Shown here piece by piece: positions 1 to 64,000 of a stretch of 64,000 nt of DNA. The stretch is from NCBI GenBank assembly GCA_947053925.1, contig CAMRUG010000002.1, positions 174,003 to 238,002 of the forward strand, written 5' to 3'. Below the pieces are notes generated by a model. The model worked only from the letters and a program-made list of their open reading frames with translations, was not told where the DNA came from and ran no database searches. Numbering within the stretch: the first letter of the stretch is position 1; the number at the start of each line of letters is the position of its first letter. This DNA is from an uncultured Clostridia bacterium (GTDB lineage Bacteria > Bacillota > Clostridia > Christensenellales > CAG-314). Position numbers and translations under genes: made by a program.

Positions 1-235
1 AGAAGAGGCAGAAGCAGGAACAGAAGAATTATAAAATCCTAAGCGAAAAATGCCGTTGTGAATCAACGGCATTTTTACTGCTGTTTTAATTGTGTACATT
101 TGCGTATCGGTAAAATTATTTTATAAAAAATAGCTATATTTATTATGTTAGTATTGACATATTGATTAAAAATGAGTAAAATATAAGTTAGTGAAATTAG
201 GTTTTCATTTTTAACATTATAAGGAGGACATAAAT

Positions 236-1843
236 ATGCTTAACGCATTGCAGTTCTTCTTTGCTTCGACCCCTTCTTGGGCTAATATTGTAATACCGAT
301 TATCGTAGGCATACTCTGTTTGGCAGGCGGTGGCGCGGTAGGCGTTTTACTATATAGAAGACATAGAAATAAAATAGTTGGCACGACGCAGCAACAAGCA
401 GATGCAATTTTGGATTTGGCAAAGGATGAAGCCAAATCGCTCAAAAGGGAAGCCATTCAAGAGGCAAGAGAAGAAACTCAAAAATTAAAAAACGAACAAG
501 AACGTCAGTTCAGAGAACGCAACAGCGAACTTGCTAAGCAAGAGAACAGGATGAATCAAAAAGAAGAGGCATTGGATAAAAAAGAAGAGTTGCTTCTTCA
601 CAAATTAGACAGAATAGACGTTCAGCAAAAAGAACTTATTAACCAACAAAACGAACTTAGCAAGCGCAAACAAGACCTTGATAAGTCCGAACAAAAGATA
701 CAGCAAGAATTAGAGCGCGTGGCGGGGCTGTCTAAGGAAGAAGCCAAACAAACTTTGGTGGAAGAAATGGTCGCCGACGCCCGCAAAGAAGCGGCTTCGT
801 TGGTACGCAAAATCGAAAGCGAAGCAAAGGCTAACGGAGAACAAAAAGCGCGCGAAATTATATCTACTGCAATTCAACGTTGCGCAAGCGACCAAGTCAG
901 TGAAACTACGGTTACAACAGTGCCGTTGCCTAACGATGAGATGAAAGGGCGTTTGATAGGGCGCGAAGGACGCAATATCCGCGCGTTGGAAAATGCTACA
1001 GGTGTAGAACTTATTATTGACGACACGCCGGAAGTTGTAATACTGTCCGGATTTGACCCTGTAAGACGTCAAATTGCTCGTATAACTATCGAAAAGTTAA
1101 TTACCGACGGGCGTATTCATCCTGCGCGTATAGAAGAAATGGTAGAAAAAGTTAAGCGCGATATGGATATAACTATCAAAGACGAAGGAGAAGCCGCGTC
1201 TTTTGATACGGGTGTGTTCGGATTGCATCCTGAAATTATAAAATTGCTCGGACGTCTTAAATACCGTACAAGTTACGGACAAAACGTATTAAGACATTCC
1301 GTTGAAGTAAGTTATATAGCAGGAATTATGGCTTCGGAACTGGGGTTAGACGTTGCACTTGCTAAGAGAGGCGCATTATTGCACGATATAGGTAAAGCTG
1401 TCGATCAGGAAATTGAAGGAACGCATATGCAAATAGGCGCAGACCTTGCAAAAAAATACAAGGAAAGCAAGGAAGTTGTAAATTGCATTGCATCCCATCA
1501 CGGCGACGTAGAGCCGATGACTGTAGAGGCCGTAATAGTTGCCGCGGCAGATGCTGTTAGCGGAGCCAGACCTGGTGCGAGGCGCGAATCGTTAGAAAAT
1601 TACGTTAAACGTCTGGAAAAACTTGAAGAAATTGCAAATTCATTTAAGGGAGTACAAAAGTCCTACGCAGTGCAGGCAGGACGTGAAATTCGCATCATTG
1701 TAAAACCGGAAGAAGTCAACGACGAAACAACGGTTTTGTTGGCAAATGACATTGCTCGTAAAATCGAAAGTGAGCTCGAATATCCGGGACAAATCAAAGT
1801 TAACGTTATTAGAGAAACTCGCAGCGTAGACTTTGCCAAGTAA
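236..1843 (+). CDS. rny: Ribonuclease Y (membrane-anchored endoribonuclease, KH + HD domains)
   Basis: 535-aa ORF with an N-terminal TM helix ([23 protein letters not shown]) and a long K/E/Q-rich coiled-coil segment. KH motif [15 protein letters not shown]; HD motifs LLHDIGKA and ASHHGD. AAGGAGG RBS upstream of the ATG. Confidence 0.95.
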
Positions 1844-1865
1844 TTTATTTTTTTAACTAAAAAAG

Positions 1866-1896
1866 TCTCTTTGCTAATCGCAGAGAGATTTTTTTG
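1866..1896 (+). terminator. Rho-independent terminator after rny
   Basis: 9-bp stem TCTCTTTGC/GCAGAGAGA (one G-U pair) with loop TAATC, followed by a T7 run. Confidence 0.7.
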
Positions 1897-1990
1897 TTAC
1901 TAAATAATCATAACTAATTGACATTAGTTCTAAGTTACATTATAATATTAAGGCAAAGAGTTTGCAAGTATTTATAATTAAAGTTGATGT

Positions 1991-2065
1991 AGGGGAGTGG
2001 CTCAACGGTAGAGCAGCGGTCTCCAAAACCGCCGGTTGCGTGTTCGAATCGCGTCTCCCCTGCCA
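1991..2065 (+). tRNA. trnW: tRNA-Trp (anticodon CCA)
   Basis: 75-nt cloverleaf read by eye. Acceptor AGGGGAG/CTCCCCT; D arm GCTC-AACGGTA-GAGC; anticodon arm GCGGT-CTCCAAA-ACCGC; variable CGGTT; T arm GCGTG-TTCGAAT-CGCGT. Discriminator G and an encoded CCA. Confidence 0.93.
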
Positions 2066-2067
2066 GC

Positions 2068-2098
2068 AAGGATACACCGTTGTGTGTCCTTTTCTTTT
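2068..2098 (+). terminator. Terminator hairpin directly after tRNA-Trp
   Basis: 10-bp stem AAGGATACAC/GTGTGTCCTT (one U-G wobble) with loop CGTT, followed by TTCTTTT. It abuts the rnhA RBS. Confidence 0.65.
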
Positions 2099-2107
2099 AG
2101 GAGTAGA

Positions 2108-2599
2108 ATGAAAAAGGTAACTATTTATACAGACGGCGCTTGTTCGGGCAATCCGGGCATAGGCGGTTGGGGAGCAGTGCTTTTATATAACGGCGTACCT
2201 AAGCAAATCAGCGGCTACGATAAAAGTACAACAAATAACCGTATGGAATTATTTGCGGTTATTCAAGCATTGCGGTGTCTAAATCAGAGTTGCGAATGTG
2301 AAATTTACAGCGATTCGCAATATATTGTAGACGCGTTTAATAAAGACTGGATTACTGCTTGGCAGAATAACGGTTGGAAAACGTCTTCTAAAAGCGAAGT
2401 TAAAAATATAGATTTATGGCGCGCGCTTTTGTACGAAACGCAAAAACATAGCGTAAAATTTATAAAAGTTAAAGGACACGCAAATGTAGAGCATAACGAA
2501 ACATGCGATAAACTTGCGCGCGGAGAAGTTGAACGCTATCAGAAAATTTTAAAAGAATCGGGAACTTTGCCTTTGGAAAATGAAACAAAAAGCGAGTAA
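2108..2599 (+). CDS. rnhA: Ribonuclease HI
   Basis: Starts MKKVTIYTDGACSGNPGIGGWGAVL. Acidic RNase H catalytic positions are present (TDGAC, NNRMEL, SDSQY, ETCDKLA). TAGGAG RBS lies 5 nt upstream of the ATG at 2108. The track ORF start at 2036 runs through the tRNA and is not used. Confidence 0.9.
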   Translation: MKKVTIYTDGACSGNPGIGGWGAVLLYNGVPKQISGYDKSTTNNRMELFAVIQALRCLNQSCECEIYSDSQYIVDAFNKDWITAWQNNGWKTSSKSEVKNIDLWRALLYETQKHSVKFIKVKGHANVEHNETCDKLARGEVERYQKILKESGTLPLENETKSE

Positions 2600-3069
2600 A
2601 TGCGGAGGATGTTCCAAAACTCTAATATTTATTGATATAGCATATATTTAAGTATTAGAAATTCCTTATTAAAGATTTTGCTTTGGAATATTTAAAACTT
2701 TATTTGTAAACCAAATATGTCTTTTTAAAATTTTTGCAGTTGTCATAAGGAATTTTACAACAGAATACAAGTATAAGTTAATATCATAACGTGCGATGCG
2801 AGTAATGGAAGACTTGTTGATATTTTGTTCGTAATCAAGTTATCAGGACATAAATTGAAAAATTTTTTGTAATACAGCGAGACATAGATGATTTTCTATA
2901 CTTATGGAAATAAAAACAATAAATCAATTCTTTCCGGAAGGATTGTTTTAAGAATAAAATTGAATTATTAACTAACGTAATAGATTACATAACTGGACTT
3001 TTGCAAAATTTAAATGCAATTAGGCGGGGAGTTACACAATTGAATAATCGTCCGAAACTATCTTGCGAA

Positions 3070-3624
3070 ATGAATGTCGAAACTTTCAAACAGTTTTATT
3101 ATCTAAAAGAAGAACTTGTTTGCTTTTGCCGTGATAACGGGTTGCAAACGACAGGCAGTAAAGCGGAATTGACGGAGAGAATTGCTACATATCTAAATAC
3201 CGGGGAATGCACAACCGTGATAAAAAAGCGAAAAAGAAACTCCGTAATGCAGATAATCACGCCCGATACCGAAATTGAAAGCAATTTTGTGTGTTCCGAA
3301 AAGCACAGGGCTTTTTTCAAAGAACACATCGGCAATCAATTTACATTTATCGTTCCGTTTCAAAAATGGCTCAAAGCAAATGCAGGAAAGACATACCGTG
3401 AAGCAATACAAGCGTATTACGCAATAATCGAACATAAGAAAACTGATAAACTACCTATTGACAGTCAATTTGAATATAATACTTATATCCGAGAATTTTT
3501 TGCAGATAATAAGGGCAAATCGTTGCAAGACGCTATAAAGTGTTGGAATTATAAAAAAAGTTTGCAAGGGCATAACCGCTATGAAAAATCTGATTTGATA
3601 GCATTGAGTGATTGTAATTTATAG
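3070..3624 (+). CDS. SAP-domain protein (putative DNA-binding), function unknown
   Basis: The N-terminal segment FYYLKEELVCFCRDNGLQTTGSKAELTERIATYL looks like a SAP helix-extended-helix motif. The C-terminal ~130 aa are uncharacterised. The ATG at 3070 is preferred over the TTG at 3001. Confidence 0.6.
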   Translation: MNVETFKQFYYLKEELVCFCRDNGLQTTGSKAELTERIATYLNTGECTTVIKKRKRNSVMQIITPDTEIESNFVCSEKHRAFFKEHIGNQFTFIVPFQKWLKANAGKTYREAIQAYYAIIEHKKTDKLPIDSQFEYNTYIREFFADNKGKSLQDAIKCWNYKKSLQGHNRYEKSDLIALSDCNL

Positions 3625-3627
3625 GAT

Positions 3628-3704
3628 ATGATATCGGTACTTATATTTGCTATTTGAGACATTGACTTGTAACGCAAACTATACCGGTATCATCATTTTT
3701 TTTT
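3628..3704 (+). terminator. Possible terminator of the SAP-domain gene (long-loop hairpin + T9)
   Basis: ATGATATCGGTA pairs with TACCGGTATCAT (11/12) across a ~42-nt loop, followed by T9. Confidence 0.4.
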
Positions 3705-3844
3705 GTTGTAAAACTTTTTTTCGGCATTAAGACAATTTGAGAATTTTTATGTCGTTGTGAGTAAGTTTTTTTGTTGAACGCTTCGGTTTTTGTTTCTAAC
3801 CCTTGCAAGGAGTTGTTTCGCGCGCTTGCTAATGAAAGTAAGCA

Positions 3845-3879
3845 AAAAGAGAGAAGATTTCTAAAATCTTCTCTCTTTT
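3845..3879 (-). terminator. Bidirectional terminator downstream of the PadR-family gene
   Basis: Perfect 16-bp inverted repeat AAAAGAGAGAAGATTT / AAATCTTCTCTCTTTT with a 3-nt loop. U-rich tails are present on both strands. Confidence 0.75.
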
Positions 3880-3915
3880 GTCTTTATTTAACTCCGTTGT
3901 GCGGTAAATTACCTT

Positions 3916-5277
3916 TTAGTATCTTTTGTAAAATAGATTGAATATTACTATTGAGCAGGGGAGCAATATTGCAATTCCAGTTGGAATGAGTATTTGCTTG
4001 GAAACTGCTACAAAATCTGAAAATTCAATATTGCCCAGTGCGCTGAAACCTACCGATGAAAGAATGATTACCACGCTGACAGCAGCTGCAACAATAATAG
4101 TAATTCTAAAATTGAATGTTGGTTTGTCTTTTCTGGTGGGATCCACAATAGCGTTTATAGAAAATGCTATTGGCACAAGTAGCAAAACTCCCAATGAAAT
4201 TAGGAATGGTGCCCAGTTTTTTAAAGTGATTGACGTTAACGCAAGTATACCGAAGTATAAAAATGCAATTGCGTAAGTTATCCAAGCAGTTTGACACAAT
4301 ACTCTAGAAAGCGGAATGAGCATTTTTGACTTGTAAACGGCAGTGGCGTGATTGTAAATACGCACGCGTATTCCTTCCTTTGCTAAACTGTCTGCAACAT
4401 CCTCTAATGCCAAAGCGTGCCCTTCATAATAAGTGTTACCTCTGTCCGCGTCATCGTCTGCCGATAACTGTTGCGCTTCATCCAATTGATTGCCCAAAAC
4501 TCCCATAATGACGTGCTGGTAATTTTCGCCTTCGGTGTTTGATTCTGCGGGTTCGCGTTCCGAAACTTCTCGTGCGCGTTCTTCAAAACTCTGCAAAAAT
4601 TCTTCGGCATTATCTTGGTTGACGTCAAAGCGCGATTTGTCAACGTTTTCTTCAAATGTTGTAACGGTTTGTGAATACGTTTCAGGTGTAAGCGTTTCTG
4701 AAACCGTTTCCGTTTCGATGACTTCTTCATTGCTTGACGGCGCAGATTGCTCGTAGACAGGCGTTTCTTCGTTAATACTGTCGTTGCTAGTATCCGAAGT
4801 ATTGTCTCCCATAAGTTCATTTAAGCGTCTGGCAATTTCATCTTGTTCGTCTAACGCGGATTTGAATTCATTGCTCTTTTTGTCTTTGCGCGCAGATCTG
4901 CGTCCAAAGAGCGGGGTTGCTTGTTCTTGGGTTATTTCTTCTCCTTCGGCTGTACCGTCTACAAGATCACTTAAAACCGAACGCTGATATTGCCATTCGG
5001 AAATAAACTGTTCACAATTTGTTTTTCCTGTTTTAGTTAATTTGTAATAACGTCTACGTCCGCCGTTAGAGTTTTCTCCCCAATACGAAACAATTAAATC
5101 GTCTTCTTCTAAGCGTTTTAGATACGAATAAAGAGTCGGTTGTTTGATTTCGTATCGGCCGTCGGTGCGTTCTTTGATCTCTTTTGCGATTTCGTAGCCG
5201 TATTTATCATTATTGTAAAGAGAACAAAGAATGATTGTTTCTATATTTCCCTTTAAGAATGTAAAATCCCCGCTCAT
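3916..5277 (-). CDS. PadR-family winged-helix regulator fused to an acidic linker and a C-terminal multi-pass membrane domain
   Basis: The N-terminus YGYEIAKEIKERTDGRYEIKQPTLYSYLKRLEEDDLIVSYWGENSNGGRRRYYKLTKTG is a typical PadR wHTH. About 200 aa of D/E/S/T-rich linker follow. The C-terminal ~140 aa contain about 4 hydrophobic helices. Confidence 0.8.
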   Translation of the reverse strand: MSGDFTFLKGNIETIILCSLYNNDKYGYEIAKEIKERTDGRYEIKQPTLYSYLKRLEEDDLIVSYWGENSNGGRRRYYKLTKTGKTNCEQFISEWQYQRSVLSDLVDGTAEGEEITQEQATPLFGRRSARKDKKSNEFKSALDEQDEIARRLNELMGDNTSDTSNDSINEETPVYEQSAPSSNEEVIETETVSETLTPETYSQTVTTFEENVDKSRFDVNQDNAEEFLQSFEERAREVSEREPAESNTEGENYQHVIMGVLGNQLDEAQQLSADDDADRGNTYYEGHALALEDVADSLAKEGIRVRIYNHATAVYKSKMLIPLSRVLCQTAWITYAIAFLYFGILALTSITLKNWAPFLISLGVLLLVPIAFSINAIVDPTRKDKPTFNFRITIIVAAAVSVVIILSSVGFSALGNIEFSDFVAVSKQILIPTGIAILLPCSIVIFNLFYKRY

Positions 5278-5434
5278 ATTTTATGTCTCCTTGTCAGTAA
5301 TTGTAGAATATTAGTAGTATTTTGTCAATAAGTTAGGATACTATTTTTGACATAGTATATAAAATATCGTAAAAACGACAAGTTTTTTATCAATAAGACA
5401 AAAATAAATTTAGTTTTTAAGTTATCATTTGTAT

Positions 5435-6172
5435 ATGAAAGTAATTGTAACCAGAACACTCAAGAATATTGTAAAAATTAAGTATGATAACGGAGTATTG
5501 AAAGTTGTTGCAAATTGTTTTCTTTCGCAGGCCAAATTGAAGCGCATTATTGCGGAAAATTCCGAATGGGTAGCATCGAAAAAACAAGCAGAAAAGAACA
5601 ATTTAAACATAGTTTTAAAAGAAGAAAAAACCGCTGCAAAAAGTAATAATGTATTATTTGACAGTGTGTTGGATAGCGAAATAATTAAAAGAATATTTGC
5701 AGGTAAAACAACTATGATTCTTGGGGATATCGTAAATATCGAAGAAAGTATGTATAGTAAAACTTATTTGGACGGCAATACGTTGTATATTTCTGAAAAA
5801 GTTTTTAAGAATAAACAAGATCGCATTAAAGCCGTAAAAGCTTACTTGCGCAAAGTTGCGGCTTTATATTTGGCTAGTGAAATATCAGAGTTCGGTTCAA
5901 ATGTATCATTATGTCCGTCAAAAATACAGTTTAAGGAACTAGACGGTGTGTGGTTAAACTGTGCGGATGCAGGTCAAAAAGTATTGACGATAGATTACAG
6001 GGTAACTCAACTGCCGCAAGAATTGCGTCGATATATTATTGCGCACGCATTTGCGCATTTCCGAAATGCTGTGCACGATGAGAAATTTGAAAATTACTTA
6101 TCTAATATTATGCCTAGATATAAAGACACCGAAAGAAAATTGGAAAAATACGCATTTTTTAAGGACGTTTGA
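5435..6172 (+). CDS. YgjP/DUF45-like (M48-related) protein with degenerate zinc motif
   Basis: The C-terminal block RRYIIAHAFAHFRNAVHDEKFENYLSNIMPRY matches the YgjP-type pattern (..vHElaHl...nHs..Fw..v...P.y), but HExxH is replaced by HAFAH. The ATG at 5435 is preferred over the TTG at 5429. Confidence 0.5.
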   Translation: MKVIVTRTLKNIVKIKYDNGVLKVVANCFLSQAKLKRIIAENSEWVASKKQAEKNNLNIVLKEEKTAAKSNNVLFDSVLDSEIIKRIFAGKTTMILGDIVNIEESMYSKTYLDGNTLYISEKVFKNKQDRIKAVKAYLRKVAALYLASEISEFGSNVSLCPSKIQFKELDGVWLNCADAGQKVLTIDYRVTQLPQELRRYIIAHAFAHFRNAVHDEKFENYLSNIMPRYKDTERKLEKYAFFKDV

Positions 6173-6511
6173 TTTTTTATTAAAGTAGCGTAACTTACTT
6201 ATATAAAAAATTAAGTAATACTACAGTAAAGTTCTAAGTGTCATTTTGTATTGCCTAAGCTGAAATTATTTAAAGCGTTTATGTGCAAATTTTCCTTACT
6301 GATAATGATATTCTTGCGTAAAGGTGAATTATAAAATGAACTTCAAATTATTTATAGCAGACAGCTAATGGTTGAAATTTTTTATAGTTAAATTGAATAT
6401 CTCAGAGCTAATGAGATGAAAACAATTATTGTTTGTAATAAAAAGCATTGCAAGTATATCTGATGTTAAAAACTTTCGTCGAATCAAATAAGTAACTAAT
6501 AACAATTATAA

Positions 6512-6558
6512 AATAATCTAAATAAAAGACTGGGCTCGGTAGCGTCGAACTCAGTCTT
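6512..6558 (-). terminator. Probable lexA terminator
   Basis: On the minus strand, a 9-bp stem AAGACUGAG/CCCAGUCUU is followed by a U-rich tract (UUUAUUUAGAUUAUUUU). It lies about 80 nt after the lexA stop. Confidence 0.5.
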
Positions 6559-6632
6559 GTAGAGATTTTAAGCTTGTATTTTTGATTTTTATTCTTAATT
6601 CGTAAAAAATGTATTATATATATAATATATTT

Positions 6633-7235
6633 TTAAAACTTTTTGATACAGCCTATGACTTTTCCTAAGATAGTGGGGTTTTCATCGTAGTTTATTTCTA
6701 TATCGGACATTTCTTCGTTTTCGGGATGAAGAATAAGTTTGGGAGCCGTTGCTTTCAAGCGTTTTACGGTAGCCCGATCTTGCCATAAGGCAACCACAAT
6801 CTCGTTAATTTCTGCGGTATTTTGTGAATGTACGACGACTATGTCTCCGTCGTTTATTCCGACGTTAATCATGCTTGTACCTTCAACTCGAAGCATAAAC
6901 AAATCGTTTCCGCCAAAAATATCTTGCGGTAACGGAAATTCCCCCTCGACATTTTCGACAGCCAAAATTCCTGCTCCTGCGCTGACATTACCTACTAACG
7001 GAATGTAATTTGATTTTGAACGTGTTTTGTTCAATGTAACGGCGCGCTTTCTGTTTGCATCTTGACTGATAAGCCCTAAGTTTACCAGTTTCTCGAGATA
7101 ATAGTGCACTGTAGACGTAGATTTGATCGAAAATTCCTTTGCTATTTCTCGGATTGACGGCGGAAAGCCGTTGTTATCAATGAAAGCCGTTATATATTCG
7201 TATATTTCTTGAACTCTTTTGTCGCCTTTTTTCAT
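6633..7235 (-). CDS. lexA: LexA repressor (SOS regulator, S24 autopeptidase)
   Basis: N-terminal wHTH (GFPPSIREIAKEFSIKSTSTVHYYLEKLVNLGLI). Cleavage-site region VSAGAG. Catalytic Ser (VEGTSM) and Lys (ATVKRL). Confidence 0.95.
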   Translation of the reverse strand: MKKGDKRVQEIYEYITAFIDNNGFPPSIREIAKEFSIKSTSTVHYYLEKLVNLGLISQDANRKRAVTLNKTRSKSNYIPLVGNVSAGAGILAVENVEGEFPLPQDIFGGNDLFMLRVEGTSMINVGINDGDIVVVHSQNTAEINEIVVALWQDRATVKRLKATAPKLILHPENEEMSDIEINYDENPTILGKVIGCIKKF

Positions 7236-7280
7236 AAGAATAGTGTAACATATTTTACTTATAATTGCAATACAAAATCA

Positions 7281-7292
7281 AAACTTTTGTTC
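7281..7292 (-). promoter_or_regulatory. Candidate LexA (SOS) box upstream of lexA
   Basis: The minus strand reads GAACAAAAGTTT, of the GAAC-N4-GTT(C/T) type used by Firmicute LexA. It lies 46-57 nt upstream of the lexA ATG, next to a possible TTGCAA-N17-TACACT promoter. Confidence 0.5.
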
Positions 7293-7386
7293 TAAAATTA
7301 TCGTTTAAAATTCTGAAATTTATATAAGTAAGTCGAAAAACAGACAATCATAGCATACTATTACAGTAATAATATATTTTGTGTCG

Positions 7387-8640
7387 CTAAAAAACAATAT
7401 AATCTGCAAATAAATTGATGTATTTGCGCGATAGCGTAGCGTTAATAGTTGCTCCGTCCTCGGAATATACTACGTCGAAATGTGCATTATATTTATTTAA
7501 CAAGGCAATTATTTTTGCCGTTGAATCGTGCTTCACACTAAGTTTTACATTGGTATAACAGGAAAGTACGCTTCGACTTATTGTATCTAATAATACATCG
7601 ATGTTTTTCCCGCTAAGAGCTGATACAAACAGTCCTGTTGTTTTAGTATCGTTTAGTATATCGGACAGCGCTTCCGTGCCTTTAAGTTTATCGCATTTAT
7701 TGTATACCCGTATTATGGGTGCGGCGGCATTCAACTCCATCAACGTGTTTTCAGTAACGGATATATGATTGGAGACATTTGCGTCAGAAATATCGCAGAC
7801 ATTTAAAATCAAGTCTGCTCGCACAGTTTCTTCCAATGTGGATTTAAACGCATTTAAAAGTGTGTGAGGTAAATCGTTGATAAATCCGACAGTATCGCAT
7901 AGTAAAACTTCGATACCGCAAGGTAACGGCAATTTTCTAACGGTAGTGTCAAGTGTAGCAAACAACTTGTCATCGGCGTAGATTTTTGAATCTGTAAGAC
8001 GGTTAAATAAAGTAGATTTGCCGGCGTTAGTATATCCTACAAGTGCGACGGTAAATATTCCGTTGTCGGTACGCTTTTTGCGCGAAGTGTCTCTGTGTCG
8101 CTCAATTTCTGCAAGTTCTTGTTTGAGGCGGTGGATTTTATTTCGGGCGGTACGTTTGTTTGTTTCTATTTTGGTTTCGCCCGGTCCGCGTGTGCCTATT
8201 CCTGCGCCCTGTCTCGAAAAGTCTCCGTCAGGTTTTGTCGCCAAATTATAAGAAATTTGCGCCAATTCCACCTGTTTTTTACCTTCGGCTGAGGTTGCAC
8301 GGAGTGCAAATATATCCAAAATAAGATCGATACGGTCTATAATGTCGCAATTCAATTCTTTCCGCAGTAGCGAACGTTGCGTGGAGCTTAAGTTGCAGGA
8401 AAAAATGATGACTTCCGGCTTCTCGTCTAATAATTCTATAGCATTTTTAATTTCTTCTAATTTTCCTTTTCCCACAACGGTTTTAGGGTCAACGAATTCA
8501 CGCTTTTGAGAGCATTTTAATACAATTTTGCCTTGTGCGGTAGCAATCAATTCTTCTAATTCGTACAAATCCTGTTCTGGGTTAGAATTTGGAAATTCAA
8601 CATAGACCAAAACGACATCTTCTATTATAATTTTACTCAT
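7387..8640 (-). CDS. hflX: GTPase HflX
   Basis: HflX N-terminal domain plus G domain: G1 GYTNAGKSTLFN, G3 DTVGF, G4 NKCD. The start MSKIIIEDV at 8640 overlaps the upstream gene stop by 8 nt. The longer track ORF (to 8736) is rejected. Confidence 0.93.
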   Translation of the reverse strand: MSKIIIEDVVLVYVEFPNSNPEQDLYELEELIATAQGKIVLKCSQKREFVDPKTVVGKGKLEEIKNAIELLDEKPEVIIFSCNLSSTQRSLLRKELNCDIIDRIDLILDIFALRATSAEGKKQVELAQISYNLATKPDGDFSRQGAGIGTRGPGETKIETNKRTARNKIHRLKQELAEIERHRDTSRKKRTDNGIFTVALVGYTNAGKSTLFNRLTDSKIYADDKLFATLDTTVRKLPLPCGIEVLLCDTVGFINDLPHTLLNAFKSTLEETVRADLILNVCDISDANVSNHISVTENTLMELNAAAPIIRVYNKCDKLKGTEALSDILNDTKTTGLFVSALSGKNIDVLLDTISRSVLSCYTNVKLSVKHDSTAKIIALLNKYNAHFDVVYSEDGATINATLSRKYINLFADYIVF

Positions 8641-9721
8641 TGTTATCCTTATTTTGTTTATTATTAGACATATTATCCGTTCGTAAAGATACTTTTGTTG
8701 ACGCATTGCGGCGAATGTCGTCCGTAATTGCGGCATAGTGGCGTTTTGTTGTGTTTACATCCTTGTGTCCTAAGACATCTGCAACAACGTAAATATCGCC
8801 TGTATTGCGGTATAACTGCGTGCCGAAAGTCGAACGTAGTTTGTGCGGAGTAATATGTTTGAGCGGTGCGGCAACAAGACTGTATTTTTTTATAATATTT
8901 TCAACAGCACGGGTAGTAATGCGCCGTTTTTGCAGTGAAAGAAATAGCGCAGGTTCGTTTTTAAGAGATTTGTCTGCTGTGCGCATACAATAATAGTCGT
9001 ATAAGTAACCGGCAACTTCTTCCGAAAAATACAGTATTACGCGCGCGCCGCCTTTTCTTGTTACGACAAAACTTAAATCGTTAAAATTGACGTCGTCAAC
9101 GTCTATTCCGACAAGTTCGCTTACGCGAATGCCTGTTCCCAAAAGTAAACTTACAATGGCGAGATCTCTTACTCGGGTATTTTCTTGGTATTTCTGCTGG
9201 CGTGTTGACAATCCGTCGCCCGTATCGACTACTTCGAACATAGCGTTAATTTCGTCAGTATCTAAACGGATTATTTCTTTTTCGCGCAATTTAGGCGTAT
9301 CGACAGATGCAGTAGGGTTATATTTTATTATTTGTTTTTTTTCAAAATAGCGTATCATAGAACGAATTGCCGCAAGTTTTCTGCTTTTGCCGCGCTCGCT
9401 GTTTTTTATGATATTTCCTTCCGCGTCCTTGTAAATTTCGACATAGTTAAGATATGCTTCGATTTCGAAAGGAGAAAGTTGTTCAATATCCGTCGGCGTG
9501 ATTTCTTTTGTATTTTTGCCTTTTAAGCGGTACACTTTTTTTGTCAGATAATTGAAAAATGTTCTTATGTCATAAGCGTAATTCAATCGGGTCAATGCCG
9601 TAGTGTTGCCGGAAATACCAACAAAATACTCCCTGCAAAAGTCGGGTAAATCTTCATCGAGAATATGTTCTAATTTTTCGAGATTGTCAGCGTCTCTTTT
9701 GTTGAAATAAGTTTTACTCAT
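8633..9721 (-). CDS. Tyrosine recombinase, XerC/XerD-like (site-specific integrase family)
   Basis: N-terminal SAM-like core-binding domain. C-terminal catalytic signature: TGIRVSEL ... HKLRSTFGTQL ... LGHKDVNTTKRHY. Its 3' end overlaps the hflX start. Confidence 0.85.
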   Translation of the reverse strand: MSKTYFNKRDADNLEKLEHILDEDLPDFCREYFVGISGNTTALTRLNYAYDIRTFFNYLTKKVYRLKGKNTKEITPTDIEQLSPFEIEAYLNYVEIYKDAEGNIIKNSERGKSRKLAAIRSMIRYFEKKQIIKYNPTASVDTPKLREKEIIRLDTDEINAMFEVVDTGDGLSTRQQKYQENTRVRDLAIVSLLLGTGIRVSELVGIDVDDVNFNDLSFVVTRKGGARVILYFSEEVAGYLYDYYCMRTADKSLKNEPALFLSLQKRRITTRAVENIIKKYSLVAAPLKHITPHKLRSTFGTQLYRNTGDIYVVADVLGHKDVNTTKRHYAAITDDIRRNASTKVSLRTDNMSNNKQNKDNNE

Positions 9722-9958
9722 ATTGTTATTTTACCCTAAAATTGTCTCCAAATCAACAGTATTAGGGAATTTTGCGAATAAATATTCTCAATGCGAAGAA
9801 GGTCATTGTGGAAATCTGATTAAATTTTAAGATTTTTCTCTGGTCTAATTGTTTGATTGATGAAAAATTGTAGGGCGCAGGGCTGAAAGATTAACAGATT
9901 AGTTGCAGGCAGATTGACAAACAGGGAAGTTAATTTGTGCAGAAGTCGGCACAGCAAT

Positions 9959-10044
9959 ACGTTTGTTTTTAAAGCTTGATTGGCAATCAAATATGCGGAG
10001 CTAAAATATGCGCCCTGATAGAATAACCTGTATCCGTAAGCGTA
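9959..10044 (-). pseudogene. Fragment of a ynbB-like paralog (degenerate copy of 10961..11040)
   Basis: An 86-nt segment aligns with 80 nt of the downstream gene, with 5 mismatches and 3 small indels (net +6). The minus strand translates to YAYGYRLFYQGAYFSSAYLIANQALKTN, against the gene's YAYGYRLFYQGIFLAPHIVNQALKTS. A stop codon lies immediately upstream and there is no start. Confidence 0.75.
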
Positions 10045-10385
10045 TTATTTTCGGAAGTTTGACGAATATATTGGGTGTGTGGCAGTTGCTGTGGCTCACA
10101 TAAACGTTGAATGGGTTTAGAACTCCAAAGTAGTGAGTAAAAATAAAAAATTTATTTTCAAAGTGTCTTCTGTAAGCGCAGAGATAGCAACAGTGTGTCA
10201 AAATAGATGGGTTAAATTGTGCGTATAAGCAAAAAATATGTGGTATACCACTAAAATAATTTTGATTTTCTACAAATGTTTCAATATAATTTTAAACAAG
10301 CGAACAGAATTCTATGTGCTGTTTGAATTTGTGTCCTATGAAATTATCTATGAATTATTTGACCCTAAGCATATTAGCTGTTATG

Positions 10386-10421
10386 TATCTATTCGCAAAA
10401 CACTGCTTTTGCGAATAGATA
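10386..10421. repeat. Perfect 15-bp inverted repeat (hairpin/palindrome) in orphan spacer
   Basis: TATCTATTCGCAAAA - CACTGC - TTTTGCGAATAGATA. No flanking U-tract on either strand. Confidence 0.8.
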
Positions 10422-10605
10422 TGGATAAAAATAGTGCGCAGAGCGTTAAAAATATAAATCTGACGATAATTTTTCCATATCACAGTTAACTTATTATCTA
10501 TATTTATTGAACAGGAAGAATTCATCAGCTTTGATTGTTTATTGGGCATATGGTTGTTATGTGTCCATTTTTTCTTCTTGATTCCTGTAGAATAAAGAAG
10601 ATTTG

Positions 10606-11817
10606 CTAACTGATTTTATTTAAAACTTGTTCCAACGCAAGAATTCCGTGTTCTAATGTTAGCCCGCCTTGTAAATAAGCGATATAAGGTGCTTTGATAG
10701 GTCCGTCGCAGCTAAGTTCGATGGACGAGCCTTGTACAAAGCAGCCTGCTGCCATTATAACTTTTTCGTTGTATCCCGGTTGTTCCCACGGCTCAGGCGT
10801 TACAAAGCCGTCAACCGGAGACACTGACTGAATTGCTTGACAAAATCTAATCATTTTGTCTGCATCTTCAAATTTGACGGAGCAAACAATATCTCCGAGT
10901 TTATCGTTCGGCTTCGGCAAAACATCATATCCCGAATTAGTCAATACCTCAGAGAATAACACGCTTGTTTTTAAAGCTTGATTGACAATATGCGGAGCTA
11001 AGAATATGCCTTGATAGAATAATCTATATCCGTAAGCGTAGGAGCCGACTTCTGTGCCGATTGACGGAGAAGTTAATCGGCTTGCAACTAAATCCATTAA
11101 ATCTGCTCGCCCTGCAATATAACCGCCCGTGGGAGCTATTCCGCCGCCGATATTTTTTATAAAAGATCCTGCACAAATATCAACTCCGACCTCTGTCGGC
11201 TCTTGCATTTCAACAAATTCTCCATAACAGTTATCGCACATAATTATACAATTTGGAGCGATTTTTTTGACAAATTTGCAAATTTTTTCAATATCATCGA
11301 TGCTCAATGCAAGTCTCCACGAATAGCCGCGCGAACGTTGTATGTAAATCATTTTAACGGAATTCTTTGACAAATATTTCTCTACGGATTCATAATCAAT
11401 ACGGTCGTTTTTTAGCGGAATATTATCAAATCTAATACCAAAATCAGCAAGACTTCCGATACCGTTTTTATAAATAACGTCTTGCATTGTGTCGTACGGT
11501 TCTCCTGTTACGGACAAAACCACATCGTCAGGACGCAATATACCGAATAAAGCCAGTGTTAAAGCGTGCGTTCCCGATACAATTAGCGGACTTACGATGG
11601 CTTTTTCCGTTTTAAATATTTCTGCAAGAACTTTCCCCAATGTGTCGCGACCGATATCATCCGCGCCGTAACCGCTTGTTCCGTTAAAGTGTCTCAAAGC
11701 TACACAGTTATTTTTGTACGCTTCTAATACTTTATTTTGATTGAACAACGATATCGAATCTAACTCTTCAAATTTCTTTTTTGTATTTGTGATTGCGTCT
11801 ACTACTGTTTTTTTCAT
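10606..11817 (-). CDS. ynbB: PLP-dependent YnbB / 'aluminium resistance' family protein (Cys/Met-metabolism lyase fold)
   Basis: 403 aa with family-typical blocks (HFNGTSGYGADDIGRD, VSGTHAL, IQRSRGY). It keeps the conserved neighbourhood with hflX (ynbA-ynbB in B. subtilis) and miaA. Confidence 0.75.
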   Translation of the reverse strand: MKKTVVDAITNTKKKFEELDSISLFNQNKVLEAYKNNCVALRHFNGTSGYGADDIGRDTLGKVLAEIFKTEKAIVSPLIVSGTHALTLALFGILRPDDVVLSVTGEPYDTMQDVIYKNGIGSLADFGIRFDNIPLKNDRIDYESVEKYLSKNSVKMIYIQRSRGYSWRLALSIDDIEKICKFVKKIAPNCIIMCDNCYGEFVEMQEPTEVGVDICAGSFIKNIGGGIAPTGGYIAGRADLMDLVASRLTSPSIGTEVGSYAYGYRLFYQGIFLAPHIVNQALKTSVLFSEVLTNSGYDVLPKPNDKLGDIVCSVKFEDADKMIRFCQAIQSVSPVDGFVTPEPWEQPGYNEKVIMAAGCFVQGSSIELSCDGPIKAPYIAYLQGGLTLEHGILALEQVLNKIS

Positions 11818-12061
11818 TTTATACTCCCCTTTTATACTATTATGCTTATCATAGTATTATATATTTTGTTGTTTTTCGATATAGTAGCAACAAAAAAAAC
11901 ACTATTTCCTGCTTATATTTGAGTAAAACATTTTTTTATGCTTGTTTAAATATTATTATGCAGAAAACTGTAAGTCCCTTGTCCTCTTCTATCGATTTTT
12001 AGATTTTGTATACTTGATATTGCCTAAACGAATAATTACAATTTACGAATTCAATTCTATA

Positions 12062-12108
12062 TAAAAACTCTCTTGCGTAATGCCTTTAAATCGCTTTTAG
12101 ACGCAAGG
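12062..12108 (-). terminator. Possible miaA terminator
   Basis: Minus strand: CUUGCGU ...22 nt... ACGCAAG followed by AGAGUUUUUAU. The stem is only 7 bp with a large loop. Confidence 0.4.
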
Positions 12109-12201
12109 AAATTTGGTTGAATATAAATTCGGTGCTTATGTTGCAATAACAATCAAAATGTATTTTCATCTGTAATATTACGACAGAAATGTAATTACTT
12201 A

Positions 12202-13110
12202 CTAATTGTCAGCAGTTACAAAATAATCGTAAATATATTCCGCTATATCTTGAGGTGTTTTATTATCTACGTCGATAAACTGTGTAACATTCATTTTTTT
12301 AAAATAAGTAATTTGACGTTTAGCATAATGCCGTGTATTCAGTTTTATTTTTTCAACTGCTTCTTGCAATGAAATTCTATTCTGCAAAAACTCTATCAGT
12401 TCCTTGTACCCTATTGCCGAAAAAGCCGTGGTTTCAGCTTTGCCGTATTTGTTTATCAGGGCTTTGACTTCTTCGACCAATCCGCAGGCAATCATATTAT
12501 TTACACGGGTATCTATTTGAGCATACAAATCGGACCTGTTACGTTGCAAAACAAATAATTTGCAATTGTATTTAGGATTACTCTTTCCGTTACCTTGCGA
12601 TTTCTTTTTACCGCTTTCTGCAATTTCTATTGCGCGTATAACTCTTTTTTCATTATTTAAGTCTACGTTATTATAAGTTTCGGCATCCAAGTTTTTTAGT
12701 AAAACGCCTAATGCTTCGATACCGTACGTATTGGCATACTGTTTTAATTCCTGTCGTCTGTTTTCGTCATAGTGTCCAAACTCCGGCGGATACAGTAAGC
12801 TATCAAAGTAAAATCCCGTGCCGCCCGCAACAATAGGTATCGACATAATCCTGTCTATAATTTTTGACGCTTCTTGCTGATAGAGATATGACGAATAATT
12901 TACACACGGTTCGACAATATCTATCATATGGTGTTTAATGCCGTCCATTTCCTGCAAAGTAATTTTTGCCGTGCCGATATCCATACCTTTATAAATTTGC
13001 ATTGAATCCGCTGAGATTACTTCACTCTTTAACAACTTTGCAAGTTCTACCGCAACTTTAGACTTACCGACAGATGTTGTTCCCGTTATTCCGATAAATG
13101 TTTTCATCAC
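12202..13110 (-). CDS. miaA: tRNA dimethylallyltransferase
   Basis: P-loop GTTSVGKS, then ISADSMQIYKGMDIGTAK and other MiaA-typical blocks. The start overlaps the mutL stop. Confidence 0.93.
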   Translation of the reverse strand: MMKTFIGITGTTSVGKSKVAVELAKLLKSEVISADSMQIYKGMDIGTAKITLQEMDGIKHHMIDIVEPCVNYSSYLYQQEASKIIDRIMSIPIVAGGTGFYFDSLLYPPEFGHYDENRRQELKQYANTYGIEALGVLLKNLDAETYNNVDLNNEKRVIRAIEIAESGKKKSQGNGKSNPKYNCKLFVLQRNRSDLYAQIDTRVNNMIACGLVEEVKALINKYGKAETTAFSAIGYKELIEFLQNRISLQEAVEKIKLNTRHYAKRQITYFKKMNVTQFIDVDNKTPQDIAEYIYDYFVTADN

Positions 13111-15035
13111 ACTATCCTTTTGAACATCTTTTCAATTTCACGTTTGCTAAACGAAATATAAATCGGACGTCCGTGCGGACACTGCAATACTCTGTCTTCA
13201 GCTATATCTTTGAGAATGTGCTTAATTTCAAACTCGTTTAAAGTATACCCCGCTTTTATTGCCGCTTTGCACGCCTTTTGCGCAATTTTCTCTACAATCA
13301 ATACCTTGTCGTCTAATCTAAACTCATCCACACTTTGCAATAAATAGTCTACAAATTCGTTCATCTTTACATTGCTAAAAATGGTAGATGTCGCGGTAAT
13401 TCTAAATGTATTGCGCCCGAAAGGCTCCATCTCGATACCAGCAGATATAATATTTTCAAGATTAGCGTCAATAAACTGCGCCTCATCGTCTCTTACGGTA
13501 AAAGTGTACGGGAACAATAACGGTTGCATATCGCCTGACCGATTTTCCATAAACCGATCGAATAATATTCTTTCGTGTGCCGCATGTTGGTCTATAAGAA
13601 TGATTTTATCTTCAATTTCTAGCATTAAATATGTTTTGAACGCAACACCCAGTATTCGTGTTCTGTCAAACAAATCTTGTGTTTCGTCTATATCTTCTTC
13701 TATAATCGGAGGAATAGGCGGCTGCTCGATTTCTTCTGTCTCAATTTCGCGGTTATTGATTTTTGGTTGCAAACTGTCCAAGCCCATTTGCTGACGGACT
13801 TTCTGCACCGACACTTCACGTTCCATTTCATCTGCAAATTTTTCAAAATCTCTACGCAACTCTTCTTCTCTGGTGAGTTTTTCAATTTGTAGAACATCCT
13901 CGCTTTGTGCAGGATTCATTATTTCAAATCTACCGCTATCTAATATTTCTTCCAGTTTTGTTTCGTTCTCTTGTTGTAAACTGGATTCGCTATCGTAGAC
14001 GTCATTATTATCAGTTTTTAAATTAGTGCCGTATATTTTTTGCGACCTCATATAAACAAATAACGCGTCAGAAACGGCGTGATAAAAGGCAGAGCAAACA
14101 TCCTGATGATTGACAAAACGTACTTCAGTTTTCTTAGGATGGGCATTTACATCGACGCAGTCATACGGTATTTCCAAATCTAAAATAAAGAACGGATATT
14201 GACGCGTCATCAAATACGGTTTAAAGGCTTGCAATACAGAGCCTGCTATACTGTTGTCGATAACATATCTTCCGTTAACAGAGAGCGTTTGATAGGTTTT
14301 ATTAGGTTTAGAGTACTGCGGCGCTCCGATATAGCCTTTTATGCGGCAATTCTTTTTTGAATAATTAACAGGCACACAATTGCTAACGCAATCTTTGCCG
14401 TAAACTGTAAATATTGCTTCGGATAGTCCTGCCCCTTTGGAACGGTAAATACTCTTTCCGTCTAAATAATAATCGACTTTTAAGTTCGGATTAGTCAAAA
14501 TCAGTTTTGCAACATATTTGGTTATGTCAGTTGCCTCTCGGCTTGCTTGTTTTAAAAATTTTTTGCGGGCAGGGGTATTGTAAAATAAATTCAATATCTC
14601 AATGCGCGTTCCGATATTTGCTGAGACAAAACCTTTTTCAACAATTTGGCCGTTTTCGACAGTAACCGAAATTGCCGTCTCTGCCGTACGTTGTCTGGTT
14701 ACTAATTTTACTTTAGCTACTGCCGCAATACTCGGTAGCGCTTCTCCGCGAAAACCTAAAGTCTGCACCGCTTCCAAGTCTTTTGCCGAAGCCAGTTTGC
14801 TTGTTGCGTGCTTAATAAATGCCAAATCTATATCTTCTTCGGACATTCCGCGTCCGTTATCCGTTATAGAAATTGACTTAAATCCGCCGTCGCAAATTTC
14901 TATTGTGATTTGATTCGCCCCCGCGTCAATACTGTTTTCCACAACTTCTTTCACCGCGCCGACGGGAGCTTCAACAACTTCTCCTGCGGATATTAAATTG
15001 TAAATATCGGGAGTTAATATTTTTATGTCAGCCAT
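13107..15035 (-). CDS. mutL: DNA mismatch repair protein MutL
   Basis: GHKL ATPase N-terminus (AGEVVEAPVGAVKEVVENSIDAGA, DNGRGM, LGFRGEAL). C-terminal dimerisation/endonuclease domain (DQHAAHERILF). Confidence 0.95.
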   Translation of the reverse strand: MADIKILTPDIYNLISAGEVVEAPVGAVKEVVENSIDAGANQITIEICDGGFKSISITDNGRGMSEEDIDLAFIKHATSKLASAKDLEAVQTLGFRGEALPSIAAVAKVKLVTRQRTAETAISVTVENGQIVEKGFVSANIGTRIEILNLFYNTPARKKFLKQASREATDITKYVAKLILTNPNLKVDYYLDGKSIYRSKGAGLSEAIFTVYGKDCVSNCVPVNYSKKNCRIKGYIGAPQYSKPNKTYQTLSVNGRYVIDNSIAGSVLQAFKPYLMTRQYPFFILDLEIPYDCVDVNAHPKKTEVRFVNHQDVCSAFYHAVSDALFVYMRSQKIYGTNLKTDNNDVYDSESSLQQENETKLEEILDSGRFEIMNPAQSEDVLQIEKLTREEELRRDFEKFADEMEREVSVQKVRQQMGLDSLQPKINNREIETEEIEQPPIPPIIEEDIDETQDLFDRTRILGVAFKTYLMLEIEDKIILIDQHAAHERILFDRFMENRSGDMQPLLFPYTFTVRDDEAQFIDANLENIISAGIEMEPFGRNTFRITATSTIFSNVKMNEFVDYLLQSVDEFRLDDKVLIVEKIAQKACKAAIKAGYTLNEFEIKHILKDIAEDRVLQCPHGRPIYISFSKREIEKMFKRIV

Positions 15036-17634
15036 TCTTTTTTACCTTTTTTACTAAAGAATTAAGTATATCAAATGCTTCTATAGGCGAAGTTTTATTC
15101 ATATCGGTATCGCGTAAAATAGACGCTATTTCTTTTGCCGTGTTCATATTCTCTCTTTCATTATTTTCGCTAGTTGACGTTATGGCGCTGAGATTCATAC
15201 TAATGTTACTGTTTTCCAGCATTGTAACTATTTCTTTTGCTCTGTCGCACACGTTTTGAGGAACTCCTGCAAGAGATGCGACTTCTATACCGAAACTTTT
15301 ACTTGTTCCGCCGCGCGCAATTTTATGTAAAAATATTACGGAGCCGTTATATTCTTTAACCGTAACACGGTAATTTTTTACGCCGTCTACTCTGCCTTCC
15401 AAATCGGTTAATTCGTGGTAATGGGTAGAAAACAGTGTTTTTGCGCAAATTTCATTAGAAACATATTCCATTACCGCCCAAGCAATAGACAAACCGTCAA
15501 AAGTCGATGTTCCGCGCCCTATTTCATCAAGAATAATAAGGCTGTTGCGCGTTGCATTGTTAAGAATATTCGCTACTTCTACCATTTCTACCATAAATGT
15601 ACTTTGATTAAACGCTAAGTCGTCATTTGCTCCTACTCTGGTGAAAATTTTGTCGGTAATAGGAATTTCCGCTTGTTTCGCCGGCACAAACGAACCGATA
15701 TGCGCCATTAAAGTAACAAGTGCAACCTGACGCATAAAAGTACTCTTTCCTGCCATATTAGGACCTGTAATTATCATTGTTCTGTTTTCTTCAGTGTCCA
15801 AATTTACGTCATTGGTAATAAAGTTCTCCCGTTTGATGTAAGCCTCTACAATCGGGTGTCTGCCCTCTATAATTGTCAATTTGGTGTCGGCAGTATTTAT
15901 TTTGGGTTTGCAGTAATCATTGCTTTCTGCAACTGTAGCAAAAGAAATCAAACAATCCAGTGCCGCCACTGCTTGCGCAATCTGTTGCATTGTCGGAATA
16001 TATTCCAAAAGCCTATTGCGCAAATCTTCAAAAAGCGTCTTTTGCAACTTAATTTTTCTTTCGTAAGCGTTGAGCATTTTTTCTTCGAGTTCTTTCAGTT
16101 CGGGGCTGACGAAACGCTCTCCTGAAGTTATAGTTTGCTTACGGATAAAATTTGACGGAACTAGTTCAAGCATAGAATTGGTTACCTCGAAGTAGTAACC
16201 GAAAACTTTGTTATATCCTAATTTTAAATTTTTAATTCCTGTGCGCGTTTTTTCATATTCTTCTAATGCGGATATTCTGGACGCTCCGTTTTTAGACAAA
16301 TCGTATAGTTCATCAAGTTCGGCATTGTAACCCTTTTTGATAAAATCGTTGTCTTTGATTATGATAGGGACATCTTCTTCGATTGCTTTATCGAGAAGAT
16401 TTGCTACGCCAGTTAACGGGTCGATAGAATTGTTTATTGATGCCAACATTTTGCACTTAGTATTTACCAACTGACGCTTGATATCGGGCAAAAGCAACAA
16501 GGACTTTTTTAACGACAAGCAGTCTTTGGGCGTAACGTTATTATAGGCTATTTTGCCGACGATTCTTTCTATATCGTTAATGCCTTTAAGCGTTTCCGTC
16601 AAATTAGAGCGCAATATATAGTTGTGATACAATTCGTCGACAGCATCCAATCGCAAGTTTATTTGCGAAGCTTTTTGCAAGGGTCGATCTATCCAATCGT
16701 TAAGCATACGCGCCCCCATATTGGTTTGCGTTTTATCCAAAAGCCACAACAAACTGCCCTTTTTCTTGCTTTCGCGGTACGATACGGTTAATTCCAAGTT
16801 TTTGCGTGTCTTTATGTCGATAGACATATATTTGTTTTTATCAACGAATTTGGGCGGTTTTAAATGCGGCAAATCACGTTTTTGTGTCTCCGTCAAATAT
16901 TGAAACATAGCGCCGCAGGCAGAAATTGCCCTAGACTTACCCTGCAAACCGAAGCCGTCCAAAGTAGAAACTTTGTAATGGGCTAAAAGAATTTCTTTGC
17001 TTGTTTTTTTGTCAAAGCAGTTTTCCGAGTATTCTCCGAATTGAGGCACATAGCCCGCTTTTACGCAATCTAAATCGTTAGACAAAATTTGCGCGGCATT
17101 GTTACAAATTATTTCCGACGGTTTATAACAGACTAAAAATTCCTGTAAGTCTTTGAGATTGATAACTCCGTCAAACTCGCTTAAAAAAACATCGCCCGTC
17201 GATAAATCGCAAAGAGCCACGCCTATTTTGTCGTCTGCGTAAGCCGAGCAAATGTAATTACTGCGTTTTTCTTCCAAAATTTCACTGTCCATTACTGTTC
17301 CCGCGGTTATAACGCGTACAACGTCGCGTTTGACTAAATCTCTGCCGTTTGGTTCGGACAACTGCTCGCATATTGCAACTTTCTCGCCTGCGGCAAGCAA
17401 TTTACCTATATAGACGTCAACAGCGTGATAAGGAACGCCGCACATAGGCGCGCGTTCGGGCATACCGCAGTTTTTGCCTGTCAAGGTTAAATCCAATATT
17501 TTACTCGCTTTAACAGCGTCTTCAAAAAACATTTCATAAAAGTCGCCCAAACGATACAAAAGGATACAATTTGCATACTGCTCTTTTGTTTGCAAATAAT
17601 TTTGCATCATTGGTGATAATACGTTTTTTTTCAT
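15028..17634 (-). CDS. mutS: DNA mismatch repair protein MutS
   Basis: N-terminal mismatch-binding region (TPMMQ-like SPMMQNYLQTKEQY, GDFYEMFFEDA). Walker A GPNMAGKST; motif STFMVEM. The start MKKNVLSP at 17634 forms a TAATG overlap with the miaB stop. Confidence 0.95.
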   Translation of the reverse strand: MKKNVLSPMMQNYLQTKEQYANCILLYRLGDFYEMFFEDAVKASKILDLTLTGKNCGMPERAPMCGVPYHAVDVYIGKLLAAGEKVAICEQLSEPNGRDLVKRDVVRVITAGTVMDSEILEEKRSNYICSAYADDKIGVALCDLSTGDVFLSEFDGVINLKDLQEFLVCYKPSEIICNNAAQILSNDLDCVKAGYVPQFGEYSENCFDKKTSKEILLAHYKVSTLDGFGLQGKSRAISACGAMFQYLTETQKRDLPHLKPPKFVDKNKYMSIDIKTRKNLELTVSYRESKKKGSLLWLLDKTQTNMGARMLNDWIDRPLQKASQINLRLDAVDELYHNYILRSNLTETLKGINDIERIVGKIAYNNVTPKDCLSLKKSLLLLPDIKRQLVNTKCKMLASINNSIDPLTGVANLLDKAIEEDVPIIIKDNDFIKKGYNAELDELYDLSKNGASRISALEEYEKTRTGIKNLKLGYNKVFGYYFEVTNSMLELVPSNFIRKQTITSGERFVSPELKELEEKMLNAYERKIKLQKTLFEDLRNRLLEYIPTMQQIAQAVAALDCLISFATVAESNDYCKPKINTADTKLTIIEGRHPIVEAYIKRENFITNDVNLDTEENRTMIITGPNMAGKSTFMRQVALVTLMAHIGSFVPAKQAEIPITDKIFTRVGANDDLAFNQSTFMVEMVEVANILNNATRNSLIILDEIGRGTSTFDGLSIAWAVMEYVSNEICAKTLFSTHYHELTDLEGRVDGVKNYRVTVKEYNGSVIFLHKIARGGTSKSFGIEVASLAGVPQNVCDRAKEIVTMLENSNISMNLSAITSTSENNERENMNTAKEIASILRDTDMNKTSPIEAFDILNSLVKKVKKNG

Positions 17635-18950
17635 TAGTCCCCCAAAATAATTTTGCCCCACAATGTTGCAGATTTAGCAAGTTCGATTTCTACCGTAACA
17701 AATTGACCTATCATAGATTCATCGCATTTAAAATTTACAAGTCTGCCGCTTTCCGTTCTGCCGCACATTGTATTTACGTAATGAGTGTTCGGACCTTCAA
17801 CAAGAACTTCGTAGCGTTGTCCTATCATAGTTTGACTTATTTCTTTAGTAACCTCGTTTTGACAGGCGAGAAGACGCGTAATCCTGTCGCGTTTAACAGC
17901 ATAAGTTATTTGATTCTCCATCGAATACGCAGGCGTTCCTTTTCGTCTGGAGTATATAAAGCAAAATGCGGAACTGTATTTAGCCTGTCTCACCAAGTCA
18001 AGAGTATCTAAAAAGTCTTGTTCCGTTTCTCCGGGAAAACCAACCATAATATCGGTAGTAATACCGGCGTCGGGAATTTTTGCCCGAATCATTTTAATCA
18101 GATCAAGGTAATTCTCCCGCGTATATCTACGGTTCATACGACGTAAAATCTCTGTGCTTCCGCTTTGTACGGGCAAATGGATATTATTGCAAATATTGGG
18201 ATACTTTGCTACTACGTCAATAACTTCTTTAGACAGGTCTTTGGGATGAGATGTCATAAAACGTAAACGGAACTTGTAATTGAGTTGTCCGATTTCATTT
18301 AATAATAAAGCAAAAGTTTCGCCGTTTTGCAAATCGTGTCCGTAAGAATTTACGTTTTGACCTAGTAACGTTATTTCCTTGTAACCTTCTTCAAGCAAAG
18401 ATTTTACTTCGTTCAAAATATTCTTTAAAGGTCTGCTACGTTCTCTACCGCGCACATACGGAACAATGCAATATGTACAAAAATTATTGCAGCCGTAATT
18501 TATATTTACCCACGCATTTGGAAAGCTAGTTCGTGCTTGATAAAAGTCTTCTTCGCAATAATTGATAAAATCGACATTATATAAACGTTTCTTCTGTTGT
18601 GCCGCAACTACTGCGTCGCGCAACATATTTAAATTAGAAGTACCCAATATAATATCTACAAAAGGATAACTCTCTTTAATTTTGTCGAGCGCGCCGTCCT
18701 GCTGAGACATACAACCGCATACAACCACAATCATATCGGGCTTATTGCGTTTAATCTTTTTTAATTCGCCTATATGCCCGTAAATTTTTTGTTCGGCAGT
18801 TTCGCGAATGCAGCAGGTATTGAACACTACTATATCTGCACTATCTCTTGCGCTTGTTGCCGTATAACCTAGACTTTCTAAAACACCTGCGATTTTTTCC
18901 GAATCGTGGATATTCATTTGACAGCCGTAAGTGTGAATAAAATACTTCAA
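17634..18950 (-). CDS. miaB: tRNA-i6A37 methylthiotransferase MiaB (radical SAM)
   Basis: UPF0004 N-domain (YGCQMN). Radical-SAM cluster motif CNNFCTYC. C-terminal TRAM domain. A likely TTG start at 18950 sits behind AAAGAGAGG; the track ATG at 18989 would add 13 aa. Confidence 0.9.
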   Translation of the reverse strand: MKYFIHTYGCQMNIHDSEKIAGVLESLGYTATSARDSADIVVFNTCCIRETAEQKIYGHIGELKKIKRNKPDMIVVVCGCMSQQDGALDKIKESYPFVDIILGTSNLNMLRDAVVAAQQKKRLYNVDFINYCEEDFYQARTSFPNAWVNINYGCNNFCTYCIVPYVRGRERSRPLKNILNEVKSLLEEGYKEITLLGQNVNSYGHDLQNGETFALLLNEIGQLNYKFRLRFMTSHPKDLSKEVIDVVAKYPNICNNIHLPVQSGSTEILRRMNRRYTRENYLDLIKMIRAKIPDAGITTDIMVGFPGETEQDFLDTLDLVRQAKYSSAFCFIYSRRKGTPAYSMENQITYAVKRDRITRLLACQNEVTKEISQTMIGQRYEVLVEGPNTHYVNTMCGRTESGRLVNFKCDESMIGQFVTVEIELAKSATLWGKIILGD

Positions 18951-19072
18951 TGTGAGCCTCTCTTTATTTAAAATTTGACATACTTTCACATATAATTACA
19001 TTTTACTATTAAATTAAATATTTTTCAAGAAAAATAAATATAAAATTACAAAACACAAACAATATAAGTAAT

Positions 19073-21262
19073 ATGACAAAGAAAATTTTTAGATGGATAG
19101 CAATAATTCTAAGCGCCGTGCTTGTTCTAGGCGTTTTGTTCAGTATTGCTTATATAGTAAAATTTAAAAAAGATTCGGATTTTGTAGCATTTGATAAAAA
19201 CAGACTGAACGAAGTTTACACTTCCTTGACCGTCCTTGACAATGACGGCGCTAAACTTAACGAGCCGCTCTATCTGCACGAATACAAGCAAATTCCGATT
19301 GACGCTTTGCACGATTATACCTACAACGCTTTTGTTGCCGTGGAAGACAAACGTTTTTATTCTCATAGCGGAATAGATTTTAAAAGAGTTTTAGGTGCAA
19401 TTGCGCACAATTTAAAAAGCGGCGGATACAAAGAAGGCGCGTCCACTATTTCTCAGCAACTTATAAAAAACACTCATTTAAACAACAACAAGACATTTAA
19501 GCGCAAAATTAACGAAATGCTTCTTGCTAAAGAACTGGAAAAAAATTACAGCAAGAAGGAAATATTGGAAATGTATCTTAACACTATCTATTTCGGACGT
19601 AATGCATACGGAATAGAAACTGCCGCCAACGTTTATTTTAACAAAAGCGCAAAAGATCTTACCGTATCGGAAAGCGCAATATTGTGCGGAATGATTAAAG
19701 CTCCCAATACCTATGCGCCTGATAAAAATGCCGAAAAATGCAAAACCAGACGTAACGGCGTGTTAAAAATAATGCTTAAAGAAAATGTCATAAACGAAAG
19801 TCAGTACAACGAAGCGCTTGACAGTGAAATTTATTACTGTCCTGAAAAGGTAAAAGCGGAAAAAACGTACACTTACCACGTTATGAAAGAAGCGTGTAAA
19901 TTGCTGAATATGACGCCTATGCAACTCGCTCAATCGAATTTTATAATAGAAACGTATTGCAATGCCCAAACACAACAAGCATTGCTCGACTTAATCACAC
20001 AAGACAAAACAAAAACATCCGACAATACCCTTGCGGATATTTCTTGTGTAGTTACAAATAATAAGGGCGGCGTAGAAGCGTGTTATTTTCGCGGAGATAC
20101 GGCTGGCGAAAAGCGCCAAGTAGGTAGCGCGATAAAACCCATTGCCGTTTACGCGCCGGCGCTGAACGAAAGAATTATCACCGAAGCATCGCCGGTTCTT
20201 GACGAAGCGACCGATTTCAACGGTTACAAACCGACCAATTTGGGCGGTTATAACGGCTGGACTACAATAAAGTATGCCGTGGCCAAAAGCCTTAATATAC
20301 CCGCAGTAAAGACGTTAAACGCGTTAGGATTAGATAATGCAAAAAAATATCTCAATAAAATGGGCGTAGACGGCGAGCAAAACTTATCCCTTGCACTCGG
20401 AAACGTTACGGGCGGAATGGACGTTTTTTCTCTTGCAAAATGCTACGCTACGCTTGCCAACAACGGCGAATGTAACGAGGTGCGTTTTATTAAAAATATT
20501 TACAACGACCAAGGGTTAGTTTATACGCGCGAAATAAATGGATCACGGGTTTTCAATTCCGGCGCAAACTATCTAATGACCGACTTGTTGATTAACACGG
20601 TTGAAAACGGTACTGCTAAAAAATTGTTTTCTTCAGACTATCAAGTCGCAGCAAAGACAGGTACGGTAGGCAGTAAAAACGGTAACAGCGACGCCATTAT
20701 AGCAGGCTACACTACAGCAAATACTTTTGTTGTTTGGTATAGCGGCAAACTTGAAAATTCCGTTACAGGATCGGCTGCGCCGAGCGCTTTAGCTAATAAA
20801 CTTTTAAACAAAATGTATAAGGATAACAAACCGAATACATTTACAATGCCTGACGGCTTAGAAGAGTTGAAACTTGATAAAGACAGTCTTTATACAGACC
20901 AAACAATGCTGATCTCTGATGACGGAGAACGCTTTGTTTTCGAATCGGTAAATAAGCCGAAAGAATACAAACAAAACTATAATTATACTGTTAATTGCAA
21001 CGCCGTAAAAAATGACATTACGGTTACGCTAACAGATGTAGAAAACCATATATGGAAGTTGTATCGCAAAAGTAAACTAAATACGCAAATTGTGCCTATG
21101 GAGAATAACCGCTATAGGGAGAATATAACGGAAGATTTAGAGTTTTATGCCGAACTGTATAGGGACGGGAAAATAGTTTATACTACTCCGACGGTTGAAG
21201 TGTTTTTCTCGCCCGACAGTAATATATCAAGCGATATATTAGATTACTGGTATTGGAAGTGA
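19073..21262 (+). CDS. Class A penicillin-binding protein (GT51 glycosyltransferase + transpeptidase)
   Basis: N-terminal TM anchor. GT51 motifs EDKRFYSHSGID and GASTISQQL. Transpeptidase motifs SAIKP (SxxK) and KTGT. Confidence 0.9.
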   Translation: MTKKIFRWIAIILSAVLVLGVLFSIAYIVKFKKDSDFVAFDKNRLNEVYTSLTVLDNDGAKLNEPLYLHEYKQIPIDALHDYTYNAFVAVEDKRFYSHSGIDFKRVLGAIAHNLKSGGYKEGASTISQQLIKNTHLNNNKTFKRKINEMLLAKELEKNYSKKEILEMYLNTIYFGRNAYGIETAANVYFNKSAKDLTVSESAILCGMIKAPNTYAPDKNAEKCKTRRNGVLKIMLKENVINESQYNEALDSEIYYCPEKVKAEKTYTYHVMKEACKLLNMTPMQLAQSNFIIETYCNAQTQQALLDLITQDKTKTSDNTLADISCVVTNNKGGVEACYFRGDTAGEKRQVGSAIKPIAVYAPALNERIITEASPVLDEATDFNGYKPTNLGGYNGWTTIKYAVAKSLNIPAVKTLNALGLDNAKKYLNKMGVDGEQNLSLALGNVTGGMDVFSLAKCYATLANNGECNEVRFIKNIYNDQGLVYTREINGSRVFNSGANYLMTDLLINTVENGTAKKLFSSDYQVAAKTGTVGSKNGNSDAIIAGYTTANTFVVWYSGKLENSVTGSAAPSALANKLLNKMYKDNKPNTFTMPDGLEELKLDKDSLYTDQTMLISDDGERFVFESVNKPKEYKQNYNYTVNCNAVKNDITVTLTDVENHIWKLYRKSKLNTQIVPMENNRYRENITEDLEFYAELYRDGKIVYTTPTVEVFFSPDSNISSDILDYWYWK

Positions 21263-21730
21263 TTTTAACGGCTAGTAACAATGTGCTTAAATAATATTTA
21301 AAAATAAAATAAGATAAACTAGTAAGTGTAACCTTAGGAAGAAGATTTATAAGGAAGCGCTGCAACAACTAAAATACAGTAATTTAAAGTGCTTTTAAAT
21401 GTTATCTCGCTAGAAAAACTCGGTTAAATATTTCCTTGGTTTTTATGCAATAAGAGTTTCGGAAATTTCAATTTGCAAACAAAAAGTACAAGCCGTTACG
21501 GTAGCTTGCAAAATTGCATCGTAGCATTTTACTTTATGATAGTAAACCCCGTTCCGCTTTAAATACTCTCGGAAGAAATGCGGTCGTTGGTCTATGACAT
21601 TTGCTCGTGCCTTACGATTAAATTCATTGAAGTTACATTATGCAAATTGACGCAGGCTATCGCTTTGTTCAAATAGAAAATACATTTTATGTGATTTTTT
21701 GAAGCCAAAAGTACCTAAAGATGTTTTCGT

Positions 21731-21780
21731 AAAAAAATACCGCAATCTAATTTGGTGTACAGATTAGAACTTGCGGTATT
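21731..21780 (-). terminator. thiI terminator (bidirectional hairpin)
   Basis: AATACCGCAA...TTGCGGTATT outer stem plus TCTAAT/ATTAGA inner stem. An A7 run precedes it and a T-run follows on the plus strand, giving a U-tract on both strands. Confidence 0.75.
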
Positions 21781-21796
21781 TTGTATTTATTCAATG

Positions 21797-22948
21797 CTAC
21801 TCTATTACTATAGTTTCTATATTGTTCAGCGCATTATTAACCAAATTTTCCACATCAAGAGCGCTCTCTACTTTCTCCACAGCCGACAAACGCGGCTTTG
21901 TAACGGGACGTTTGGGAAGAAATATAGTACAGCAATCTTCGTACGGTAAAATCGATGTTTCGAATGCGCCTATTTTTTGAGAAATTTCGATAATCTCATC
22001 TTTGTCAAAACCGATTAAGGGACGGAAAACGGGTATGCCCGCAACAGAATTCGTGCTTGTTATGCTTTCTAAAGTTTGGCTTGCAACTTGCCCTAAACTC
22101 TCGCCTGTTATGACTGCTCCTGCACCGTTAATACGCGCCAGTCTTTCCGCTATACGCATCATAAAACGTCTCATTATCGTAATCATATATTCTTCGGGGC
22201 ATTTTTCGTGAATGGCTGTTTGAATCTCTGTAAAACTTACAACGTCGACAGTCATACGCAAAGTGTATTTTTTTACTATTTTTGCCAAGTCAAGAACTTT
22301 CTGCTTGGCTTGCAAACTTGTAAAGGGAAAACTGTGAAAATGTACGGCTCTAAGCGACATTCCGCGTTTTGCCATCATATATGCTGCAACAGGACTGTCG
22401 ATTCCGCCTGATAACATAACTATTCCCTTTCCGCCTGTTCCCACGGGCATTCCGTTTACTGCTTTGATTGTTTGGCTGTAAACAAAAGTTTTGCCGTTTT
22501 CGCGAATATCAATATAGATGACGTTATCGGGATTAAACAAATCAACGGTTAAAGCAGGCTTTTTTTCTAAAATTTCGCCGCCGATTTCTGCGGAAACTTT
22601 CATAGACTGCATAGGGAAACGCTTGTCTGCTCTGTTGGTAGATACTTTAAAACTACCGAAATTAGGCGAGTATTTCAATGCCGCGGCAACAATTTCGTCA
22701 TATACGGAATCAACTTCTTCCGCTACGCTTAAAGAATGTACTCCAAAGACGTTTTTTACCTTATCTGTTATCTCGTTAAGTTTTTCTTCGTCAAAATTTC
22801 TAATTATATACCTTGCATTACTGCGCGCAAAGTCGTATTGATATTCTTTAAGTACAGTTTTGATATTTGATATAAGCGCACTTTCGAAAAAATCGCGATT
22901 GTTGCCCTTTAAGTGAATTTCTGAATATCTGATAATTATAACTCTCAT
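21797..22948 (-). CDS. thiI: tRNA 4-thiouridine synthase ThiI
   Basis: N-terminal ferredoxin-like/THUMP region and PP-loop SGGIDSPVAAY. Confidence 0.92.
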   Translation of the reverse strand: MRVIIIRYSEIHLKGNNRDFFESALISNIKTVLKEYQYDFARSNARYIIRNFDEEKLNEITDKVKNVFGVHSLSVAEEVDSVYDEIVAAALKYSPNFGSFKVSTNRADKRFPMQSMKVSAEIGGEILEKKPALTVDLFNPDNVIYIDIRENGKTFVYSQTIKAVNGMPVGTGGKGIVMLSGGIDSPVAAYMMAKRGMSLRAVHFHSFPFTSLQAKQKVLDLAKIVKKYTLRMTVDVVSFTEIQTAIHEKCPEEYMITIMRRFMMRIAERLARINGAGAVITGESLGQVASQTLESITSTNSVAGIPVFRPLIGFDKDEIIEISQKIGAFETSILPYEDCCTIFLPKRPVTKPRLSAVEKVESALDVENLVNNALNNIETIVIE

Positions 22949-22956
22949 AAAATGTC

Positions 22957-24093
22957 CTACTTCAACATTATTTTGCGTAATTCTGTAACGGAATTCGCTA
23001 ATTTATCGGCAAGTAATTCTACTTCTTCTAACGAATTGTATTTACTGAAACTGATTCTGATTATTCCTTCGGAATACCTTCCGTCTAATTTAATCGACTT
23101 AGATAAGCGGCTCTGCTTATTTTTGGAACTGCAAGCCGATCCCGTACCGATTATTATATCATAATTTTCCAACATATGCAAAAGAACTTCGCCTTTAATA
23201 TCGGCAAAAGCCAGCGACATTATTGCGGGAGAGACGTCATCGGTACAGTTTTCTTGCCAATTATCTATGTTTATCAATTTGTCTCTGATAGTTTGTTTGT
23301 ACCTAGTGTAATTCAGTGAATTTTGTTTAATATTATCGCAAGCTAATTTTACTGCTTGCGCCAATGCTATAATTCCGCCTACATACTCCGTTCCCGAACG
23401 TATTCCCTTTTCTTGACCTCCGCCAAAAACTATAGGGCTGACTTTAATACCCTTTTTAACATACAAGCCTCCAGTACCTTTAGACGCGTGTATTTTGTGT
23501 CCTGAAAAAGAGTATAAATCCACTCCTAAATAATGCAAATTAACGGGGATTTTACCAACGGCCTGTACACCGTCAGAAAAGGTTATGCTTTTACTGTTTT
23601 TTTCTTTAACTAAACTGTTTATGAGTTTTATATCGTTTATGGCACCCGTTTCGTTGCTGACGTGCATAAAACACGCAAGTAATGTTTGCTCGTCAACTTT
23701 GCTAACGAAGTCATCAATATCTATATGACCGTCGTTAGTAACGTTCGCATATCTTATTTCGTATCCTCGATTAGACAATTCTCCTACAGTGTTAAAAACG
23801 GCAGAATGTTCAATCGAAGAAACTACTATATTCCCGCGTTTAGCTCGCAAAGAGCCTAGTATAGCAATATTATCAGACTCAGTTCCGCCCGAGGTAAAAA
23901 GTATTTCATCAGCGCTTGCGCCGAGATTCTGAGCAATAATTTCTTTAGCAGCGTTAAGTTTATTTGCAATTTGCAGACTGAAACTGCTACGCGCCGAGGG
24001 ATTAAAATACTCGCTCGTAGCGTAATTGATTATAATCTGCATAATGCTTTCGTCAACTTTAGTAGTTGCGCAATTATCAAAATAATGTATCAT
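22957..24093 (-). CDS. Cysteine desulfurase (NifS/IscS class V aminotransferase), ThiI partner
   Basis: Blocks FTSGGTESDN, PLP-lysine motif SGHKIHASKG, and active-site loop GSACSS. Adjacent to thiI. Start MIHYFDNCATT is preferred. Confidence 0.88.
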   Translation of the reverse strand: MIHYFDNCATTKVDESIMQIIINYATSEYFNPSARSSFSLQIANKLNAAKEIIAQNLGASADEILFTSGGTESDNIAILGSLRAKRGNIVVSSIEHSAVFNTVGELSNRGYEIRYANVTNDGHIDIDDFVSKVDEQTLLACFMHVSNETGAINDIKLINSLVKEKNSKSITFSDGVQAVGKIPVNLHYLGVDLYSFSGHKIHASKGTGGLYVKKGIKVSPIVFGGGQEKGIRSGTEYVGGIIALAQAVKLACDNIKQNSLNYTRYKQTIRDKLINIDNWQENCTDDVSPAIMSLAFADIKGEVLLHMLENYDIIIGTGSACSSKNKQSRLSKSIKLDGRYSEGIIRISFSKYNSLEEVELLADKLANSVTELRKIMLK

Positions 24094-24166
24094 AATTTTT
24101 CTTCTCTTCATATATTATGTTGAACATAGTATACTGTAATTCTGCGTTTTCTGTAATAATACGGTC

Positions 24167-26551
24167 TTATTTTAATGTAATTACGGTAACGCCGCTCTCG
24201 CCTTCACCGTAAACACCCAAACGGTATTCCGCCACATTAGGATGCGTTTTAAAGTGAGAATGTAATCCTGCACGCAATTTACCTGTACCCATACCGTGTA
24301 TTATCCACAATTGAGAAACCCCTGCAAGCACGGCAGAATCAATAAACGCGTCGACGTTTGCAATAGCTTCGTTTACCGTTTGCCCTATTACGTTCATTTC
24401 ATTTTTAAAGCTGCGAGTATTTATTTCTGTTTTGGGAGCAGAATGTTTTACGGACATACGCGACGCTTTTTTATTCTTTTCGACTATACTGTAATATAAA
24501 TCGTCAGATTTAACTTCTGTAGTAATGCCGCCGCATTTAACGGTTATGCGGGAAGGCGAGCGGATATCACTGACTTTAACTTGTACGCCGAGTTTCTTTG
24601 AATATACCACATCTCCAATCTTGAGTTTGTCAAAAACGACATTATCTCCTGTGAAAATAATATCTTCTTTATTTACATCATCGTCTTTAATGTCAATTTC
24701 GTTCAATTTCTTAGCGATGCTTCTTGCGGCAAACAAATCTTTGTCCGAAATAACGTCTTTATTCAAAAGAGATTTTATCTCTGCTATCAATTCCACTGAT
24801 TCGCTTTTGGCTTTTTCGACAATTTTACGCGCATCTTCACGAGAATTTTCAAGCAGTTTATTACGCTCGTTTTGCAAACTGCCGTTTAATTTTTCCGTCC
24901 GTGCTTTTTCAATGAGCAAATCTTGTTTTTCTTGTTCGAGTAAAAGCAGTTTTCTTTCGTAATCCTTACGAATTTCATCAGCATTTTGAATAACACGCTC
25001 AAACGCCAGTTTTTCATCAGAAACATTATTCTTCGCGAATTCAATCACATCTTGACGTAATCCTAACTTTGAAGCAATTGCAAGCGCATTGGAGCTGCCC
25101 GGTACACCCATAATAAGCTTATACGTCGGCGCAAGAGTACTCAGGTCAAACTCCATTGAAGCGTTTTCAACGCGTGCAGTACTCAGTGAATACTCTTTCA
25201 ATTTGCCGTAATGCGTAGTAATAATACATTTTGCACCGCTTTTACGTAAAAACTCTGTAACGGCAAGAGCCAAAGCCGAGCCTTCGTTCGGTTCTGTTCC
25301 TGCGCCGACTTCGTCAATCAATACAAGATCGTTTTTATCTGCAAAATTCAGTATTTCTTTTAAATTTACGATATGTCCAGAAAAAGTTGAAAGATTCTGT
25401 TCTATACTCTGTTCGTCGCCTATATCGCAAAGAATATCGTCAAAGTAACTTACCGTGCTTTCTTCTTGGCAGGGAATATAAAGTCCTGACATTGCCATAG
25501 CGGTTATCAAACCTACGGTTTTAAGCGTAACGGTTTTGCCGCCGGTATTAGGTCCGGTAATTACTATAATGTCATAATCATTTCCCAATTTAATAGAGAT
25601 GGGCACAACTTTGCGCTTATCAAGGAGCGGATGGCGTGCTTTTTTTAGGTTTATAAGCCCATTACTGTTTACTTCCGGCAAAGTACACTTGTTTTCTATG
25701 GCGTATTTAACTTTGCTGAAAATAACGTCAATATCACTTATAGTTTCCTGACTTGCGGCTATTTTAGAGGCAATCGGAGAAATTCGGTCCGTAAAAGCTT
25801 GCAAAATTCTGTGAATTTCCTCACGTTCTTCAAGGGAGGCCTCTCTCAGCGCATTATTCAACTGAACAATCGCCATAGGTTCAATAAATAATGTCGCACC
25901 CGTAGAAGACTGGTCATGTACTATACCTGCCACAAACGATTTATATTCCTGCTTTACAGGTATAACGTACCTGTCTCCGCGTAAAGTTACAATAGAATCT
26001 TGCAGATATTTAGAAATATCGCTGTTTTTAGTATAACTTTGCAGTTTTTGTTTGATATCTGCATTTATAGCTTTGATACGCTTACGAATAGAATACAAGT
26101 CGTCCGAAGCCTTATCATTCATTTCTTCATCGGACAAAATTGCAAAGTCTAAATCATCCTCTAAATCTTTGTCGCAAAATAATTGGTATGCACGCGCTTG
26201 AAGCAACGATATATCTATGCCGTAATCGGCAAACAACGATGCTTGTAAATTCCGCGAAGTACGCAAAGCGCGCATTATTTGCAAAAGTTGCTTCATAGAC
26301 AGACACGATCCTACGCGTGCAAGCTCGCAAATTTCTTGTACGTTATCTACCGCCAAATCAAAAGAGGAATTATATTGAAACAAATCGTGCGCTTGTTTCG
26401 TTTCGTCAATAAGTTGCCGCATTTCGTTTATGTTTTTTGCGGGCAAAATCTGCAACACCTTATTTTTAGCTACACTGCTAATTGAATATGCGCTGACTTG
26501 GTGCAGAATTTCAAAATATTGAAGTTTAGTTAATGTTTTTAAATTTACCAT
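24167..26551 (-). CDS. mutS2: Endonuclease MutS2 (MutS-family ATPase with C-terminal Smr domain)
   Basis: Walker A GPNTGGKT, motif STFSGH, coiled-coil region, and Smr block IIHGMGTGKLR at the C-terminus. Confidence 0.93.
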   Translation of the reverse strand: MVNLKTLTKLQYFEILHQVSAYSISSVAKNKVLQILPAKNINEMRQLIDETKQAHDLFQYNSSFDLAVDNVQEICELARVGSCLSMKQLLQIMRALRTSRNLQASLFADYGIDISLLQARAYQLFCDKDLEDDLDFAILSDEEMNDKASDDLYSIRKRIKAINADIKQKLQSYTKNSDISKYLQDSIVTLRGDRYVIPVKQEYKSFVAGIVHDQSSTGATLFIEPMAIVQLNNALREASLEEREEIHRILQAFTDRISPIASKIAASQETISDIDVIFSKVKYAIENKCTLPEVNSNGLINLKKARHPLLDKRKVVPISIKLGNDYDIIVITGPNTGGKTVTLKTVGLITAMAMSGLYIPCQEESTVSYFDDILCDIGDEQSIEQNLSTFSGHIVNLKEILNFADKNDLVLIDEVGAGTEPNEGSALALAVTEFLRKSGAKCIITTHYGKLKEYSLSTARVENASMEFDLSTLAPTYKLIMGVPGSSNALAIASKLGLRQDVIEFAKNNVSDEKLAFERVIQNADEIRKDYERKLLLLEQEKQDLLIEKARTEKLNGSLQNERNKLLENSREDARKIVEKAKSESVELIAEIKSLLNKDVISDKDLFAARSIAKKLNEIDIKDDDVNKEDIIFTGDNVVFDKLKIGDVVYSKKLGVQVKVSDIRSPSRITVKCGGITTEVKSDDLYYSIVEKNKKASRMSVKHSAPKTEINTRSFKNEMNVIGQTVNEAIANVDAFIDSAVLAGVSQLWIIHGMGTGKLRAGLHSHFKTHPNVAEYRLGVYGEGESGVTVITLK

Positions 26552-26555
26552 TTAA

Positions 26556-28799
26556 TCAATTTACCTTGTCGAACAGACGTCCTTTTGTATACTTTTTTAC
26601 TTCAACATAGCCGTCGTTTATGCCGCCGTTTAATTTAGTATAATGCGACAATACATTTTGATCGTAATCGATTAAATAGCGACCGCTTCCGTCAATCTTG
26701 TTCACAACGGACAGTTTCCTTCCGTTAATCAAGTCAAACGTACATCTTCCGTCTTTTCTTCTAATAATATTAAAGTCGTTACCCATATCATCGATATACA
26801 CAAGCGGTCTATCGGCTTTGCAGTTTTTGCAGTCGCTTCGATAAGCAACTTTATACGGACAATGAACCAACTTCATCAATGTCAAATTTCCGTCTACAAA
26901 AACATAACCCGAACGGTTTTTAAACTGCTCTATTTCTTTCAACGTCAATTCGACAGAATATACGAATGTCTCGGAGTCTGAAAATTCGTTTGCTATATAG
27001 TCATTATAAATATTCATACCGCTTCCGACGATATAAGGAAGTCCTAGTTTGCGCGCCAATTGAATATGTCCGACATTGTGGCAAACAATCCCGCATTTAT
27101 AATTGCAAAGCAGTTTTTCCAAATAGCCGTTATCCGAAAAAGAGGGCAAATCCAAAAAATAAATATTGCCGTTAACTTTATCTAAAACAGATTTGTCGAT
27201 TATTTTCGGCTTAAATATCAAGTATTCCGCTTTTCCGACCGCTTCGCTCACTTCTTCGTCGGTCTTGCAAATCACCGTGCAATTCGGCATGTCTGATTTG
27301 TCGGCAATATCTCTTTTTGATATGCTTGCCGCTTTTCTGTTTAAAAATCGAGAATTATAATTATTTACAATGGTTTTAGTTAACTCGTCGAAAGCCTCTC
27401 GCCTAAGCGCATTTATTTGAGATTTTGCCAAGAAAATTTCATCAATATCTATTTCTATGTCAGAAATAGTATATGATATATTGCCGATTTTTTGTAATTG
27501 TTTAGTGATTTCATCTGCAGATGTGCTCTGTTTAATAGATTTTTCAACAAAATAATCGCTTAATACTTCCGCAGACGCTCCGTCATACGTCTCTATTTTA
27601 ATTTTAGCAAAACAACCGGAATGCGCATAAAAAGATACTCTGACAGGAACTAATCGAACAGCGTCGGCTACTTTCTCGCATAACTTTACCGAAGTTGTTC
27701 TGTTTACAGTCATTCCGTCTTGCACCTTACCCGAAAAGGAACAGGAAACGTATTTGTCTCCGTCTTCAAGGACCACTCCGCCGCACACTTCTCTTCCGGT
27801 ACGGTCAAATACTTTCAAACCGTCGCCTTTATTTAGCGGCGTTTCACACTGCACTCTGCCGCCTTTTATCCGACCCGCCAGTACGCCTGTGTGATTTTGC
27901 GAATGTACAAATATTATGTCATTATTTTGTCCGCGCAGATAACTCAATTCTCCCATTGCACGGTTAAACATTTCCGCAAGAATACGGTAGTTCTTACGGC
28001 TATTTATTAAAGTTTTACCCGTAATTTGCTCTTTGTATATACGCGAACATAATCCTGCATATTCGGGGCGACGATTTCTTCCCTCGATTTTAAATGTAGA
28101 AACACCTACCTCGGCAAGCTCTTTAATAATATCAATTCCGCACAAATCTTTGGCGGACAATAAGTATCCGTAAGTTTTGCCATTGTCGCAAGAGTAGAGT
28201 TTTCTGCACGGTTGAGCGCATAACCCGCGGTTTCCGCTATTTCCGCCGCTCAGCGAAGACAGCAAACACTGTCCCGATTGACAAACGCAAGTTGCGCCGT
28301 GAATAAAACACTCTGCCTCGATACCGACCTCTATAATCTCTTTAATTTCGTCAATACTGCTTTCTCTAGCGCACACTACCGTTGTTGCGCCGCAGTCTTT
28401 TATAAATTTTGCACCGTAAGCGTCGTGTATATTCAATTGCGTACTTGCTACTATGTCAAACGGCTTAGGCAATTTACCAGCCATTTTGATTAAAGCAATA
28501 TCGGTTAATATTACACCGTCGGCGTTAAATTTATAAACACTGTTTAGCAAATTAACGGCATCGTCAAACTCGTCATTTTTTATTGACGTATTTAAAGCTA
28601 TGTATACTTTCACGCCGAAGAAATGGCAGTAATCAATCCACTCTTTGATATTTTCAAGCGTAAAATTCGGGGCTTTCATTCTGGCATTAAACTTGTCAAG
28701 CCCCAAATACACGGCATCACAACCGTTGTTAACCGCCATGGTAAGTTGTGCCGCGCTTCCTGCCGGCGCTAAAATTTTATAAGCAGTTTTGTTTTTCAA
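26556..28799 (-). CDS. Peptidase U32 family protein (long form with C-terminal extension)
   Basis: U32 N-terminal barrel (GCDAVYLG, ESSIDEI) and the family cysteine-rich signature region (GNSGNRGLCAQPCR). Confidence 0.8.
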   Translation of the reverse strand: MKNKTAYKILAPAGSAAQLTMAVNNGCDAVYLGLDKFNARMKAPNFTLENIKEWIDYCHFFGVKVYIALNTSIKNDEFDDAVNLLNSVYKFNADGVILTDIALIKMAGKLPKPFDIVASTQLNIHDAYGAKFIKDCGATTVVCARESSIDEIKEIIEVGIEAECFIHGATCVCQSGQCLLSSLSGGNSGNRGLCAQPCRKLYSCDNGKTYGYLLSAKDLCGIDIIKELAEVGVSTFKIEGRNRRPEYAGLCSRIYKEQITGKTLINSRKNYRILAEMFNRAMGELSYLRGQNNDIIFVHSQNHTGVLAGRIKGGRVQCETPLNKGDGLKVFDRTGREVCGGVVLEDGDKYVSCSFSGKVQDGMTVNRTTSVKLCEKVADAVRLVPVRVSFYAHSGCFAKIKIETYDGASAEVLSDYFVEKSIKQSTSADEITKQLQKIGNISYTISDIEIDIDEIFLAKSQINALRREAFDELTKTIVNNYNSRFLNRKAASISKRDIADKSDMPNCTVICKTDEEVSEAVGKAEYLIFKPKIIDKSVLDKVNGNIYFLDLPSFSDNGYLEKLLCNYKCGIVCHNVGHIQLARKLGLPYIVGSGMNIYNDYIANEFSDSETFVYSVELTLKEIEQFKNRSGYVFVDGNLTLMKLVHCPYKVAYRSDCKNCKADRPLVYIDDMGNDFNIIRRKDGRCTFDLINGRKLSVVNKIDGSGRYLIDYDQNVLSHYTKLNGGINDGYVEVKKYTKGRLFDKVN

Positions 28800-28810
28800 T
28801 ATTTACCCTA

Positions 28811-31207
28811 TTACCTTAATGACGCCCCGTACTTGGCGTTAATGTTTTTTAATGCTTTTCCGGATTGCTTTTCCACATCCGAATCTTGCAATGTTTTGTT
28901 CATATCTCTAAAAACTACCGATACAGCCAGACTTTTTTTACCTGCACCTATTTGCTCTCCGCGGTAGACGTCAAACAGTTTGGCATCTTCAACAAGAGAC
29001 AGGCACAAAAATTCGTCTAATATGTCCTGCGCCGCAATATCTTCATCGCAGACAAAAGCAAAATCGCGTGTTACCGACGGGAATTTTGCAAAAGGACGGA
29101 AACGAATTTCCCCGTTTGAATTTTGCAAAGAACCGTTCTTCAAATCTATCAGTCTGTCTAGATACAATTCGGCGTACATACAGTCGCACTTAATTTCAAA
29201 ATTTTGAGCAATTTGCGGATGGATACGTCCAAAATAGCCGCAACATACCTCTCCTACCATTATGTCTGCCGACACACCCGTATGCAATACGCAACTATCC
29301 GAGCGTATCAGCTTGACTTTATCTTGCGCAAAATAATGTATTATCTGTAAAATATCCGCACGGAAATCTTCAAAACTAACATCGGTAGCACACACGGAAA
29401 TACGCGTTTGTTCATACGGTAATACCGAAAGAGGCAGTTTATCCGCCAAATATACTCTGCCTACTTCAAATAATCGTAGATTAGAATTATTGCGCGCCAA
29501 ATTGAGCGAAACGCATTGTAACATATTCGGAGCCAAATTTCTGTTCATCATAGACAAATCTTCGCCTATAGGATTTTTAATTCTAATATACGCACTATCG
29601 TTTATCGGCGAAACGCTTGCTTTTTCAAATAATTCCTTGCCGCCAAAAGAATAAAAAATACATTCGTTATAGCGCATTCCCGTCAGCAAGCTCTCAATGT
29701 CGTATATCACTTTTTCAACACAAGATTTGCCGCCGCAAGTTACCTGCGATTTTTCCAACAATGTTCCCGTTATATTGTCATAACCGTAAACTCTGATAAT
29801 TTCTTCGATAATATCACAATCACGATATATATCGTCTCTATATGGCGGAACAATACAAGTAATTTGTTTGTCTTGTATTGTTGTGCGTATATTTAACGAT
29901 TGCAAAATAGATATTATTTTTTCTTCTGGAATTTCAATTCCCAACAGATTCTTAATCTTACTTTGTTTAAAAGTTACGGTTTTGCTATCGGCAACTTTAC
30001 CGGTACTGATTCTGCCTGCAGTTACTTTACCGCACCCGAGTTGTTCGGCAAGATGCAAGGCGCGAGAAAGCCCCAAATTATTGGTATACGTCTCTATTCC
30101 CTTCTCAAAACGTGCAGAAGAATCCGATTTCAACCCGAGTCTACGGCTTGTCCTACGAACATTTAAACGGGCAAAAGACGCGGATTCAAATAAAACGCAA
30201 TTTGTACTTTCTTTTATTCCGGAATTTGCACCGCCCATAATTCCCGCAAGTCCAACAGCACGGTCATTATCGGCAATGACTAAATCATCGTTATTCAATA
30301 CATATTCTTTGCCGTCTAGCGGGATGATTTTTTCTCCGTTAGTTGCGCGGCGCACAATTATCGTTTTATCGCTGATATCGCTATAATCGAACGCGTGCAT
30401 AGGTTGCCCTATTTCATAAAGCACGTAGTTAGTAATATCCACAAGATTATTTATTCCGCGAAGTCCGACTTTGGCAAGTCTGCTTGTTAACCATATAGGA
30501 GATTTTTCGATTTTAACGTCAGTAAGTCCCTGCATATAATAGCCCTTGCATATATCAGTCGCCCGAATGGCTACTTTTACTAAACTGTCAGTTTTAATAT
30601 CCGTTTCACTGTAAGCAATATCAGGCTCTTTACAATTTTTCCCGAGAGCAACCGCTACTTCACGCGCAAGTCCTAAAACGCTGTTACAATCCTGACGGTT
30701 TGCCGTAATACTAACGTCAATTATGTAATCGTCTATACCAACCTCGCCGCGAATATCCGCTCCGACTTGCGCAGTATCTTTAAGTATCAAAACTCCGTCG
30801 GTATCCGCATTAGGATACATATCGGCAGTAATACCCAACTCATCGGCGCCGCAAAACATTCCCCAAGATTCCTCTCCGCGCATTTTCCCCTTAGTAATGT
30901 GCAGTCCGTTAGCAAGATTTGCGTTATGCAATGCCACAGGTACTTTGTCTCCGATTTTTACACGATGGTCGTTTGTAACGATAGGAATAATATTTCCGCC
31001 GATATCTACTTTACAGCAAAGCAATTTGTCGGCATTCGGATGCCGGCTGATTTCCGTGATTTTACAAACTTTAACATTAGTAACGTTCTCTCCAAGGTAG
31101 ACGACTTCCTCAATTTCCAGCCCTATATCTACCATTTTTTTACATAGCGTATCTATATCTTCTGTAATGTCTACATAATCTTTTAACCAAGAAAGAGGTA
31201 ATTTCAT
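28811..31207 (-). CDS. pheT: Phenylalanine--tRNA ligase beta subunit
   Basis: 798 aa. N-terminal tRNA-binding OB domain (MKLPLSWLKDYVD, HPNADKL), B3/4 and B5 domains, and a C-terminal anticodon-binding-like domain. Confidence 0.95.
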   Translation of the reverse strand: MKLPLSWLKDYVDITEDIDTLCKKMVDIGLEIEEVVYLGENVTNVKVCKITEISRHPNADKLLCCKVDIGGNIIPIVTNDHRVKIGDKVPVALHNANLANGLHITKGKMRGEESWGMFCGADELGITADMYPNADTDGVLILKDTAQVGADIRGEVGIDDYIIDVSITANRQDCNSVLGLAREVAVALGKNCKEPDIAYSETDIKTDSLVKVAIRATDICKGYYMQGLTDVKIEKSPIWLTSRLAKVGLRGINNLVDITNYVLYEIGQPMHAFDYSDISDKTIIVRRATNGEKIIPLDGKEYVLNNDDLVIADNDRAVGLAGIMGGANSGIKESTNCVLFESASFARLNVRRTSRRLGLKSDSSARFEKGIETYTNNLGLSRALHLAEQLGCGKVTAGRISTGKVADSKTVTFKQSKIKNLLGIEIPEEKIISILQSLNIRTTIQDKQITCIVPPYRDDIYRDCDIIEEIIRVYGYDNITGTLLEKSQVTCGGKSCVEKVIYDIESLLTGMRYNECIFYSFGGKELFEKASVSPINDSAYIRIKNPIGEDLSMMNRNLAPNMLQCVSLNLARNNSNLRLFEVGRVYLADKLPLSVLPYEQTRISVCATDVSFEDFRADILQIIHYFAQDKVKLIRSDSCVLHTGVSADIMVGEVCCGYFGRIHPQIAQNFEIKCDCMYAELYLDRLIDLKNGSLQNSNGEIRFRPFAKFPSVTRDFAFVCDEDIAAQDILDEFLCLSLVEDAKLFDVYRGEQIGAGKKSLAVSVVFRDMNKTLQDSDVEKQSGKALKNINAKYGASLR

Positions 31208-31220
31208 ATCGTCATTTCTC

Positions 31221-32237
31221 CTATTTACCGAATTGCTTTAAAAAACGTTGATCGTTTTCAAAAAACAGCCTGATATCGGGTATACCGTATTTTATCATAG
31301 CAATGCGCTCTAGCCCCATACCGAATGCGTATCCGTTGTACTTTGCGCTGTCAATTCCGCAATTTTCCAAAACTTTGGGATTGACCATTCCCGCACCCAA
31401 TACTTCTATCCAACCCGTTCCTTTACATAAAGAGCAGCCTTTTCCGCCGCAATTACTGCAAGTAAGGTCGACTTCTACGCTGGGCTCGGTAAAGGGGAAG
31501 AATGAGGGACGGAAACGTACCTTGGTATCCTTTCCGAACAAGTGCGAAGCAATGTACTCTAACGTTCCTTTTAAATCTCTTAGCGTTACTTTTTTATCCA
31601 CAACCAAACCTTCTATTTGATGGAATACGGGCGAATGAGAGGCGTCGCTGTCCGAACGGAATACTTTACCGGGGCACACCATTTTAATCGGAGGTTTTTT
31701 ATTTTCCATATACCTTGCCTGCATAGAAGAAGTTTGAGTACGCAACAATATGCCGTCTGCCAAATAAAACGTATCTTGCATATCCCGTGCAGGGTGATCA
31801 TAAGGAATATTCAGCGCCTGAAAGTTGTAATAATCCGTTTCTATTTCCGGTCCGTTCAACACTTCAAACCCCATAGCAATCAAAAGATCGCATATTTCGT
31901 TTTTTACCAATGTAACCGGATGCAAAGCGCCCCAGGGCTTCATTTCGCACAGACTGATATCTATCTTCTCGTTTTTAAGACTCAGTTCCATTTCCTGACG
32001 CTTTAATTGCGTCAATTTTTCGGAAAAAGTACTTTCCATTACATTTCTGAGTTCGTTTACTTTTGCTCCGAATGTCGGCCGCTCTTCGGGCGGCAAATCT
32101 CTTATTCCTTTAAGAAGCGCTGTAAGTTCCCCCGTCTTACCCAAATACTTAACTTTCAAATCTTGTATTACTGCTACAGAAGTGCAACTTGATATTTCAC
32201 GTTCGAATGTAGCTTTAATTTCCGCTATTGTGCTCAT
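31221..32237 (-). CDS. pheS: Phenylalanine--tRNA ligase alpha subunit
   Basis: Class II aaRS motifs (HPARDMQDTFY, FRPSFFPFTEPS, GMGLERIAM). The ATG at 32237 sits behind AAAGGAGAA. The track start at 32267 lies inside the leader terminator. Confidence 0.95.
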   Translation of the reverse strand: MSTIAEIKATFEREISSCTSVAVIQDLKVKYLGKTGELTALLKGIRDLPPEERPTFGAKVNELRNVMESTFSEKLTQLKRQEMELSLKNEKIDISLCEMKPWGALHPVTLVKNEICDLLIAMGFEVLNGPEIETDYYNFQALNIPYDHPARDMQDTFYLADGILLRTQTSSMQARYMENKKPPIKMVCPGKVFRSDSDASHSPVFHQIEGLVVDKKVTLRDLKGTLEYIASHLFGKDTKVRFRPSFFPFTEPSVEVDLTCSNCGGKGCSLCKGTGWIEVLGAGMVNPKVLENCGIDSAKYNGYAFGMGLERIAMIKYGIPDIRLFFENDQRFLKQFGK

Positions 32238-32254
32238 AGTTTCTCCTTTAAAAT

Positions 32255-32538
32255 AATAAAGCCCCAAGTCGACAAAGCAACTTAGGACGATAATCTACCG
32301 TGGTACCACCTAATTTTAAAAAACCAAAAAGTTTTTTCTCTAAGTCGATAACGGAACCACCCGCAAGCAACTACTCTGTTTTTCATTGCCCGAACTCAGA
32401 AGGGAATATCTTTTTACGCAAAGGCAAGACTCTCACCGTCTCTTGCTCGCTCAACCATTGTCAGCCGTAAACTCTTTATCTTCGTCAGTGTCTTTGTAAC
32501 TTGCAATACAGTCTTTAAATCTACAAGTTTGTTAATTT
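32255..32538 (-). promoter_or_regulatory. T-box riboswitch leader (Phe) of pheST
   Basis: The minus-strand RNA contains AGAGA and AGAGUA boxes and the F-box CCGUUA. The T-box antiterminator core is AAAUUAGGUGGUACCACGG (plus-strand 32298..32310). A terminator CCUAAGU/ACUUGGG with a U-rich tail follows. UUC triplets occur in the predicted specifier region. Confidence 0.85.
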
Positions 32539-32544
32539 ATATTT

Positions 32545-32573
32545 ATTATATCAAATATTATCAACATTGACAA
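32545..32573 (-). promoter_or_regulatory. Sigma-A type promoter of the pheST T-box leader
   Basis: The minus strand reads TTGTCA - 17 nt - TATAAT. Confidence 0.7.
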
Positions 32574-32593
32574 CAGTTTTAATCAAAGAGATT

Positions 32594-33283
32594 TTATATA
32601 TTAGAATTAGTTAATAACAAACCTCCCTGTAAATATGTTTGAGGTACCTTTCCTACAATTAAACTTTCACACAGCAAAATCGGCGTAGAACAATCGATTG
32701 TGGCGTGCATAGAGGGCATAACCAAATCTACTTTACTGTTAACGTTAATATACACTCGATGCAATGTTTGGTTTATACCGGCGGTTTCAAAAGTAGAGGT
32801 AAAAGTACAATTTACAGTGCCGATAGGAGTTACTACGATATTGACGTTAGGACCTTTTTCGGACAACAACGGTATTCCTGACAACGTACCTAGAGGTATT
32901 TGAACGTCTAGAGATTTAAGCCTGTTAATTTTGTCTTGAGAGAGAATTGCAGTATCACGGGCCAGCGTGTTTATTTTAGAACTATTTGCGGTAATGAGCG
33001 TTATTTCGTTATCGCTGTTTTTCTCTATCGTTACCAAATCGGAATAGTTGATATTTCCGCCTAAACTCAGCACTACAGCCTCGTTTACGGCGCGCGCCGT
33101 TTCGGATTTTAGGCGGTTTTCGGCTATATTAAGGATAGTCGGGGTCATTGATTTCCAGTAAATCCAACCGCCTAAAGCAATCGCTAAAATTATTACAGAC
33201 AGAATAATAAGCACAAAAATGCGCAAAATTTTACGCTTCTTTTTGTGCTTAACACCGCTGTTTACCAATGTATAATTAGCCAT
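32594..33283 (-). CDS. yunB: Sporulation protein YunB
   Basis: N-terminal TM helix, then YunB-typical blocks (IPLGTLSGIPLLSEKGPNVNIVVTPIGTV, GINQTLHRVYINVNSKV, LIVGKVPQTY). Confidence 0.8.
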   Translation of the reverse strand: MANYTLVNSGVKHKKKRKILRIFVLIILSVIILAIALGGWIYWKSMTPTILNIAENRLKSETARAVNEAVVLSLGGNINYSDLVTIEKNSDNEITLITANSSKINTLARDTAILSQDKINRLKSLDVQIPLGTLSGIPLLSEKGPNVNIVVTPIGTVNCTFTSTFETAGINQTLHRVYINVNSKVDLVMPSMHATIDCSTPILLCESLIVGKVPQTYLQGGLLLTNSNI

Positions 33284-33332
33284 AACCCACCTTATGTCTC
33301 ATTATATTCGAGTTATGGCGCGATTGTTACAT

Positions 33333-33704
33333 TTATTTCTTTTTTGTACGTGGTTTAAATATTACCGCAACTAAATAACCTGATACTATCGCAACCGATA
33401 TTCCCGTAGCGCAAGCCGCAAGCCCGCCCTTTAAAGCCCCGTAAATACCTTCCGCTTTGGCGGCTTTGACGGCTCCTTTAACAAGAGCGCTGCCGAATCC
33501 CGATATGGGTATACTTGCACCGGCGCCGGCAAATTCTATCAGCTTACTGTACAGACCGAAACCCTCCAGAACGGCTCCTGCAATTAAAAATAGTACCAAA
33601 ATTTTACCGTTAGTTAAATGGGTATAATTTATGATTATCTGCCCTATAAGACATATTGCTCCGCCTACCACAAATGCTTTTACAAACATTAAAAAAACTT
33701 CCAT
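33333..33704 (-). CDS. spoVAE: Stage V sporulation protein AE (SpoVAC/SpoVAEB family)
   Basis: The small 4-TM protein FVKAFVVGGAICLIGQ...GAGASIPISGFG is the third gene after spoVAC and spoVAD. The ATG at 33704 forms a TAATG overlap with the spoVAD stop. Alternative starts are at 33713 (TTG) and 33689. Confidence 0.85.
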   Translation of the reverse strand: MEVFLMFVKAFVVGGAICLIGQIIINYTHLTNGKILVLFLIAGAVLEGFGLYSKLIEFAGAGASIPISGFGSALVKGAVKAAKAEGIYGALKGGLAACATGISVAIVSGYLVAVIFKPRTKKK

Positions 33705-34705
33705 TAAATACAAACCTCCGCAAGATGAGTTATAGCAGGAATACTGTCTCCTTGAAAAGACGTTGTAGGACTCATTAACGCTCCTGTACCGGCAATAAGA
33801 ATTTTTTTATAAGCACCGCTACGCAGTCTGCTAAGTAATACACTGTTAAATACCAAAGCCGAACAAGCCGCTCCGCTGCCGCCTTGGTATGTTTGTTGCT
33901 CATCCCAATATAACGATGCACCGCAGTCATGCTGTTGCTTAGATATATCGTATCCCTCTTGCCGTGTTAAATCGAGTAAAATATCCGAGCCTAATTTACC
34001 TAAATCGCCCGTAAATATAGCGTCGTAATCTTCGGGTACAGTATTAGTGTCTTTAAAAAATCTCACAAGCGTATCACAAGCCGACGGAGCCATTGCTGCA
34101 CCCATATTGTTTGCGTCCATAATGCCGTAGTCTACTACTCTTCCGATTGTGGCCCTTGTAACGCGCGGTACAGGCGTTTCCGAAGCGGACGACAAAACAC
34201 TCGCGCCTACACCCGTTGCCGTCCACTGAGTAACGGGCGAGCGTAATACGCCCAATTCTAACGGGTAACGGTATTGTCTTTCGGCAGTAGAAAAATGACT
34301 TCCTGCGGCGCATACGACATTTTCAAATCCGTTGGATATCAAACAAGAGCCTACAATTAAACTCTCTACAAACGTAGCACAGGCATTGTATAACCCTAAA
34401 AACCCCGCGTGCTGTTTACGTGCGGCAAATGACATAGAAACAATTTGGTTAAGCAAATCTCCACCGACAACGGCGTCGATTTCCATTGTTGTAAGATTTG
34501 CTTTTGCAATGGCGCCGTCAATGGCGTGTTCAAACATTTTGCGCTCTGCGCGCTCAAATGTTTTCTGCCCAAACATATCGTCTTCAAGCGCTATGTCGAA
34601 GAAACCCTTGTACCTACCGTCGTTTTCCTTCGGACCCGCAACGGTATATCCTTCTATTATGTTAGCATTAGTAAAAGTCAGCGTTCTGCTTTTATAGCAT
34701 TCCAT
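33704..34705 (-). CDS. spoVAD: Stage V sporulation protein AD (thiolase-like fold)
   Basis: 333 aa with a beta-ketoacyl-synthase-like pattern (NACATFVESL, GTGALMSPT). It sits between spoVAC and spoVAE. Confidence 0.9.
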   Translation of the reverse strand: MECYKSRTLTFTNANIIEGYTVAGPKENDGRYKGFFDIALEDDMFGQKTFERAERKMFEHAIDGAIAKANLTTMEIDAVVGGDLLNQIVSMSFAARKQHAGFLGLYNACATFVESLIVGSCLISNGFENVVCAAGSHFSTAERQYRYPLELGVLRSPVTQWTATGVGASVLSSASETPVPRVTRATIGRVVDYGIMDANNMGAAMAPSACDTLVRFFKDTNTVPEDYDAIFTGDLGKLGSDILLDLTRQEGYDISKQQHDCGASLYWDEQQTYQGGSGAACSALVFNSVLLSRLRSGAYKKILIAGTGALMSPTTSFQGDSIPAITHLAEVCI

Positions 34706-34707
34706 TT

Positions 34708-35169
34708 TTAACCTCCGAAAGCCAAGGTCAGCAATGCAATAATAACCGAAATAGTTACGCCGTTTACAATGACAGGACCTGCAACCAAAAACATTTTTGC
34801 TCCTACTCCGTAAATATAGCCCTCTGCTCTAAACTCCAAAGCAGGAGAAACTACTGCATTAGAGAACCCGGTAATGGGGATAGTAGAACCTGCGCCCGCA
34901 AACCGTCCTATGTTGTCGTATACGCCTAAACCTGTAAGAATTGCGGCGATCAACACCATTGTTCCCGAAGCAAGCACTGCCGCGTCCTCAATAGAAAACC
35001 ACAATTTGTATAATTCGATAAAAGCTTGCCCTATTACGCATATTACGCCGCCGATTAAAAATGCCCAAAACATATTTTTCCAATGCGAACTTTTAGGCAT
35101 TTTTTCAAATACATACGATTTGTAATTATCTTTAGAAATTACATTATTCTCGGTAATGCTCTTGTCCAT
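34708..35169 (-). CDS. spoVAC: Stage V sporulation protein AC
   Basis: Blocks WKNMFWAFLIGGVICVIGQ and GAGSTIPITGFSN. Start MDKS at 35169 sits behind AAAGGAAG; the longer track start is rejected. Confidence 0.88.
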   Translation of the reverse strand: MDKSITENNVISKDNYKSYVFEKMPKSSHWKNMFWAFLIGGVICVIGQAFIELYKLWFSIEDAAVLASGTMVLIAAILTGLGVYDNIGRFAGAGSTIPITGFSNAVVSPALEFRAEGYIYGVGAKMFLVAGPVIVNGVTISVIIALLTLAFGG

Positions 35170-35616
35170 AATTTTACTTCCTTTTTGTTTCGTCAAACAT
35201 ATTTTCACGGTCAAACTGCTTTGGCAAAAAAGTCTCTTTTTCGTCGGCATTAGCACCGTATTTTTTAGGCAATGGCAGTTTCATAGCTATATTTTTGACC
35301 AGGAAAATGATAATTATTCCATTTAAAAAGAAAAAAATGATTACGCAAAATATGCTTGCCGCATATTTAAAAATACACAATTTGCTTTATCGGCATATTA
35401 AAATTCGATGAAATATTGCATAATTATAATATTATGAATAACATAGTAATTGATAAAATTAAAATTTCAATAATAATTATTAAATAAATAAGATATATTG
35501 AAATAAAAGTCAAAATAAGTGGATCAGAAAGCAACAAAAGTGCAGTTGAAATATTATTTAACAATGCTACAAAAAAAGGCGCAAGATCTTACACTTGCAC
35601 CTTCTGCAATTTAATT

Positions 35617-36243
35617 TTATTCAACTTTCGCGACTGCTTCACCTGCTAAAAACTCTGGAACCTCCTCAACTTTGTCAAACATCGGCTTTTCTACTGTTGT
35701 TACCGAAGTATCGGCAACAGAAATTTCTTGTAGTTTTTGCAGTAAGCTTTCGTAATCAGGCAAATCGGTTACATCGCTTATAGAAAACCGTTTCAAAAAG
35801 TCATCCGTAGTCGCAAACAATAACGGTTTTCCTATGGTATCTTTGCGCCCTACGCACTCAACAAGCCCCAAACGAACAAGGTTCTGCACAGAATATGTAC
35901 AGTCTACCGAACGTATTTCTTCTACTTCTATACGGGTTACAGGCTGTTTGTATGCAATAATTGCAAGCGTTTCCAGCATTGCATTTGTCAACTCACGCTC
36001 TTTTATCGGATTCAATACCGCTTCTATGCGCCCCGAATAGTCGGGATTAGAAGCAAACTGCAATTTTTTATTAAAGCGCAGTAAATGTATTCCGCTTTCG
36101 CCGCTATATTTGTTTTCCAATTCGGCAAGAGCCTGTTTAAAATCTTTTGTCTCTGCGCCTAGTTTTTCCTTTATAAAAGATTCTTCGATTTCCTTGCCTG
36201 ACACAAAAAGTATCGCTTCAATTTCATTACTCAAACGACTCAT
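35617..36243 (-). CDS. scpB: Segregation and condensation protein B
   Basis: Blocks IEAILFVSGKEI, LETLAIIAYKQPVTRIEVEEIR, LGLVECVGRKDTIGKPLLFATT. Confidence 0.92.
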   Translation of the reverse strand: MSRLSNEIEAILFVSGKEIEESFIKEKLGAETKDFKQALAELENKYSGESGIHLLRFNKKLQFASNPDYSGRIEAVLNPIKERELTNAMLETLAIIAYKQPVTRIEVEEIRSVDCTYSVQNLVRLGLVECVGRKDTIGKPLLFATTDDFLKRFSISDVTDLPDYESLLQKLQEISVADTSVTTVEKPMFDKVEEVPEFLAGEAVAKVE

Positions 36244-37036
36244 AATCGTCCTCCACTACTATCTCGATTTTTTCACTGTCGGGACGTTTTTCGATATAGA
36301 TTTCCTCAAATAAACTGGCTTGATTCACTTTGATAATTTGCAATTTTAGCAATTCCAATACTGCTAAAAAAGTCGTAACGATTTCGTTTCGGCTGGCGTC
36401 TTCTTCAAACAACTCAACAAAACGGAATTTGTCTTCAACAAGCAAAATTTCCCGTATATAGGACATTTTCTGCGGAACGGAAAAACTCTCTTTCGTTATA
36501 GCGCGCGAAACGTTTTCGGCTTGAGTTTTTACCTGCAGTTTCATAAGGAACTTCTGAAATGCCTGCATAAAACCATCTACGCTGAGATTGTCTTTTACAA
36601 CAGTTACCTCTTTTCCAACGTTCTTATCCGGTTCTCGGTAAAATCTGTCAACGTTTTCCTGTTCTTTCAATTCCGACACAATCTCTTTAAACAGTTTATA
36701 TTCTTCAAGTTGTCTTATAAGTACTTTTTCGGGCGATTCTTCGTCCTCTTCCAAACCGGGCAAAACAGGCAATAATGCACGGGATTTAATTTCCAGTAAA
36801 GTTGCAGACATTGTCATATACTCGCTTGCCTGATCAACGTCAAGTTCGGACAACTGCGACATATACTGCAAAAACTGCTCAGTAACCTGCGAAACGAATA
36901 TATCTTTAATTTCGATTTTGTTCTCTTTAACAAGTGCAAGCAACAAATCTAACGGGCCCGAAAAATTAGTCAGTTTCAATTCCAAAACCGACTTATTCTC
37001 GTCAAATATATACTCCTGTTGATATTCTTCTGCCAT
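36227..37036 (-). CDS. scpA: Segregation and condensation protein A (kleisin)
   Basis: Blocks FSGPLDLLLALVKENKIEIKDI and ATLLEIKSRALLP. The ATG at 37036 forms a TAATG overlap with the upstream M50 gene stop. Confidence 0.9.
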   Translation of the reverse strand: MAEEYQQEYIFDENKSVLELKLTNFSGPLDLLLALVKENKIEIKDIFVSQVTEQFLQYMSQLSELDVDQASEYMTMSATLLEIKSRALLPVLPGLEEDEESPEKVLIRQLEEYKLFKEIVSELKEQENVDRFYREPDKNVGKEVTVVKDNLSVDGFMQAFQKFLMKLQVKTQAENVSRAITKESFSVPQKMSYIREILLVEDKFRFVELFEEDASRNEIVTTFLAVLELLKLQIIKVNQASLFEEIYIEKRPDSEKIEIVVEDDYESFE

Positions 37037-37743
37037 TAAAATATCAGCCCCCAAAACAAAATGAAACCTTCTCTGATTAAACCGCCGAATGTTCCTATAT
37101 AAAGATTAAGCGGAGAAAATGCAGATATAATAGGGATATAATCCAAAACTATAAACCCTAGCATAATATACAAACTATATCTGCGCATAAAGGTCATAAA
37201 TTTGTTATTTTCGTTAACAAAACAGCTAATCAATCTATAACCGTCCAACGGGAAAAGCGGTAAAATGTTAAACAATGCAAACGATATATTCAACTGAGTG
37301 GCATACAATGATAGCGAACGGCAAAAATGGATAAAATAATCCATTGATTGATTTGTTATTGCAACTTTGCCGAACAACACAAAGAACATAGAGAATATAA
37401 ACGCCAACAATATGTTTGTAAGTATTCCGGCAATAGAAACAGTAATAGACCCGACTTTACGGTTTTTAAAATTATTCGGATTGATAGGAACAGGCTTTGC
37501 CCAACCAAATCCGACAAGCAGCATCATTATCAATCCCACTATATCGAAATGACGTAACGGATTCAAACTCAATCTGCCGTAAAGTTTTGCAGTTGCGTCT
37601 CCGTTCCACAATGCAACAAGTCCGTGTGCGATTTCGTGCAAAACAAGCGCGGTAAGTATAGCCAGAATAAACGCAATTAAATTTAACAGCGAGTATCTGG
37701 TTATTCCTTCTCCGTAATTTGTCAAAATCTGATACAGTCCCAT
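37036..37743 (-). CDS. Site-2 protease family (peptidase M50) membrane metalloprotease
   Basis: HEIAHGLVA (HExxH) in a TM helix and NILPLFPLDG (the second M50 motif). Multi-pass membrane protein. Confidence 0.85.
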   Translation of the reverse strand: MGLYQILTNYGEGITRYSLLNLIAFILAILTALVLHEIAHGLVALWNGDATAKLYGRLSLNPLRHFDIVGLIMMLLVGFGWAKPVPINPNNFKNRKVGSITVSIAGILTNILLAFIFSMFFVLFGKVAITNQSMDYFIHFCRSLSLYATQLNISFALFNILPLFPLDGYRLISCFVNENNKFMTFMRRYSLYIMLGFIVLDYIPIISAFSPLNLYIGTFGGLIREGFILFWGLIF

Positions 37744-37870
37744 ATTAGTTTATTGTAGCAAAATCAGGTGATAAAGTCAATTATTTTAAATACCTATGCC
37801 GCAAGATAAAGGCTTGCGCTCTTAAATCGTTTTCAACGTTTTTAAACATTATTTTACCCTACCGATTTAT

Positions 37871-37906
37871 AATAACAAAGAAAACGCCCTTATTTTGAGC
37901 GTGTTC
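37871..37906 (-). terminator. Terminator after the D-Ala-D-Ala carboxypeptidase gene
   Basis: Minus strand: GAACACGCUC - AAAAUAA - GGGCGUUUUC followed by UUUGUUAUU. Confidence 0.55.
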
Positions 37907-37959
37907 TTCCAGTAAATATATAGATTAGGTGTTTTAAACAGATTTGTCAGACAATTTCA

Positions 37960-39102
37960 TTAGTTATTTGTAGCAATGTCTTTTATATAATCCCAGTAAG
38001 TTTTAGCATCTACATTGCTTTGTACCGCAACAGACACTTCTTTAACAACTGCGCCGCTACTGTCTAACAACTTCGCCTTTCCTACGATATCCCCCTGTTT
38101 TACGGGAGCTTTAACCTTAGCGTCGATTTCATATTCTACCGTATAGTCAACGCTTCCTTTGCTGCCGAATGCAACAAGTTTGTCCGTAGCCGCTATTTGC
38201 GCTGTCTTTTCCTTTCCGCCGACTACTTCTATTTCGCCGATATTACTGTGTTTATCTACGTAAACTTTACTTTCGTAATTGGCAAAAGCATAGTTAAACA
38301 TTTTAGATACTTCGTTAAAACGCGTCTTGCTGTCGGGCGCGCCTACTACAACCGCTATGATACGCGTATCTCCGCGCTTAGCCGTAGCAGACAAACAATG
38401 CTGCGCTTCGCTTGTATAACCCGTCTTACCGCCGTCGCAACCGTCATAAAAACGTATCAACTTGTTCGTATTGGTCATTCCCGTAACTCTTCCGGACGGG
38501 TGAACAAAGTCTTCCATCCAAATGCGCGAGCAAGTAAAGTAATGTTGGTGCTTTATCAAATTTGCAAACATAATGGCAACGTCTTTGGCGCAAGAGAATT
38601 GACTTACGGCAGGCAGCCCGGTACAATTTTCAAAGTGAGTAGCAACAAGCCCTAATTCTTTTGCTTTGGCATTCATTCCCTCAACAAAGTTTTCTACGCT
38701 TCCGCTAACGTGCTCCGCCACTGCAACACAACTGTCGTTTGCCGAGCAAACCACAATCGATTTGATAAGATTTTCCAACTTATACGAAGCGTTTGCATCC
38801 AGAAAAACTTGTGAACCGCCCATAGACGCCGCCCTGCTGCTTGCTATTACATTGTCTTCAAGCGTAACTTTACCGTTGTCGATAGCGTCGTAGACGCATA
38901 GCAAAGTCATAATTTTTGTCATACTGGCAATCGGACGTTTTTCCGTCGCATTGCTTTCGTAAATTATTTGACCGTCTTCAGACATCAATATCGCTTCGCG
39001 CGAAGTCGTTACAATAGTATTTTCTGCGCAAGCGGTAATAGGTACTAGAACGGCAGTTATAATTGCAATAAACAAAAATACTCCCAGTAACTTTCTAGTC
39101 AT
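37960..39102 (-). CDS. D-alanyl-D-alanine carboxypeptidase (S11, PBP5-type; dacB/dacF-like)
   Basis: Signal peptide. SxxK (ASMTKIMT), SxN (CSANDS) and KTG (GGKTGYT) motifs. C-terminal beta-sandwich domain. Confidence 0.9.
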   Translation of the reverse strand: MTRKLLGVFLFIAIITAVLVPITACAENTIVTTSREAILMSEDGQIIYESNATEKRPIASMTKIMTLLCVYDAIDNGKVTLEDNVIASSRAASMGGSQVFLDANASYKLENLIKSIVVCSANDSCVAVAEHVSGSVENFVEGMNAKAKELGLVATHFENCTGLPAVSQFSCAKDVAIMFANLIKHQHYFTCSRIWMEDFVHPSGRVTGMTNTNKLIRFYDGCDGGKTGYTSEAQHCLSATAKRGDTRIIAVVVGAPDSKTRFNEVSKMFNYAFANYESKVYVDKHSNIGEIEVVGGKEKTAQIAATDKLVAFGSKGSVDYTVEYEIDAKVKAPVKQGDIVGKAKLLDSSGAVVKEVSVAVQSNVDAKTYWDYIKDIATNN

Positions 39103-39319
39103 ATATCTCTCCTTAGTTGTTTTACTTTAGCATTTGCAAAATAAGAGAAAATATACATAAGCACTACTTTCATACAATCTTCTATACTGTTAGGAATATC
39201 TGCTATTGTATCTAATTGTTTCGTCCGCAAAAGAATGCAGAAATATGCAAGAAGCGTAATTAAATTATATTGCAAATGAAAAAACTCGACAAAGAATTTG
39301 AAAAACATAAAAATATTTA

Positions 39320-39357
39320 TTCAAAAAGCAAGCACAGCATTGTTCTAAAGCTTGCTT
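39320..39357 (-). terminator. Terminator closing the lipoprotein/small-ORF unit
   Basis: Minus strand: AAGCAAGC - 16 nt - GCUUGCUU followed by UUUGAAUAAAUAUUUUU. Confidence 0.6.
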
Positions 39358-39395
39358 AAATAAGCATTATGTTCTTTTATTTTTAATATTTTTGC

Positions 39396-39726
39396 TTAAT
39401 ATTGAAATTCATAATCCGATTCTTGAATTATCTCGCCTGTTGCTACGAGTTTGTTGCCTTCATATAAATTAATTTTTGATCCTATATATAAATTATCTGG
39501 TGCATTTTTTGTATTGAGATAACGTACATATGCCATTGTATTATTTCCTTAATATATTTAAAAGAATAACATATTAATCCGAAAGCATTTTGGTCGGTAT
39601 CTTGTTGCCCATCAACTGATACTAACGGACAATATCTATCATAATTTATTGGAGGGGGGGGGATATCCTTCCGCCATCGCATGGTTTAATCCAATGGATA
39701 TCTGCTATAAAGACTTTTGTATTCAA
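39396..39726 (-). pseudogene. Frameshifted small gene resembling EF-Tu domain 3 (three ORF pieces in three frames)
   Basis: Piece A starts at TTG 39726 behind AAAGAGGTG: MNTKVFIADIHWIKPCDGGRISPP, then a stop just after the C9 tract. Piece B is 39482..39682 (..IPPPPINYDRYCPLVSVDGQQ..). Piece C is 39396..39536 (MAYVRYLNTKNAPDNLYIGSKINLYEGNKLVATGEIIQESDYEFQY). Joined, they mimic the EF-Tu pattern ..L.K.EGGR..P....YRP......F.I.EG.rtVGaG.V. Confidence 0.6.
39654..39662. repeat. G9/C9 homopolymer tract
   Basis: Nine consecutive G on the plus strand, an outlier in this AT-rich window. It lies inside the frameshifted small gene and encodes the PPP(P) stretch. Confidence 0.95.
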
Positions 39727-39847
39727 AATAACACCTCTTTAAAAAAACCATATGCTTTTCACTATTGTATTCAAATATTGTATATCAATTCTGTTTGTTG
39801 TGCCAACTTAATTTATTTAAAAATTTACTATAAATTATCTTCAATTA

Positions 39848-40252
39848 TTATTCTGTTCTTTCAATATAATCTAAAAGGTTTTGTTTTCCTGTTTCAAATT
39901 CCAGATATACAACATCGTCTTTAGTAATTCCAACAATCGGAATGTTATAACTATCCCAGAAGTACCTTGGCGCTACAATAATATTTATTATATCTCCGCA
40001 CTTTACCTTGGTATGCAAAGTTGGCATATCAATCAAACGAAAAGGCGAATAGGTATAATGAACGTGGACATCATATAAAAATTCCACTTCCATATATTCT
40101 TCTTCAATTGAATTTACCTTAACTTCCAACGTCTCATAGTTCAAATCATCGCTATAATATTCCAGCATTCTTTTTTTATAGTGGCATCCCGAAAAAAACA
40201 CACACATACCTATTATTAGGATAATTAAGATTATACTCACAGTTTTTTTCAT
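39848..40252 (-). CDS. Hypothetical lipoprotein
   Basis: Signal peptide with lipobox MKKTVSIILIILIIGMCVFFSGC. The 134-aa mature part has no motif I recognise. Confidence 0.65.
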   Translation of the reverse strand: MKKTVSIILIILIIGMCVFFSGCHYKKRMLEYYSDDLNYETLEVKVNSIEEEYMEVEFLYDVHVHYTYSPFRLIDMPTLHTKVKCGDIINIIVAPRYFWDSYNIPIVGITKDDVVYLEFETGKQNLLDYIERTE

Positions 40253-40610
40253 TATTAATATTCTCCTATTAAAAAGAAGTATCCAAATACATATAGCCGT
40301 CTGTTATTTCTTGTTTATTATCATACAAAGAAGTTTACAGTTACAATATTATTAAAACGCAATTGCTTTTTGAAAAACGTCTATCCAAGCATGATAAATT
40401 ATACTAGAGTTCTTCGTCTATATTTAAATATTTGTTAGTCTCTGGCGTAGCCCAAATGATTTAGTTAAGGTTTTCTATCTTTCATATGTTAAATTTTACC
40501 TTTCTGTTTTAGTAGTATCTAGTATTATACGTTTCTTGTCAGATTATGTCAATACTCCTACTTGAAGACGTTAAAAACAAGGCGAACGTTTCCGTAAATG
40601 CTTTTGCCTA

Positions 40611-40646
40611 AATGTAAAAAAACTGCCGAAAACTATCCGACAGTTT
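40611..40646 (-). terminator. deoB terminator
   Basis: Minus strand: AAACUGUCG - GAUAGUUUU - CGGCAGUUU (one U-G pair) followed by UUUUACAUUU, 9 nt after the stop. Confidence 0.6.
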
Positions 40647-40654
40647 AAAATATA

Positions 40655-41806
40655 TTATCTTGTAACCTTTTCCCAAACAGACTTGGCAGGAGTATCGGCA
40701 ATACCGAGCTGCTCTTTTATCGTGTCATTTATGACGTCAAACCCTTGCAATGTTCCCAAATTGGTAGGAACAACATCACAGCCGTAAATTAGCAACGGAG
40801 TATATTCCCTTGTGTGGTCGGTATGAATTTTATGCGTAGGATCGCACCCGTGGTCGCCCGTAATGTAAAGAACGTCATCGTGTCTTAAAAGTTTAATAAG
40901 TTCCCCTACTTTTCCGTCAATTTCTTCCAAAGCCTCGGCATATCCAAAGACATCTCTGCGATGACCGTATTTCATATCGGTATCTACTAAATTAACAAAC
41001 ACAAGTCCGTCAAATTTCTCCTTTGCAATTTCTAATGTCTTGTTCAAGCCGTCCAAATTGCTTTCGGTATGAATACTGCGCGTAATACCGCGACCGTTAA
41101 AAATATACTCGATTTTGCCAACAGCAACGCTTTCTAGTCCTGCTTCTTTTACACAATCCAAAAGAGTAACGCCTGTCGGGTCCAAAGAAAAATCTTTACG
41201 TTCCGAAGTACGGACAAAGGGATATTCTCCCGCGAAAGGACGCGCAATAACCCGCCCTACGCCGTATGCTCCCGTACAAAGTTTACGGGCTTTTTCGCAC
41301 ATATCGTAAAGTTGCTCAATAGAGTACTTGTCCATATGAACGGCTATCTGTAAAACGCTGTCGGCAGAAGTATACACAATAGGATATCCTGTTTTTAAGT
41401 GTTCTTCGCCGTAATCTTTGATTACTTCCGTACCGCTGTAAGGTTTATTGCAAAGTATTTTTGTTCCCAATTCTTTTTCCAGCTTAGCAACAAAATTTTG
41501 CGGAAAACCGTTTGGGAAAATTGGTAAAAACTCTTTTGTAATAACGCCTGCCATTTCCCAATGCCCTACTGTTGTATCTTTGCCCTTAGACAGTTCTTCA
41601 AGACGGGCAAAAGCGGCGTTAGGCTGTCTGTCATCGTTATAAGTTCCGTCAATGTTGTACAATCCCATATCCGCCAAAACAGGAAGATTGAGGTCATAAG
41701 CATGACGTATATTTTTTAAAGTATTAGCTCCGTAATCGTTAAATTTTTTGCAATCCGGCATTGCACCGATACCAAAGCCGTCTATTACGAGAATAAAAGC
41801 CCTCAT
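40655..41806 (-). CDS. deoB: Phosphopentomutase
   Basis: Starts MRAFILVIDGFGIGAMPD. Metal-binding blocks VNLVDTDMKYGHRRD and ITGDHGCDP. Confidence 0.93.
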   Translation of the reverse strand: MRAFILVIDGFGIGAMPDCKKFNDYGANTLKNIRHAYDLNLPVLADMGLYNIDGTYNDDRQPNAAFARLEELSKGKDTTVGHWEMAGVITKEFLPIFPNGFPQNFVAKLEKELGTKILCNKPYSGTEVIKDYGEEHLKTGYPIVYTSADSVLQIAVHMDKYSIEQLYDMCEKARKLCTGAYGVGRVIARPFAGEYPFVRTSERKDFSLDPTGVTLLDCVKEAGLESVAVGKIEYIFNGRGITRSIHTESNLDGLNKTLEIAKEKFDGLVFVNLVDTDMKYGHRRDVFGYAEALEEIDGKVGELIKLLRHDDVLYITGDHGCDPTHKIHTDHTREYTPLLIYGCDVVPTNLGTLQGFDVINDTIKEQLGIADTPAKSVWEKVTR

Positions 41807-42096
41807 AAAGCACTCCTACTAATTTTAAAGCAAACGAATTCTATTCCCTTTGCCTGTATTACGATTTTTGATTATTTCACAGAAAAACAAGACCGACAGT
41901 TTTTCTGAATTGCTATTCAAACTAAACTTTACTATAATCGCGCAATTATAACTGAAAATTTAAACATTTGCTTACACAAATATTTATGCTATTGCAATAC
42001 AATATAACTGCGGTTGTCAATGACAGTTAGTTGTAGTTAATCGTTATTAACTGTCGTTACGTATGTTATTATAGCAAATAATTTTAATTTATACAA

Positions 42097-42672
42097 TCAA
42101 ATTACGGCAGTTAGTATTTTCATTATGACAAAGAAAGCTACAATTTTGTAAATAAAGCCCAAAGCAAGCAATATTCCGACTTGATGAAAATCTCGTACTG
42201 CCTCGTCAAATTTACGACATATCGGCTTTTCGCACAGACACACAAAACAAGACATACAATACACAGCAATGTCTTCCAGCGCTATAAGTATTACAAAAAG
42301 AACTCCCCATATTACCGACACAGTAAACAATGCCACTACTGTTGCGCCAACATATAAACAAGCAATAAATGTTGCAACACAACAAAGCCAATATGTCTCT
42401 TTGAGCATATTACATAAAATCAAAATTAAATACAGTACCAAATAGCTTAATAAGAATAACAAAAAAGCCGAAAATCCGCCCGCCATTAACTTATTGGCAA
42501 ATTCGCATCTGTTAAAATACCACCAACCGTACTGAAAAGCATAGAAAAATGCAATTCCGCACGCAATGCCTGCAACACAAAAAACTGCGCACATAATGAA
42601 ACGCCATTTATAAGCGCATATTTTATATCCGATATCATATACAGTATTTTTGATATAATGTATAAAGCCCAT
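42097..42672 (-). CDS. Hypothetical cysteine-rich multi-pass membrane protein
   Basis: About 5 predicted TM helices and about 14 Cys, including the cluster YCMSCFVCLCEKPICRK. Start MGFIHY (42672) or upstream (42735) is uncertain. There is not enough similarity to call it SpoIIM. Confidence 0.5.
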   Translation of the reverse strand: MGFIHYIKNTVYDIGYKICAYKWRFIMCAVFCVAGIACGIAFFYAFQYGWWYFNRCEFANKLMAGGFSAFLLFLLSYLVLYLILILCNMLKETYWLCCVATFIACLYVGATVVALFTVSVIWGVLFVILIALEDIAVYCMSCFVCLCEKPICRKFDEAVRDFHQVGILLALGFIYKIVAFFVIMKILTAVI

Positions 42673-42740
42673 ATCAATTGATATGAGCTTTATTTTAAAA
42701 ATATACGCCGAAAAGTAATTTTGCCATATCGGCAAAGGTA

Positions 42741-42802
42741 ATAGTTAACGTTAAAGATAATCGTTTTTGCCGAATAAACTTTAACTATAACGTTAACTAT
42801 AA
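42741..42802. repeat. TTAAC-containing inverted/direct repeats upstream of the membrane protein gene
   Basis: ATAGTTAACGTTA (42741..) and its reverse complement TAACGTTAACTAT (42788..42800). In addition, TTAACTATAA occurs twice (42781, 42793). Confidence 0.6.
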
Positions 42803-43088
42803 TTACTTTTCTGATAAAATAGCATCGCAGATACAGACGCAGTACGGCAAAAGTAATTTAGTGTCGGCATTTATTGTTTTCTTTGCTATGTTACTACACA
42901 GGGAAACCAACTTAGCATTTAAGCAATATGCTTAAGCGGTTACTTAGTTTCCAGTTTTTGTTATAGTTATTTTCCCAATTTTACCGAATATATTTTACAA
43001 TTTTAAAGATAATTAGATTTACTTACAGAGTTTTATATATAAGCAGTCAAATCATCGTTTGTTTTTATAGCTTTTGCTTAAAAAGACA

Positions 43089-44204
43089 TTAGTTCATTAG
43101 CATCCATTTTGCATACATACCGTATCCACGCGTCGGGTCATTTACAAAAACGTGGGTTACAGCGCCTACAAGTTTGCCGTTCTGTATTATAGGACTTCCG
43201 CTCATTCCTTGAACTATACCGCCTGTTTTGTCAATCAATTCGGGGTCGGTTATATGCAAGACCATTCCGCGGTCGTCTTTTGAACTTTGTTGGGTAGCCT
43301 TTACAATTTCTATATCGTAACATTTTCTTACGTTGTCGTCTAAAGTACAGTATATTTGAGCCTTTCCTGCCCTAACTTCGGATATATCAGCAACAGAAAT
43401 TAACTCTTGACAAAAAGCAGGTAATGTATTAAATGTTCCGAATGCACCGAATTTATTATTTGCGTAAACATTGCCTATACGTTTATCAAAACAAAAACTT
43501 CCTTTTAACTCTCCTGCGGCTCCTTTTTTACCTTTCTCGATTCCGTCAATAGAGCAATTAAATATTCCGCCGTTTTTGCAAGTAATGATATTTCCATTTG
43601 CATCAGTAATGGGATGACCTAAACTACCGAAGTTAAGATTTTTTCTGACATAAGTTAATGTACCTATTCCGCTCGAAGAATCTCTGGACCACAATCCAAG
43701 TCGGTAATTATGACTTGACAAATCTTTTTGCGGAATAATAGTAGTTTCGCGCAATTCTCCGTCTCGCAAATACTTTACAGACAACGCTTGTCCGTTAGAT
43801 TTATTTGCCAACTCGGAAAGCTTTGTAGAGCTGTAAATTTTTCTTCCGCCCAATTCGACAATTACATCGTTTATTTCGATTCCTGCTTGCATTGCGGGAC
43901 AGCAGAGTTTTCCGTCTTCTGCTATAAACTCATTTAACCCTATTACCGTAACGCCGTCCCCGTCGATAGTAATCCCTAAGGGATATCCGCCAAGATAAAC
44001 CTGCTCGTTAATTTTAGCGGTTGTATTAGCGTTTGACCCTGTAAACAAGTCTCCTATATCGTCAAAAATATCGCAATTAGCGGCTGTTGCTTGTATATTA
44101 TTACAGTCATAGTATTCTGTATTTTCAGCAAAAACTGTTAAACAGAGACACTGAAAACACATAAGCACAACAAAAAGGATACTAAGTAATCTCTTCATAT
44201 TCAC
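43089..44204 (-). CDS. spoIVB: SpoIVB peptidase (S55 signalling serine protease of sporulation)
   Basis: Signal/TM segment, PDZ domain (GIEINDVIVELGG), and catalytic region GMSGSPIIQNGKLVGAVTHVFVNDPTRGYG. It follows recN, as in B. subtilis. Confidence 0.92.
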   Translation of the reverse strand: MNMKRLLSILFVVLMCFQCLCLTVFAENTEYYDCNNIQATAANCDIFDDIGDLFTGSNANTTAKINEQVYLGGYPLGITIDGDGVTVIGLNEFIAEDGKLCCPAMQAGIEINDVIVELGGRKIYSSTKLSELANKSNGQALSVKYLRDGELRETTIIPQKDLSSHNYRLGLWSRDSSSGIGTLTYVRKNLNFGSLGHPITDANGNIITCKNGGIFNCSIDGIEKGKKGAAGELKGSFCFDKRIGNVYANNKFGAFGTFNTLPAFCQELISVADISEVRAGKAQIYCTLDDNVRKCYDIEIVKATQQSSKDDRGMVLHITDPELIDKTGGIVQGMSGSPIIQNGKLVGAVTHVFVNDPTRGYGMYAKWMLMN

Positions 44205-44264
44205 CTCAAAACACTACGCATAGTTTGTGAATATGTCCGCGCAATATACATACATTTTAAAAGT

Positions 44265-44300
44265 AACTAAAACGCCCCGAAGGCTTATGGCTTTCGGGGC
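44265..44300 (-). terminator. recN terminator
   Basis: GC-rich stem GCCCCGAAAGCC/GGCUUCGGGGC (minus strand) followed by GUUUUAGUU. Confidence 0.65.
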
Positions 44301-44373
44301 TAATATAAAAACTCACTGAGCGACTTATTAAATTGCAAGCAAAATGATTTCTTGCTACAAAAACAATATCTTT

Positions 44374-46083
44374 CTATAAATCACGCTTAAAATTTTCCGA
44401 CCATTCGATTAATTCGTTAGCGTTAACTAAAGCGTGCTCGCCTATACTTCCCATAAGACGCGCCACTTCCACCGCACGTTGCTCCAATGTCGACAAAATA
44501 TCAACGCTAGTAAAAGTTTTTCCATCCTTTTCGTATTTACTGATATACAAATTACAATCTGCCATTGCGCAAATTTGCGGCAAGTGCGTAATAACAATAC
44601 TTTGGTATCCGGCATCCTTGCTGTGCGCCACTACCGCAAGTTTGTTTGCCACCATTTGCGCCATATTGCCCGATATGCCCGTATCTATTTCGTCAAACAC
44701 CATTGTCGGGATCTTTTCCGCCAAAGCGGTTATATTTTTGACCGCCAACATAAAGCGCGACATTTCGCCGCCGGAGATAATCTTAGACAAAGGCTTCAAC
44801 GGCTCCCCGATATTTGCCGACATAAGAAACTGAACTTTGTCATACCCGTCCGATGAAGGCGAAGCAGAATAATCTTGCAATGATACATTATCGTTAAATA
44901 ACACTTCAAAGCGCGTACCTTTCATTCCCAATTCTGCCAACTCGCGCATAATGCGTTGTGCCAAAACCGCCGCAACGCGTTTGCGTTCATGCGACTTTCT
45001 AGTAGACAACTCGAACATTTTAGAAAGCACGTCGTTTTTTTCCGTGTTCAACTCCGTAATTCTTTGCGAACTGTTTGACAGATTATTGTATTGTTTTTCG
45101 GCATTATCTAAAAAGTTCAGCACGTCGGGTATTTCCCCGCCGTATTTGCGTTTTAACTGTTTTATCTTTTCTAGCCGTTCTTCCATTTTGTCCACTTCGG
45201 CAGGACTGTAATCAATAGAAGATATAATACTTTCTAAGTTTGAAGCGATATCCTGAATTTCTATTCTTGCCGCCGATAATCTTTCTGAAAGTTCTTCAAC
45301 ACTTTCTTCTATGTTGGAAATTTGACGGAGCGAAGCAACAGACTGCGCAATTTTAGAAACAGAACCTTCTTCTCCGTCAAGATTTGCGTAAGCATTTTCT
45401 ATAGCGGAAGAAATTTTTTCCACATTGACCATACGTTTGTGAGCCAGTAACAACTCCTGTTCTTCTTGCTCGTCAAGATTTGCAGATTTAATCTCATCAA
45501 TCTGAAATTTAAGTATATCGAGCAATCTCTCGCGTTCAGCGTCGCTTCCTCCAAAGGATTTCAATTCTTTATTTATTGAGTTAAGTTTAGGATACAGAAC
45601 ATTCTTCAATTCAATATCAACGCCGTTAAAATTGCAAAACGAGTCAAGAACCGATAATTGTTTACGTTCATCCAGTAATGCAAGATGCTGTCCTTGTCCG
45701 AATATATCTACCAATTCGGAACAAATTTCTTTCAATATAACCAATGTTGCGGTTTTCCCGTTAATTCTGATTTCGTTTTTACCAGATAAAGACATTTTAC
45801 GGTTAAGTAAAATTTCGCAATCGCCGCCGTAACCGTATTCTTCAAGTTTATCCAAAACCGCACAGCCGTTATCAACCTCGAAAAGCGCTGTTACTTCTGC
45901 ACGTTCTTGACCGAACTTTATCAAAGATTTATCCGCCCTATCGCCCAAAACAAATGCAAGCGAATCGATAATAATCGATTTGCCGCTGCCAGTTTCTCCG
46001 CTTAAAACCGTCAATCCCTTTTGAAAAGAAATCTCCAGATGGTCGATAAGCGCTATGTTGTCGATAATTAAATTTCTAAGCAT
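44374..46083 (-). CDS. recN: DNA repair protein RecN
   Basis: SMC-like protein with Walker A GETGSGKS, long coiled coils, signature ISGGEMSRFMLA, and Walker B MVFDEID. Confidence 0.95.
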   Translation of the reverse strand: MLRNLIIDNIALIDHLEISFQKGLTVLSGETGSGKSIIIDSLAFVLGDRADKSLIKFGQERAEVTALFEVDNGCAVLDKLEEYGYGGDCEILLNRKMSLSGKNEIRINGKTATLVILKEICSELVDIFGQGQHLALLDERKQLSVLDSFCNFNGVDIELKNVLYPKLNSINKELKSFGGSDAERERLLDILKFQIDEIKSANLDEQEEQELLLAHKRMVNVEKISSAIENAYANLDGEEGSVSKIAQSVASLRQISNIEESVEELSERLSAARIEIQDIASNLESIISSIDYSPAEVDKMEERLEKIKQLKRKYGGEIPDVLNFLDNAEKQYNNLSNSSQRITELNTEKNDVLSKMFELSTRKSHERKRVAAVLAQRIMRELAELGMKGTRFEVLFNDNVSLQDYSASPSSDGYDKVQFLMSANIGEPLKPLSKIISGGEMSRFMLAVKNITALAEKIPTMVFDEIDTGISGNMAQMVANKLAVVAHSKDAGYQSIVITHLPQICAMADCNLYISKYEKDGKTFTSVDILSTLEQRAVEVARLMGSIGEHALVNANELIEWSENFKRDL

Positions 46084-46116
46084 ACTCTTTGGTGTCCCTT
46101 TTCAGTAGAATAATTT

Positions 46117-46569
46117 TTAATAAAGTAAACGGTTTATTTCTTGCGTAAATATTTCGGCATTACGGGAAGTGGAACAGACGGCGAGTACGGTGCTGCGGTC
46201 CGCAACCATTCCCACCACTTCGGACAAACCGAGCTGTTCTAATGCGCCCGATACGGCAGACGCGCTATCTGCAAGCGTCTTAATCACCACAAGGTTATTT
46301 GCCGTTATAACCGAAATAACAGTCTCACGGACGATATTCAATAGCTTACCCGACAAACTAGAATCAATTTTCTGCTTTGTTACATATTTATACTTCTGAT
46401 TTGCGGTAAGAGTTTTAACAAGTCCCAATTCTTTTATATCGCGCGAAATTGTGGCTTGAGTAACATTATAACCGGCATAATTCAGCTCGCTAACCAATTC
46501 GTCCTGCGTCTCGATATCACGAGAAGATATAATGCTCAATATTTTTGACTGTCTTGATGCTCTTGACAT
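46117..46569 (-). CDS. argR: Arginine repressor
   Basis: N-terminal wHTH (ITQDELVSELNYAGYNVTQATISRDIKELGLVK) and a C-terminal oligomerisation/arginine-binding domain (GTIAGDDT-like region degenerate: GMVADRSTVLAV). Confidence 0.88.
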   Translation of the reverse strand: MSRASRQSKILSIISSRDIETQDELVSELNYAGYNVTQATISRDIKELGLVKTLTANQKYKYVTKQKIDSSLSGKLLNIVRETVISVITANNLVVIKTLADSASAVSGALEQLGLSEVVGMVADRSTVLAVCSTSRNAEIFTQEINRLLY

Positions 46570-47112
46570 TTCCGCTCCTATTTCAGTAAATCATTCTGCC
46601 GCTTCGACTGATAACTTTATCAATTTTGTTTAGTAAATTTATTTCAAGGTTAATCTGAAAGACATTTTTTAATAGTGTTCGTTATACCATTTGGATTGTT
46701 GCGTATTATATATCACACACGCATAAAACGGATTGGCACTTTTATATAAGTTGCGTAATGCAATGTATAATGGTTGTTAAGCATATTTAATTGTAGTTAA
46801 ACGCACTTAAACTTAGTTGTGAATTATATTATAAGTTCAGAATTTGTATAACTCTCTGTAACTCGTACAGACAAACATATAATATACATTGATGTTTTCG
46901 CCAGAATAGACGAAAAATGTGATTTCGCGATATTCAGGTTAAACACCGACATACTACATATACCAAACGACGGAAATTTTGATTTGCCGTTTAATGGTAC
47001 ATTAACTTCTAAAAAACAAACTCCAAAAAGATTTTTGCTATTTTATCATCTGAACAATATTATATATCTTTCATCTTCAATTTAATAATTATAAATCTTT
47101 TTGAATTTTTAT

Positions 47113-48915
47113 TCAAGTATTTGCAAGCATATCGTTTATAACTTGACGTATAAACGTAATATTAAAGTTGTTATCGGACATTTGTTCAGATATTGTAGCG
47201 TGCGAAACAAATTTATCTTCAACTCCGAGAATTTTCAATGTGTTTCTTTTTTTTGTAGATGTAAGCCACCGTGCAACGCTTTGTCCGAATCCTCCGCTAA
47301 TAACATTCTCTTCAAGAGTAATTACCGCTTTTTCAGTTGAATACAAAAAAGCATCGTCCAACGGCTTAACTGTAGTTACATCCACTACCTCAATATCAAT
47401 GTCTGCAACCGCTTGCAATGCAAGTTCAACCATACGAGAACCAACTGCAAGAACAGTAATCTTTCCCTTATCTGTTTGCTTAACTACATTCCAAGTTCCT
47501 GTAAAATTGCGCTTTGCATCCGATAAATTTTTAGAATATCTGATTGCAACGGGTCCAAGTTCGCTTACGCTTGCAGTAATCATTTGAGATAATTCCAAGT
47601 AAGTTGAGGGCGTCCATATTTTTAAATTAGGTATGTTGCCGAGATAAGATAAATCAAAGAGGCCTTGGTGCGTTTTTCCGTCAGAACCAACAAACCCTGC
47701 TCTGTCTATCAAAAATGTAACCGGCAAATTTTGCAATGCAACGTCATGAAGAATTTGGTCGTAACTGCGTTGCAAAAACGTTGAATATATGGCAACAAAT
47801 GGCTTAGAGCCGCCTTTCGCTAAACCGGCAGCAAATGTTACTGCATGTTCTTCCGCTATACCGACGTCAAAAAATCTATCGGAAAATCTTTGTTTAAATT
47901 CGTCCAAACCGTTTGCGCGAGTCATAGCGGCGCATACCGCCACTACGGATTTGTCATTCTCGGCGAGATTGCAAAGAGTATCGCCCACAACGACGCAACT
48001 GTCTAAAGGACTGCTAATACTGTTTTGACTCGTTACGGAATGGTAATTTTCGGGGTCGTTTTCAGCTGGCAAATATCCCTTGCCTTTTTTAGTAACGATA
48101 TGTAAAACCGTCGGTTTGGTTACGTTATTCTTTATTTTAGTAAGATAATAAACTAAGTCTCTAATCTCGTTGCCGTCAATTATGCCGATATATTTTAAAT
48201 CAAAGTTGTCAAAATAACTGTTTCTGACATATCTGAGTTTAGCGCGGCGTTTACACCAACGCAAAAAACGGTAAGTAGGTTTACCAAGCAACGGAACGGC
48301 GAGCAAAAACTTTTTAAGTCTTTCTTTATTGCGGTCATATTTTCCAACGCGCAGTTTAGACATATTTACGGTAGCAGAACCTACATTGTCGCTGATAGAC
48401 ATATTGTTGTCGTTTAATATGACGAGGAAATTAGTTGCGTCTTTAATGTTATTTAACGCTTCGTAAGTCATACCGCAAGTCATAGAACCGTCGCCGACAA
48501 CAGATACTACGTTATAAGAATCTCCTACAATATCGCGTGCTTTTGCCAACCCGAGCGCCGCAGAAATCGACGTGCCTGCGTGCCCCGTATTAAAGCAATC
48601 GCTTTCGCTTTCAGAGCAATCGGGAAATCCGCTCAAACCGTTTTTTTGCCGTAAAGTAGAAAAATTCTCACCGCGATCGGTGAGAATTTTGTGAACGTAA
48701 CTTTGATGCCCAACATCCCACACTATCTTGTCATTTTCGTCAAATACGTAATGCAATGCAACGGTAAGTTCAACAGCGCCCAGATTGCTTGCTAAATGTC
48801 CGCCGGTTTGTAAAACTTCTGTAATAAGTTTTTGACGGATATCGGCACATAACTCGGGGAGTTGTTTTATGTCGAGCTTTTTTAAATCTTGAATATTTTT
48901 TACTTGTTCAAGCAC
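47113..48915 (-). CDS. dxs: 1-deoxy-D-xylulose-5-phosphate synthase
   Basis: Blocks GGHLASNLGAVELTVALH, GHAGTSISAALG and the TPP-binding VGDGSMTCGM, plus transketolase-like pyrimidine-binding and C-terminal domains. Confidence 0.95.
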   Translation of the reverse strand: MLEQVKNIQDLKKLDIKQLPELCADIRQKLITEVLQTGGHLASNLGAVELTVALHYVFDENDKIVWDVGHQSYVHKILTDRGENFSTLRQKNGLSGFPDCSESESDCFNTGHAGTSISAALGLAKARDIVGDSYNVVSVVGDGSMTCGMTYEALNNIKDATNFLVILNDNNMSISDNVGSATVNMSKLRVGKYDRNKERLKKFLLAVPLLGKPTYRFLRWCKRRAKLRYVRNSYFDNFDLKYIGIIDGNEIRDLVYYLTKIKNNVTKPTVLHIVTKKGKGYLPAENDPENYHSVTSQNSISSPLDSCVVVGDTLCNLAENDKSVVAVCAAMTRANGLDEFKQRFSDRFFDVGIAEEHAVTFAAGLAKGGSKPFVAIYSTFLQRSYDQILHDVALQNLPVTFLIDRAGFVGSDGKTHQGLFDLSYLGNIPNLKIWTPSTYLELSQMITASVSELGPVAIRYSKNLSDAKRNFTGTWNVVKQTDKGKITVLAVGSRMVELALQAVADIDIEVVDVTTVKPLDDAFLYSTEKAVITLEENVISGGFGQSVARWLTSTKKRNTLKILGVEDKFVSHATISEQMSDNNFNITFIRQVINDMLANT

Positions 48916-48916
48916 A

Positions 48917-49576
48917 CTAGCCTTCTTTGCGGAAAACGCTTAAAAATTTTGCAACGCCGAAGATAATATTATTGGCCCTATTTACGGCATAATTTTTACC
49001 TATCGCTTTAAAAGTAATTGTCATTGTTGAGATAATGGCATATATCGCTACTTTAATAAAAAAGTTGGCAATATCCGAAAGATTCTCAGTAAAATCACGC
49101 GTTACGCTTAAAACAATAGATGCGGCGCATACACCGGAGACGATTCCGCATATATCGCCTACAATATCGCAACATACGGATGATACGATATGACTTTTCT
49201 TAGATAATTTAACTGCTGTCTTAGCCCCTTTAACTTTACGCGAAGCCATAGCCAAAAACGGTTCGACATCACAAGAAGTTGCCGCCGTGCCTACCATATC
49301 GAATGCTACGCCTAACGCCAATATCAAAAGCGTTAACAGACAAGACAACCATATTTGCGCGTCAGACAGTACCAATTCCGATGCCGCATTAACTCCCGCC
49401 GACAAAAACAAAGTAATAACGAACGCTTTCAGCGGCCACAAATTGTGTTTTTTCTTTTTCTTTTCGTTTTTTTCTTTCTTCTTATCCGTCTGGGCAGACT
49501 GACTGACTGCAATATTCTGTTCTTGTTCGTTTGTTTCGCTTTGTTCCCGTAACGGAACAGGGTCAGAATTTTTCAT
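48917..49576 (-). CDS. oapA: Small four-pass membrane protein, probable OLE-associated protein A
   Basis: 219 aa with a Lys-rich N-terminal tail (TDKKKEKNEKKKKKH) and about 4 TM helices bearing intramembrane acidic motifs (FDMVGTAATSCD, CCDIVGD). It sits immediately downstream of the structured RNA and 1 nt upstream of dxs, which is the canonical oapA position. Confidence 0.65.
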   Translation of the reverse strand: MKNSDPVPLREQSETNEQEQNIAVSQSAQTDKKKEKNEKKKKKHNLWPLKAFVITLFLSAGVNAASELVLSDAQIWLSCLLTLLILALGVAFDMVGTAATSCDVEPFLAMASRKVKGAKTAVKLSKKSHIVSSVCCDIVGDICGIVSGVCAASIVLSVTRDFTENLSDIANFFIKVAIYAIISTMTITFKAIGKNYAVNRANNIIFGVAKFLSVFRKEG

Positions 49577-49597
49577 AAATCTCCGTTATTATTTTAA

Positions 49598-49622
49598 ACG
49601 GCAAAACAAATATTTTGCCGCT
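49598..49622 (-). other. Hairpin between the structured RNA and oapA (weak terminator/processing signal)
   Basis: Minus strand: CGGCAAAA - UAUUUG - UUUUGCCG followed by UUUAAAAU, about 20 nt before the oapA RBS GGAG. Confidence 0.4.
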
Positions 49623-49656
49623 TTAAAATTCTTTTGATTATTTATAATATAAAATA

Positions 49657-50226
49657 GGTGGTGACTTGTTAAATAAACCTTACGGCATAGGTTCAGTAGG
49701 ATTTCCCAAGCAAAAACTCCCCGTCGCCGAAGAAGCAGTTTCCTTTTAATTTTGCCTACAATGCGTCGCCGCAATCGTAACTGAATCGCCACTTAGTCCG
49801 TACTATAATCTCTAACAAGTCTAGTTACAGTCTAGAAGATTTCCTTTGCAGTAATGTCGTATTTTAGTTTCTTTTGCAAAATTCATTTCGTAAAGCCATC
49901 GGTAAACGTTGTCGGCCAACAAGCGCTCACCGTTCATTACTCCCAAAATTTCACTCAAAACAAGCTACTCTGTACACAGCTTTTTATTCACCGCATAGCA
50001 GGTTTAATCTCAGAGAGTAGCGACAAATGTTGCCACCCTGTAGAGTCTCCACGAATACTGGGACTATGACGTATGCCATTACGCTTTACCCACCATTCTT
50101 AACTTCCAGCACCAACCCTCGTTTGGGCAACGAAAGCCAGCACAAGAAACTTCATCGATATGCTCGTCGACGGTCTTTTAGGCCCGCCTTCAATACGTCG
50201 ATTACTGACTAGAATACTGCACCACC
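49657..50226 (-). ncRNA. ole: Probable OLE (ornate, large, extremophilic) RNA; boundaries approximate
   Basis: This ORF-free spacer is richer in G+C than other spacers in the window. The termini form a 7-bp long-range helix (5' GGUGGUG ... CACCACC 3', ~570 nt apart), and many local hairpins lie between them. The gene order xseA-xseB-ispA-[RNA]-membrane protein-dxs matches the known OLE/oapA locus. No covariance-model search was possible. Confidence 0.7.
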
Positions 50227-50263
50227 AAATTATATTCAATTAAGAGTTTTAAACTCAGTTATA

Positions 50264-50292
50264 ATTTTAGCATATTATAGAAAAATATGCAA
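50264..50292 (-). promoter_or_regulatory. Candidate sigma-A promoter in front of the structured RNA
   Basis: The minus strand reads TTGCAT - 17 nt - TAAAAT, about 35 nt upstream of the 5' GGUGGUG helix strand. Confidence 0.45.
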
Positions 50293-50334
50293 GTGTATTG
50301 AATGTTATGCCCGAAAAGGTGATTTTTTGAGAAT

Positions 50335-51144
50335 CTATTTTGTCCTGATCAAATTTTGCTCAACAATATTTTCAATAAATGTCATATCATACGGCAATTT
50401 GGCAATAAGCGCTTTTATTTCATCCGTCAGTTTTAACGTGTAATCTTTTAAAGCGCGTTCACTCATAACATCCAAAAACGATTTTTCACACTTATTTGAG
50501 TCGAGCATATCGTCCACAGCCTGATAACAAATGCCGAGTTTTATTGCCACTTGGTCCAGAATTTCTGTTTCCTCGTCATTTGCGCCGGCGCACAATGCCC
50601 CGCAAACTAATGCAGCTCGAATCAAATCGCCAGTCTTATGCAGAGCAACATCGTTAGCTTCTTCTACCGTTTTTGTTTCGGTAAACAAATCCAAAGACTG
50701 TCCGCGTACCATACCGTTAATCCCGCTCATTTTAAGCATAAACTGACAAGCTTTTGCATATCCCTTATTGCTTAAAGAACCTTTGAATAACGTTTCTACG
50801 GCAAGGTTTAGCAATGCGTCGCCGGCAAGAACCGCGGCGGCTTCGCCAAACTGCATATGGCAAGACCTTTTACCGCGTCTTACGTCGTCATTGTCCATAC
50901 AGGGCAAATCATCGTGAATAAGCGAATAAGTATGGATAAATTCCAATGCGGCGGCCATAATTTTAGCATTTTCGTTAATCTTACCACCGACAGCTTTTGC
51001 TGTAGCAAGCAGCAGCATCGGTCTTATGCGTTTACCTCCGCTAAAAAGACTATACTGCATCGCCTGAGCAACTTTATCGTTGCTGTTAGGAAAGTAGCCA
51101 CGCAAAATCTCATCTACAATTTCAATGCCAATACTATTTTTCAT
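50335..51144 (-). CDS. ispA: Farnesyl/geranyl diphosphate synthase (polyprenyl synthetase)
   Basis: First Asp-rich motif LIHDDLPCMDNDDVRRG and second motif QAVDDMLD. Confidence 0.92.
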   Translation of the reverse strand: MKNSIGIEIVDEILRGYFPNSNDKVAQAMQYSLFSGGKRIRPMLLLATAKAVGGKINENAKIMAAALEFIHTYSLIHDDLPCMDNDDVRRGKRSCHMQFGEAAAVLAGDALLNLAVETLFKGSLSNKGYAKACQFMLKMSGINGMVRGQSLDLFTETKTVEEANDVALHKTGDLIRAALVCGALCAGANDEETEILDQVAIKLGICYQAVDDMLDSNKCEKSFLDVMSERALKDYTLKLTDEIKALIAKLPYDMTFIENIVEQNLIRTK

Positions 51145-51331
51145 CTGTCAATTTCCTCACTTTTTCCTGCAATACTACAAGTTTTCCTTTACAATCGTTT
51201 AAAGTTTTTAGGCAATCTTCCGCCAAATTAACACTTTCTTCAAAAATTGCAAGAGACTCTTCCAGCGATAAGCCTTCTTCAATCTGCGTTGCTAATTTAT
51301 CTAGTTTATCAAGTTTTTGTTCCAAGCTCAT
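51134..51331 (-). CDS. xseB: Exodeoxyribonuclease VII small subunit
   Basis: 65-aa helical protein (LEESLAIFEESVNLAEDCLKTL) that overlaps both neighbours within the xseA-xseB-ispA order. Confidence 0.9.
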   Translation of the reverse strand: MSLEQKLDKLDKLATQIEEGLSLEESLAIFEESVNLAEDCLKTLNDCKGKLVVLQEKVRKLTDEK

Positions 51332-52503
51332 TTTTTCACCTTATCGATAACTTTTGCATAAATTTCGCCGTCATATAGCGTCATTCGTATTTTAGAATCA
51401 ACTTCAATATCGTCAACCGATTTTACAACATTGCAGTTATTAGAGATATAAGCATAACCGCGCTGCAAAACTTTAACAGGATTCATCGAATCGATTTTCG
51501 ATAGATTATTATCAATAGCATTTTTGACGTTTATTGTGCACAATTCTACCGAATTTTGTATGGAATACAATCGCTGTCTAATAGTAGCGACAGTTTGTTC
51601 GACATTATAGGCAATATCGGCATTTACTCGCCTTGTGTCGTAATTTACTTTGTCAAAATACGATTTTAATCTTGCTAATATCATTGCCTGATTGTGTTCA
51701 AGCAGTGAATAAATTTTATCTTTGATTTGTCGGGAATCTATTGTAACAAATTCAGCCGCTTCCGAAGGCGTAACCGCACGGCGGTCTGCGGCAAAATCAC
51801 ACAGGGTAAAGTCAACGCCGTGCCCTACAGCCGAAACAATCGGCTTGTTACAATTTGCAACTGCACGGACTACGACTTCAGAATTGAATACGGATAGATC
51901 TTCATTAGAACCGCCGCCGCGTCCTACAATTACAACGTCTACATCAGCTGTATTAAAATAATCAATACCTGCGGCGATTTCTTCGCTTGCGCCGTCGCCC
52001 TGAACTTTTACAGAATATAAAATCAAATCAGTAAAGGGCTGTCTCCTTAAACATACATTAGTAATGTCGTGAATCACAGCTCCGGTTTGACTGGTTACTA
52101 CGCCCACCTTTCTGCAACACTTGGGGACAACTCTTTTTCTCGATTCGTCAAACAAACCTTCCTTTTCAAGTTTTTCTTTCAATTCAACAAATCTGAGATA
52201 GGCAGTTCCCGTATTCAAAGTAGAAGTCAAACGTCTTACAAAAAAAGATAAGCTCCCTGTTCTGGTAAAATAATTTATCTGACCTTCCGCTACAACCATA
52301 TTGCCTGCTTCTGGAACAGTCAAACTGTCATAGCAAAAACAGTTTACGGCAGCAGAATCGTCTTTAAGCGAAAAATACCAGCCGTCGCGGGACTTTTTTA
52401 TATTGGTAATTTCACCGCAGACAGAAACGTTCCCTAGCACTCCGTCAATATCAATTATTCCGCGAATGTAATTATTAAGTTGAGTAACGTTAATTGTCAT
52501 CAA
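51328..52503 (-). CDS. xseA: Exodeoxyribonuclease VII large subunit
   Basis: N-terminal OB fold (VCGEITNIKKSRDGWYFSLKD) and catalytic core (VVTSQTGAVIHD, IVGRGGGSNEDL). Confidence 0.93.
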   Translation of the reverse strand: MMTINVTQLNNYIRGIIDIDGVLGNVSVCGEITNIKKSRDGWYFSLKDDSAAVNCFCYDSLTVPEAGNMVVAEGQINYFTRTGSLSFFVRRLTSTLNTGTAYLRFVELKEKLEKEGLFDESRKRVVPKCCRKVGVVTSQTGAVIHDITNVCLRRQPFTDLILYSVKVQGDGASEEIAAGIDYFNTADVDVVIVGRGGGSNEDLSVFNSEVVVRAVANCNKPIVSAVGHGVDFTLCDFAADRRAVTPSEAAEFVTIDSRQIKDKIYSLLEHNQAMILARLKSYFDKVNYDTRRVNADIAYNVEQTVATIRQRLYSIQNSVELCTINVKNAIDNNLSKIDSMNPVKVLQRGYAYISNNCNVVKSVDDIEVDSKIRMTLYDGEIYAKVIDKVKK

Positions 52504-53324
52504 ATACCCTTAGCGGCCAATAACAAATTTTTAAACAAGGTTGCGCGGGTTACAGGGCCTATTCCGCCCGGTACGGGAGAGACGGCTTCACATTTATCAT
52601 AAACTTCTTTAGCAACGTCTCCGCAAGTAACGCCGTTAACAAAACTCAATCCTACGTCGATCACGATACTTTTATCTGTTACAAAATTGTCCGTTACCAA
52701 CCCTGCAACGCCGCAAGCGGATACAATAATATCCGCACGACGGCAGATCGATGGCAAATCGACTGTTTTAGTATGGCATATCGTAACCGTGGCGTTACGT
52801 TGTAGAAGCATAAGTGCCAAAGGCTTCCCGACGGCGTTTCCCCTACCTATTATTACCACATTCTTGCCATACAAATCTATTTCGTAATAATCCAACAAAT
52901 TTAATACTGCCTGAGGCGTTGCAGGACGCAATCCTGCCTCTCCGTTGTACAACTTACAAATAGACAGCGGATTAAGACAGTCTATATCTTTTTTAATATC
53001 AATACTGCTCAAAACCTCGGCATATTGTATGGGCAACGGTTGCTGAAGTATTATTCCTGCAACATTTTTTTTCGCAGAAATACGTTTTAAAGTTTCGCTC
53101 AACTCAATAGGCGCACAATCGTCAGAAACAAGTTCGTTCTTACAGGTAATACCGAAATTTTTTGCGCTTTTAATCAAAGAAGATACATACTGATTCCAAC
53201 GCGGTTCGTCAAATCCTATTGCATACAAAGTACCTATTTGCTTTTTATCTGTTTGTAATTTTATTTCTTCGCAAATAGAGTCCACGACCGGTTTTCCCAA
53301 TAATAATTTGGCACTCATCGTCAA
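52500..53324 (-). CDS. folD: Bifunctional methylenetetrahydrofolate dehydrogenase/cyclohydrolase
   Basis: Blocks VVIIGRGNAVGKPLALML and PVPGGIGPVTRATL. Confidence 0.93.
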   Translation of the reverse strand: MTMSAKLLLGKPVVDSICEEIKLQTDKKQIGTLYAIGFDEPRWNQYVSSLIKSAKNFGITCKNELVSDDCAPIELSETLKRISAKKNVAGIILQQPLPIQYAEVLSSIDIKKDIDCLNPLSICKLYNGEAGLRPATPQAVLNLLDYYEIDLYGKNVVIIGRGNAVGKPLALMLLQRNATVTICHTKTVDLPSICRRADIIVSACGVAGLVTDNFVTDKSIVIDVGLSFVNGVTCGDVAKEVYDKCEAVSPVPGGIGPVTRATLFKNLLLAAKGI

Positions 53325-53710
53325 ATCTCCTTTGCAATAGCAGACAAAACGCCGTTAACGAACGAAACGCTTTTATCTGTCGAATATTTTTTTGCAAACC
53401 CCACCGCCTCGTTTATAACAACGGCTTTAGGCGTATCGAGATTCTTCAGTTCATATAAAGCAAGTTCTAATGCGGCCAAATCTAAGCGGTAAATTCGCGA
53501 CAATTTAAACTGACGCGAATGTTCGGCAATTACAATATCTAAATCGACCTTATTGGCTATTGCTCCGTCCACAAGCATTTTTGCAAAGGACAAATCCTCT
53601 TCGGTTAATTTATCTTGGTCGAACTGCGAAAAATCCCCGTCAAATTCTCCGCTTATTAAAAATGTATATAGTTTACAAAATGCAACTTCTCTTGCGTAAC
53701 TTCTCATCAA
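53321..53710 (-). CDS. nusB: Transcription antitermination factor NusB
   Basis: 129 aa. Blocks RSYAREVAFCKLY, LELALYEL, INEAVGFAKKY and FVNGVL. Confidence 0.92.
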   Translation of the reverse strand: MMRSYAREVAFCKLYTFLISGEFDGDFSQFDQDKLTEEDLSFAKMLVDGAIANKVDLDIVIAEHSRQFKLSRIYRLDLAALELALYELKNLDTPKAVVINEAVGFAKKYSTDKSVSFVNGVLSAIAKEI

Positions 53711-53761
53711 AAAACTCCGTTATATACTAAAAACCCTTTGACAATTCAAAGGGTTATAGCG

Positions 53762-54091
53762 TTAATTTTCTTCAAACTCTACGTCAATGACGTGTACATT
53801 CACGTCTTTTACCTTAAACTCAGTCATACTTTCTATCGTATTTTTGACGGTATTTTGTATATTGCTGGCGACATCGCTTACCTCAACATTGTATCGGAGT
53901 TTAACGTAAACGTCCACATACATTTCATCGGCAATCTGTTCAACCTTTATTGAGTCGCGGGCTTGCTTGGAATTCTCCGTATATTTTACAACGCCGTCGA
54001 CTTCGTTTAATGCGCAGTCAACTATGTCTCGCAAGATTTCGCTACTGTATACAAGTCTTCCCGACTTATCAAACCTATTTATAACCTTCAT
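53762..54091 (-). CDS. Asp23/Gls24 family envelope stress protein (YqhY-like)
   Basis: Block ILRDIVDCALNEVDGVV with an acidic C-terminus. It sits upstream of nusB, as yqhY does in B. subtilis. Confidence 0.85.
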   Translation of the reverse strand: MKVINRFDKSGRLVYSSEILRDIVDCALNEVDGVVKYTENSKQARDSIKVEQIADEMYVDVYVKLRYNVEVSDVASNIQNTVKNTIESMTEFKVKDVNVHVIDVEFEEN

Positions 54092-54151
54092 AAACGGCTC
54101 CTAAGTTTATCTTTAGTTTGATTATAGCACACAATTTTAAAAATTACAAGA

Positions 54152-54631
54152 TTAAACAGACAGAATTCTTACATATTCGTGTGATATCGCCGCTTGAGTT
54201 GAGATAACATTATAAATACGAACCGTATCTTCTCTCTTTAAATCGCTTTTGTCAACAATTACGCTTACATTATCGGAATTTGCATTAACCGTAACCAAAA
54301 CGTCGTTATAACCTTGAGCCTTCAACAATGTTTCCAGCAATAGCTCCGTTTCCATTGCGTCAACGATTTTTTGCTTTTTAACAAGTGCATTTTGACGAGC
54401 TTCTTTATATTCGTCCCCTTCCATTGCCAAGATTTGATTCAACTCTGCAATTTCGTAATTACGGGTCGTTTGTCTGTCCAAACGAGATGTTTGGAAAAAG
54501 CTTGTTTGTGTAACGTCGCCGTCTTTTCCGTCGTTGTTTTTAGTTGTTAGCAATGTAACGTTTAACACTGCCGCAACCACAAGTACAAGCACCATAGAAA
54601 CAATCAACGCAATCTTTTTACCTTTCTTCAT
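54152..54631 (-). CDS. spoIIIAH: Stage III sporulation protein AH
   Basis: N-terminal TM segment, FF..SRLDR motif, and a C-terminal YscJ/FliF-like region (ETLLKAQGYNDVLVTV). It is the last gene of the spoIIIA operon. Confidence 0.85.
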   Translation of the reverse strand: MKKGKKIALIVSMVLVLVVAAVLNVTLLTTKNNDGKDGDVTQTSFFQTSRLDRQTTRNYEIAELNQILAMEGDEYKEARQNALVKKQKIVDAMETELLLETLLKAQGYNDVLVTVNANSDNVSVIVDKSDLKREDTVRIYNVISTQAAISHEYVRILSV

Positions 54632-54643
54632 AAAATACTCCTC

Positions 54644-55138
54644 CTAACTTTTATATGTGAACACTTGAACTTTCGATACGTCGATACCGAGCAGTGTTAC
54701 TACCACTTCAATAATTTTCATCTTTACTATCGGGTCCTTAGCGCCTTCGGCAACAATTACCACACCTAGTATATTTGGCGGTAAAACTTTTACAACTAAC
54801 GGCTCGCCTTTAACGAATACTACGCTACTTGTTTCTTTTACAATATCGCCCGTGGTATTCGTTACGGTTTCGTATGCATAAACTTTTTCTTCATACGCAT
54901 CGTGAGATATTGCCGCCGTAGCATTTCCGCAACCGTCAATTTTTTCTATTACGCTAACAATTTTATGCTCCATTTGGCTTATATATGATTCGTTGATTGT
55001 GTTTTTTGTGGCATTTTGTGTAGAAAAACCGGATAGAGCAATCAAAGCAATCACTATCAGCGCAAGTACCAATGCTATGTATATTTCTATATGCTTAATT
55101 GATTTAAATTTTACAAAAAAATCACTTACTTTTTTCAT
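54644..55138 (-). CDS. spoIIIAG: Stage III sporulation protein AG
   Basis: N-terminal TM segment. C-terminal block GVVIVAEGAKDPIVKMKIIEVVVTLLGIDVSKVQV is typical of SpoIIIAG. Confidence 0.85.
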   Translation of the reverse strand: MKKVSDFFVKFKSIKHIEIYIALVLALIVIALIALSGFSTQNATKNTINESYISQMEHKIVSVIEKIDGCGNATAAISHDAYEEKVYAYETVTNTTGDIVKETSSVVFVKGEPLVVKVLPPNILGVVIVAEGAKDPIVKMKIIEVVVTLLGIDVSKVQVFTYKS

Positions 55139-55142
55139 TCCT

Positions 55143-55577
55143 TTACTTCCATATAATTATGATTTTATAATTTGGAAAATATCTGTTCAGCACTTGATTA
55201 ACTGTTTTTTCTTTTTCAGACGTTTGTTCTGCATCAAGCCGCAATTCTACTATTTTCTCATCAACTACGCTAATATTGTCAACCTGTATATTACTATCGT
55301 TTAATATTCTTTTAACATTGTCTATTGCAACGGTTTCTTGACGCTGACTGATATGGTTCAGATAAGACTGCTGAATTTCTATCTTACCGCCCGACTGTAT
55401 CCAATTTCCGCTTTCCGAAGAAGTAAACAGACTTATAATCGGTTGTACTATAACTAAAGTTATTACTATTCCTACTACCGTTTTAATGTATTTCCGCGTA
55501 TTACCGTCAGGCAATATTACATCGCATAATACTGCCAAAACAGCTATTCCGCATATACTGATTACCCATGCACCCAT
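55143..55577 (-). CDS. spoIIIAF: Stage III sporulation protein AF
   Basis: Two N-terminal TM helices (WVISICGIAVLAVLCDVILPDGNTRKYIKTVVGIVI), plus operon position. Confidence 0.8.
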   Translation of the reverse strand: MGAWVISICGIAVLAVLCDVILPDGNTRKYIKTVVGIVITLVIVQPIISLFTSSESGNWIQSGGKIEIQQSYLNHISQRQETVAIDNVKRILNDSNIQVDNISVVDEKIVELRLDAEQTSEKEKTVNQVLNRYFPNYKIIIIWK

Positions 55578-56719
55578 TACAATACTCCGTTAGCGCAAGT
55601 TATTGCTATCAAAACTAATATGCAAAGCATGAACGCAACTGCGCAAATTAGTACGGCTAAAAAAGTTAACGTCTTGCTTACTCCGCCAAGTACACGCACA
55701 TACTTTTCGTCAACTATCGGCTCGCATATTGCCGCAACTCCTTGCAATCCTAAATTTACACACAAAATACTAATCAGCGGCTGAGCTACCGTTAACAAAA
55801 GGATAAGCAACGTAACCGCTCCGAAAGCATTTTTTATAAGTGAAGTACTAGCGACAACCATATCAAATCCGTCTGCAAGGTACCCGCCTAAAATAGGAAT
55901 ATAACTTTTAGTGGCAAATTTTGCCGCCCTAAAAGAAACACCGTCTATTGCCATAGCGGAAATACCTTGAACGGAAGTAAACGCAGAATATATCATAAAG
56001 ACTATTCCCAAAATCCAAGTCGAAGAAGAAGTAAGAAAGGAAGACATTTTTCCGACCTTAACATTAGAAGAAAAATTGCTGACTATAGCGAAAATCAAAG
56101 CGAATATCGACAGCGGCATAATAATGTTTTGAACGACTTTTATTACAACTGTCGAAAACATTATCATTGATGGCTGACAAACGCTAGATATTGTATTGCC
56201 TCCGTTAGCCAAAATCAAAGTAAGTAAAATCGGCATAGACACTTCCGCTATTGTGCCGACTTTAAACAACAGTTCATATACTTGCCTATAAGATCGCACT
56301 ATCAATGAAAGTACCGACATCAATACGACTGCCAGACCCACAAATGAAACAACGTCGTCCGTACCTTGTGAAATTAGTCCTCCCGAAGTTTTGCGTATAA
56401 GCCCCATTATAACCATCACGACAAAAATTGCAGACAACTCCGGCAGCAAACTTTTTAATCCGTCGCTCATCAAAGAAACAAGCAATTGTAAAAATGTTTG
56501 TGCGTCGTCATATTCACCGCTAATTATTTTTTTAACTTTATCGGCAACACTCCCTATAAAATCAAAACCTATTTCGTCCACTTTGGAAAAGTCTATCTTA
56601 TCAATACCATCCGATACTTCTTGTTCCAAATCATCGATTACGTCTGCAAAAGCACAGACAGGCGAACAACACAGCATCAAAACGATTAAAACAACAATAA
56701 CTAAAACCGTTTTTTTCAT
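55577..56719 (-). CDS. spoIIIAE: Stage III sporulation protein AE
   Basis: Signal peptide plus about 7 TM helices. Start MKKTVLVIV at 56719 forms an ATGA overlap with spoIIIAD. Operon position supports the call. Confidence 0.88.
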   Translation of the reverse strand: MKKTVLVIVVLIVLMLCCSPVCAFADVIDDLEQEVSDGIDKIDFSKVDEIGFDFIGSVADKVKKIISGEYDDAQTFLQLLVSLMSDGLKSLLPELSAIFVVMVIMGLIRKTSGGLISQGTDDVVSFVGLAVVLMSVLSLIVRSYRQVYELLFKVGTIAEVSMPILLTLILANGGNTISSVCQPSMIMFSTVVIKVVQNIIMPLSIFALIFAIVSNFSSNVKVGKMSSFLTSSSTWILGIVFMIYSAFTSVQGISAMAIDGVSFRAAKFATKSYIPILGGYLADGFDMVVASTSLIKNAFGAVTLLILLLTVAQPLISILCVNLGLQGVAAICEPIVDEKYVRVLGGVSKTLTFLAVLICAVAFMLCILVLIAITCANGVL

Positions 56720-57102
56720 ACTGCTATACCCTTTATAATACCGAATAATTTTTCGATTATCGGTAACGCACAAATCACTATCGCTATTTTAGAGGCTAAA
56801 AGCACTTTGTCGCCTATACTTTTGCAATTAGAATCAACGCAAATATTATTTGTGAATTCTGCAAGATAACCGATACCTACAACCTTTATAACGCAGGAGA
56901 TCGCTTCCGAATCCACATTCGCTTCCTGCGAAAAATTGTAAAAGGTGTAAACCAAATCGTACAGTTTATCGCAAAGCATACTGAGTATAACTACAGAAGC
57001 CCCGATTGTTAACGGTAATGCTAATTCTTTATTCAGTTGGCGTACAACCAATATTGCCACAACAGAAAGTATTGCAATAATGGATAATTTTAAAAAATCC
57101 AT
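56716..57102 (-). CDS. spoIIIAD: Stage III sporulation protein AD
   Basis: 128-aa four-TM protein (KVVGIGYLAEFTNNICVDSNCKSIG), plus operon position. Confidence 0.88.
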   Translation of the reverse strand: MDFLKLSIIAILSVVAILVVRQLNKELALPLTIGASVVILSMLCDKLYDLVYTFYNFSQEANVDSEAISCVIKVVGIGYLAEFTNNICVDSNCKSIGDKVLLASKIAIVICALPIIEKLFGIIKGIAV

Positions 57103-57104
57103 AA

Positions 57105-57311
57105 CTAAAAATTAAAAAGAGCTTTTAGAGTTTCGTAGAGTTGCGCAATCGTATCCAGCATCATTATCAAAGCAACAACCAATCCGACAATAGATACAAC
57201 CGTAGCAATCTCGTCTTTGCCGGCACGTTTTAGCAGCATCCCTGCAATTGCAGTGATTATGCCTACTATTGCTATTTTAATAATTATCATAATATCCATA
57301 TCAATCACCAC
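57105..57311 (-). CDS. spoIIIAC: Stage III sporulation protein AC
   Basis: 68-aa two-TM protein that is collinear with B. subtilis SpoIIIAC. A GTG start at 57311 or an ATG at 57299 is possible. Confidence 0.85.
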   Translation of the reverse strand: MVIDMDIMIIIKIAIVGIITAIAGMLLKRAGKDEIATVVSIVGLVVALIMMLDTIAQLYETLKALFNF

Positions 57312-57760
57312 TAAATAAGAAGAATACCGACAATCGCCCCTATTAAAGCACCTACTTTACTATATACAGAAGACTTGGCGACTTCCTGCTCTTTAACAAA
57401 TTTAATATCTTCCGACAAAACTTTTTCGAAAAATTCAATATGATTAGAAAGCTGCTCGGAACTAACGCATACGAGATTACCGAAAAATTCTTCCAGATTT
57501 TTTCTTTGTGCTGTACCAACTTTGCATTTAAGTTTATTGTCGTTTAAATATTCGGCAAAAACTTTAGAACAATTTTCACTAAAGTTCCGGTTAAACTTGT
57601 CCAACTCCAACTGCTTGCCTACCACGTTTTCTTTTAATAACGAGATGTATTTGCGCAGATCTTGGTAAAAGTTATTCTTATCCAATACACGTTTTTCTAT
57701 ATACTTTCCGCATAGATAACCGCACAAAGTGCAAGCAATTAGTATTACTATGTCTATCAT
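57311..57760 (-). CDS. spoIIIAB: Stage III sporulation protein AB
   Basis: 149 aa with an N-terminal and a C-terminal TM helix flanking a helical cytoplasmic domain, plus operon position. Confidence 0.82.
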   Translation of the reverse strand: MIDIVILIACTLCGYLCGKYIEKRVLDKNNFYQDLRKYISLLKENVVGKQLELDKFNRNFSENCSKVFAEYLNDNKLKCKVGTAQRKNLEEFFGNLVCVSSEQLSNHIEFFEKVLSEDIKFVKEQEVAKSSVYSKVGALIGAIVGILLI

Positions 57761-57783
57761 ATTATTGTATAATTGAACAACAA

Positions 57784-58662
57784 TCAGTATTGTTCATATT
57801 TTTTGCAGTCAATTATATTGACTGAGAAGTCTTTTTGAAGCGAAACTGCTTTATCAAAACTTTTATGCAAGATGTCGAACCTATTGATAAAATCATTGTA
57901 ATCATATCCGTGCGCGCTGCAAATTATCTTTATGCCCGAACTGGCAGTTTTCTCGATATAGTCGGAATCTTTATCGGAAATTTCATCACAAACAATATAA
58001 TCAGGCGACAATGCTCTTACCCCCACTTCAAATGCATACGACTTGCTTGTCCACTTAAGTACATCCACATTTGACGTTTGCAAGATTTTATCGCTAAAGA
58101 ACAATTCTCCGCGTTCATCAACCGCCAGTACATTACTTTCCTGCGACAACTTGATTGCCAAATCACGCAAGAAAGTCGTCTTACCGCTTGCAGGAGGGCC
58201 AATCACAATGGTATTACTGTTTGCCAGTATACCTAGCGTACTCTCGTCTACGCAAGAAATCATATGCGGCACCCTAAAACAAAGAGAAGTATACTTTTGA
58301 AAAATGTTTTTATCTTTACCGAATACACTACCGCAAACACCGACTCTTACGCCGTCATCCAGAGTAAAAAAACCGTTTGCCAGTGTTTTCTCATAAGCGT
58401 AAACCGACTTATTACAGGCCGTGGTTACAATTTCATCACATACATTATCCGACATAACGATAGCATTCGTTTCTTTGGACAAAAATGCTTTCGTTCCTAC
58501 GTAATACCAAATCCCGCCTGTATTTATCCGCACCGGTCGGTTATTCCGCACACGAATCTCGCGAATATCTTTAATATTGCATATTGCTTCTGAAATAATA
58601 TCGGGCAGACATTCAAGCATTTTCATACAATATACTATTGGACAAGCGTTAATATTATGCAA
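57784..58662 (-). CDS. spoIIIAA: Stage III sporulation protein AA (secretion-type ATPase)
   Basis: Walker A GPPASGKTTFLRD and Walker B-like YIVCDEI. It is the first gene of the spoIIIA operon. The start is uncertain (internal MKMLECL is possible). Confidence 0.88.
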   Translation of the reverse strand: MHNINACPIVYCMKMLECLPDIISEAICNIKDIREIRVRNNRPVRINTGGIWYYVGTKAFLSKETNAIVMSDNVCDEIVTTACNKSVYAYEKTLANGFFTLDDGVRVGVCGSVFGKDKNIFQKYTSLCFRVPHMISCVDESTLGILANSNTIVIGPPASGKTTFLRDLAIKLSQESNVLAVDERGELFFSDKILQTSNVDVLKWTSKSYAFEVGVRALSPDYIVCDEISDKDSDYIEKTASSGIKIICSAHGYDYNDFINRFDILHKSFDKAVSLQKDFSVNIIDCKKYEQY

Positions 58663-59148
58663 ACTAATCTATTTATCCTAATTTTTACTTTAAACATAAC
58701 ACTCGATTAGACAAGAAAAGTTTAATTAAAAAATAAATACAAAATTCAAACATTTTTATATACTTACACTATTAAAAAATAACAATACTATATTGATTTT
58801 AATAATTCTGAAGCGCGTACTTATAAAAGTAAATTTTAACAGGGATTGATGTTATACTCTGCGCGAATATTTTTTGTCAATACGGTAACGCATATTCTTA
58901 TCGCGATTTATAGTTATAATCGGTATGTGTATGATGCCATATACTGCTACTTCTAAGCGTGCAGTGAGCAATGTTCGTTCTGTTTTAATCTCACAAAGTT
59001 TTATTGCAGCCGTTTTTTTTATGGCATTTGCTTATACTGTTTCAAATCTAAAAAAACTTGACAGAAGATTCGCTTTGCTAAAACAAAAGAATTCGGTACA
59101 GATAAACATTGATTAAAACAACACCACTGTTTACAACATTCGTTTCAC

Positions 59149-59184
59149 AAAAAAATAACGCAATTGTACAAAACAATTGCGTTA
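59149..59184 (-). terminator. efp terminator
   Basis: Minus strand: perfect 10-bp stem AACGCAAUUG/CAAUUGCGUU with a 7-nt loop, followed by AUUUUUUUG. Confidence 0.8.
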
Positions 59185-59202
59185 AATATACTCAAAAATT
59201 TA

Positions 59203-59763
59203 CTATTTTGCTCTTTCCATATATTCGCCGGTACGGGTATCGATACGGATCATATCGCCTTCGTTTACAAACATCGGTACCATCAAAGTATATCCGGTTT
59301 CTACAGTTGCGGGTTTATTGGCATTGGTTGCCGTATTGCCTGCTACAGCAGGTTCGCAATTAACGACTTGCAAAACAACGAAGTTAGGCGGTTCAACAGA
59401 AAACGCTTCTCCTTTGTAGAATTTTATTGTTGCAGTCATATTTTCCTTTAAAAACTGCAAAGCGTCTTCAACCTGACTTTTGTTAAGAGGAACTTGTTCA
59501 TACGTTTCGCTATCCATAAAGTAATAAATACCGCCGTCATTATAAAGATATTCCATCTCTTTGTTTTCAATCTTGGCAAGTTCGTATTTTTCCGACGGGT
59601 TAAAAGTTTCTTCTCTAACCGCGCCCGTTACAACGTTTTTAATTTTCGTTCTTACGAAAGCCGCTCCTTTTCCGGGTTTAACGTGCTGAAAGTCAACAAT
59701 AACGTAAATGCCGTTATTATATACAAAAGTTACGCCCTTTCTAAAATCGCCTGCTAAAATCAT
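59203..59763 (-). CDS. efp: Elongation factor P
   Basis: Starts [43 protein letters not shown] (conserved KPGKG loop). 186 aa. Confidence 0.96.
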
Positions 59764-59787
59764 TTAAATTTCCTCCTAAGGTTCATT

Positions 59788-60855
59788 CTATAAAATTATA
59801 ATATTTTTATCCGACATTGTCAAATCTATAACGCCATCTTCTTCAAATAACAACATATCTTCTATACGCACGCCTCCCAAGCCCGTAACGTATATGCCCG
59901 GTTCACAAGTAATTATCTGCCCGACATTTAACGTGTCTGACGAACGCATAGATGCATACGGCGTTTCGTGAATATCTATTCCTAAACTGTGCCCCGTACT
60001 GTGGGTAAAGTATTCTCCGTAACCGTTAGCCTTGATTATTTCTCTGCAAAATGCGTCCAACTCTTTTCCCGTCATACCCGCGTATGCGTTATTTATGCCC
60101 ATGTTCTGAGCCAAAGTAACTATATTATAAATTTTACGCAACTCTTCGTTGGGTTCTCCGACAAAAACGGTACGCGTCATATCCGAGCAATAACCGTTAA
60201 ACCTTGCGCCGAAGTCCATAGTAACGGCATCACCTGCCTCTATAACTTTGTTTGACGGATGCGCATGAGGTTTAGAAGAATTGATACCGCTAGCAACAAT
60301 CGTGTCAAAAGCCAGTCCGCTACTTCCGCGTTTTGCCATTTGATATTCCAACTCTATTGCAATATCGCGTTCCGAAACGCCTACCTTTATGTAACCGAGT
60401 ATGGAGGAAAATGCTTCGTCAGTAATAGCTTGCGCCTTTTTAATATATTCTAATTCCTGCGCAGTTTTAAAGCTTCTAACAAAATTTATATTCTTGCCGA
60501 CGCCGACAAGTTCAAAATCTGCCAAATTGTCTTTTAGGTCGTTAAAATCGGTTACAACAATTTCAGTATCTTCATACCCGACGGTTTTTACAGAATTTTC
60601 TTTAAACAATTCCGTAATCACTCCGTATGCGCTGAGCCCGTTTTCAATCTGCTTAACTTCTACGTTTTCGCTAGACAAAGATTGCGCCATTTCATAATAA
60701 CGCGGATCGGTAATAAAAACCGATTTATTATTCGGGAACAATGCAAGATAGCCGAAAGTAGAAGCAAATTCAGTGAAATAGAATCTGTTTTTTTCGCTCA
60801 TTACTAAAATAGCGTCTACACCCGACAAAGCAAACAGTCTGTCAGTATTCTTCAT
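59788..60855 (-). CDS. Xaa-Pro aminopeptidase/dipeptidase (M24B)
   Basis: Creatinase-like N-domain. M24 metal ligands are present (DFGARFNGYCSDMTRT, HSTGHSLG, EPGIY, VRIED). Confidence 0.9.
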   Translation of the reverse strand: MKNTDRLFALSGVDAILVMSEKNRFYFTEFASTFGYLALFPNNKSVFITDPRYYEMAQSLSSENVEVKQIENGLSAYGVITELFKENSVKTVGYEDTEIVVTDFNDLKDNLADFELVGVGKNINFVRSFKTAQELEYIKKAQAITDEAFSSILGYIKVGVSERDIAIELEYQMAKRGSSGLAFDTIVASGINSSKPHAHPSNKVIEAGDAVTMDFGARFNGYCSDMTRTVFVGEPNEELRKIYNIVTLAQNMGINNAYAGMTGKELDAFCREIIKANGYGEYFTHSTGHSLGIDIHETPYASMRSSDTLNVGQIITCEPGIYVTGLGGVRIEDMLLFEEDGVIDLTMSDKNIIIL

Positions 60856-60867
60856 ATTACCTCCAAT

Positions 60868-61716
60868 TTAATCAATGCTTTCATAAAGTTGTTTCATAAT
60901 CAGCGCGTCATCTGCCTGTGTATCGTCAGATTCGCAAATAACAATCGGTTCAAGTTTATACTTTTTCATAATACTTGCAAGAGGAGAAAATTCCGGTCCG
61001 AACACGGTATCGGCAAATGTTAAATGACGGACTTCTCCGCCGTTACTATACTCTATTTTAGAAAAATGTATATGTATCTTTTTTGCGCGTTCCGAGCCCA
61101 GATTATTTATTAAATGTGTTATTATTTTCTCGTAATCTTCTGCCGTTTTTAAGCTGCCGTATGTTCTTGCGTTAATGTGCCCGAAGTCAATTGTAGGAAT
61201 AAAGAAATCGGCAATTTTGCAAAACTCGGTAACTTCTTCTACGTCCCCGATTTGGTTTATTTTGCCCATAGTTTCAGGACAGAATAAACAGTCGTCCATT
61301 TTGTTTTCTACTATCAAATCCGCAAGTCTTGACATTCGTTTTTTTGTCAATTCAACCGCATCTTTTCTGGTCATTTTTCCTACTGACGCAGGATGAAAAA
61401 CCACCCTATTTCCGCCGAATTCCCTAACTTTAAGACAACTTCTTAAAACATAATCGAAAGATTTTGCAGCCATTTCGTCTGACGGATTTGCAAAATTGAT
61501 ATAATACGGCGCGTGTACGGAAATTGCAACGTCAAATTCCTTGCCTTTATTACCGATTTCACGGGCCTTTTCGTCGCTGATGTTTATTCCTCTGCCAAAC
61601 GAATACTCATACGCGTTTAACCCCTGTTTTGCCAACCATTGCGGCGCATCTACAGAAGATTTAAAGCCTTCGGAATAATATCTCAACCCGTTTCCGCTAG
61701 GACCGAACCTAATCAT
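60868..61716 (-). CDS. Xylose-isomerase-like TIM-barrel protein (endonuclease IV / AP-endonuclease 2 superfamily)
   Basis: Blocks MIRFGPSGN, NAYEYSFGRG, ISVHAPYYINF, VVFHP and DFGHINA suggest the metal-binding TIM-barrel pattern. Start at 61716 (or 61737). Confidence 0.65.
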   Translation of the reverse strand: MIRFGPSGNGLRYYSEGFKSSVDAPQWLAKQGLNAYEYSFGRGINISDEKAREIGNKGKEFDVAISVHAPYYINFANPSDEMAAKSFDYVLRSCLKVREFGGNRVVFHPASVGKMTRKDAVELTKKRMSRLADLIVENKMDDCLFCPETMGKINQIGDVEEVTEFCKIADFFIPTIDFGHINARTYGSLKTAEDYEKIITHLINNLGSERAKKIHIHFSKIEYSNGGEVRHLTFADTVFGPEFSPLASIMKKYKLEPIVICESDDTQADDALIMKQLYESID

Positions 61717-62599
61717 TAAACACGCTCTCCTTATCAATTTGCAATTGGAATTTTAATTCGTCGGGCGAATTAAACCTTTTTATATCCCGCAAATACTTTG
61801 TTAACGATAACTTTATTTTCTTTCCGTATAAATCGCCGCTATAGTCTAACAAATGCGCTTCAACCGCAAAACGAGCAATTTCAAATGTAGGAGTAGCGCC
61901 TATATTGACTATACACTTAGATATAACTCCGTTATCTAAACGCGCTATACCGCCGTAAACGCCTTGCGGTAAAAACTTATCCGAATCAACCACGATATTA
62001 GCAGTAGGAAAGCCCAAAGTCTTGCCCACACCGCGTCCGTGAACAATTTCTCCCGTAAGAAAAAATGGTTCCGTTAGTAATTTATTTGCAGCACTAATCT
62101 TTTTATCTTCTAACAATCGGCGCACAAGCGTAGTACTTATTTTTTCGTTATCTATACTTATCTGCTCAACAATATCTATAGGACAAATATCCTTTAAATA
62201 ATTCTTGATGCCATCACAATCTAATCTGTCGCTACCGCAACAGTGGTCGTAACCGCAAACAACGCCCTTTAAATCGAGTTCACACAATCTATTTAAAAAT
62301 TCTTTACCGCTCCTTTGTCTAAAAGCATTGTTAAATTCCGCTCCGATTATGCAATCGACCGATAAGGACTCATATATTTTTAAACGTTCTTCAAATGTAT
62401 ACAAAACAGGCAAATTACGACCTAACACTTTTAAATGGTTGTTAGTAAAAGTAAGTAGCGCAACTTTCGCTCCCAAATGTTTAGCCCTGTCTTTGGCTAC
62501 CTCCAATAGCCTGATGTGCCCCTTGTGCATACACCCGAAGTATCCCAAGCATAAAACTATAGGGACGTTAAAATTTTCTCCAAACTTTAAAACTTTCAC
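61709..62599 (-). CDS. ribF: Bifunctional riboflavin kinase / FMN adenylyltransferase
   Basis: N-terminal FAD synthetase domain (GYFGCMHKGH) and C-terminal riboflavin kinase domain (GRGVGKTLGFPTAN, VEAHLLDYSGDLYGK). Confidence 0.93.
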   Translation of the reverse strand: MKVLKFGENFNVPIVLCLGYFGCMHKGHIRLLEVAKDRAKHLGAKVALLTFTNNHLKVLGRNLPVLYTFEERLKIYESLSVDCIIGAEFNNAFRQRSGKEFLNRLCELDLKGVVCGYDHCCGSDRLDCDGIKNYLKDICPIDIVEQISIDNEKISTTLVRRLLEDKKISAANKLLTEPFFLTGEIVHGRGVGKTLGFPTANIVVDSDKFLPQGVYGGIARLDNGVISKCIVNIGATPTFEIARFAVEAHLLDYSGDLYGKKIKLSLTKYLRDIKRFNSPDELKFQLQIDKESVFND

Positions 62600-62606
62600 T
62601 GCTCAC

Positions 62607-63464
62607 CTAAAAAGCGTTTTTCAAATAGTACTGTATCTTTAAATATCCGTCGACATTTTTACCCAAACCGAAGAAAACGTTTTTGCAATATATGCGCTTG
62701 TATCCTTCGATAAACGGACAAGCAATTTTTCTTCCGAAGTCTAAATCTTGATAACGGTCATCCGGCAAATCTAATCTTTCGATATCTCTCAAAGGATACT
62801 CGATATCTAAAAGAGCAGATTCTTTTAAGTCGCAAATTTCATCCAACGTTAGAGCGTTGCCAATATCAAAGCAACCCGACCTGAGCCTAATAAGTCCGCT
62901 CATATATCCTACAGTATTACAAGCATATGCAATATCTCTAGCCAAAGAACGAATATACGTTCCCGCACTGCAAGATATATCCACAACAAAAGTATCGAGA
63001 CTTTGTTGTTTTACAAACTCAATGTCAAAGACAGTTATGCGTCTGGATTTCAGTTCTACTTCAATGCCGCTACGAGCCAATTTATAGCTACGCACGCCGC
63101 CAACAGATTTTGCCGAGTAAATAGGCGGAACTTGATCTATTTCCCCTACAAACCCGTTTAAAACGCCTTTAAATTCACATTCCGTCGGCAAATGCGAATT
63201 CGTATCGGATATAATACCGTACGAATCCAAAGTATCTGTGGTTTTGCCTAGAGTAATGAATGCTCGGTAGCATTTAACTTTATCTGTAAGAAAATCGAAT
63301 AATCGCGTCGCTTGCCCTACTGCAATCGGTAATACGCCGCTAGCCCCCGGATCGAGAGTTCCTAAGTGTCCGATTTTCTTTTCGTGCAATATATATTTCA
63401 ATTTGACTACAACATCGCTGGCTGTAGCGCCCACGGGCTTGATTACATTTAAAAAACCGTTCAT
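62607..63464 (-). CDS. truB: tRNA pseudouridine(55) synthase
   Basis: Blocks GFLNVIKPVGATASDVV, catalytic-Asp motif GHLGTLDPGASGVLP, and QVPPIYSA. Confidence 0.94.
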   Translation of the reverse strand: MNGFLNVIKPVGATASDVVVKLKYILHEKKIGHLGTLDPGASGVLPIAVGQATRLFDFLTDKVKCYRAFITLGKTTDTLDSYGIISDTNSHLPTECEFKGVLNGFVGEIDQVPPIYSAKSVGGVRSYKLARSGIEVELKSRRITVFDIEFVKQQSLDTFVVDISCSAGTYIRSLARDIAYACNTVGYMSGLIRLRSGCFDIGNALTLDEICDLKESALLDIEYPLRDIERLDLPDDRYQDLDFGRKIACPFIEGYKRIYCKNVFFGLGKNVDGYLKIQYYLKNAF

Positions 63465-64000
63465 ATCGAGTAGCCAACAGCTCGGACTATTTTTTCGATT
63501 ACGTCTTCCAAAAAGCCGGATATTTTACAACCTGCCGCATACAAATGTCCGCCGCCGCCAAATTCGGCGCAGATATCCCTTACGGAACAATTTTTACCGC
63601 GCATACTGACTTTATAATCGTTTTTAGCAAATTCGCATATACATACGCCTACTTTTGCAGTATCGATATCTATTGCATACGATACTATGCCTGACGTAAT
63701 ACTCGGATCTAATCCGAATTCGTCCAAATCCGCTTTTGTTACATAAATCAAAAACATTTGACCGTCGTAATACGAACGGATACGGGACACCACTCTTGCT
63801 TGCAATTTCGTTTCCGATAGCGTGGTATCCCTAAAAAAAGTACGGTAAACTTTTTCTATGTCTGCACCGCACCTAAAAAGGTTTCCCGCCATATCAAAGC
63901 ATTCGCCGTCGGTGTTGTTGTGCGCAAAATTTCCGGTATCGGTACACAAGCCCATATACAAATACGTTGCTAATTTGCCGTCAATTTCTATACCTGATTC
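63461..64000 (-). CDS. DHH/DHHA1 phosphoesterase (NrnA-like oligoribonuclease/pAp phosphatase), 5' end outside window
   Basis: DHHA1 C-terminal domain with a GGGGH motif. The ORF stays open to the window edge, and TDTGNF is visible near 63940. Confidence 0.8.
   Translation of the reverse strand, partial: ESGIEIDGKLATYLYMGLCTDTGNFAHNNTDGECFDMAGNLFRCGADIEKVYRTFFRDTTLSETKLQARVVSRIRSYYDGQMFLIYVTKADLDEFGLDPSITSGIVSYAIDIDTAKVGVCICEFAKNDYKVSMRGKNCSVRDICAEFGGGGHLYAAGCKISGFLEDVIEKIVRAVGYSI

Follow-up and report, generated by a model that had tools for sequence, protein, structure and literature searches.

A full-length OLE RNA gene followed by oapA in a conserved gene cluster of a gut Clostridia bacterium

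The window, that is, the whole stretch of 64,000 nucleotides that was analysed, contains a spacer of 758 bp (49577..50334) that separates ispA, encoding a polyprenyl/farnesyl-diphosphate synthase (50335..51144), from an open reading frame for a protein of 219 amino acids (48917..49576), with spacer and genes all read from the minus strand. On the basis of motif, fold and synteny, the gene for the 219-residue membrane protein is referred to here as oapA, for OLE-associated protein A. Upstream of ispA we find xseB (51134..51331) and xseA (51328..52503), and downstream of oapA follows dxs (47113..48915), whose start lies 2 nt past the oapA stop, leaving a single nucleotide in between. A first-pass annotation of this DNA had pointed to the xseA-xseB-ispA-[ole]-oapA-dxs arrangement known from OLE RNA genes, and the gene-order check reproduced this order exactly, all six elements being located on the minus strand. 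Seen more broadly, the cluster reads nusB-folD-xseA-xseB-ispA-ole-oapA-dxs-argR-recN. The same setting recurs elsewhere: among the OLE loci listed, an OapA homolog is encoded downstream in 89 of the 92 with room for it, ispA lies upstream in 75 of 98, and dxs comes next in 49 of 58.

Along the window the genes are arranged in the order rny ... lexA, hflX, an integrase gene, miaA, mutL, mutS, miaB, ... pheST (with a T-box), followed by yunB, spoVA genes, scpAB, ... spoIVB, recN, argR, dxs, oapA, ole and ispA, and finally by xseB, xseA, folD, nusB, asp23/yqhY, spoIIIAH-AA, efp, ... ribF and truB. The genes usually present between dxs and argR have been lost here, which is a departure at the level of the clade. 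The window carries the sporulation genes spoIIIAA-AH, spoIVB, spoVA and yunB, and the host therefore belongs to the endospore-forming Bacillota. Contigs from gut-type metagenome assemblies carry the identical locus, as do the metagenome-assembled genomes (MAGs) GCA_949747335.1 and GCA_965647135.1. Among the matches listed, the closest named OLE RNAs (80-84% identity) stem from uncultured Oscillospiraceae/Clostridia MAGs, one of them from sheep colon, and the remaining ones are about 68-70% identical to the RNA described here. The host is thus an uncultured spore-forming gut Clostridia bacterium represented by a MAG; its spore genes, the gut MAGs and its Clostridia/Oscillospiraceae relatives place it among the anaerobic or extremophilic Bacillota in which OLE RNAs reside.

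OLE (ornate, large, extremophilic) RNAs have been described since 2006, and the family is present in Rfam. It has been catalogued in 2,822 GTDB genomes (PMC11332333) and, in another collection, as 8,585 non-redundant sequences (PMC12286853). The first-pass annotation had proposed an OLE/OapA ribonucleoprotein locus and had named a covariance-model search as a means of checking it. When this search was run, the Rfam model RF01071 matched the minus strand at 49642..50241 from model position 1 to 616 of 616, untruncated, at 458.2 bits (gathering threshold 50; E = 2.7e-131), so that the RNA is of the full-length type. The functional core, measured from P1 to P1 (50226..49657, minus strand), has a length of 570 nt. 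The proposal holds for both partners: the covariance model identifies the RNA, and the conserved motif, the predicted fold and the gene order identify the 219-residue protein as OapA. To see whether a further RNA was encoded nearby, such as in the gap between dxs and argR, 46400..50500 was scanned against Rfam at a low threshold, which yielded OLE alone; a TtnuCD3 candidate (27.5 bits against 70, E 0.75) was discarded as noise.

For comparison, at least 120 OLE loci from named genomes were collected by means of a conserved 5' motif, and the 105 complete copies in this set, which was chosen by an exact motif of 20 nt, were aligned. In these motif-selected homologs, and with the search motif itself excluded, our sequence agrees with the consensus at 162 of the 165 columns in which conservation reaches 95% or more, in line with the near invariance of about a quarter of the nucleotides that is characteristic of OLE. 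Two of the three mismatched columns form one compensatory pair, in which C-G is replaced by U-A.

Projection of the model structure onto the sequence gave 154 pairs, 143 of which are standard. Over the 105 homologs, the Rfam pairs are standard in 88% of the alignment cells, a share that drops to about 41% after displacement of the 3' partners by one or two columns. A smaller alignment of 29 homologs gave 86.9% paired versus 70.7% in column shuffles, of which none in 500 reached the observed value, and 41-46% upon sliding; the covariation score amounted to 0.508 versus 0.215, and both sides change in 134 of 175 pairs distributed over 23 helices. A match of 600 nt, 570 nt from P1 to P1 and 23 helices agree well with the approximately 600 nt and some 25 covariation-supported substructures of OLE RNAs. 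The single sequence also folds more stably than its dinucleotide shuffles (minimum free energy -177.8 versus -157.8 +/- 5.9 kcal/mol, z = -3.4).

A perfect long-range complement of 7 nt, GGUGGUG with CACCACC, had been noted in the spacer. Both strings are located on the minus strand, at 50220..50226 and 49657..49663, respectively. By itself such a complement does not rise above chance, as the spacer contains 18 perfect 7-nt long-range complements compared with 12.8 +/- 4.5 in shuffles; the pairing is nevertheless real because it is the family helix P1, which is paired in 90-96% of the homologs versus 27-47% after sliding. Its core, GUGG/CCAC, is invariant, and its three outer pairs covary, swapping GC for AU and vice versa and running through UA/GC/AU/CG. 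The consensus of the 3' strand in the family is N-CCAC-NNN. Exact CACCAC used as a query for the 3' end recovered 23 of about 100 homologs, and the family-wide P1 core must therefore be given as CCAC and not as CACCAC. For P2, the candidate strands UAGUC and GACUG pair in every homolog (100%), but as they never vary, they are uninformative with respect to covariation. Three local hairpins had been quoted as well, and all strings were found (50084..50069, 49920..49908 and 49685..49678). GCGUA-AUGGCA-UACGU is the stem-loop carrying L6 and GUUG-GCCGA-CAAC is the tip of P9, so that these two stand. The third one, CC-GUAA-GG, does not exist as a local hairpin: CCGUA (RNA positions 557-561) pairs over a long distance with UACGG (440-444) in helix 19, which is 97.9% paired and covaries in four of its five pairs.

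P3/P3.1 is formed by the strands CAGUAAU-CGA-CGUAUU (50192..50207) and AAUACG-AC-AUUACUG (49849..49863), both on the minus strand, and comprises 13-14 bp, i.e. 7 + 6 Watson-Crick pairs and one extra pair in the computed duplex. When the register was projected from this sequence onto the homologs, P3.1 was paired in 55% and, after a slide of -1, in 86%. The low score is an effect of alignment register caused by the variable internal loop and was resolved by an alignment-free duplex test on the 105 homologs, in which cognate strands formed a median of 13 bp (-14.4 kcal/mol) compared with 8 bp (-6.5) for non-cognate strands, with 95 distinct 5' strands entering the test. Together with covariation, this test supports both strands of the stem. 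P1 and P3/P3.1 are published helices that are not annotated in the Rfam consensus structure, and our independent sample of 105 genomes provides strong covariation support for them. A stem of about 12 bp formed by P3/P3.1 has been proposed to span the membrane, the transmembrane-RNA model being a proposal (PMC12265935), and CUAG and AUCGAU palindromes on either side of P3 have been mapped as OapA sites (PMC12286853, PMC12265935, PMC9723947, PMC7936274). The RNA described here has both the stem of suitable length and the flanking palindromes, UCUAGU at 50213..50208, AUCGAU at 50159..50154 and UCUAGA at 49836..49831, which as motifs are consistent with that model.

All elements that have been mapped in the literature for full-length OLE RNAs can be recognized as motifs in the present copy (all on the minus strand). 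The P4 loop L4, CCUAAAAGACC (50172..50182), is A-rich like its family consensus CCUAAAAAUCC and corresponds to the place where the A-A bridge B1 joins the two molecules of an OLE dimer (PMC12286853, PMC12265935). Loop L5, UGCCCAA (50123..50129), contains the conserved GCCCA, the GCC of which is complementary to GGC in loop L6, AAUGGCAU (50073..50080), a loop that is identical in 73 of 104 homologs and closed by helix 7 (97.9% paired); L5 and L6 kiss between protomers via GCC and GGC (PMC12286853, PMC12265935, PMC9723947, PMC7936274). The tip of P9 (49912..49919) presents the palindromic GGCC of L9, the self-kissing bridge B3 (PMC12286853). An A-rich L4, complementary L5 and L6 and a palindromic L9 are the sequence hallmarks of the dimer architecture, and the set is complete here.

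The protein sites are retained likewise. The J4a/5 strand AUCGAUGAAGUU (50148..50159), identical in 89 of 104 homologs, includes the AUCGAU palindrome that has been mapped as an OapA site near P4a, and the strand itself is the k-turn site for OapC (PMC9723947, PMC12286853, PMC12265935). Its partner, the J6/7 strand CGUGGAGAC (50045..50053), has the sequence found most often in the family (52 of 104), so that both k-turn strands, AUCGAUGAAG and CGUGGAGAC, are present. The P13 hairpin (49758..49778, helix 21), the primary OapB site, reads ACGAU-U-GCG-GCGA-CGC-AUUGU, with a bulged U and a GCGA tetraloop of the GNRA type, is 93% paired and covaries in all eight of its pairs; binding of OapB needs such a GNRA loop and a one-base bulge (PMC7936274). 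The P14.1 hairpin (49716..49736, helix 23, 96% paired), again with a GCGA tetraloop, represents the secondary OapB site. Genes for OapB (KOW/SBB), OapC (L7Ae-like) and bS21 were searched for in the whole 64-kb window using Pfam and NCBIfam, and none was found.

The product of the gene downstream of the RNA exhibits the OapA signature D137-IVG-D141, a DxxxD motif in a predicted transmembrane helix, which is invariant in 54 relatives and, as D[VI][IV]GD, is found in some 90 of the 95 reading frames next to OLE among the loci listed; within the same collection, 95 of 99 reading frames downstream of OLE are significant phmmer matches. A basic loop, SRKVKGAKTAVKLSKKSH, at residues 112-129 is largely invariant in the 54 relatives and is the putative counterpart of the basic cluster that OapA proteins carry on the cytoplasmic face. 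The CNNM domain PF01595 scores 20 bits and thus falls below the cut-off of 28.4, and OapA has been described as just such a weak, sub-threshold CNNM scorer (PMC11332333). In an AlphaFold2 model (mean pLDDT 76), a disordered N-terminus is followed by four long helices (residues 47-70, 75-101, 128-165 and 168-199). The six best fold matches retrieved by Foldseek from the PDB are all transmembrane domains of the CNNM type, including MtCorB (7M1T, 7M1U) and CorC (7CFG, 7CFF), with probabilities of 0.97-1.0 and weak E-values (0.012-0.14); 7M1U is also the top published match for H. halodurans OapA (PMC11332333). A protein with four predicted transmembrane helices and a predicted CNNM-like fold, without the cytosolic CBS/CorC domains, is what is expected for OapA. 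Residues 1-45 of the protein constitute a disordered, Lys-rich tail with a run of KKKEKNEKKKKK, which is conserved in the 54 relatives of at least 58% identity and absent from the OapA proteins of Bacillaceae.

Three other explanations for the structured spacer were weighed against its identification as a full-length OLE RNA gene. Sense-strand reading frames of 45-67 amino acids can be listed mechanically, and the longest (67 aa, 49589..49792) might be taken for a small hidden gene or for the remnant of a decayed protein-coding gene. The first-pass annotation had seen no credible sense reading frame, and we agree, since each sense frame is interrupted by 14-17 stops, neither the frame nor the position of the 67-aa reading frame is kept in the three closest relatives among the loci listed (L115, L104 and L015) or in more distant ones, and the substitutions follow base-pair covariation instead of a codon-like pattern. 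The chance that protein-coding sequence explains the spacer is negligible. The high G+C content that had been noted was also confirmed, with 0.385 for the spacer and 0.42 for the OLE core compared with 0.11 to 0.40 (median near 0.28) in the 24 further spacers that measure 80 bp or more. Another possibility would be one of the reduced OLE variants, variant 1 (TANB77-type) or variant 2 (RF39-type), in which P7/P8 or the OapB site is lost and fewer partners are served. These variants occur in gut bacteria with small genomes, their P7-P9 are short or missing, and they have no OapB site (Fernando and Breaker, PMC11332333). An uncultured gut Clostridia MAG is indeed the type of habitat from which they have been described (PMC11332333), and one small hairpin of 4 bp after CUAGACUGU, the sole missing piece, is lacking here. 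That hairpin is optional, however, as no more than 5 nt are found at this place in 17 of 104 full-length relatives, and the equivalents of P7, P8 and P9 have their full lengths of 17, 13 and 35 bp, P13 keeps both the GNRA loop and the bulge, and the covariance model is matched from end to end (1-616). Nor is the genome obviously reduced, with full sets of sporulation and DNA-repair genes. We therefore rate a reduced variant as extremely improbable and consider it already refuted at the sequence level.

It might further be argued that the structured region serves mainly as a long cis-acting 5' leader that controls oapA-dxs and not as a stand-alone RNA, an idea that touches on how the locus is transcribed. 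A candidate promoter of the extended -10 type (TTGCAT, 17 nt, TGcTAAAAT; 50264..50292, minus strand) is situated just upstream, with a predicted start about 30 nt before P1; L104 and L015 share its architecture, and L115 has diverged from it. A consensus scan missed it because its -35 element matches in only three of six positions; the same scan returned 26 promoter-like sites versus 22.9 expected and 11 terminator-like sites versus 7.7, nothing being significant. Two of the terminator-like sites, 49734..49717 and 50172..50153, lie inside OLE and are no terminators but parts of P14.1 and of the P4 region, respectively. Between OLE and the ribosome-binding site of oapA, a gene that begins 80 nt past P1, there is a 9-bp hairpin, GCGGCAAAA-UAUUUG-UUUUGCCGU (49598..49621, minus strand), which is not followed by a U-tract and for which no conservation was found in L115, L104 and L015. 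This hairpin is probably not a terminator, so that read-through into oapA would be expected, and since it and a gap of 1 nt between oapA and dxs are all that intervenes, OLE probably arises as the 5' part of an ole-oapA-dxs transcript, and likewise through read-through from ispA, with subsequent processing as in H. halodurans (PMC12265935). The upstream promoter candidate, the lack of an intrinsic terminator ahead of oapA and the short distance to it would all suit a leader. In H. halodurans, the cluster is likewise polycistronic, and yet OLE is present at a level matched by few other RNAs, and it works in trans as part of a ribonucleoprotein (PMC12265935). In addition, 600 nt, about 25 covarying helices, dimer loops and three protein sites far exceed any known leader, and some loci carry the same RNA without dxs downstream. 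A role mainly as leader is thus very improbable. We are highly confident that the spacer is a full-length OLE RNA gene, followed by oapA, in a conserved cluster of a gut Clostridia bacterium.

What such an OLE RNA may do in its host can be drawn, by homology, from work on Halalkalibacterium halodurans, Clostridium acetobutylicum and C. botulinum (PMC12265935, PMC12286853, PMC7936274, PMC9723947, PMC12054373, PMC10898510). Transcription would start at the extended -10 promoter of OLE itself and/or run in from ispA, oapA and dxs would be part of the same RNA, and OLE would accumulate as a stable species of about 570-600 nt. Two copies are predicted to dimerise through the A-A bridge of L4, the kissing loops L5/L6 and the GGCC loop L9. 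OapA, a putative CNNM-like transporter of divalent cations, would dock at the CUAG and AUCGAU palindromes flanking P3 and thereby act as a membrane tether for the RNA, the P3/P3.1 stem of 13 bp being placed against or across the bilayer, while OapB would clamp the GNRA hairpin P13 and OapC or bS21 would bind the k-turn. The particle may help the cells to cope with stress such as short-chain alcohols, cold, excess Mg2+ or poor carbon sources, most likely by coupling the conformation of the RNA to ion handling mediated by OapA.

OLE, a particularly large bacterial RNA, has recently been proposed as the first natural membrane-spanning RNA, a picture that the present copy leaves unchanged. The copy is orthodox, belongs to a class that is already known and reveals no new biology. 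Its departures, the Lys-rich tail of OapA, the candidate local promoter and the loss of genes between dxs and argR, are minor and confined to the level of the clade. One might speculate that OapA of the gut-Clostridia clade gained a Lys-rich tail of 30-110 residues as an extra element that contacts RNA or shields charge for the P3 stem or for domain 2 of OLE, as part of a clade-specific remodelling of OLE that, together with the promoter of its own, turned ole-oapA into an autonomous module, although we regard this as rather unlikely. The practical value lies in annotation: the 758-bp "spacer" should be labelled ole and the 219-residue "hypothetical protein" oapA.

The locus closely resembles that for the OLE ribonucleoprotein of H. 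halodurans (OapA-OapB-OapC), with which it shares a full-length RF01071 RNA in the context ispA-ole-oapA-dxs, the OapB site at P13 with GNRA loop and bulge, the k-turn strands and an OapA with the D-x-x-x-D motif. In the comparison with a Halalkalibacter locus (L110), the RNA aligns throughout and OapA is 36% identical. Differences from H. halodurans concern the RNA, which here shares about 68-70% identity with most other OLEs, the N-terminus of OapA, which is Lys-rich, disordered and about 45 residues long as opposed to the 8-26 residues that precede the first transmembrane helix in Bacillaceae, and the host, which is not an alkaliphile but a gut anaerobe. With the dimers of C. acetobutylicum and C. 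botulinum resolved by cryo-EM (PMC12286853; PDB 9LCR, cited in PMC12265935), the RNA shares the signatures of all three bridges, namely the A-rich L4, GCCCA in L5, UGGC in L6 and GGCC in L9. P3/P3.1 has 13 bp compared with about 12 bp described for Clostridium OLE, and L4 reads CUAAAAGA where the consensus is CUAAAAAU.

Among proteins, the predicted fold of OapA best matches the transmembrane domains of MtCorB/CorC and thus the MpfA/CorB/CorC group of CNNM Mg2+ transporters, with a weak resemblance to PF01595, a relationship that has been published for H. halodurans OapA as well (PMC11332333). Unlike these transporters, OapA is made up of just the membrane domain, with four transmembrane helices instead of three, contains the DxxxD motif and stays below the Pfam threshold (20 versus 28.4 bits). 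With the variant 1 (TANB77) and variant 2 (RF39) OLEs (PMC11332333), finally, the RNA shares a gut-derived uncultured host from the Bacillota, but it differs from those RNAs of gut bacteria with reduced genomes in having P7 and P8, a P9 of great length and an OapB site.

Transcription of the OLE RNA could be linked to a candidate extended -10 promoter at 50264-50292, upstream of the RNA (TTGCAT-17-TGcTAAAAT), which is kept in two OLE loci from other genomes, L104 and L015, and which had been overlooked by a consensus scan because its -35 element matches the consensus at only three of six positions. In the minimum-free-energy fold of the single sequence, P1, the long-range helix that closes the OLE core, is prolonged outward by a 7-bp A/U helix, AAUAUAA/UUAUAUU (RNA positions 6-12 with 590-596; window 50230-50236 with 49646-49652). 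As this extension is AT-rich and not evident among relatives, it may be fortuitous.

The neighbouring ispA gene (50335-51144) is short, encoding 269 aa, and its match to the FPP-synthase profile ends at residue 220, corresponding to profile position 224 of 288, so that the C-terminal ~50 residues are divergent. The same length of 269 aa recurs in gene calls on MAG contigs, which rules out an assembly artefact. Six genes upstream of ole, an Asp23/YqhY-family gene is present (53762-54091, minus strand); yqhY is listed as one of the most frequently ole-associated genes (PMC12265935).

On the other side of the locus, dxs and argR are separated by an AT-rich gap of 543 bp (46570-47112, 28% G+C), for which neither an ORF of at least 60 aa nor an Rfam match was found. 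Promoter-like sites are located on the minus strand at 47116..47088, in the region of the gap, and at 46850..46823, within it. Elsewhere among OLE loci, the distance from dxs to argR leaves 1000-1700 nt, room for one or two genes, possibly of the tlyA/rrmJ type, whereas such genes are absent here. A spo0A-type gene was not found at its usual place after spoIVB, and four minus-strand ORFs downstream of spoIVB (42097-42735, 39848-40252, 39482-39682 and 39099-39308; 212, 134, 66 and 69 aa) gave no Pfam or NCBIfam match.

Further features of the window include a T-box leader (32280-32497, minus strand; 103 bits vs a gathering score of 93) immediately upstream of pheS/pheT (31221..32267 and 28811..31207), and a lone tRNA-Trp (CCA) at 1991-2065 (plus strand). 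The mechanically called RNase H ORF (2036-2599, plus strand) begins with a TTG inside this tRNA, and the true start must therefore lie further downstream. A tyrosine recombinase/phage-integrase-family gene (8633-9721, minus strand) overlaps the 3' end of an hflX-like GTPase ORF, is followed by ~900 bp with small ORFs only (9722-10605), and could be xerC/xerD-like or a mobile-element remnant.

Two OLE loci with typical Bacillota synteny reside in MAGs labelled 'Deltaproteobacteria bacterium' (L048, JBLMYQ010000034.1) and 'uncultured Bacteroides sp.' (L101, CAZXUW010000003.1). Errors of binning or labelling probably explain this, in agreement with a remark on non-Bacillota hits (PMC11332333).

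OapA (oapA, 48917-49576) starts with a Lys-rich N-terminal tail of ~45 residues, KKKEKNEKKKKK (residues 1-45, roughly 49442-49576), which is disordered in the predicted structure (pLDDT <50). With start codons of distant ORFs set mechanically, OapAs of the gut-Clostridia clade share such a conserved tail, which spans 30-110 residues and contains 11-20 K/R ahead of the first transmembrane helix, whereas Bacillaceae OapAs have just 8-26 residues with 2-4 K/R before this helix.
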